A stretch of DNA of 32,000 nucleotides. It comes from Desulfatiglandales bacterium (GTDB lineage Bacteria; Desulfobacterota; DSM-4660; Desulfatiglandales; HGW-15). The notes beneath the pieces were generated by a model. The model was not told the DNA's origin. It did not search any database and worked only from the letters and a program-made list of their open reading frames with translations. The translations under genes and the position numbers were made by a program. The DNA lies in NCBI GenBank assembly GCA_049366815.1, contig JBMNCO010000209.1, positions 17,464-49,463 of the forward strand, in the 5' to 3' direction. Of this stretch, positions 1 through 32,000 are shown one piece after another. The first letter of the stretch is position 1; each line of letters starts with the position of its first letter.

Positions 1-867
1 CTACCCGGTCCCATTTATACAGGTTGATGGATGTAACCAGAAGCTCCTTTTATCTCTATCTGAACCGTTGTTATATCCAACAGGAAGACTCGACTCCGAA
101 TATGAACAGGAAAAGCCGTTGTCGCGATCGTGATCCACCCGGATGCTATTATGAACCGTTTGCGCCAAAAGATGTGTCTTACCCATCCCTTGAAGAATTG
201 ATCTGCGCAAGATCGTCACCATGATACTCCACGAAGAACAACTCCCAAAACCACATCTCCTGCGCTATAGAGGGGTCTTCGCACGCAACCACAGATTTAT
301 CCTCAAAACCTTGCATCTGCAGCATCATCGACTTTTTCAATTTTAGGGTAAAGAGAATTCTTCATCGTGCGGACTCACCCGAATTTGGTCGGTCGCCTCA
401 TAGGATAACCACCCGAATGGTGATTGACGGGTGAACGTGAATAAGCCTAATTGCCTAATATTATTATGCAATTTTCATGCTCAAAATAAAACTGGATCCA
501 CTCCTCATGATTTCAGACAGTTAGTGGGCACCAAAGATCGAAAGTGGATAGTGTGTGTATTTGTCTGCAACCGAAATGAGTAAAACATTGCAAATTTATA
601 TCAAGATTTTACATGTGGAGGAATTTCGCCTCATGCCCGGATCAAGGCTTTAAGTGGAGGATACCACGTAGTCACAAGCGCTGCAGTTCATTCCCACCGT
701 ATCAATGCAGTCGCCGTTGACATTCACGCTGCCATTTCAGTGCCCTGCCCGGGCTTTGCTTGAAAATTTACTGAGTTTTTCATATCATGCGCATTCGGTC
801 CCAGGTGCTCAAAATGAACAACCACATCAGTAAAATTCAAATCCTTGCTTTGAAAGTGAGATGACCA

Positions 868-2076
868 TTGATTTCTAACGGCAGCCTCGATTCGAGCCAT
901 TCAAACCTCCCTTCGTTTCGATCCCAGTTGGGACCGCTTCTATTCTTGGCCGCGATCTTTTTCATGAATTTTATGGGAAGGATCATAATGGCACCTCTCA
1001 TGCCCATCATCGAGCAGGATCTGAACATCTCCCATGGTGCAGCGGGATCACTCTTTCTGCTGACGTCCTTGGGCTACTTCCCGGGTATTATAGGCTCCGG
1101 ATTTATCTCCTCTAGACTCAATCACCGCAGGACGATCTTCCTCTCCTCCGCTATCCTTGGAATCGCACTGCTGGGCATCTCCCAATGCAATAATTTGTGG
1201 TCTATCCGTATCGGGTTGATCATCATGGGGTTTTTTGCAGGCTTCTACATCCCGTCGGGCATCGCAACGTTGACCGCTATGGTCAGCTCAAGGCATTGGG
1301 GTAAGGCGCTGGCCATTCACGAGTTGGCCCCTACCTTGAGTTTTCTTGCTGCACCGCTGATCTCGGAGGCCCTGGCGGATTGGCTTCCCTGGCGTGGCAT
1401 TGTGGGCCTTCTCGGAGCCATCGCCCTGCTCCTTGCTGTAGGATTTCTACGGTTCGGCAAGGGTGGAGATTTCTTTGGAGAGGCTCCGGGCCTCAAATCT
1501 TTCAAAATTATTCTGGCAGAGCGCGGCTTCTGGATCATGGTGCTGCTCTTTGGCTTGGCGGTTGGCGGGACCATGGGAATCTACGCCATGCTTCCCCTCT
1601 ACCTGGTGGTTGAGAAGGGCCTCGAGCGAAACTGGGCCAACACCCTGGTTGCAGCTTCCAGGGTGGCGGTCCCGGCCGTGACCTTCCTTTCAGGATGGGC
1701 GACGGATTTCTTCGGTGCCAAAAAAATGTTGTTCGGTGTTTTTTGGTCGGCAGGCATAATGACCATCCTCTTGGGGATGACAGAGGGCAAGTGGCTCGTG
1801 ATTTTTATTTTTCTGCAGCCTCTGATGTGCAGCAGCTTTTTCCCTGCGGGCTTTGCCGCCCTGTCAAGAGCGGTTCCGTCGGCCGTTCAAAACGTGGCCG
1901 TATCCTTCACAACACCCTTCGGTTTCCTGATCGGCGGCGGCCTCATCCCCGCTCTCATAGGCATGGCGGGCGATGCCGGAAACTTTTCCCTCGGCATCCT
2001 CTTTGTAGGGCTCCTCATGTTCTCCGCTGGGTTCCTGCCGCATTTTCTAATGACCGGAAAACCCGCTGAGCAATGA
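868..2076 (+). CDS. MFS-family membrane transporter
   Basis: 402-aa ORF that is hydrophobic throughout, with about 12 helix-like segments. It has an MFS motif-A-like loop after TM2 (GFISSRLNHRRTIF). The start is TTG at 868; the first in-frame ATG (964) would remove TM1. Confidence 0.8.
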   Translation: MISNGSLDSSHSNLPSFRSQLGPLLFLAAIFFMNFMGRIIMAPLMPIIEQDLNISHGAAGSLFLLTSLGYFPGIIGSGFISSRLNHRRTIFLSSAILGIALLGISQCNNLWSIRIGLIIMGFFAGFYIPSGIATLTAMVSSRHWGKALAIHELAPTLSFLAAPLISEALADWLPWRGIVGLLGAIALLLAVGFLRFGKGGDFFGEAPGLKSFKIILAERGFWIMVLLFGLAVGGTMGIYAMLPLYLVVEKGLERNWANTLVAASRVAVPAVTFLSGWATDFFGAKKMLFGVFWSAGIMTILLGMTEGKWLVIFIFLQPLMCSSFFPAGFAALSRAVPSAVQNVAVSFTTPFGFLIGGGLIPALIGMAGDAGNFSLGILFVGLLMFSAGFLPHFLMTGKPAEQ

Positions 2077-2167
2077 TCATGCATCATATAGTCGACTCTT
2101 TCTCCAAAGAGGTGTGCATCGTTGCACAAACAATGAGACAACCAATCAGTAACCTTCGCTAAATTTG

Positions 2168-2248
2168 CAAAGACGATGAATCAGGCTGAGCGCTGGATGC
2201 TCATAGCAGACCGCTCCATCCGGAAATCACGCGTTTCTGGATGGGAAC
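2168..2248 (+). repeat. Intergenic structured repeat, copy A (partial; core plus terminal hairpin)
   Basis: The stretch caaagacgatgaatcAGGCTGAGCGCTGgATGC...AGCAGACCGCTCCATCCGGAAATCAcgcgTTTCTGGATGGgAAC aligns with 14850-14936 and, as reverse complement, with 9630-9700 and 2429-2490. The 11-bp hairpin arms are at 2216-2226 and 2234-2244. Confidence 0.8.
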
Positions 2249-2351
2249 GCATCAAGCAGATCGTGGCCGGGCAGCCGCTTTAAAAATGGGTATCAATAGG
2301 GCGCACCAAAAAATAAGGGTTTCAGCGAAATGCCGAAACCCTTGATATTTC

Positions 2352-2428
2352 TGGCGCGCCTGGGAAGATTCGAACCCCCGACCTGCGGATTAGAAGTCCG
2401 CTGCTCTATCCGACTGAGCTACAGGCGC
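2352..2428 (-). tRNA. tRNA-Arg (anticodon UCU), CCA encoded
   Basis: The reverse complement reads GCGCCTG TA GCTC AGTCGGATA GAGC A GCGGA CTTCTAA TCCGC AGGTC GGGGG TTCGAAT CTTCC CAGGCGC G CCA. This is a full cloverleaf with a 7-bp acceptor stem, the TTCGAAT T-loop and anticodon TCT. Confidence 0.93.
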
Positions 2429-2564
2429 ATGATTTCTGGATGGAACGGTCTGCAGTCAGCATTCCGCCCTCAACCTGATGCCTTGTATTTTTGCGTCGTT
2501 TTTGCTGACACCTGGGCGCCGACTGCTATTGGCGCGGATCCGGGAATACGCATTTCCGGATGGG
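2429..2564 (-). repeat. Intergenic structured repeat, copy B, abutting the 5' end of tRNA-Arg
   Basis: The stretch atgATTTCTGGATGGaacggtctgcagtcagcattccgccctcaacctgatgccttgta... matches copy C (9645-9710) in the same orientation. A second hairpin, ATCCGGGAAT acgc ATTTCCGGAT, sits at 2538-2561. The proximal hairpin lacks its left arm, and the tRNA 5' end begins there instead. Confidence 0.75.
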
Positions 2565-2776
2565 TACAACCTAAAAACGATTGCATCAATTCCATGAGAC
2601 AGTGAGATAAATCTACATTCAACCCGAGGTCTTTTGCAAGCCTTTTTCCGGGCCTCTGGAAACTTTGATAACGTTCCCCTTCCCTGCTGAAAAACCTCGT
2701 GGTTCCTTCAACCTTGAGACGGCTGCAATGCACGACACCATCCCACATCCACGTACGCCAGGGGCCTTCTTCTGTC

Positions 2777-4144
2777 CTACTCGGTTGATATGCGGCCTAA
2801 AATTTCTTCGATCAGACCGTTGCTGCCGCCATTGAGAACCTGGCGCAAAAGAAAATTCGTGTTCCGCTCGAGCTGGTTCATGGTATCTGCAAGGGCCCTT
2901 AGTTGGATGAGCATTTTTCGTGACCTCTCCCGGGAAGAAATTCTCAGGTTTGGAGAGGAGAGCAATTCAATCAGCCGTTCGAGCGTTGCCGAGTTGTACC
3001 GGTCATAATTCTCGTATAGGAGATCGACCCATGCCTTCTTTTCTTCCTCAGGGATTTTGTCATAGCGGCCGATGATGTCCGGGTCCTGACCAAATCTAAG
3101 TGAATCCTTCAACCTGTTGATCGTACCCCAGATGCTCTTTGTCTTTTCCTCATCCGTGGGGAACACATTGAAAATCGCTTTCCAGCGTTCCTCTATCTGC
3201 ATGATGATCCACTGTTCGCCTTTATCAGGAGGCAGAGCAAGCTCAAGAAATCGATTCTGGACATTAATCAAATCCTTGCAGAGATGCCCGCACCCGTCAT
3301 CCAGGTTCAGGATCGCTTTATTGAGATCTTCGATTGCCCTTTTCTTGGTGATTCTCTGTGGCGTGTCATCCAAGACCTCATCTTCCCATCGATCCCTCAG
3401 ATTTCCGATCTCCATTTTGATCAGGGAAAATATGAGGCCTGACTTTGTTATGGCGTTTCTGAGGGAATCAGCAAGGATATTGCATGCATTCAGCCTGTCT
3501 TTTGCCACCTGCTGCATCGCCGTCAAGGAATCCCGCCGAAGTTTATATGAAAGGAGTTCCGTTCCGAGTGATCTGGAGAGCCTCTTTATCACCTTTGTTT
3601 CGGCGCTTCCCAACCTGATGCTCTGACTCTGAAAATGGATCTTGATGACGGCCACCACCACATAGTCATAATCTTTCCATAGGATGTTGCCGTTTGAGTC
3701 TCTTGCATAATCGGGGGGAGGGTTCAGGTCAAAATGAAGATCTGACTTGCGGACAAGCACGGGTTCCATGTGGTGGCAATCTTCGTGTACGCCCTCGACC
3801 TGCATCCTGACGCTTCTCACGTCTCTTGTCGGATCTACCGCGGTCCAGCTTTTTTGTTTTTCAACGCACCATGCCATGGCTTCAAGGGGTCGCTCTGCAT
3901 CGTCCCTGTAATCAGACCATGGCCTACCTGGAGGGTTGTACCCGGATATCTCAGGGAGACCCCAGGAAATCGTATGCCTTTCAGAATCAATAATCCCGGA
4001 TGTAATCCGTTTTGCGATGAGATCAGGGTGCCTGCCGATTGTATAGATTGTCCCCTTATAGGCACTGGGAAGAGAGAAGAGAATTGTCTCGATCATATTC
4101 CTGCAGGCCTTTTCCAAAAAGGCCCCTTCAATCTCAATAGACAA
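2777..4144 (-). CDS. Uncharacterized 455-aa protein (globular N-terminal region followed by a long helical region)
   Basis: The ORF track gives 2777..4255. I prefer TTG at 4144, which has AGGGAGGGAGGA 8 nt upstream; the ORF segment above it is AT-rich and promoter-like. I recognise no catalytic motif. Confidence 0.6.
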   Translation of the reverse strand: MSIEIEGAFLEKACRNMIETILFSLPSAYKGTIYTIGRHPDLIAKRITSGIIDSERHTISWGLPEISGYNPPGRPWSDYRDDAERPLEAMAWCVEKQKSWTAVDPTRDVRSVRMQVEGVHEDCHHMEPVLVRKSDLHFDLNPPPDYARDSNGNILWKDYDYVVVAVIKIHFQSQSIRLGSAETKVIKRLSRSLGTELLSYKLRRDSLTAMQQVAKDRLNACNILADSLRNAITKSGLIFSLIKMEIGNLRDRWEDEVLDDTPQRITKKRAIEDLNKAILNLDDGCGHLCKDLINVQNRFLELALPPDKGEQWIIMQIEERWKAIFNVFPTDEEKTKSIWGTINRLKDSLRFGQDPDIIGRYDKIPEEEKKAWVDLLYENYDRYNSATLERLIELLSSPNLRISSRERSRKMLIQLRALADTMNQLERNTNFLLRQVLNGGSNGLIEEILGRISTE

Positions 4145-4283
4145 AGATTTTTGTCCTCCCTCCCTTTGGAAATTATCACCTGAACCGATTTTAAAACAAA
4201 TTAGTCTAGATGTTTTTTTTATTTTGTCAATTAAAATAAAACTGACTCTTGACAATCCCTGAGCCCGATGTCAGACTTTGTCC

Positions 4284-5138
4284 ATGTCTGAGCCCGTCAT
4301 AAATATCGAGTACCTTCCTCGTCTCACCGACCCCCTTTTTATAGCCGGTTTTGAAGGCTGGGGAAATGCCCTTGATCTGTCCAGGGGAATGGTGGACTAT
4401 CTCATCCGGAAGTTGGATGCCCAGCCTTTTGGAAGGTTGAATCCCGACATCTTTTACCGGTTTGACGAAACGCGCCCCACGGTTGAGGTCAAAAATGGGT
4501 TTCTCGAGGTCCTGAAACCACCCGAAGGCTTGCTACACGTCGTCCAAAGGGGTCTTTCCGGCAGAGATATCATCATACTGAAGGCAGTGGAACCTCATCT
4601 CCGATGGGCCCAATTTGTGGACACCCTTCTTTCACTATGTGACAAGATCGGGGTGAAGACGATCATCAGCCTGGGAAGCATGTATGACAATGTCCTTCAC
4701 ACCGACAGACTCGTTTCCGCACTTGCATCCAGTGCCGCGCTTCTCGATGCATTGAAGCAAAAGCACGTAAATCCGGTGAATTACCACGGCCCCAGTGCCA
4801 TTCACACAACGATTCATGCTGAGGCCCAGAACAGAGGATTTGAATCCATCAGTCTGTGGTGTCATTGTCCGTATTACCTTCAGGGGACCACCCATTTTGG
4901 ACTTTTATCCCATTTAGGCGCCCTTCTATCATCCTGGGGAGACTTTGATCTGGATATTTCTGAACTTGAAAACACCTGGGAAGAACTAGCCAAACAGATT
5001 CAGGGGCTCATAGACAAAAATCCGGAACTTCAAACGATGGTCAATGATATTCGGAAGACGAAAATGAAAGGGTCATGGGATGTCTCGAAGAAAGGGGACA
5101 AGGTCATTCATTTTGAGGATTTTTTCAAGCCCAAGTAG
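4284..5138 (+). CDS. PAC2-family protein (proteasome-assembly-chaperone-2-like fold)
   Basis: The N-terminal segment ...LTDPLFIAGFEGWGNALDLSRGMVDYL... and the overall length of about 285 aa resemble bacterial PAC2 (PF09754-type) proteins. The start could be ATG 4284 or TTG 4278. Confidence 0.65.
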   Translation: MSEPVINIEYLPRLTDPLFIAGFEGWGNALDLSRGMVDYLIRKLDAQPFGRLNPDIFYRFDETRPTVEVKNGFLEVLKPPEGLLHVVQRGLSGRDIIILKAVEPHLRWAQFVDTLLSLCDKIGVKTIISLGSMYDNVLHTDRLVSALASSAALLDALKQKHVNPVNYHGPSAIHTTIHAEAQNRGFESISLWCHCPYYLQGTTHFGLLSHLGALLSSWGDFDLDISELENTWEELAKQIQGLIDKNPELQTMVNDIRKTKMKGSWDVSKKGDKVIHFEDFFKPK

Positions 5139-5333
5139 CGGATGTCGTTATTTCTTCAAGGTCGGAACCTCACGCGTCTAAACCATTCCTGTTTTTTATC
5201 CAACCGCATCAAAGAATTAGGGTACAGAGCTGCAATGTCACCCGCCCCGGCCGCGTTATGACAGGCCGGCAGGGGCTTGCGCGCATTCAAGAATCGGGGT
5301 TCTTTACAGGTCCGAACTCTGAGGCCTTCTCCA

Positions 5334-6077
5334 TCACGGGGCGGTCTCTTTCACGCGCTCCACAAGGGCGGAGATAACATCCCCGGCGCTGCCTTCAAGG
5401 AAAATATCTGTCAGGGTGTCCGTCAGGTGCGTTTTTTCCTTGTTGATCTCGATGAGTTTGGCCCCTACCCTTTTGGCTGTCGTTGGTATGGTGTTTGCCG
5501 GGGACACAATGGCGGATGTTCCCACAATGAGGAGCGCCTGAGCGGATACGGCCAATTTAAAGGAACGGTTGAGCGCATCCGAGGGGATCGCTTCACCGAA
5601 AAAGACGACATCCGGCTTGAGGACCTTGCCACATGTGCACTTGGGGGTGGGTTCCTCCCTTTTCTCTTCGGCTGTATATTTTTTCCCGCACCACAGGCAT
5701 GAAAGTGAGCTCGAGTTGCCGTGATATTCAATGACATTCTTGGACCCCCCGGCCCGGTGTAGATTGTCGACATTCTGGGTGATGACACAGTGCAGAAAAC
5801 CCAACCGCTCCAATTCCCCCATGCCAAGGTGTGCCCTGTTGGGCCTTGCCCGGGCCACCAACTCGTCCATCTCGCGAAGCATACGCCAGACCTTCTCCGG
5901 GTCCTGTCTGAAGGCGTCGATATTGGCATATTCCGCAGGGTCATATTTTGACCACAACCCCCCGGCACTTCGAAAATCGGGGATGCCCGATTCCACGGAT
6001 ATACCGGCGCCGGTCAACGCCAATGTCAACTTTGAGTTGCAGATGATTTCTGCGGCGCGATCTATCTGCCCAACCAT
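5334..6077 (-). CDS. cobB: NAD-dependent protein deacylase, Sir2/CobB family
   Basis: It carries GAGISVESGIPDFRS, the catalytic region ITQNVDNLHRAGG, Zn cysteines CLWCG...CTCG and VVFFGE, followed by GTS. GGAGAC lies 7 nt upstream of the ATG. Confidence 0.9.
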   Translation of the reverse strand: MVGQIDRAAEIICNSKLTLALTGAGISVESGIPDFRSAGGLWSKYDPAEYANIDAFRQDPEKVWRMLREMDELVARARPNRAHLGMGELERLGFLHCVITQNVDNLHRAGGSKNVIEYHGNSSSLSCLWCGKKYTAEEKREEPTPKCTCGKVLKPDVVFFGEAIPSDALNRSFKLAVSAQALLIVGTSAIVSPANTIPTTAKRVGAKLIEINKEKTHLTDTLTDIFLEGSAGDVISALVERVKETAP

Positions 6078-6272
6078 GTTAGAGTCTCCATTTTAAAAGC
6101 ACATGAAATGATCACGAGAAAGGCATTTGCTTCGCAAGTCTTGTCATCTCCTCATATGATTTCATGTTCATCTTGTGTCCAGTCCCAGGGCCGCTTCGGC
6201 GCGGCATCACAATACAGCGATCCGTTCTTTTTGCCAGGACGCCGCGCCGGCGTGAGACGGGAATGCGGCACA

Positions 6273-6476
6273 TTACTGATCCAAGGCCTCCAGAGCCCGT
6301 TTCAGGCACTCCGTGCACCTTGCGTTTATTTCTATCATTTCACGAATATATTGGGCACTGGCCGTTTTCTCCGCCCTCTCCAATTCTGCGGCAAAGGCGC
6401 TGTAATCTTCCTGGTGATGATCATTATGGCTGATCCAGTGTTCCATCCTGATTCTGGCTCTTTCCAGAAATTCCAT
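6273..6476 (-). CDS. Small helical His-rich hypothetical protein (67 aa)
   Basis: GGAGG lies 7 nt upstream of the ATG. The protein contains the HWISHNDHHQED stretch and CTEC near the C-terminus. I recognise no family with confidence. Confidence 0.5.
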   Translation of the reverse strand: MEFLERARIRMEHWISHNDHHQEDYSAFAAELERAEKTASAQYIREMIEINARCTECLKRALEALDQ

Positions 6477-6893
6477 GAGGTGCCTCCGGATTACCTAGCA
6501 ATAATAAGACCATAACACATGCGGAAAGGGGACACAAGCCAAAGAATCCACCTTGATTCACGATCAAGACATCATTTGCGAGGCTTCCTTCGCTCGTTCC
6601 TTCCTGCCGCGTATCGCTCATAGGCCTCACAGTCGTCACCCCTCGAAGCCCTGCATCAAATACCTTGCCGGTCCCCGGGGTGCAACAGAATCGCTTGGTC
6701 TCATTGATGATCTAAAAATTTGACGGCGGATTCAGATGCAGCCCCCTTCCTGGATCTTTCCAGAAAACATGGTCTCTTTAAAAGTGATGCAGAAAAATTT
6801 TCAAGTGGCAAATGCAGGCTGAGTGAAGGAGGTTGGGACCATAAAAGGCAACAGGAGAGCACATTCGCAAATGGTTTACGGTTTAAGGTTAAA

Positions 6894-7646
6894 TCAATAG
6901 GGGATTCTCACCGAAAAGGTGGCGCCTTTTCCGGCATCACTCTCGAGAAAGAGTTCGCCTCCCATATCCTCAATGAGTACCATTACGCCCGCAAGACCCA
7001 ATCCGTGCCCTCTCACGCAGTGATCCGCCCTCATGTCCATTTGGAAATAGCATTCGAATATCTTTTGATGATAACTTGACGGGATTCCCTCACCATCATC
7101 TTTCACGCGAATGAAGAGTGAGCCGTCGAGGTCTCTAAATTCCAGCTCAACCTCATTTTTTCGGTACTTCAAGGCGTTCATCAACAGATTTCTGAAAATC
7201 TGTCTGACCTTGCTCTGATCCATTGAGACTTGTCTTTCCCACAAATCTTCCTCGATCTCCAGGTTGATGCCGTGCTGACTCATCGTTTTCTTGAGAGCCG
7301 ACAGCTTTTCACAACGCCTGATTGCCTCTGCGGCGTCGTTATTTGTAAGATCGAAGACCTCGACCAGCGTCTGCCCGATAAAGCTCGACACCTTGAACTC
7401 GGTTTTGTGTATGATGCCTTTCGCCGATCTCCCCAGTTCCAGGGTATCATTGACAAGGGTCCGGGTCACAAGGGTGTTTCTCAGCACCCTGTGGAGCACC
7501 TTCTCCTGTTGCTCAGTAAGGGCACCGTATTTCTTTGTTTTCTGTAACAAAGACAAGACCCCCGCCTCGATGACGGCCAGGGGGACTTTGAGGTCATGGA
7601 TCAGGAAATCAAATTTTATTCTGTTGTTAGACATATCGTTCTTCAT
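6894..7646 (-). CDS. Histidine kinase, DHp plus HATPase_c only (no TM or sensor domain)
   Basis: The H-box is FLIHDLKVPLAVI, the N-box is LLMNALKY, G1 is DDGEGIP and G2 is GHGLGLAGV. At 250 aa it starts directly at the DHp domain. Confidence 0.85.
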   Translation of the reverse strand: MKNDMSNNRIKFDFLIHDLKVPLAVIEAGVLSLLQKTKKYGALTEQQEKVLHRVLRNTLVTRTLVNDTLELGRSAKGIIHKTEFKVSSFIGQTLVEVFDLTNNDAAEAIRRCEKLSALKKTMSQHGINLEIEEDLWERQVSMDQSKVRQIFRNLLMNALKYRKNEVELEFRDLDGSLFIRVKDDGEGIPSSYHQKIFECYFQMDMRADHCVRGHGLGLAGVMVLIEDMGGELFLESDAGKGATFSVRIPY

Positions 7647-7678
7647 GAATAGAGTCCGGGGATTGTTGTAAAAATAGG

Positions 7679-8533
7679 TTATGAAAAGACAATGCCGACG
7701 TAGCCCACAAAGCTGCTGTCCGGCGTGATGTCATAGCTGGTTGCATAGATGAGTTCATAGCCGCGACTTGCTCCAAGCCTCTTTGCGCCGGCAATGGCCG
7801 TCGCAGCGGCCCCTGAACAGCAGGCATTGCCATTCTTTATTGATTCTTTTATGACCTCCTCCGCATTCATCTTGAGCATGTGATCGACGACACTTCTGTC
7901 ATTATGTTTCTTCACCCAATCGACCGCTTCCCTGCCCACCCCCTTAGGCGTGAACCCATAATTGTATCCATAGTGGGTGAGATCGGTCGAACCTAGGACC
8001 AAAATATTCCGTCCCATGGTCTCGGCCAATTCAACCAACTTCTCCCCGATTTTCAGAGAGGCGGTCACGGGCGGAACCCCCAGGGGCAGGATCATTGAAT
8101 TGGGGAAAAAGTGCTTCACGAAAGGCAGCTGGACCTCAATGGTGTTATCCTGTTCGTAATCGAGCGCGGACTCCACATGAAAGTCAAATTTGGAAGCAAG
8201 GGCCTCTCCAAGGTCCTGATCGATCGACAGCGGACCAAGCGGCGTATCCCATTGCCCTTCTTTCATGATGTAGTTTCTACTGCCGGGGCGCAAGTGCCTC
8301 CCAAAGATCGCAATCGTATCGGGGTGAGAAGCCTGACCGAGGCATTTGATGACGTTACAGGCAATCCTCCCCGAATAGAACCAACCTGCATGGGGTACGA
8401 TTCCTCCAAGCCATTTTGTATCTTTCCCGGGACACGGAACACCCTCTGATTCGAACTCCGCGATAATCTGAAGACAATCAGAGGCCTTGCCCGGATACCA
8501 GCTTCCAGCGAAGTCCGATTTCCTTACAGGCAT
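7679..8533 (-). CDS. amrB: Memo-like protein (AmmeMemoRadiSam system protein B family)
   Basis: The N-terminus MPVRKSDFAGSWYPG..., then HAGWFYSG and GSTDLTHYG, are typical of the MEMO1/AmrB family. I chose ATG 8533 (GGGAGGGAG upstream) rather than GTG 8563. Confidence 0.8.
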   Translation of the reverse strand: MPVRKSDFAGSWYPGKASDCLQIIAEFESEGVPCPGKDTKWLGGIVPHAGWFYSGRIACNVIKCLGQASHPDTIAIFGRHLRPGSRNYIMKEGQWDTPLGPLSIDQDLGEALASKFDFHVESALDYEQDNTIEVQLPFVKHFFPNSMILPLGVPPVTASLKIGEKLVELAETMGRNILVLGSTDLTHYGYNYGFTPKGVGREAVDWVKKHNDRSVVDHMLKMNAEEVIKESIKNGNACCSGAAATAIAGAKRLGASRGYELIYATSYDITPDSSFVGYVGIVFS

Positions 8534-8842
8534 TCCTGCTCCCTCCCGCTTCAGTCCTTTCACAACCTATAGGGTTCCGGCTCAGGCCAGATCGCCCTGA
8601 ATTGCGAACTTGTTTATAATACGAGTTTTGTGGGCGGGGCCGTTCCCATGGTCAACGCTCTTAAGGCGGCTTGGCGTTTGGTCCCGCCGGTGATCATAAA
8701 GGTCTTATTGATCTTTTTGTCTTTCCTTTTTTCATGTTATTTTAATATACACAAATTTTCGGATTTAGGGAAATATGAATTTATATTTTATGTTCCCCCT
8801 TTTAGCTTAATCCTTGCAGTCAATTCAATGAGGTACCATGAT

Positions 8843-9457
8843 ATGCCTTCAAATATTTCAGAATGGATCGTGATGATCCCTGTTCTTCTGTTTTCCATCA
8901 CCATCCATGAATATTCCCACGGCAAAGCCGCTCTCTCCCTAGGGGACCCGACAGCCAAAAACGCGGGCAGGCTCTCCCTCAACCCCATCATCCATATTGA
9001 TCTCATCGGCGCCTTGTGCCTGATCCTCTTTCATTTTGGATGGGCCAAGCCCGTACCGGTCGATACCAGAAATTTCAAGAACATAAGACGTGACACGGTC
9101 CTCATGTCCCTAAGCGGTCCGGTGGCCAACTTCGCAGCAGCTTTTGTCGCAGGACTCTTTTATCGATATTTTCCGCTCAACATGGAGATCTACCAATTGG
9201 CGTTGTTCTATTTGGTCCTCTTTAATACCGCCCTGGGCCTCTTCAATCTCTTGCCCATTCCGCCCCTGGATGGGTCTCACGTTCTTGAAAACATCCTTCC
9301 TCCCAAGGCATCAATGAGGTTTCGGGAGTTTGGAAGGTTTGCCCCCCTCCTGTTGTTTGGGATCTTGATGACGGATAGATTTCTCCAGATAGGCATAGTC
9401 GCGAAACTCCTCAATGCTCCAATCAGGATCCTGATTCGTCTTTTTATGGGTATCTGA
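8843..9457 (+). CDS. Site-2 protease family (peptidase M50) membrane protein
   Basis: It has the HEYSHG zinc motif in TM1, then GRLSLNPIIHIDLIG, and the LLPIPPLDGSHV motif. The track ORF starts at 8630, but 8700-8830 is AT-rich and non-coding-like. ATG 8843 has GAGG 9 nt upstream. Confidence 0.8.
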   Translation: MPSNISEWIVMIPVLLFSITIHEYSHGKAALSLGDPTAKNAGRLSLNPIIHIDLIGALCLILFHFGWAKPVPVDTRNFKNIRRDTVLMSLSGPVANFAAAFVAGLFYRYFPLNMEIYQLALFYLVLFNTALGLFNLLPIPPLDGSHVLENILPPKASMRFREFGRFAPLLLFGILMTDRFLQIGIVAKLLNAPIRILIRLFMGI

Positions 9458-9629
9458 GCCCTGACGGACTGCCGGGAAACACGGCTCAGAGTAAGCGGGG
9501 TGAATACTTCTCAGAGCGGGATCACATTTATGATGCCTGTCATTGATCCTCCGGGTTCGTGAACAAAATTCTTTTTGTGCCGGCCAGCGATTTTGGTGTG
9601 TCTTCCGAGGTCTGTGGACGCGTTTGTTT

Positions 9630-9772
9630 CCACCCGGAAACACATGATTTCCGGGTGGAGCGCCCTACTGTCAGCATTCAGCGCTCAGCCTCATGCCTTG
9701 TCTTTGCACAGTCTTGCCGATACCTGATCGCTGAGGGCTGTGGGCGGGAATCGGGAATGTTCATTTTTGGGT
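9630..9772 (-). repeat. Intergenic structured repeat, copy C
   Basis: A perfect hairpin CCACCCGGAAA cacatga TTTCCGGGTGG sits at 9630-9658. It is followed by agcgccctactgtcagcattcagcgctcagcctcatgccttgtctttgc, the reverse complement of the copy D core. A degenerate second hairpin lies near 9745-9772. Confidence 0.8.
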
Positions 9773-9821
9773 GAGCACGAACCTGCCTATCTTCGGGGAA
9801 ATGGGGCATGACTCATCAAAA

Positions 9822-10505
9822 TCACCTTTTAAAAAGAGATCTCCTTGCGTTGAGCATTTCATTTTGAACAGGATCCCGATCACCAAGCCCCAATGAATCA
9901 TTTCCCGGCAGACCGAAGTCTTTCCTGCCCATGATCAGGGCTACACCGGCCCACTCCTGAGCAAAACGGTTTACAGACATGCGGATATTTCCGCGGCTGG
10001 GATCAGCCAGATAGACGCGATCTCCCCTGACCCCTTTCAGCACCGCGAAGTGTCTGTATTCCTCCCTTTCAAGGTGAATAAGGACCGGTCCTTTCAGCAA
10101 TAACAGGTTTGCATAGTTCAACCTCACAGCGAAAGCCTGATAGCCCCTTTGCTCCGCGTAGCGCTTCAGGTCAAGCAGTGAAAGGCCGTATTTCTCCCGG
10201 TCGAGCACCTCATCATAACTCATAGTATTGAGAATGCTTATAAGGATTTCTTCTTCGCCGACATGATCTCCAAAGTAATACCGCATCAGTGTGGCCAATG
10301 CCCCTGAGCCGCAGGAGTAATCATATCTCTGAATAACCACATTTTGATCCCGCAGGTATTTCCAGGAGCGTACGGGCTGTTCAGTTCTGGTCCAGCCTGT
10401 CTTCAAGACCATGCCGCTCGTGTCTGTGGGGATCGTCTGGGCCGCACAACCGCAAAATGCGAGCCCGATAAGAATAACGCCGCCAATACCGACCATTGAC
10501 TTCAT
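9822..10505 (-). CDS. Stand-alone periplasmic C39-like cysteine peptidase (lipoprotein-type signal)
   Basis: QRYDYSCGSGALATLMRYY is the catalytic Cys context, RHFAVLKG the His and YLADPSRG the Asp, as in the C39 domain of bacteriocin exporters. The N-terminus MKSMVGIGGVILIGLAFCGCAAQ is signal/lipobox-like. ATG 10505 has AGGA 9 nt upstream. Confidence 0.8.
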   Translation of the reverse strand: MKSMVGIGGVILIGLAFCGCAAQTIPTDTSGMVLKTGWTRTEQPVRSWKYLRDQNVVIQRYDYSCGSGALATLMRYYFGDHVGEEEILISILNTMSYDEVLDREKYGLSLLDLKRYAEQRGYQAFAVRLNYANLLLLKGPVLIHLEREEYRHFAVLKGVRGDRVYLADPSRGNIRMSVNRFAQEWAGVALIMGRKDFGLPGNDSLGLGDRDPVQNEMLNARRSLFKR

Positions 10506-10612
10506 TGTATTTGTCCTGAGCCGCAAAAGGCCCACGTCCTCATCCAGGACTGCACTTGATGACGATCGTCTTTATTGATGTTCCCCTTTTGCATGTTGTT
10601 CCGCATTACACC

Positions 10613-12061
10613 TTATTTCGCGAAACGGCGTACTGCGGCAATGCCGATGACATAGTCCGCCGTTTCATCGTTCAGGCCAATGGCCAGAGACGGCTCGATG
10701 AATGTTTTTCTTGAGATGCGGTAGCTCAAGGCCGATCTGAGCGTGACCGGTTCCCTGGAAGAACCGGATATCTTGCCCCCATCCGTGCGGGTATTCCCTT
10801 GATAACTCCCTGATATCTGGGTACCAAGGGAAATCTTCTCATTCACCGCGAATCCAAAACCCAGATTATAATCGATTGTCTCGCCCGGTCGGACCTCATG
10901 TATGCCGTCGTTTAAAAAGTACGTTGCAGGGAACTCATGGGTATAACGGAGGCCCCAGAAGAGGACCACCGGATCCGCTGTTTTGATAAATTGCACTCCC
11001 AAGGATCCGGACCAGTGCCCTGATCCCGTGGACATACCCTCCTCATCGGGCTCGTCACCTGTGGGTGCCCTGAGGCTTAATGACGACACAATGTCAGGCC
11101 AAAATGCCGTTTCTCTAAACATTTCATAGTTGATTCCCAGTAATGTATCTCCAATGCCCGAAGTTTTTCTGCAGAAGCCTTCATCTGCAAAGGTCAATTC
11201 CTGTCTGGCATGGATCAGGGGAACGGAGATGAATCCTTCAAGGCGGGAGAGGATGCCTAGTCTAAGTGCCACAGGAAGCTGGAATTGACGGAACCTGGCA
11301 TTGTAGATTGTGGCGGGCAACTGGTTTCCCAGGTAGTAACAACCCAGTTCCAACTCCTTTTCGCCGGTCTTCAGCAAAACGGAAGATTGCCGGAGAAAGA
11401 GCCTTCTGATGTCTTCCTCATCTTCCGGCCTCTGGCCTACGGGTCTCATCTGACCGGATTCCTTTATTGATTTTTCTGCCTTTCCCTCCTTTGTCTTCAA
11501 GGTGTCGGCGGCCCTGCCTCGAAAACTCTCCAGGTGAGATGGCAGAAGGTTGTTTTCGATTCCGCCCAGTGCCGTGCCTGTTTCACCGATCCTCAAAGCA
11601 TCCTGTGTTTCACCCTGCGGATCCCTTTTGTCGATTTTTTCAGAAGACAAGTGCCTTTCAACAGAGGCAATATCGAAAAGGGACAGCGTCTTATCCCCAA
11701 GAACCGGAGAATGAACGATCAGCCTCTTTACTTGTTCCAATACGATCCTTCCAATCAGGCGTTCGCCTGAAAGAAGTTCAACAACCATGGGGTGATCGGT
11801 CTCCAGTTTTTGAATGTGTTCCGGCACCATCTCGATGATGCCGGAATGAAATGTGGACATACGAGCTTTATCTTGTGATAAGAAGATCAATCTGCCGCTG
11901 ATGCGGTCACCGTTGGTAAGAATGGCCTGGTCGGCATAGGCAGTGAAAAGACCGCCCATCATACTTCCAATGAAAACGATAAAAGCAAAGCCTGCACGAC
12001 AGGAGAGCATCATAGGCGGCCTATAGATATTCCTCAACATCGGTGGTCGGAACAAGTCCAT
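10613..12061 (-). CDS. Putative outer-membrane beta-barrel protein with an N-terminal periplasmic repeat domain
   Basis: A signal-like hydrophobic N-terminus is followed by repeated NGDRISGRL / SGERLIGRI motifs and a charged linker. The roughly 270-aa C-terminus has an alternating beta-strand pattern rich in G/Y/F, resembling the 'transporter' MetA-pathway-like OM family. The exact start is uncertain. Confidence 0.55.
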   Translation of the reverse strand: MDLFRPPMLRNIYRPPMMLSCRAGFAFIVFIGSMMGGLFTAYADQAILTNGDRISGRLIFLSQDKARMSTFHSGIIEMVPEHIQKLETDHPMVVELLSGERLIGRIVLEQVKRLIVHSPVLGDKTLSLFDIASVERHLSSEKIDKRDPQGETQDALRIGETGTALGGIENNLLPSHLESFRGRAADTLKTKEGKAEKSIKESGQMRPVGQRPEDEEDIRRLFLRQSSVLLKTGEKELELGCYYLGNQLPATIYNARFRQFQLPVALRLGILSRLEGFISVPLIHARQELTFADEGFCRKTSGIGDTLLGINYEMFRETAFWPDIVSSLSLRAPTGDEPDEEGMSTGSGHWSGSLGVQFIKTADPVVLFWGLRYTHEFPATYFLNDGIHEVRPGETIDYNLGFGFAVNEKISLGTQISGSYQGNTRTDGGKISGSSREPVTLRSALSYRISRKTFIEPSLAIGLNDETADYVIGIAAVRRFAK

Positions 12062-12136
12062 TTTCCGCTCCGGTCTCCATCAGTTTCAGGAGTATCCGGT
12101 CAGGATTTTGCGTGATTCGACCAATACCTTCTGACA

Positions 12137-12811
12137 TTATTGGAGCCTTATGCCGACAGATTTGCCGAAAATCATAAGGCCCAGACCCGCCATGGCTTCC
12201 CGCCTGGAATACTCTGTATAGGCCATTTTGCGCCAGCCAAAGAAGATTTTACCCCCGATCAGGCTCACGCCTGATACGGCGACGTAATCTGGGGCATCTT
12301 TAGCTATGGCCTCATATATGGGTCCCCAGTATGACGAAGTATTCGGCAATGCTAACAGCCCCTTAAGCAAGACTTTATCGGCTGCCAAAAGTATCTCTGG
12401 ATCGTCGCAGTCAATATATGCCTGATCGTGAGTCATAAAGAGAGCATCCATACCATTGTCACCGTCGGCAAAAGGTGCTGTACCATGCGTATCACCACCG
12501 TTGGTCCATTCCGGGCCACCCCAATACCCGTAACGGTAACCCAGTGGATTCCATGTCCACTGGACTCCGCGGCCGCCGTCAAATGTATTGAGCCCCAATA
12601 TCTTGACCAACACATACTGGGGGTAGGCCTGGCCGCGAACCTCTGCGATGGCGGTGTCACTGAGAACGGTTAAACCCCCTTTGTCCAGAGAGGCCATGAT
12701 GGCCGGGACGTCTTCCGGCACCCCGGTGTGATCGCCCGCCCATGCCGCTCCCAAGAAGAACAGCACCATCACCCCTGACATCAAAGAGATTTTATACTTT
12801 TTCATGTCCAT
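12137..12811 (-). CDS. Secreted hypothetical protein with a phospholipase-A2-like YxGG...HDxxY motif
   Basis: The Sec signal is MDMKKYKISLMSGVMVLFFLGAAWA|G. The mature part contains GYWGGPEWTNGGD ... DALFMTHDQAYIDCDD, reminiscent of the Ca-loop plus HDxxY catalytic dyad of small PLA2 domains. This call is tentative. Confidence 0.55.
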   Translation of the reverse strand: MDMKKYKISLMSGVMVLFFLGAAWAGDHTGVPEDVPAIMASLDKGGLTVLSDTAIAEVRGQAYPQYVLVKILGLNTFDGGRGVQWTWNPLGYRYGYWGGPEWTNGGDTHGTAPFADGDNGMDALFMTHDQAYIDCDDPEILLAADKVLLKGLLALPNTSSYWGPIYEAIAKDAPDYVAVSGVSLIGGKIFFGWRKMAYTEYSRREAMAGLGLMIFGKSVGIRLQ

Positions 12812-13506
12812 CCTCCTTTCCAGTTTATTTTTTTGTTCCCTTCCACGTGGTTCAAGGTCTTGTTTTTGGAAATGGATGTCACGCCATCAGGTAAACTCCG
12901 CTGTCAGGGTTACGCTTGGATATTTGGAGGGGACGGCACGTCGTGACAGATGAGCGCGAACCTCTTGGACAAAATCTGACATTCAGCTCCTCTGCCCTGA
13001 ATAGGGTCATGCTCAACATTTTGCCCGGCTTGTCATCATCCTGTCCGGCGTTTCTTGATCCGGCTTTTTGTCGGTTAGAGTTTTAGAAAACGGGCCCCCG
13101 AGAACCCGGAAAAACAGCCCTATGAATTTCCCTTGTCTCGATGAGTTCGGCATTGTCAGGAATGGAGTCCAAATCTCCTGAAAGGACAGCCCTTGATTGA
13201 AGGAGATGTGCAGATTCATTTTGAAATGCGTCTCCGTGATCGTTATGCAAGAGATGGTTCGTGGATTGGAAGGAAATACTGAGAATATCTTAGGCCGATT
13301 TCACGGCTGATGTCAAAAAAATCAGGACGGGAAACTGGAATTTGACGAAAAAGGCCCCTAACACCGAACCCGCTATATATTTTATATAAAAGATGGGCTG
13401 GGCAGGGGCCATACCAGGAATAGGTGATACACCATATCCCCAGAGAATGCCTTCATACATAACAACCACAAATACGTCAAGGGTTTCGTAACCCTCATTT
13501 GCGCTT

Positions 13507-14373
13507 TTATGTTCCGATTTGCAATATTTCTTCAGCGAATTTCATTTCATCCGGAAACGCATACAGGACCGCGTCGATGTGTTCCTCTTTCAGGCCGAAT
13601 TGATGAAGGATACCCTGATTGACCTGACAGCTCATTCCTTCGTGATGACGACAGAAATCATGCGCCAGGAAGGCATAGTGAGCAAGATTGCTCATCCTGA
13701 CCCATGATTCCATGTTGGGGATCGTCTTGCCCGACATGCTGAGGTGATGATTGCGGATGGAATTGACAAGAGAGCCGGGAAACCTCCAGGCCTCAGCGAT
13801 CAACCCGCCCAACTCCGCATGGTCTATGCCGAAGACCTCTTTTTCCGCCTGAGCGAAGGTGAGCCCTTCCTGTCGAATCAACGAATTCAATTCCCCGGGG
13901 TTCTCAGCGATATATTGATCCAATACGAGTTTCCCGACATCGTGGAGAAGGGCCGCCGTAAAGAGGACGGCATCGTCCTTCAACCCGACTTTTTTGATCA
14001 ACATCTGCGAGAGCGTCGCTGCGCCCACACTATGGCGCCAGAGGTCGCCCGGGTGCATGCCGTAGCCCTTCTTCGCCTCCAGATAGGGGGACAATGCCCT
14101 GCAATTTGCCAGGACCAGTTTGACAATATTCTGGAGGCCCAGCAGTGCCACGGCCTGCTCAATGGTAAAGATCTTCACCGGCAGACTGAAATAACTCGAA
14201 TTGCACAGTTTCAAACAGTTGGCCGTTATGCCCTGGTCATACTGGATGATTCCCACAATATCGCCGACACCGGCTTCGGGGACCTCGGCCAGTTCTATTA
14301 TCCGCCTTGCCACATCGGGAAAGGGTGGGAGACCTTCAACGGATGCAACAATCTTATCGAGACATTCGGTCAT
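13507..14373 (-). CDS. HDOD domain-containing signalling protein
   Basis: LPPFPDVARRIIELAEVPEAGVGDIVGIIQYDQGITANCLKLCNSSYF and LLHDVGKLVL are classic HDOD-domain features. Confidence 0.85.
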   Translation of the reverse strand: MTECLDKIVASVEGLPPFPDVARRIIELAEVPEAGVGDIVGIIQYDQGITANCLKLCNSSYFSLPVKIFTIEQAVALLGLQNIVKLVLANCRALSPYLEAKKGYGMHPGDLWRHSVGAATLSQMLIKKVGLKDDAVLFTAALLHDVGKLVLDQYIAENPGELNSLIRQEGLTFAQAEKEVFGIDHAELGGLIAEAWRFPGSLVNSIRNHHLSMSGKTIPNMESWVRMSNLAHYAFLAHDFCRHHEGMSCQVNQGILHQFGLKEEHIDAVLYAFPDEMKFAEEILQIGT

Positions 14374-14502
14374 GGTGACTGCTCGCTTTCCGGAGCTTTC
14401 TGAGATGTTCGCAAGGCCGCCCTATGTCGTGTTGCGGAGATCTCAAGCCTGGGGAGGCCTGCCTCCCAGTCGGCCCGAACAGGTTTTTCCCGTATCAAGA
14501 GC

Positions 14503-14718
14503 CTATGGACGCGGTTCGGCTTCTCTTAAGTAGTTGAAATAGAGATAATGGGACATGGCAAAATTTCTCACCGCTTCAAGGCTCGCGTCGACCTCCATGG
14601 CTATTTCTTCGAGCGCCTTTTTATTCCATGTTTCCCGAATATGACGAATTTGTTCAGGGCATAACGATTCCATACGGCCACCGACCCTTATGGCCTCTTC
14701 TCGGTCTGTCCTCGACAT
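14503..14718 (-). CDS. Small hypothetical protein (71 aa)
   Basis: ATG 14718 has AGGAG 8 nt upstream. The longer track ORF (to 14769) lacks an RBS. The protein is helical and I recognise no family. Confidence 0.4.
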   Translation of the reverse strand: MSRTDREEAIRVGGRMESLCPEQIRHIRETWNKKALEEIAMEVDASLEAVRNFAMSHYLYFNYLREAEPRP

Positions 14719-14797
14719 GCGACAACTCCTGTAGCAGGCTTTTTCTTGGATATCGGTCCCGGGCGGCAAAACTTTAGAGAAATCAGAGCCGCGACAG

Positions 14798-14936
14798 CCG
14801 GATTCCCGGATTCGCGCTGAAAGCCATCAGCGATCAGATATAAGCAAAAGCTATCCAAAGACAAGGCATTAGGCTGAGCGCTGAATGCCGTTAGCAGACC
14901 GCTCCATCCAGAAATCATCTATTTCTGGATGGAAAC
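14798..14936 (+). repeat. Intergenic structured repeat, copy D (most complete)
   Basis: The sequence runs ccggattcccggattcgcg...catcagcgatcag...ccaaagacaaggcattAGGCTGAGCGCTGAATGCcgttAGCAGACCGCT. It then has a perfect 12-bp hairpin, CCATCCAGAAAT catct ATTTCTGGATGG, at 14904-14932. Confidence 0.85.
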
Positions 14937-15161
14937 TAATTTGTCAGAGAAGCATGAATTCCGGGGGAAGGGATTGAAATGTCGTCCCTGAGAATGCTAT
15001 GAAAAGGGGATCAGAGAGGTGTCTCCTGATGATCGTCAACATAACAAAGGCCCTAAAACCATTTTTACGAGAATACACGCAAATTGTGCGAGCAAAAAAA
15101 TTCACTGGGTTCCTTCCCACCCCCGATCCTCAAAAGACAACATTTTTGTTCATAGGAGGAG

Positions 15162-17639
15162 ATGATGCACCGAAAAATATCGCCCTGTTTTCTGATCCCA
15201 TTCGTAATCGCTTTTATCATCACCGGTTCTTTCACCCAGACGTCGGCGGCCGAGTTCACCGCCGACATCGTTATCTCGGGACCCGCTGACAACGACACAT
15301 TCAAGCTCCATGTCAGGGACACGATGTATCGTCTTCAGAAGATCCAGGGGGCTTTGAATATCCCCCCCTATCCCACCATCGTAAACGGGGATACGGGTGT
15401 CACCTGGGGCCTTAATCCTGACAGCCGCCGGTATGTTGAAATCAGGGACATCGAAAAGACCGTCATGATGAACCCTCTGATCGGTTGGGCCGCGACTCGA
15501 AAGAATTTCGTGGAAAAGGGGGGCCCGGCAGAAAATTTGAACGGCTATCTGTGTGAGACATGGATCTATACGGCGCCCGGAAAACCAGAGACCGTCGGCA
15601 AGGTCTGGTTCTCCAAAAAGCTCAGACACATCCTCCGGGAAGAGCGTTACGGATTGAATCAGAACCCCGTGCTGGAACTCAAGAATATCCAGGAAGGACC
15701 CGTGGATCCGGCGCTCTTCGAGATCCCCGCGGGATACACGAAGTTGGACATGGACGCAGATCAGGGGGCAAAACCATCGGGTGATGCCCCGAAGCACATC
15801 ACCAAAAGTTCCGCTGCTTCCATGAAACCGAAGGTGGAGACCATTGAGATCAGGAAGGGATCAGGCAGGGGGCAATCCCTGGAAGCGGACCGCCGCATCG
15901 TGGTCACGGCCACCGGTGACAGTCCCGAAGGCGGCATTTCAAAAGCAGGTCTCACGGTTCACGACAGGAACAAGAATGTCATCGAATCAGCCCGTTTCGC
16001 CCTTCAAAACAACCAGACCCGCTCCTGGGAAATCCCCCCCGAAATGGAACCCTGGACCCTGTCTCTTTCAGGAGAAGAAGGCCGCGTCGTCTTCAAGGTG
16101 GAGCAATTCGCCGCTGAAACAGAGGCACAACCTGCAGAATCCCGAGACTTCGAGGCCCCGGCCACACCCGAACATGGGCCTGACAGGGCCACCGCGACCC
16201 CACAACCCACGGTGAAATCCCCTCAAAATGAAGACCTCGGGAAGCCGGCTCCTTCCGTTGCGCCTTCCGGAAATCTTGTGTTCATTCTGGACGCCTCGGG
16301 TTCCATGTGGGGCCAGGTCGAAGGCAAGGCCAAGATTGCCATCGCCAAGGAGGTGCTCACCGATCTCATCAACGAGTTCCCGGATGACGCCGTCGTAGGT
16401 CTCGTGGCCTATGGGCACCGCCGGAAGGGGGATTGTGACGACGTAGAGGAACTGGTGTCTCCGGGTAAAATTGACAAAAGCAAGCTCATCAGCACCATCC
16501 AGGGACTGAGTCCCAAGGGCAAGACCCCGATCTCCCGGTCGGTTCGCATGACGGCCGATGGGATCAGACATCTGGAAGATGAAACCACCATCATCCTGGT
16601 CTCGGACGGCAAAGAGACCTGCGACCCGGATCCCTGCGGCCTGGTCAAGGAACTCAAGGCGGCCGGGATCAAATTTATAATGCACGTCATCGGATTCGAT
16701 GTGACCGAGGAAGAGAAGTCTCAACTGGAGTGCATGGCCCAGGCCGGTGGCGGCGGGTACTTTACGGCCAAGACGGCCAAGGAGTTTCAGATGGCGGCAC
16801 AGGAGGTGGTGCACAAGGCCCAAAAGCCTTACGGCGTTCTCCGGATGACGGTCATGAAAAACGGTAAACCCTTTTTTACGCCTATTCGGGTGTTACGCGC
16901 CGTGAGCGGAGAGAGAGTTTTCGATTCATCCTCTTCAGGCGAGACCGGTGTCCGGGACATCCGCCTGGACCCCGGGACCTATCATGTTGAAGTCAGGGAT
17001 ATCAGCGTCAGCGGGGGTAAGACACCCGAGATCACTCTGAGGGATATCGTCATTAAGGCCGGAGAAATCGTGGAGAGATCGGCCGACTTTTCAGACGGCA
17101 CCCTGATCATTACGGCCCTGCGCAACAAGGCCCCATGCAAGGTCACGGCCTTTTATTATCGCCGGGGCGAAAAGAAGGCCTTCGTCAATCTTCAAACACA
17201 CCCCAAATCCGGAAAAATTTCGCGCAGATTGCTGCCCGGCCCTTACCGCATCGAGGTGGTGGATAGCAGCATTGCGGGCAGTCCTTCCGTGGTGTTCGAT
17301 CCATTGGAGATTCCTCCGGGCGGAACGGTGGAAAAGAGTGCCGAATTCTTTGCCGGTGATCTCACAGTGGCTGCTACACTGAATGGAGAGCCCTATAACA
17401 CGCCCTTCGAGGTCTACAATGATTCCGGGAAAAAGATCTCCAGTGCCTGGACCCAAGGGCGGGTGAACGGACAACGACTGGTGAGGCTTCAGGCAGGCAC
17501 GTACACCATCAAGGTTAGAAGTACCAGAGATGCCAAGCAGGTCCAGGCCTTTGAAAACGTAACCATCGAGACAGGGGGGGCAAAGACCATAACGGCCGCC
17601 TTTCCTCTTGAGCATGCGGCACCGGAGCCACACCCTTAA
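15162..17639 (+). CDS. Secreted multidomain von Willebrand factor type A (VWA) protein
   Basis: GGAGGAG RBS and a signal peptide ...FTQTSAAEF. The N-terminal domain of about 200 aa is DUF4412/LolA-like (tentative). A P/E/A-rich linker is followed by a VWA domain with the MIDAS motif LVFILDASGSMWG. Three tandem modules of about 85 aa each contain G(T/P)Y-x-(V/I)-x-V. Confidence 0.85.
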   Translation: MMHRKISPCFLIPFVIAFIITGSFTQTSAAEFTADIVISGPADNDTFKLHVRDTMYRLQKIQGALNIPPYPTIVNGDTGVTWGLNPDSRRYVEIRDIEKTVMMNPLIGWAATRKNFVEKGGPAENLNGYLCETWIYTAPGKPETVGKVWFSKKLRHILREERYGLNQNPVLELKNIQEGPVDPALFEIPAGYTKLDMDADQGAKPSGDAPKHITKSSAASMKPKVETIEIRKGSGRGQSLEADRRIVVTATGDSPEGGISKAGLTVHDRNKNVIESARFALQNNQTRSWEIPPEMEPWTLSLSGEEGRVVFKVEQFAAETEAQPAESRDFEAPATPEHGPDRATATPQPTVKSPQNEDLGKPAPSVAPSGNLVFILDASGSMWGQVEGKAKIAIAKEVLTDLINEFPDDAVVGLVAYGHRRKGDCDDVEELVSPGKIDKSKLISTIQGLSPKGKTPISRSVRMTADGIRHLEDETTIILVSDGKETCDPDPCGLVKELKAAGIKFIMHVIGFDVTEEEKSQLECMAQAGGGGYFTAKTAKEFQMAAQEVVHKAQKPYGVLRMTVMKNGKPFFTPIRVLRAVSGERVFDSSSSGETGVRDIRLDPGTYHVEVRDISVSGGKTPEITLRDIVIKAGEIVERSADFSDGTLIITALRNKAPCKVTAFYYRRGEKKAFVNLQTHPKSGKISRRLLPGPYRIEVVDSSIAGSPSVVFDPLEIPPGGTVEKSAEFFAGDLTVAATLNGEPYNTPFEVYNDSGKKISSAWTQGRVNGQRLVRLQAGTYTIKVRSTRDAKQVQAFENVTIETGGAKTITAAFPLEHAAPEPHP

Positions 17640-17784
17640 AAAAACATGAACCGGGTTCTCGACAACCGGGGCGAATTAAAATGCACGGTTGCAAAATCCG
17701 AGGATGTCCAGTATGTTGGGCACTCTTATTTTTAAAATCCCGGGTTCGGGAATCAAAACAGAAACTTAATAAGCGGAGGTTGCT

Positions 17785-18201
17785 ATGTTTAGACGAATGG
17801 CCTTGTTTGTTCTCATTTCCTTGCTCATCCTGTCTTTTGATGCCCTTGCAGGCGGCCCCAATCTCAATCCCGGCAAATGGGAGATCACAACTGAAACGGA
17901 GATGGTTGGGATGCCCATGAAGGTCCCACCGGTTACACACACCCAGTGTCTTACCGCGAAAGATATCGTCCCCCAGAGCGAAGGGGAATCCAAGGAGTGT
18001 CAGGTTTCCGATATCAAGATCTCCGGCGATACCGTATCATGGAAGATCGTGTGCTCCGGTCAGGGGGGTGCGATGGAAGGAACCGGGAGCATCACATACA
18101 GCGGAGATCGGATGAAAGGCACCATGGACATGACAATAAAGGGTGCCGGCATGCAGGTCAAAAATAAGATCAGCGGCCGACGCATTGGTGATTGCGACTG
18201 A
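17785..18201 (+). CDS. DUF3617-like small secreted protein or lipoprotein
   Basis: GGAGG RBS and a signal peptide. PGKWEITTETEMVGMPMKVPPVTHTQCLT and conserved Cys pairs (CQVSD...KIVC) resemble DUF3617. Confidence 0.65.
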   Translation: MFRRMALFVLISLLILSFDALAGGPNLNPGKWEITTETEMVGMPMKVPPVTHTQCLTAKDIVPQSEGESKECQVSDIKISGDTVSWKIVCSGQGGAMEGTGSITYSGDRMKGTMDMTIKGAGMQVKNKISGRRIGDCD

Positions 18202-18259
18202 ACGGCCCCTGTCCTGAATCCAAAATTTTCCAATGCTGAGGGTCTAAGGATATTTTTCA

Positions 18260-19561
18260 TTGGATAGGATTTTTCTGCTTATCATATCACTCTGTGTCTC
18301 TCTCCTGATGTATCTGGGCTTTGTATTCATTCTGAGAAGCGAGAGGGGGAGAGACTACATCGGCCGGCACTGGTATTATCATCCGAACGCGATCTGCCTG
18401 TGGAGATTATGCATAGCCCTGCCGGGCACGATCCTGTACTTCGTGGCTGATCAACACTTCTGGGGTATCTTGTTGTTCACCTTTGCCGCGGTATTGGACG
18501 GTGTCGACGGACTCGTCGCCAGGAAGTGTGAGCGTGTCACACCCCTTGGGGAAGAACTCGATCCGCTGTGTGACAAACTGACCTATCTGCCCGCCATGTT
18601 CTTTTTCGCCTATCGCGGTCTGCTCAATGTGAGCGCAGTATGGACACTGCTCATCATAGAGGCCTGCGGGCAGTTCCTGGTCAGATATTTTATCAAGCGT
18701 TTTACAAAATTCTCGGTGACTGCGAATAATTTCGGGAAGATCAAGGCCGTGATGTGTTTTGCCCTGATCATCTACTGTGCGCTTCTGGATGATGCCCTGC
18801 GAATTCCGGACTTTTCGGCTCAAATGCTTTACCTGTGTATCATTTTGTCTGTCTCATCGAGCGTTTTCAAGTTGATTCCCAATCGCTTTTATGCCGACAT
18901 CCTGTCCATTCTGAATCTGCTGTGCGGCATTCTGGGCATAATCCTGGCCTTTCAGGGTCGATATGTCTATGTGGCCCTTGCAATCATGGCCGGACAGATC
19001 TTCGATCTTTTCGACGGCCGGATGGCCGAAAAACACGGGGGGACAAAGTTCGGGCCCTGGCTCGATGATATCGCGGACCTGGTCAGCTTCGGCCTTTGCC
19101 CCGCTCTCCTGATCGTCTTCAAGGGCGATATGTCCGCCTTGCCCTTTATTTTTGGAATGCTCTATTTCCTTGCAGTAGGCTTTCGACTATGGCGATATCT
19201 TTTTCGTGACAAATATGACAGCACTCTTCCCCCGGGTGTCTTCAGCGGCCTGCCCAGCCCTGCCGGCGCCATCGTTGTCTTGGGCGCCTGCCTGTTTTTG
19301 GAAAACCGGTGGGCGATTCTGGGTATCATTTTTGTCGCCTCTTTCCTGCTTGTCAGCCATGTCAGGTTTGTCCATTTCGGGCGCGTCATACTGCAGACCC
19401 TGCCTCGAACCTTTATTGTCATATTCGGCTTTATTATCCTGTTCATCACCGCCTATCTCATCAAGGCAAGAGACTCGCAAATGCTTGGTGCCCTGCTCCT
19501 CATATGTTTCATCGTTTATATTGTGACAAGCACCAGGATAATGATCAAAAAGACCCAGTGA
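18260..19561 (+). CDS. Tandem CDP-alcohol phosphatidyltransferase fusion (PgsA-like N-half, PssA-like C-half)
   Basis: There are two signature motifs in one 433-aa polytopic ORF. The first is DGLVARKCERVTPLGEELDPLCD, the canonical D-G-x2-A-R-x8-G-x3-D-x3-D. The second is DGRMAEKHGGTKFGPWLDDIAD, which has A-E in place of A-R, a 7-residue spacer and a following SFGLCPA. The start is TTG. Confidence 0.8.
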   Translation: MDRIFLLIISLCVSLLMYLGFVFILRSERGRDYIGRHWYYHPNAICLWRLCIALPGTILYFVADQHFWGILLFTFAAVLDGVDGLVARKCERVTPLGEELDPLCDKLTYLPAMFFFAYRGLLNVSAVWTLLIIEACGQFLVRYFIKRFTKFSVTANNFGKIKAVMCFALIIYCALLDDALRIPDFSAQMLYLCIILSVSSSVFKLIPNRFYADILSILNLLCGILGIILAFQGRYVYVALAIMAGQIFDLFDGRMAEKHGGTKFGPWLDDIADLVSFGLCPALLIVFKGDMSALPFIFGMLYFLAVGFRLWRYLFRDKYDSTLPPGVFSGLPSPAGAIVVLGACLFLENRWAILGIIFVASFLLVSHVRFVHFGRVILQTLPRTFIVIFGFIILFITAYLIKARDSQMLGALLLICFIVYIVTSTRIMIKKTQ

Positions 19562-19625
19562 TAAAGGGGGCTGCGGGATTCAAAGACCACGGCGTGACCG
19601 CGACACAAGGGGATGCACATCGTAA

Positions 19626-19669
19626 TTGACATGGAAAGAAGGATCATATATGGAATGATGATATATGGA
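19626..19669 (+). promoter_or_regulatory. Candidate promoter (TTGACA) with two tandem 13-nt direct repeats over the -10 region
   Basis: TTGACA lies at 19626-19631. GATCATATATGGA (19642-19654) and GATGATATATGGA (19657-19669) are separated by 2 nt, about 45 nt upstream of the methyltransferase operon start. Confidence 0.3.
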
Positions 19670-19713
19670 CCATTTCCTGCCATAATCAATTTACAAGAAA
19701 AGAGGTGTGGCGC

Positions 19714-20511
19714 ATGATTATCATCGGAGAACTCATCAATTCCACCAGGAAGGCGATTGCTGCAGCCATCGAGGCCGCCGATGCCGCCGCGATCCAGGAG
19801 ATCGCCCGAAATCAGGCCCAGGCCGGTGCCGACTACATTGATGTCAATGCCGGTTCCTTCAGGGACCGGGAAGCGGAACATCTGAAATGGCTTGTCAAAG
19901 TGGTGCAGGAGGTGGTCGATCTTCCATGCTGCCTTGACAGTCCAAATCCGGCGGCACTCGAGGCGGCACTCTCGGAGCACAGAGGCACCCCCATGATCAA
20001 TTCCATCTCTCTCGAAAGAGACAGGAAGGACAAGCTTCTCCCACTCCTGAGGGGGAGCGGGCACAAGGTTGTCGCCCTTTGTACGAGTGATGCGGGCATG
20101 CCCAGGACGGCCGAAGACCGGATCCGCACGGCCGAGGAACTGATCCGCTTGCTCCTCGATCATGACGTCAATGTGGAAAACATCTATGTGGATCCCCTGG
20201 TTCAGCCCGTCGCTACGGATCAGACATTTGGACACGAGTTTCTGGAATCCGTCGAGCAGATCATGGCCCGCTTTCCCGGGATACATACCATATGCGGGTT
20301 GTCCAATATATCCTACGGTCTCCCGCAGCGAAAGTTTCTCAACCGGACCTTTATGGCCATGGCCATAGCAAAAGGTCTTGATGCGGCCATCCTGGATCCC
20401 ATGGATAAACAGATGATGGCAAACGTGCTTGGTGCGGAGGCCCTCGCCGGCAGAGACAGGTTCTGCATGAAATACATCGGTGCCTATCGCAGCAAGATGT
20501 TAGAGGTCTAG
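19714..20511 (+). CDS. Methyltetrahydrofolate:corrinoid methyltransferase (pterin-binding, MeTr/AcsE-like; MT-II)
   Basis: MIIIGELINSTRK..., GADYIDVNAG, INSISLE and GLSNISYGLPQR are typical of pterin-binding methyltransferases. AGAGG lies 8 nt upstream of ATG 19714. Confidence 0.8.
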   Translation: MIIIGELINSTRKAIAAAIEAADAAAIQEIARNQAQAGADYIDVNAGSFRDREAEHLKWLVKVVQEVVDLPCCLDSPNPAALEAALSEHRGTPMINSISLERDRKDKLLPLLRGSGHKVVALCTSDAGMPRTAEDRIRTAEELIRLLLDHDVNVENIYVDPLVQPVATDQTFGHEFLESVEQIMARFPGIHTICGLSNISYGLPQRKFLNRTFMAMAIAKGLDAAILDPMDKQMMANVLGAEALAGRDRFCMKYIGAYRSKMLEV

Positions 20512-20567
20512 GAATCTTTGGCTCAAACCCCTTTAGCTGAGCACATCATGAAAAAAGGAGACCCTAT

Positions 20568-21200
20568 ATGACGGAAGCATTGGTGCATGCCCTGGTGGAA
20601 ATGCAGGAGGCCGCAGCGATTGAAAAGGCAAAACAATTGCTGGATGAAGGAACCGATCCCATGGAGATTCTCAAGGCCTGTTCGACGGCCATGGAGGCCG
20701 TAGGGACACGGTTTGAAAACGGGGAGTATTTTTTGCCCCATCTTATGATGGCGGGTGAAATGCTGCGCGAGATCTCCGAAATGATCAAGCCCATGATCGA
20801 GGATGTCGGACGCAAAGACTCGAAGGGGAAGGTCTTGATTGGAACCGTCAAGGGTGACATTCATGACATCGGCAAGAACATTGTTGTCTTTCTCCTCGAC
20901 GCCAACGGTTATGAGGTGCGGGATATCGGGATCGATCAGCCGCCGGAAAAATTCGTGGAGGCCATCCGGGACTTTGAGCCCCAGGTCGTGGGTATGAGCG
21001 GCCTGCTCACCCTCGCCTTTGACTCCATGAAGGAGACGGTAAAGGCCATCGAAGGGGCCGGACTTCGAGACAAGGTCCGTATCATGATCGGTGGCGGTCA
21101 GATCAGCGAACAAGTAAGAGACTATACCGGTGCCGATGCCTTCGGGGAGGACGCCCTGGCGGGCGTCAGACTCGTCAAGAAGTGGATAGGAGGGCAATAA
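20568..21200 (+). CDS. Corrinoid (B12-binding) protein of a methyltransferase system
   Basis: It has an N-terminal helical cap and a Rossmann B12-binding domain with the DxHxxG motif (GTVKGDIHDIGKNIV), then MSGLLT and IMIGGG. AGGAGA RBS. Confidence 0.9.
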   Translation: MTEALVHALVEMQEAAAIEKAKQLLDEGTDPMEILKACSTAMEAVGTRFENGEYFLPHLMMAGEMLREISEMIKPMIEDVGRKDSKGKVLIGTVKGDIHDIGKNIVVFLLDANGYEVRDIGIDQPPEKFVEAIRDFEPQVVGMSGLLTLAFDSMKETVKAIEGAGLRDKVRIMIGGGQISEQVRDYTGADAFGEDALAGVRLVKKWIGGQ

Positions 21201-21201
21201 C

Positions 21202-22545
21202 ATGAAGGAGCGATTTGTCGATCCGGCCCCCGATGCCGATGCAAAACAGGAAGAGCGATTCCGAATCTGGCTTTCCGGCGAGGGGCTCACTTTTGCCGAC
21301 GCGGACTCAAAGGCCATGTACCAGGAGCGCGTCACCCTCATGAAGGATGCGATACAGCTCAAAAAGGCGCCCGCCCGGATTCCCATATGCCCTTCGTTGG
21401 GCTTTTTCCCCATGCAATACGCCGGCATCACCATGTATGACGCCATGTACGACTACGAGGCCCTGCAAAGATGCTGGGAGATCTTCTACAAGGATTTTGC
21501 CCCGGATGCCTATAACGGTCCGGCGAACATCGTCCCGGGCAGGACCCTGGATATCCTGGACTTGAAACTCTACCACTGGCCGGGGCACGGCGTGTCCAAA
21601 GAACGGGAATACCAGTTCGCAGAAGACGAGTACATGAAGGCCGATGAGTATCAGGATCTGATCGATGATCCGAGCGCCTTTTTCCTGAGCCGTTATTTCC
21701 CGAGAATCTTCGGCTCCCTCAAGCCTTTGGAAAACCTGCCCATTTTGCCTCCGATCCATGAGATCCCGACGTTTCCCCCCGCCTTCATGCGCTTTGGGAG
21801 CCAGGACATGAAAAAGGCCTTCGAAGCCCTTTACCAGGCCGGGGAAGAAGCCCTGCGATGGGGGGCGGTTTCAAGGGCAGTGAGCGGAAAAATCATGGGA
21901 CAGGGGTTCCCGTCCTTTTCGGGCGGCTTTACCAAGGCGCCCTTTGACGTGATCGGGGACAGCCTTCGAGGGACCAGGGGGATCATGCTCGACATGTTCC
22001 GATCCCCGGATGAATTAAAGGAGGCCTGCGACCGCCTGACACCCATCATGGTCAAGTCCGGGGTCGCCTCCTGCCGGGCAAACGGCCACATCATGCCCTT
22101 CATCCCTCTCCACAAGGGGGCGGACGGCTTTCTGTCCGACGAAATGTTCCGAAAATTCTACTGGCCGAGCCTGCGAAAGCTCATCATCGGCCTTGTCAAT
22201 GAGGGCATGGTCCCACAGCTTTTTGTCGAGGGCGCTTACAATGAGCGCCTGGATGTCATCAGCGATGTCCCGAAGGGGAAGGCCTTCTGGTGGTTCGACC
22301 GAACGGATATGGTCCGGGCCAAGGAGACCGTGGGCCGGGTGGCCTGTATCGGCGGGAACTTTCCCCTCGATCTGTTGTGCACCGCCACCCCGGATGCGGT
22401 CAGGGCCCATTGCAGGACACTCATGGAACAGGCCGGAAGAGACGGCGGCTTCATATTTTCGACCGGTGCCGGCATGCAGGGGGCAAAGCCTGAAAATGTC
22501 AAGGCAATGATCGAGAGTGCGAAGGAATATGGCGCCCTTGTTTGA
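21202..22545 (+). CDS. Uroporphyrinogen-decarboxylase-family methyltransferase (putative substrate:corrinoid MT-I)
   Basis: The 447-aa ORF starts 1 nt after the corrinoid protein stop. It has URO-D-family features (APFDVIGDSLRGTRGIMLDMFRSPDE, CIGGNFPLDLLCTATPDAVR, GGFIFSTGAG). Confidence 0.75.
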   Translation: MKERFVDPAPDADAKQEERFRIWLSGEGLTFADADSKAMYQERVTLMKDAIQLKKAPARIPICPSLGFFPMQYAGITMYDAMYDYEALQRCWEIFYKDFAPDAYNGPANIVPGRTLDILDLKLYHWPGHGVSKEREYQFAEDEYMKADEYQDLIDDPSAFFLSRYFPRIFGSLKPLENLPILPPIHEIPTFPPAFMRFGSQDMKKAFEALYQAGEEALRWGAVSRAVSGKIMGQGFPSFSGGFTKAPFDVIGDSLRGTRGIMLDMFRSPDELKEACDRLTPIMVKSGVASCRANGHIMPFIPLHKGADGFLSDEMFRKFYWPSLRKLIIGLVNEGMVPQLFVEGAYNERLDVISDVPKGKAFWWFDRTDMVRAKETVGRVACIGGNFPLDLLCTATPDAVRAHCRTLMEQAGRDGGFIFSTGAGMQGAKPENVKAMIESAKEYGALV

Positions 22546-22838
22546 TGACGTGGCTGGCGATCCTTTGAGGCGGGAAAAGTTTGTCATCGAGTTTAAAAAG
22601 GTAACATAAGATTCTGTATTTTTGTATTTTTATTGCTGTAAACCATATCCTTTCTTTGTTTTGATCCGGACGGTTTGCACAGGCCAGTGTAAACCGTCCG
22701 CCTGTCCGCTTTCACAGTGTCGTCCCGGGCAAACACGCCATCTCTCTGGTGCAAAAAAACCCGAAGGCCGACGATCTCCGCATATGGGCGTGGCTGCGGA
22801 TCGCTCATGGGGGCGATCTCGGGATAACTCGCAAAATC

Positions 22839-22866
22839 CGGATCATCCAAAATGATCCGTTTTTTT
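22839..22866 (+). terminator. Rho-independent terminator hairpin (possibly bidirectional)
   Basis: CGGATCAT ccaaa ATGATCCG is followed by TTTTTTT. On the other strand an A-run precedes it and ATTTTG follows. It sits between the convergent methyltransferase operon and the minus-strand small genes. Confidence 0.6.
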
Positions 22867-23200
22867 ATGACGAAAGAAGAATCTGGTCGCCGAATGCCTC
22901 GGACAGGGCCTGGACGAGGGTATCGACATCCTCCTGTTTTTCAAATTCAACCATGAGTTCTCCGGCTTCACCCACGACGAGTCGTCCGTGCCCTTCAACG
23001 ATTTTCGCGACCTTCTCCGGTTCGACGGTCCACCATCCACGTGTCCTCATGAGCAACTCCCTGCCCTTGAGACGTCTCGGCGTCACCAGATCGATATCTC
23101 GAAACCAGGCGTCCCACCCGACCCGGGCCGGGGCCCGAAGCACCGGACTCACGGGATCATGATAAATACGGCAACGACCGAACAAACGCAATCGAATCAT
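22865..23200 (-). CDS. Hypothetical protein (111 aa)
   Basis: Its start overlaps the upstream gene's stop by 4 nt (ATGA), which suggests translational coupling. I recognise no family. Confidence 0.5.
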   Translation of the reverse strand: MIRLRLFGRCRIYHDPVSPVLRAPARVGWDAWFRDIDLVTPRRLKGRELLMRTRGWWTVEPEKVAKIVEGHGRLVVGEAGELMVEFEKQEDVDTLVQALSEAFGDQILLSS

Positions 23201-23538
23201 GGGATCACCATCCGAACGACTTTATCTATCTCCGGGTCATCGGGCAGGCCGGCATCGGACACCTCGCAACCGTCTCTCACCATGCGACTAGCCAGACATC
23301 GCACAAAAATAACGGCGGCCCTTTCCGGCGTCAATTCAATGCCCCTTCTGCTTGCCTCCGCCCATGCCTTTTCAAACAGTACCCTTGCCGGTTGCCGCCA
23401 GGTTCCCAGCCGCGGATCAAGTGGAGGGGTGCCGACTCGTTTCAGAAAGGCGGACTGTGCCGCCTCCATGGCCTTGAAGACCTGCCGCATCATTTTGACG
23501 GCAGGGTCCCGGCCCCAATCGTCTCTGTTCCCTGTCAT
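23197..23538 (-). CDS. Hypothetical protein (113 aa)
   Basis: It starts 23 nt after the thiM stop, with GGGAG about 10 nt upstream. It lies on the same strand as thiE-thiL-thiM. I recognise no family. Confidence 0.5.
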   Translation of the reverse strand: MTGNRDDWGRDPAVKMMRQVFKAMEAAQSAFLKRVGTPPLDPRLGTWRQPARVLFEKAWAEASRRGIELTPERAAVIFVRCLASRMVRDGCEVSDAGLPDDPEIDKVVRMVIP

Positions 23539-23561
23539 TGCTCCGACTCCCTATGGGTCCG

Positions 23562-24371
23562 CTAGCACTGGACCTTTGCGCCTTTCCGCAAGGTCTCGCC
23601 GTCGATGCGAAAAAGGGCATCGAGAAGCCCAAGCTGAAAACCGCCCGGCGCATCGGCCTCTTCAGCGGCCTTTTCCCCCGCCAGCCCGAAGTAGGCTAGG
23701 GCCGTGGTTGCGGCCTCCAGCGAATTCGCTTGAACGGCGAGGAATGCGCCGATCAGGGCCGTGGCGGCGCACCCCGTGCCTGTTACGTATCCCATCAATT
23801 CATGGCCGTTTGAGACGCGACAGACCCTGGAACCATCCGTGACAAGATCCACGGCCCCCGTGATGGCCAGGGTGGTGCCCAATTCCTTTGCCAGTTGCCC
23901 GGCGGCATCTGCAGCCTCCTCCACGCCGTGGATGGAATCCACCCCTTTGGTCCTGGAGTCGTCGCCGGCCAGGGAGAGGACCTCCGAGGCATTTCCCCTG
24001 ACCACGCTGATGTCGAGCTCATTGAGAAGGCTTTTGGCCGATTGGGTTCGCAGCGTGGTCGCCCCGGAACCCACAGGATCCAGGATGACCGGGACGTTGC
24101 GTTGATTGGCGCGTTTTCCGGCCTTTAACATGGAGGTGATCCAGTAAGGTGTGAGGGTCCCGATATTGAGCACCAGTGCACCTGCAAAGGAGACCATTTC
24201 CTCCACTTCCTCGTGCGCGTGGGCCATGACAGGAGAGGCCCCGCAGGCCAGGAGGGCGTTCGCGGTGAAATTCATCACCACGAGATTCGTGATATTGTGT
24301 ACCAGAGGCCTTTTCTCCCTCACATTTTTCAAATTTTCAGCAGCCTTCCGGGCCATGACTTGATCGAACAT
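23562..24371 (-). CDS. thiM: Hydroxyethylthiazole kinase
   Basis: PLVHNITNLVVMNFTANALLACGASPVMAHA and GTGCAATALIGAFLAV are ThiM hallmarks. ATG 24371 is preceded by GGAGAAGAAGAGG. The track ORF extends 60 codons further upstream with no support. Confidence 0.9.
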   Translation of the reverse strand: MFDQVMARKAAENLKNVREKRPLVHNITNLVVMNFTANALLACGASPVMAHAHEEVEEMVSFAGALVLNIGTLTPYWITSMLKAGKRANQRNVPVILDPVGSGATTLRTQSAKSLLNELDISVVRGNASEVLSLAGDDSRTKGVDSIHGVEEAADAAGQLAKELGTTLAITGAVDLVTDGSRVCRVSNGHELMGYVTGTGCAATALIGAFLAVQANSLEAATTALAYFGLAGEKAAEEADAPGGFQLGLLDALFRIDGETLRKGAKVQC

Positions 24372-24397
24372 ACCTCTTCTTCTCCTATAATATACGA

Positions 24398-25432
24398 CTA
24401 TTTGTTGGACGCCATGAAGTGGTCCCACCCACCGGCCCGAATGGACTTGGAGGTGCCGTCGGGAAGGATCAGGTTCAGTCCTCTGCACCTTTCCACCAAC
24501 CGTCCGACCTCTGTGACGGGCACATCGCTTACGGCCTTGAGGGCGGAACAAAGCGGGCTCACGTTCTCCGGTGCACAGGTGATGATGAGTTCATAATCGT
24601 CGCTATCGCCCAGGACCAACTCGAGGGGGTCCTCTCCCAATTGGAGCGCGGCCTCTCTCAGCGCGTCACTGACAGGCAGTCTTTCCTCAATGAGTTCGGC
24701 GCCCACAGCGCTCTCCTCACAGATATGCCCGAGATCACCCAAAAAACCGTCGCTCGTATCGATCATTGCGGTGGCAAGTCCTGAGAGGCCGACGGCCCTG
24801 CCCTCCTGCGCGCGGTGAGATGGTCTGTTATATCGGCGGACGAGGGGATGAGACCTCAGGTCATGACCGGGAACTCCCTTCAACAGGAGATGGAGGCCGG
24901 CTGCAGCCTCCCCCGGGAAACCTGTAACCAGGACGGTATCCCCTTCCCGCGCCGTCGATCGCTTTATGCTTTTTCCCACCTCCACCTCACCGATTAGGGT
25001 GATGTCAATAAATACGGCCCCAACGGCCTTTGTCAGGTTTCCGCCGATGATACCTGCCCCAAAGGGATTGAGTTCGGCAAGAAAACCCAGGTAAAGGTCT
25101 TCGATGTCCCTGACCCTGGTGTCATTGTTCAGCCCCAGGGATACGAGGGCGTACAGGGGCGAACCGCCCATGGCGCCGATGTCGCTGATGTTCAGGGCCA
25201 TGGCACGCCGGCCGAGGTCGTGGGGGCTGATATGCCCGGACAGGTAGTGCCGCCCCTCCACGATGCAGTCACAGGTGACCAGGATTTCAAACCCGTCCCG
25301 GGGGCGGAATGATGCGGCATCATCGCCGATGCCGAGTCTGACCCCGGCCTGGGGCACGCCATCCTGTTTGATGATCCTGTGGATGCGGTCAATGAGACCG
25401 AACTCCCCGATGCTCGCGAGCGTCTCAGACAT
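24398..25432 (-). CDS. thiL: Thiamine-monophosphate kinase
   Basis: MSETLASIGEFGLIDRI..., GIGDDAA, DIGAMGG and TSDGFLGDLGHIC are AIR-synthase-fold ThiL motifs. It overlaps the thiE stop by 8 nt. Confidence 0.9.
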   Translation of the reverse strand: MSETLASIGEFGLIDRIHRIIKQDGVPQAGVRLGIGDDAASFRPRDGFEILVTCDCIVEGRHYLSGHISPHDLGRRAMALNISDIGAMGGSPLYALVSLGLNNDTRVRDIEDLYLGFLAELNPFGAGIIGGNLTKAVGAVFIDITLIGEVEVGKSIKRSTAREGDTVLVTGFPGEAAAGLHLLLKGVPGHDLRSHPLVRRYNRPSHRAQEGRAVGLSGLATAMIDTSDGFLGDLGHICEESAVGAELIEERLPVSDALREAALQLGEDPLELVLGDSDDYELIITCAPENVSPLCSALKAVSDVPVTEVGRLVERCRGLNLILPDGTSKSIRAGGWDHFMASNK

Positions 25433-26069
25433 GGCGGTCTTCCGGTTTCCCTCTCGTCAGGGCCTCCTTCAGGGCCCTTGCCGCTGCCGTCGGATCTTTC
25501 CGGCAGCACACGGCTGATATCACGGCAATCCCCTTTGCCCCCGTTTCCATGACCTCCCAGGCATTTTCCACGGTGATGCCCCCGATGGCAACGATCGGGA
25601 GCGGAATGCTCTCAACCACCTCTTTCAGTAGGGCTATCCCGCTTACCGGTCCCGCATCATCCTTCGATGTCGTGGGAAATACCGGACCGAACCCCACATA
25701 ATCGGCCCCCTCTGAAAGGCAGATACGGGCCTCATCCAGGTCCGATGCCGACCCCCCGATAATCCAGTCGGGTCCAAGCAGTTTTCTTGCCAAAGGGATC
25801 GGAAAGTCGTCCTGACCCAGATGGACACCGTGGGCGTCGGCGGCCAGGGCCACATCCACCCTGTCATTGACAATGAAACTGACCCCCGCGTCTTCGCAAA
25901 GACGCCTCATTTGACGGGCCATATCAATCAATTCACGGGTGGAGCCGGTCTTTTGCCGAAACTGGATGGTATCCGCCCCGCCCGCAATGGCCAATCCGGT
26001 CAGTTCCACATGGGAAAATCGCGACTGCAGGGCAACGTCCGTCAATACATGCAGTGTTCCAATCTTCAT
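25425..26069 (-). CDS. thiE: Thiamine-phosphate synthase
   Basis: LHVLTD, IQFRQK, FIVNDRVDVALAADAHGVHLGQDD, GPVFPTTSK and VAIGGI are ThiE motifs. I chose ATG 26069 (MKIGTLHV...). Confidence 0.9.
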   Translation of the reverse strand: MKIGTLHVLTDVALQSRFSHVELTGLAIAGGADTIQFRQKTGSTRELIDMARQMRRLCEDAGVSFIVNDRVDVALAADAHGVHLGQDDFPIPLARKLLGPDWIIGGSASDLDEARICLSEGADYVGFGPVFPTTSKDDAGPVSGIALLKEVVESIPLPIVAIGGITVENAWEVMETGAKGIAVISAVCCRKDPTAAARALKEALTRGKPEDRHV

Positions 26070-26199
26070 CTTTGAAACCACTCCTCTAGAATTTCCATAC
26101 GTTTTCAAGTGGGACATATGACCATTGGAAGCCGGAACTTGTCAAGCCTTCTTTCTCTCGGATGAGTGGGACAGGGGCACAGTCATACCACTACCGCCG

Positions 26200-26225
26200 G
26201 TTTCAATCCACGCTCCCGCATGGGG
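26200..26225 (-). repeat. Orphan partial CRISPR repeat (repeat positions 1-26 of 32 as written on the plus strand)
   Basis: gtttcaatccacgctcccgcatgggg is identical to the first 26 nt of the plus-strand form of the array repeat at 31287-31977. The match stops there (tattca versus agcgac). Confidence 0.9.
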
Positions 26226-26324
26226 TATTCAATATTGCTAGGGATTTGTATTGGTAAGGGCATGTTTTTGTTGTCCTCACAAGGTTTTTTCTGTAAAAAA
26301 TGAATTCGAATCTGGAGGGCTGAA

Positions 26325-26657
26325 ATGAAATGCGCCATATGCGGAATTGAAGTGGAAACCATTGATGAGGCCATCGAACAAAATTGGATCCATACCTTTT
26401 ATGAAGGGGAAGTGGAACATGGCCCCTTGTGCTCATCCTGCGCTGAGACAATGATATGTATTGGTGAAGATGCGGTAATGCTGTTGAAGGCCAAGTATCA
26501 TGACAAACTGAGGTATTTTCCCGAAAAAACCCTAAATGCCCACAGAAACACTTGCCTATTGGCATTGCCATCCTATAAAACGAACCCAGTAAACTCAACT
26601 GAGGTTCCCATTAGCAATTGTAATCACTACAAAAACGCTGACCTAAAACTCACCTGA
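26325..26657 (+). CDS. Small zinc-ribbon-like hypothetical protein
   Basis: GGAGGG lies 5 nt upstream of the ATG. There are CAIC (residues 3-6) and CSSC (residues 36-39) CxxC pairs. The context is low-GC, and the C-terminal half is low complexity and may not all be coding. Confidence 0.45.
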   Translation: MKCAICGIEVETIDEAIEQNWIHTFYEGEVEHGPLCSSCAETMICIGEDAVMLLKAKYHDKLRYFPEKTLNAHRNTCLLALPSYKTNPVNSTEVPISNCNHYKNADLKLT

Positions 26658-27044
26658 AGGGGGATCTTTTTCGGGAAAATGTTCACGAGCCCATCATTTG
26701 GGTATACTTGAATTTGAAATTCCCATCATCTGCAGCCCAATTGAAATTGTAATCGCAACCTGGGCTTCACTAAAATCGCCGCCCAGCCCCTCTAAATTTC
26801 TTGTTGACACGCCTAAAATTGTGCTAAAAAGGTATTAGTAATCCTACCACTGAAGTTTTTACTCCACCCATTTTGCGAGGTAGCCATGAAACTGGATCGC
26901 CTCAAAATGCCTTTATAATGCCCCCCTGAGGCTTCTGCCTTATGGAGGCGTGAAGAATCATTTCCGATCGGTAATAAAGCCAAACCCGTGGAGAGATTGC
27001 GACGGAAAGCGACGGATCCGTAATAGCTCACAAGGGAGGCTATC

Positions 27045-27554
27045 ATGAAGCGAAATATTGTATTTACAGCTATAATAGTCATGGTCTGTGCTATAGGAGC
27101 CTCAGTCGAGCAAGCCAGTGGCGAACCTGCAGGACCACCCGGTGGGCTGGACGTGAACGTCGTCAATACACCAAATGTCAATATTGGCAACGTACCAAGC
27201 GTCACCGTCAAAAATGAAACATCCATTCCCGTGAAAGACAGCAATCGACCAAAGCTAATCACGACCAGCACCCGGGTAGGTGCCTACAAAGATCAGTCGG
27301 AGAACACGAATCTTGCTAGTATTCCGACCTGCCCAGATGGTGAGCACTTCTTGTTCTCGGGACTTTATGCAGCACCTAGCACGTACGATTCCCCAGATTC
27401 GGTTTCCCTGGGACCCTGGATTGTGAGCGTTGAAGATGTATGGCAACTCTCCCAATCCGGTTTTTTCAGAGTACCTCTTAACGTCGGTTCTGAGGGACAT
27501 TGGCATGCTTCTGTGGCTCTACCAGGGGCAGGAAGGCCCCTGATCCCGGCGTGA
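27045..27554 (+). CDS. Secreted hypothetical protein, probably frameshifted (possible full length to 27661)
   Basis: GGGAGG RBS and a signal peptide MKRNIVFTAIIVMVCAIGASVEQASG. Coding-like sequence continues in another frame after a C4 run at 27537-27540. Confidence 0.6.
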   Translation: MKRNIVFTAIIVMVCAIGASVEQASGEPAGPPGGLDVNVVNTPNVNIGNVPSVTVKNETSIPVKDSNRPKLITTSTRVGAYKDQSENTNLASIPTCPDGEHFLFSGLYAAPSTYDSPDSVSLGPWIVSVEDVWQLSQSGFFRVPLNVGSEGHWHASVALPGAGRPLIPA

Positions 27555-27897
27555 GCAGCACAGCTACGGTGAGAGTCAAATTGGCGTCTCCAGTTACGTC
27601 TTACAATGTGGAATTTGAAGTCCATATAACCGGCTTTTGCGGCACACCTTACATTCGTTGAGATAAGTTATTCATTTCGGCTAAATCCCTTTTTGTCGAA
27701 TTCGTCCGAGCTACTTTGAACCATGACCAATTATGCCGAGACGATAAAATTAATCATTCCGGCGTGCCCTGAACGGTCAATGCCAAAGATGGTGGTTGGG
27801 TTGGCAATCGAAACGGCTTCCCGGGTGTTTCTATCTCCAGGGAACCCTCGGAGGCGGCAACTTTAGTTTAGCAGCGCTTGAAGAAATCAAGGTACTG

Positions 27898-28298
27898 TCA
27901 ATTTTTTTGTGTGAAATTCCTTTCAGCCAATTCCTTGAAGAAAGGCAGGTTCTTGGCACCTTTTCCTATAGGTTTTGATCTGCAGTAGACTTCCATCTTC
28001 AAACAGACAAATGCAAGAACAGTGTAGCAGGGCCTTTCTCCTGCAACGATCTCCATCGGTTTCGTTCTGCACTTGAATTCCTTGTTGAGTCCTTCGCGAA
28101 TTCGTTTACCAATCGTCTTTTTGCGTCTCTCTGGAACAATACGAAAGCCTCTTTTCCGGGGACTGACCTGAACTCCGCAATTTCGAGGGAGGGCTGAATT
28201 TGTGGTTCTTTGGATGGCATGTGCCAGACCAAAGTGCAACTTTCCATTGTAGAACTGTCAACCTCACAACGCCAATCCGAACCGCGAATTTTCATCAA
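27898..28298 (-). pseudogene. IS256/Mutator-like transposase remnant (C-terminal fragments, frameshifted)
   Basis: Two overlapping frames carry RTTNSA... and RIREGLNKEFKCRTKPMEIVAGERPCYTVLAFVCLKME. These resemble the IS256-family C-terminal TTNxIExxNxExxRRTxVVxIFPNxxSxxRL block. There is no intact ORF. Confidence 0.4.
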
Positions 28299-28580
28299 TT
28301 TAACAGTGAAACCATCTTACCCAAACAGATCAACGGATCAGCCCAGGATCAGTGAAACTACTCGAACTGCATTGCTAATGGGGTTCAAACCCACCCAACA
28401 CGTAGAAGCCCAAAACCAGAAAATAATGCACTCTTTGGAGGTATCGTGTCAGGTGTAAAATGACCCCCTTAGTAAGTGGATGATACGAGAAGAAGGGAGG
28501 TGATGATAACGCGAAAGCCTCTTTGTAAACGCTGAACTGAAACTGAGTGCTGAATAATTCGAAAATCAAGGAGGTGTATT

Positions 28581-30791
28581 ATGCCTAGCCAAAAGAAGAT
28601 TGTAGCCGTTGTTGTTCTTCTGTCCTGTTTGATTTTCAGTCCATCCATAGGATCGGCGGCAGACGAGATGTCCTGCACCGATCTCGCAGAGCAAATTCTG
28701 GCAGATCCGAACATCCTGTCAGCAACCTCGGTTATCTCGGGGACGACTAATCCTTATTGCCTGGTCAATCTGACGCAATATCAAGCCATTAACATCAGGG
28801 TGGGACTGCCGCTTAATGTTGTGGATGGCGGAACAGGCGGCATCCAGGGGGCGTGGAACGGCAAGGTCCAGAACAGTGGCGGCGGGGGGTTTGCCGGCAG
28901 CGTCGGCTCGGTAGCGAGCGCGGCTTCAAACAGGTATGTTATGTCCTCCTGCGACACTGGCCACAGCAGGGCCTGGTGCAATGAAATCAATCCCGACACC
29001 GGCGAGCCCAACAGCCTGCCCAACTGCGGATCGAGCGGCGCAGGATTCGTCATCGATGGAGATGGCAATTTGATCGATTGGCAGGTTACAGACTTCATCA
29101 CCGACAGTATTTACGCGCAGGTGACATGGGCCCTCGACATCGCCGACCTCTATTACGGCAGGAAGCCGGACCGCAACTACTGGAGTAGCTGTTCAACCGG
29201 TGGGCGCCAGGGATTCGAGATGGCGCAGAAGTATGGCGATCTGTTCGACGGCCTCCTCGTCGGCGCACCGGCGATGAACTGGAACCGGTTCCAGACGGCT
29301 GAGCTGTGGCCCCCGGTCGTCGTGAGAAGCCTGGGGCTCCCTGGAACTCCCCCTACCCTTTCCACGGTCAAAAGCAACGCCGCGATCGCCGCAGCAGTCG
29401 CCGCCTGCTCCGAATACGGTGACGGGGTCCTCAACGAGCCGCGGAGGTGCAACTTCGATGCGCGCACGCTGATCTGCCCGGACGACGGGTCCAATCCTCC
29501 AAACTGCCTGACACCCGAGGAAGCGGACGCCATCAACATGATCTGGTATGGCCCGACCAACCCGCAAGGATACAGGCTCTGGGGCGGCCCCAGCATAGGG
29601 ACGAGCTTCGGCACCATGCTTCCGGGTGGAAATCGTGCCTTCGGCTTTATGTATGACTATGAACGCTACTGGGTGCACCAGGATCCGGATTGGCCCTGGG
29701 AATCGCTCGCAGGTGAAGACTTCGAGGAAAAGTTTACCGAGGAATTCAGATTCCAAGACCAGAAGTTCCAGGAGACGGCCTCGACCGACAGCACCGACCT
29801 TCACAAGATCATAGACCGTGGCGCTAAGATCATCCACTATCACGGGATTTCCGATCCGCTGATCATCCCCTTCGGCTCCTACAACTATGTAAGTCGTGTC
29901 TTCGACCGCTACGGCGTGGCCGAGACGCAGACGTTCATGCGCTCGTTCTTCTTACCGAACCAAGGTCATTGCGGCACGGCCGGCATCTCATTTTTCGACG
30001 CCCTGGTAAACTGGGTCGAGAACGGCGTGGCGCCGGACTACTTCAACGGCAACGTGGGCTCCATGGCCAACCCCAGATATCGAAAGATCTGCAAGTACCC
30101 CGACGAAGCCGTGTACAACGGCGAAGGCCTGGATAACTATGACAACTTCACCTGCCAAGTGAATGAGACCGAGCCTGCGGACCTCTGGGAGCATAGCAAT
30201 CTCGGTCCTATTGTCTTGTGCAAGGACGTTGAAGTATCTGCGTCGCCTACTGAATGCTCCGTAGCAACGGCATCGGTGGACAATGGGTCGTCCGATCGCT
30301 ACGGCGATCCCATTGAACTCGTTCAGGATTCGACCGGGCCATTCTACCTTGGGTCCACGGTGGTCAAGCTGACAGGCACTGACTCGAGAAATGCTGTGAG
30401 CTCATGCGAGGCCACGGTGACGGTGGTCGACACGACTCCTCCGAGCATCTCAAGCGTTACGGCCTCCCCCGACGTTCTCTGGCCGCCGAACCACAAGATG
30501 GTTCCCGTGGCGGTGGATTTGTCGGTCACTGACGCGTGCGACGAAAATGCGGCCGACGGTTGCATGATCGTCTCGGTAGCGAGCAACGAGCCGATCGACG
30601 GGCCCGGTGATGGCAACACGGAACCCGATTACGAGATCACGGGTGATCTTACCCTCAATCTCCGTGCCGAGCGGTCAGGCACGAAGAACGGACGAATATA
30701 CATGGTCACCGTGGCCTGTACGGATGCGTCGGGAAATAGCTCTAGCAATACGGTCGAAGTCACGGTGCCGCACGATCAGTCAAAGAAGTGA
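28581..30791 (+). CDS. Secreted tannase/feruloyl-esterase-family serine hydrolase with a C-terminal Ig/HYR-like extension
   Basis: AGGAGG RBS and a signal peptide. The nucleophile context is YWSSCSTGGRQGFEMAQKYGDLFDGLLVGAPAMNW (family motif GCSxGGRxG), and there is a GHCG His region. The C-terminal extension of about 190 aa has the TTPP...PPNHKMVPV...SNEP...GDGNTEPDY...GRIY pattern. Confidence 0.85.
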   Translation: MPSQKKIVAVVVLLSCLIFSPSIGSAADEMSCTDLAEQILADPNILSATSVISGTTNPYCLVNLTQYQAINIRVGLPLNVVDGGTGGIQGAWNGKVQNSGGGGFAGSVGSVASAASNRYVMSSCDTGHSRAWCNEINPDTGEPNSLPNCGSSGAGFVIDGDGNLIDWQVTDFITDSIYAQVTWALDIADLYYGRKPDRNYWSSCSTGGRQGFEMAQKYGDLFDGLLVGAPAMNWNRFQTAELWPPVVVRSLGLPGTPPTLSTVKSNAAIAAAVAACSEYGDGVLNEPRRCNFDARTLICPDDGSNPPNCLTPEEADAINMIWYGPTNPQGYRLWGGPSIGTSFGTMLPGGNRAFGFMYDYERYWVHQDPDWPWESLAGEDFEEKFTEEFRFQDQKFQETASTDSTDLHKIIDRGAKIIHYHGISDPLIIPFGSYNYVSRVFDRYGVAETQTFMRSFFLPNQGHCGTAGISFFDALVNWVENGVAPDYFNGNVGSMANPRYRKICKYPDEAVYNGEGLDNYDNFTCQVNETEPADLWEHSNLGPIVLCKDVEVSASPTECSVATASVDNGSSDRYGDPIELVQDSTGPFYLGSTVVKLTGTDSRNAVSSCEATVTVVDTTPPSISSVTASPDVLWPPNHKMVPVAVDLSVTDACDENAADGCMIVSVASNEPIDGPGDGNTEPDYEITGDLTLNLRAERSGTKNGRIYMVTVACTDASGNSSSNTVEVTVPHDQSKK

Positions 30792-30910
30792 TGGCCAAAG
30801 ATGGATTATATGGTAAATATGGTACCAAGACCGTGACGAGTGGTAGCCGACGTACTGTTTTGGATAGCAATGAAATAACATAGGCAATGTCCACAGTATG
30901 TACTTTCGGA

Positions 30911-30941
30911 AGACAGAGCCATTTTCTGGCTCTGTCTTTCT
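30911..30941 (+). terminator. Rho-independent terminator after the esterase gene
   Basis: A perfect 10-bp stem AGACAGAGCC attttct GGCTCTGTCT is followed by TTCT, in an AT-rich context. Confidence 0.7.
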
Positions 30942-31240
30942 ATAATGACATCTTTCAGTTGTTGAAACGATAGAACCCGAAAACAAAATGCTATATGATA
31001 CCGACATTTTCATTTTCTTTTTCCTGTCTAATTTTATTACACCGAAGGGCCATCAATAAATAAATCAACAAAAGAAGCAAAAATTGGTTCTTCGAGAGGG
31101 TCGTAAGCATAAACACCGGTGACAACTTGCCCCATTTTTTTGTCTTTATTTTCCAGTAATCACTTACTTTTTGTAAGACTTTAGCCAAAGTTTTACATGG
31201 ATGCCCACGATCCGGGCCAAGAACAGGCCCCTGCAATACA

Positions 31241-32000
31241 CATGGGGAGCGACGAGGAAGAGGCCATTGAGTTCATACGGGAGCACATTTCAATCCACGC
31301 TCCCGCATGGGGAGCGACCGACCCGCACGGGAGGACCCTTTTATGGCCGCTGTTTCAATCCACGCTCCCGCATGGGGAGCGACGGAACATGGGCCGGTAA
31401 CGCCCTAGCAGTAAGGGTTTCAATCCACGCTCCCGCATGGGGAGCGACGTACGACGGCTAGCAACCAACAGGCGATTGCAACAGTTTCAATCCACGCTCC
31501 CGCATGGGGAGCGACTTGGAGGGGAAAGAGGATTTATATAATGAAATAGTTTCAATCCACGCTCCCGCATGGGGAGCGACCAACCCCCTAAATATATCCT
31601 GGTGCGCGGTGGAGTAGTTTCAATCCACGCTCCCGCATGGGGAGCGACTGCCGACAATAGAGAGTGACCATTTAAGATATCGTTTCAATCCACGCTCCCG
31701 CATGGGGAGCGACATGATGGAAAATACAAGGGGCAGAGGTATGGTCTGTTTCAATCCACGCTCCCGCATGGGGAGCGACTGACAGCCGTCAAGATATCCA
31801 GTCCGTTGCCCCGGTTTCAATCCACGCTCCCGCATGGGGAGCGACTCAAGGCCGGCCTCACGACCTAATTGCGTTTGACGTTTCAATCCACGCTCCCGCA
31901 TGGGGAGCGACTTGACCTCGACACCCTTCACGCCGGCGGATTCCAGTTTCAATCCACGCTCCCGCATGGGGAGCGACACGCCGTAAAACATTTGCGGGAT
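31241..32000 (-). CRISPR. CRISPR array with a type I-C-like 32-nt repeat; runs off the window
   Basis: On the minus strand the repeat reads GTCGCTCCCCATGCGGGAGCGTGGATTGAAAC. Repeats start at 31287 (first base variant), 31352, 31417, 31484, 31549, 31617, 31682, 31748, 31814, 31880 and 31946. Spacers are 33-36 nt and unique. A truncated 13-nt repeat piece at 31241-31253 is followed by a 33-nt spacer. Degenerate units at the low-coordinate end imply the leader lies beyond 32000. Confidence 0.95.

Follow-up and report, generated by a model that had tools for sequence, protein, structure and literature searches.

That foreign DNA can be inserted into CRISPR repeats is already known. In Xanthomonas citri, a repeat of the array holds an IS21-family element, and the DR locus of M. 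tuberculosis holds IS6110 (PMC6889575). In Streptococcus pyogenes, the temperate phage PhiAP1.1 integrates in type II-A repeats by way of an 8 bp identity between attP and attB (bioRxiv 10.1101/2020.10.09.333658), and in cyanobacteria Tn7-like transposons target CRISPR arrays (PMC11837452). The locus described here, in a metagenome-assembled genome (MAG) of the Desulfobacterota from an uncultured relative of sulfate reducers, has about 5 kb of foreign DNA lying between two complementary parts of a repeat, and each of these systems offers a partial likeness to it.

As with the IS21-family element and IS6110, a foreign or mobile segment inside a CRISPR repeat splits the array and is inherited vertically as a marker of a strain or lineage, with spacer-repeat units later lost by recombination. 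Those elements are, however, intact insertion sequences with clear inverted repeats and many genomic copies, whereas the 5-kb mosaic here lacks a working transposase, its inverted repeats are weak, and no second copy of it came to light. The geometry matches that of PhiAP1.1 exactly: overlapping pieces of a split repeat, a short core on both sides of the integrated DNA (8 bp for PhiAP1.1, 7 bp here), and the use of terminal or near-terminal repeats. In contrast to the phage, the present insert is only 5 kb long and decayed, lies in a type I-C-like array of a Desulfobacterota MAG, and yielded no integrase, no phage genes in comparisons with PHROGs, and no attP-like circular junction in IMG/VR. 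The Tn7-like elements also tie a mobile element to CRISPR arrays, but they occupy a fixed position within spacers and bring tnsABC/D-type genes, whereas here the break falls within a repeat and Tn7 genes are absent.

A CRISPR repeat in two parts

The main array occupies 31287..32000 (minus strand) of the window, by which is meant the whole stretch of 32,000 nt that was analysed, and extends past its right edge toward the leader. On the plus strand the 32-nt repeat is GTTTCAATCCACGCTCCCGCATGGGGAGCGAC; on the minus strand it reads GTCGC...ATTGAAAC, with a predicted internal hairpin, CGCTCCC/GGGAGCG, read straight from the sequence. Eleven full copies lie within the window, a G1A variant at 31287 followed by ten exact repeats at 31352..31946, separated by spacers of 33-36 nt. 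Repeat length, hairpin, and spacer length point to a type I-C-like array. A full I-C operon comprises cas3-cas5-cas8c-cas7-cas4-cas1-cas2. In another genome with an identical repeat (L046), cas7 (PF05107), cas4, cas1, and cas2 precede the array together with an AT-rich leader, and the leader there is on the AGCGAC side. By comparison with arrays of the identical repeat, the array runs on the minus strand, with the leader predicted beyond the right end of the window.

The other side of the locus is chromosomal. The gene thiE (thiamine-phosphate synthase; 25425..26069, minus strand; Pfam TMP-TENI, 2.5e-63), whose product matches a protein of a Desulfatiglandales bacterium MAG at NCBI with 100% identity, adjoins a 38-nt array trailer (26162..26199, minus strand) that reaches from the last repeat sequence to the thiE promoter region. 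Between this trailer and the main array, one repeat is present in two complementary parts: a 26-nt piece at 26200..26225 (minus strand), matching plus-strand nt 1-26 exactly, and a 13-nt piece at 31241..31253 (minus strand), matching nt 20-32 exactly. Both are placed as the initial annotation had them, with CATGGGG on each side and 5,015 bp between. In functional orientation the longer piece is CCCCATGCGGGAGCGTGGATTGAAAC, the 3' part of the repeat, and it runs, as had been claimed, in the same direction as thiE, the repeat reading GTCGC...ATTGAAAC on the minus strand, like that gene. A search of the window found the 26-nt prefix only once outside the array, at 26200-26225, and a 26/26 match to the repeat cannot be chance. 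The 13-nt suffix is followed by a 33-nt spacer (31254..31286, minus strand; GAGGAAGAGG...), the oldest still on the main array, and then by the array itself, and is hence in register. The left copy of CATGGGG (26219..26225) corresponds to repeat nt 20-26 and the right copy (31241-31247) to the first 7 nt of the shorter piece; 7 nt is the most that the duplication can measure, since the neighbouring bases disagree between the two sides, G versus A before it and T versus A after it. Degenerate repeat copies were absent from the segment and the rest of the window, where the best matches, 18-19/32, were at the level of shuffled sequence.

The same arrangement is found in related strains. The left junction and the 26-nt piece recur base for base in L080, a conspecific contig that aligns over 10.8 kb at 97.5% identity. 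L067 and L068 come from two other samples and match the right junction, the 13-nt piece, and the oldest spacer without a difference; CATGGGG is conserved at the junctions in all three. Over the segment, L067 and L068 stay collinear with the window, the identity being 94-95% and the indels small (1-3 nt). Beyond the left junction, L080 goes on with a spacer of 33 nt, then a complete repeat carrying one mismatch, and finally the trailer seen in the window, so that an extra spacer and a slightly degenerate repeat sit between the 26-nt piece and thiE. Because of this extra unit, the array truly continues beyond the segment, and the proposed splitting of a CRISPR array by some 5 kb of inserted DNA is supported more strongly than the window alone would allow. 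An empty site of the ancestral, L080-type configuration would read '...CTTGAAGG + repeat + GAGGAAGA'. The struck repeat had been described as the leader-distal, oldest one; the unit retained in L080 corrects this, and the repeat was instead internal (penultimate), with at least one more spacer-repeat unit beyond it. The strain of the window has since lost 65 nt, corresponding to that lone unit on the thiE side, probably through a repeat-repeat deletion. The insertion is older than the divergence of at least two strains with 97.5% identity.

Beyond these strains the comparison soon ends. In L001, a more distant relative (89% nucleotide identity) and the nearest without the segment, homology ends at 26161 and there is no array beside thiE at all. 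The species appears to be absent from the JGI metagenomes, where the best ThiE is at most 76% identical and the best tannase homologue 81%. With the L080-type arrangement, the ancestral empty site would be ...TCATTTTCATCACGCTTTGCAAGAGCTTGAAGG-GTTTCAATCCACGCTCCCGCATGGGGAGCGAC-GAGGAAGAGGCC...; the pattern compared with these metagenomes combined the window-type trailer, an intact repeat, and the oldest spacer and had 0 exact matches, and the intact repeat next to thiE that the initial annotation had anticipated in relatives or metagenomes was in this form not found.

Content of the inserted segment

The 5,015 bp between the two pieces (26226..31240) differ from their surroundings in a low and patchy GC content, 0.42-0.47 over the left ~2.4 kb (26.2-28.6 kb) and 0.36-0.44 at the right end, against 0.58-0.64 for the flanking genes. 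The genes and relics that they carry mark them as a foreign mosaic of modules that has decayed.

Leftmost is an ORF with a Zn-ribbon motif (CxxC...CxxC; 26325..26657, plus strand), in which similarity to a family of 93-aa proteins is confined to the first ~60% and DNA homology to 26297-26498. The ORF had been listed as a cargo gene and is real, but the partial homology, an in-frame stop in L067, and a dN/dS of ~1.3 make it look decayed; since homologues on other contigs adjoin genes for a resolvase or for Rad52, PDDEXK, and DUF932 proteins, it is probably a decayed gene associated with mobile elements. It is followed by an ORF of 169 aa for a small secreted protein (27045-27554, plus strand; 27045..27661 with its possible continuation), without a match in Pfam, NCBIfam, or PHROGs. 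From the reading frames, a frameshift is plausible here, with a possible continuation at 27500-27661 and the same frame break in L067; the dN/dS of 0.32 is based on few changes.

Further right, on the minus strand, lie the last 68 codons and the stop of a putative IS256-family transposase (27898..28101). Direct profile searches of this relic and of the small ORFs were negative in Pfam (E<=5), NCBIfam, and PHROGs, as was tblastn against plasmids. The relic was identified indirectly, by searching exhaustively with phmmer and then comparing the matched proteins with Pfam, which bears out the initial annotation: the matches are the C-termini of proteins of 413-414 aa that are themselves Pfam Transposase_mut. 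One of these, P0280 (PF00872 at 4.8e-91), aligned to the relic in tblastn over aa 347-414 only (67.6% identity, E 5.6e-23), and the IS256 homology of the relic is thus transitive. Truncated as it is and lying well within the segment, the relic does not account for the junctions.

The largest part of the segment is a tannase/feruloyl-esterase module (28482..30951, plus strand), composed of a gene at 28581-30791 and a hairpin at 30910-30938 (inverted repeat I19). The esterase ORF was confirmed (Pfam Tannase, 4.8e-54), and its dN/dS of ~0.4 suggests that it is still constrained. JGI contigs L069-L074 carry the module at 86.7% identity among unrelated neighbours, and this homology ends at 30951. 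The AT-rich terminal part that follows (30952..31240; GC 0.36-0.42) is missing from the module elsewhere. Identity to L067 and L068 on this right-hand side is 96% over 30918-31117 and ~99% over the final ~140 nt.

Similar inverted motifs near both ends had been reported and are present: TATTGCTAGGG at 26233..26243 (plus strand), 7 nt from its junction, and TATTGCAGGGG at 31228..31238 (minus strand), 2 nt from its own. The pattern TATTGCWRGGG, defined post hoc, has only these two matches in the window, at 26233 and 31228. As terminal inverted repeats they are weakly significant, since the best end-to-end local alignment (19/24) was equalled by 12/500 shuffles, and their offsets are unequal. When the ORFs of the segment were compared with Pfam, NCBIfam, and PHROGs, there was no intact transposase or integrase and no recombinase domain in any of them, and PHROGs revealed no phage genes; the sole link to an integrated element is the Zn-ribbon family, with its resolvase or Rad52/DUF932 neighbours on other contigs. 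The further copies of the segment ends that the initial annotation had proposed to look for did not appear: neither the segment nor its ends recurred in the window, the compared loci, plasmids, phages, or IMG/VR; distant blastn of the segment against plasmids and phages found nothing, nor did scanning IMG/VR for each end and for an attP-like circular junction. Spacers of the visible array have no match in the segment that would indicate self-targeting. The sole Rfam/tRNA match is a tRNA-Arg at 2352-2428, with nothing near the junctions.

Origin of the split

The whole is probably best explained by an array that was broken near its leader-distal end by foreign DNA entering one repeat, and that DNA has decayed since. 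According to this history, a type I-C-like array would have its leader and cas genes past the right edge of the window and be transcribed from there on the minus strand. Entry of the DNA within one repeat near the leader-distal end would have left GTCGCTCCCCATG on the main array, while CCCCATGCGGGAGCGTGGATTGAAAC would have stayed with the remaining spacer, the terminal repeat, and the trailer beside thiE, and the 7 nt CCCCATG (CATGGGG on the plus strand) would have ended up on both sides. The simplest course would be one integration with a 7-bp staggered cut or a 7-bp crossover core, by DDE-type transposition, by site-specific integration, or by a single crossover of circular DNA at 7-bp microhomology. 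The mechanism stays among these three, since the terminal inverted repeats are weak and neither an intact transposase or integrase nor a second copy nor an empty site was found. The insert has later undergone reshuffling and decay, and now comprises a truncated IS256-family element, a pseudogenised Zn-ribbon gene, and a tannase-family gene that is still constrained.

The short direct duplication at the two junctions has the form of a transposon or IS target-site duplication, and as an identical 7-nt core it equally has the form of an attL/attR pair. Its presence on both sides is as the initial annotation had it; its reading as a target-site duplication is weakened by a simple calculation, in which two uniform independent breakpoints give an overlap of 2-12 nt ~44% of the time, and for that reason the duplication does not prove a clean single event. 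An alternative that draws on this calculation is an insertion accompanied by a deletion, or two illegitimate-recombination breakpoints in different repeats, with the 7-nt overlap coincidental. Abrupt truncation of the leader-distal repeat at varied positions is common in genomes with this repeat, the segment has clearly been rearranged repeatedly, as its truncated IS256 relic and its modules of diverse origin show, and it offers neither convincing terminal inverted repeats nor a mobilising enzyme, all of which would suit such a replacement. Yet it requires two breakpoints where one is enough, the two pieces are intact up to the break and jointly rebuild exactly one repeat, and the segment contains no spacer or repeat debris; this account is unlikely. 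The truncated repeats of other arrays also prompt the thought that two arrays or array relics in tandem orientation natively flank the 5-kb region and that their ends eroded independently. The 13-nt end resembles those truncated terminal repeats in keeping the spacer-proximal end of the repeat, and the entire arrangement is already common to strains 2.5% apart. Ordinary terminal repeats, however, keep an exact run of 12-25 nt that includes part or all of the hairpin and have no complementary piece nearby (the 5-7 kb on the trailer side of four other arrays contained none), whereas here the cut falls inside the hairpin, the missing part lies 5 kb off, and in the sister strain more array stands behind it. 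The left relic, moreover, would be without a leader and have its first repeat truncated on the leader side, an unusual pattern, and the intervening DNA is foreign and decayed in content and without cas genes, so that two native arrays are very improbable.

Least probable, to the point of being barely credible, is an artefact of assembly or binning in which contigs were joined at CRISPR repeat sequence. In its favour, the sequence comes from a metagenome-assembled genome, misassembly classically occurs at repeats, and the 65-nt difference from L080 might be a collapse in the window's assembly. The assembly error at the junctions that the initial annotation had allowed for is nevertheless excluded by identical junctions in independent assemblies of two other public samples, the left recurring in L080 and the right in L067 and L068, and the repeat stretches shared at the junctions are just 26 and 13 nt. 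Several known routes into CRISPR arrays were also considered and rejected. Cas1-Cas2 integration would have duplicated the whole repeat. Casposons, which produce target-site duplications of ~14-15 bp and carry a Cas1 gene, misfit both in duplication length and in the absence of such a gene from the segment. Tn7-like/CAST elements, which leave a 5-bp duplication, insert in or beside spacers, and carry tns genes, misfit in duplication, insertion site, and gene content. A group II intron, the insertion of which gives no target-site duplication, is at odds with the 7 nt.

Within the preferred reading of foreign DNA entering one repeat, a more specific proposal is that the segment is an eroded integrative element that specifically recognised this widespread type I-C repeat and recombined within the repeat hairpin, with CATGGGG as the 7-bp core. 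Such an element would be a Desulfobacterota counterpart of the repeat-integrating phages of S. pyogenes, and a second independent case of CRISPR repeats serving as attachment sites. Recurrent use of the site was not seen: among 65 genome stretches no repeat was truncated after nt 26, all being full repeats, and a JGI search for the 26-mer followed by Y returned only two point-variant full repeats, a next base of A or G falling outside the pattern. The locus would have greater import only if the insert were a repeat-specific integrative element of this kind; the present evidence lends that no support, and the proposal is doubtful.

Consequences for the array

For the spacer beside the 13-nt piece, and for any spacer past the insert, normal processing has likely been lost, since each piece is too incomplete to fold into the repeat hairpin. 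The remaining array is likely unaffected.

The locus is a real and fairly ordinary genome scar, and its interest is that of a natural, cross-validated case in which an array was broken within a repeat and then stably inherited. It serves as a warning for annotation, in that a truncated terminal repeat may conceal an array remnant kilobases off, and 'orphan' partial repeats beside ordinary genes can represent the other end of an array that was split. For the biology of these arrays, it shows that their ends are open to remodelling by foreign DNA, with trailer-side units then lost through repeat-repeat deletion.

Structure of the interrupted repeat

The plus-strand repeat of the array, GTTTCAATCCACGCTCCCGCATGGGGAGCGAC, is present in 10 exact copies (starts 31352-31946) and as a G1A variant starting at 31287. 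Outside the array, nucleotides 1-26 of the repeat occur once more, at 26200-26225, and its last 13 nucleotides are found at 31241-31253, where they are followed by a spacer of 33 nt and the array proper, so that this smaller piece is in register. The two pieces lie 5,015 bp apart and overlap by 7 nt, CATGGGG; because the bases adjoining this motif differ between the two sides, the duplication cannot exceed 7 nt. The split repeat described in the initial annotation is thus confirmed from the sequence. Degenerate repeat copies were not detected above shuffle level inside the intervening segment (26226-31240) or in the rest of the window.

In genomes sharing the identical repeat, AT-rich leader-like DNA adjoins the AGCGAC side, and one of these (L046) has the gene order cas7 (PF05107), cas4, cas1, cas2, leader, followed by repeats reading GTCGC...ATTGAAAC. 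This placement indicates that the window array is transcribed on the minus strand, as is thiE (25425-26069; Pfam 2.5e-63), with leader and cas genes predicted beyond position 32000, and it bears out the assignment of the leader-distal side to 31241. The MAG from which the window derives is labelled Desulfatiglandales bacterium at NCBI. No TPP riboswitch reaches the Rfam gathering threshold upstream of thiE; a tRNA-Arg(TCT) at 2352-2428 on the minus strand is the only Rfam or ARAGORN match in the window.

An 11.3-kb contig from run SRR19237656 (L080), found via a Logan protein in the ThiE 90% cluster, is 97.5% identical to window 15432-26338 and therefore comes from a conspecific strain. Read in thiE orientation, it passes from 113 nt of the segment across the window's left junction into the 26-nt piece; next come a spacer of 33 nt (CCTTCAAGCTCTTGCAAAGCGTGATGAAAATGA), a complete repeat with a single mismatch, and the window's trailer (26162-26199) and thiE promoter. 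CRISPR array sequence genuinely resumes past the segment towards thiE, so the segment splits the array. As this strain keeps one further spacer and full repeat, the interrupted repeat is internal, the penultimate one, and not the oldest as first proposed. On the thiE side, the sole difference between the window and this contig is a 65-nt deletion corresponding exactly to that spacer and one repeat length; we infer that the window strain later lost its last spacer-repeat unit, most simply through repeat-repeat recombination.

Two more contigs, reached through a tannase protein search, are collinear with window 26322-31314 (L067, run SRR19237656) and 28052-31316 (L068, run SRR13394437), at 94-95% identity and with indels of only 1-3 nt. 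Their right junction is identical to that of the window: ...CCCCTGCAATACA is followed directly by CATGGGGAGCGAC, the window's 33-nt spacer, and a repeat. With the left junction reproduced in the conspecific contig and the right one in both of these, the junctions are not assembly artefacts.

An empty site, which the initial annotation proposed to look for in close relatives, was found neither in the next relative (L001; ThiE 91% identical in amino acids, 89% in nucleotides) nor at JGI, where an exact pattern modelled on the window-type, not the L080-type ancestral, trailer gave 0 matches and this species seems to be absent. In the relative, homology ends at window 26161, and the DNA upstream of the thiE promoter (L001:1-135) is wholly unrelated, with no array or other CRISPR sequence next to thiE; the CRISPR locus beside this gene therefore seems lineage-specific. 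The 26-mer itself is widespread, occurring in 65 stretches from many phyla and every time within a full repeat. The JGI pattern "26-mer + C/T" returned only two point variants. Together, these results give no sign of recurrent hits at this site.

The same 32-nt repeat also occurs singly. In the MAG "uncultured Desulfosarcinaceae bacterium binchicken_co397_9," one solitary intact copy is present on each of five contigs (L003:6115-6210, L017:~4695-4790, L041:~2210-2305, L049:~1265-1360, L061:~4330-4425), in the middle of a ~96-nt element that is the same in all five and has inverted arms of 25 nt, GACAATATGGGGTCAAATCTCGATTTGGGATTT and AAACCTCAAATCGAGATTTGACCCCATTTGA, on either side of the repeat; the five flanks are unrelated. 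This element folds as one extended hairpin tipped by that of the repeat (dG -55.9 kcal/mol, z -9.3), is absent from IMG/VR, and looks like a MITE-like dispersed element bearing a solitary repeat unit. In one array of the same repeat (L022, minus strand, ~6013-6180), the repeat is aberrant in three successive units at the leader-proximal end, part of it being duplicated internally (ATGGGGAGCGAC-GCTCCCGCATGGGGAGCGAC).

Contents of the inserted segment

From 26.2 to 28.6 kb the GC content is 0.42-0.47, and at the right end of the segment it is 0.36-0.44, compared with ~0.6 in the flanks; the last 289 nt (30952-31240) form an AT-rich, locus-specific stretch. The annotated Zn-ribbon ORF (26325-26657) is present. 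Only its first ~60% matches a 93-aa protein family (DNA homology 26297-26498), an in-frame stop interrupts it in L067, and its dN/dS is ~1.3, so that it looks like a dying gene. In four ENA contigs, members of the 93-aa family (L075-L079), which has no Pfam domain, sit immediately 3' of a small resolvase gene; in one NCBI MAG the family is part of a Rad52/PDDEXK/DUF932 gene cluster. It appears to be an uncharacterised, mobile-element-associated family. The secreted-protein ORF (27045-27554) has no family match, and its apparent frame break is common to L067.

The IS256-like transposase relic is real, even though direct profile searches were negative. In an exhaustive phmmer search, residues 45-113 of ORF 27898-28239 (minus) aligned with the C termini of 413-414-aa proteins belonging to Pfam Transposase_mut, and tblastn shows that only amino acids 347-414 survive, at 27898-28101 on the minus strand. 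Being internal and truncated, this relic cannot account for the outer junctions.

The tannase-family esterase gene (28581-30791; Pfam 4.8e-54) was correctly recognized and shows moderate constraint (dN/dS ~0.4). It belongs to a module (28482-30951) that is 86.7% identical to JGI contigs whose neighbouring genes are unrelated. The JGI contigs carrying this module (87% identical) also contain a fragment of the same IS256-type transposase 3' end (L071:3-85, corresponding to window 27978-27896); it precedes the gene by ~1 kb but has the opposite relative orientation. This hints that the module has been moved around by IS256-family elements. Within the gene, identity to L067 and L068 drops to ~85% over ~800 nt (29318-30117), with 93-100% in the adjoining stretches, a mosaic suggestive of recombination with a more distant allele. 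No recombinase, transposase (the relic aside), or phage signature was found in any segment ORF, and no spacer in the visible part of the array matches the segment.

Origin of the split

Arrays of this repeat elsewhere often show the leader-distal repeat cut off abruptly, on the same side as in the window. Such truncations on the ATTGAAAC side of the identical repeat occur in other phyla (L004, L009, L020, L047, L052, L057). The truncated terminal repeats keep an exact run of 12-25 nt and hence always part or all of the hairpin, a pattern consistent with selection acting solely for 3' processing of the final crRNA, and no complementary piece lies within 5-7 kb of them where that much sequence is present. 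In the window, by contrast, the break that leaves the 13-nt piece falls within the hairpin, and the rest of that repeat is found 5 kb away, backed by further array sequence, which argues for a disruptive insertion over ordinary terminal decay. Taking both insertion scenarios together, it is well supported, and very likely, that foreign DNA split the array.

Two independent breakpoints would be expected to leave an overlap of 2-12 nt in ~44% of cases, so that the 7-nt duplication alone is no proof of a clean single event. The inverted motif annotated near the segment ends, TATTGCTAGGG at 26233 and, as its reverse complement, TATTGCAGGGG at 31228, is indeed present at both and has only these two matches in 32 kb, but its definition derives from these very copies. 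Aligning the two ends locally gives 19/24 at best, a score equalled in 12/500 shuffles, and the offsets from the junctions are unequal. Searches of the window, the fetched loci, plasmids, phages, and IMG/VR turned up neither a further copy of either end nor a circular junction. The most economical reading, and a likely one, is a single clean event in one repeat that left a 7-bp duplication. Such an event could be the work of a DDE transposase that cuts with a 7-bp stagger or of a site-specific integrase using a 7-bp core; the geometry of the latter is that of PhiAP1.1 in S. pyogenes, whose core is 8 bp long (bioRxiv 10.1101/2020.10.09.333658). It could also be a single crossover of circular DNA at 7-bp microhomology. 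Since its entry, the insert has been reshuffled and eroded.

Probable consequences and known parallels

Type I-C processing needs the repeat hairpin (Cas5d). As neither piece can form it, the spacer at 31254-31286 is probably dead, as is anything on the far side of the insert, and the remaining array is probably unaffected.

IS elements in CRISPR repeats and spacers are well documented, as in X. citri and M. tuberculosis (PMC6889575), as are prophage integration into CRISPR repeats (bioRxiv 10.1101/2020.10.09.333658) and Tn7-like array-targeting elements, which insert in spacers (PMC11837452). The split array adds a case to this known kind of event, from an uncultured lineage of Desulfobacterota and with an unusually mosaic insert.
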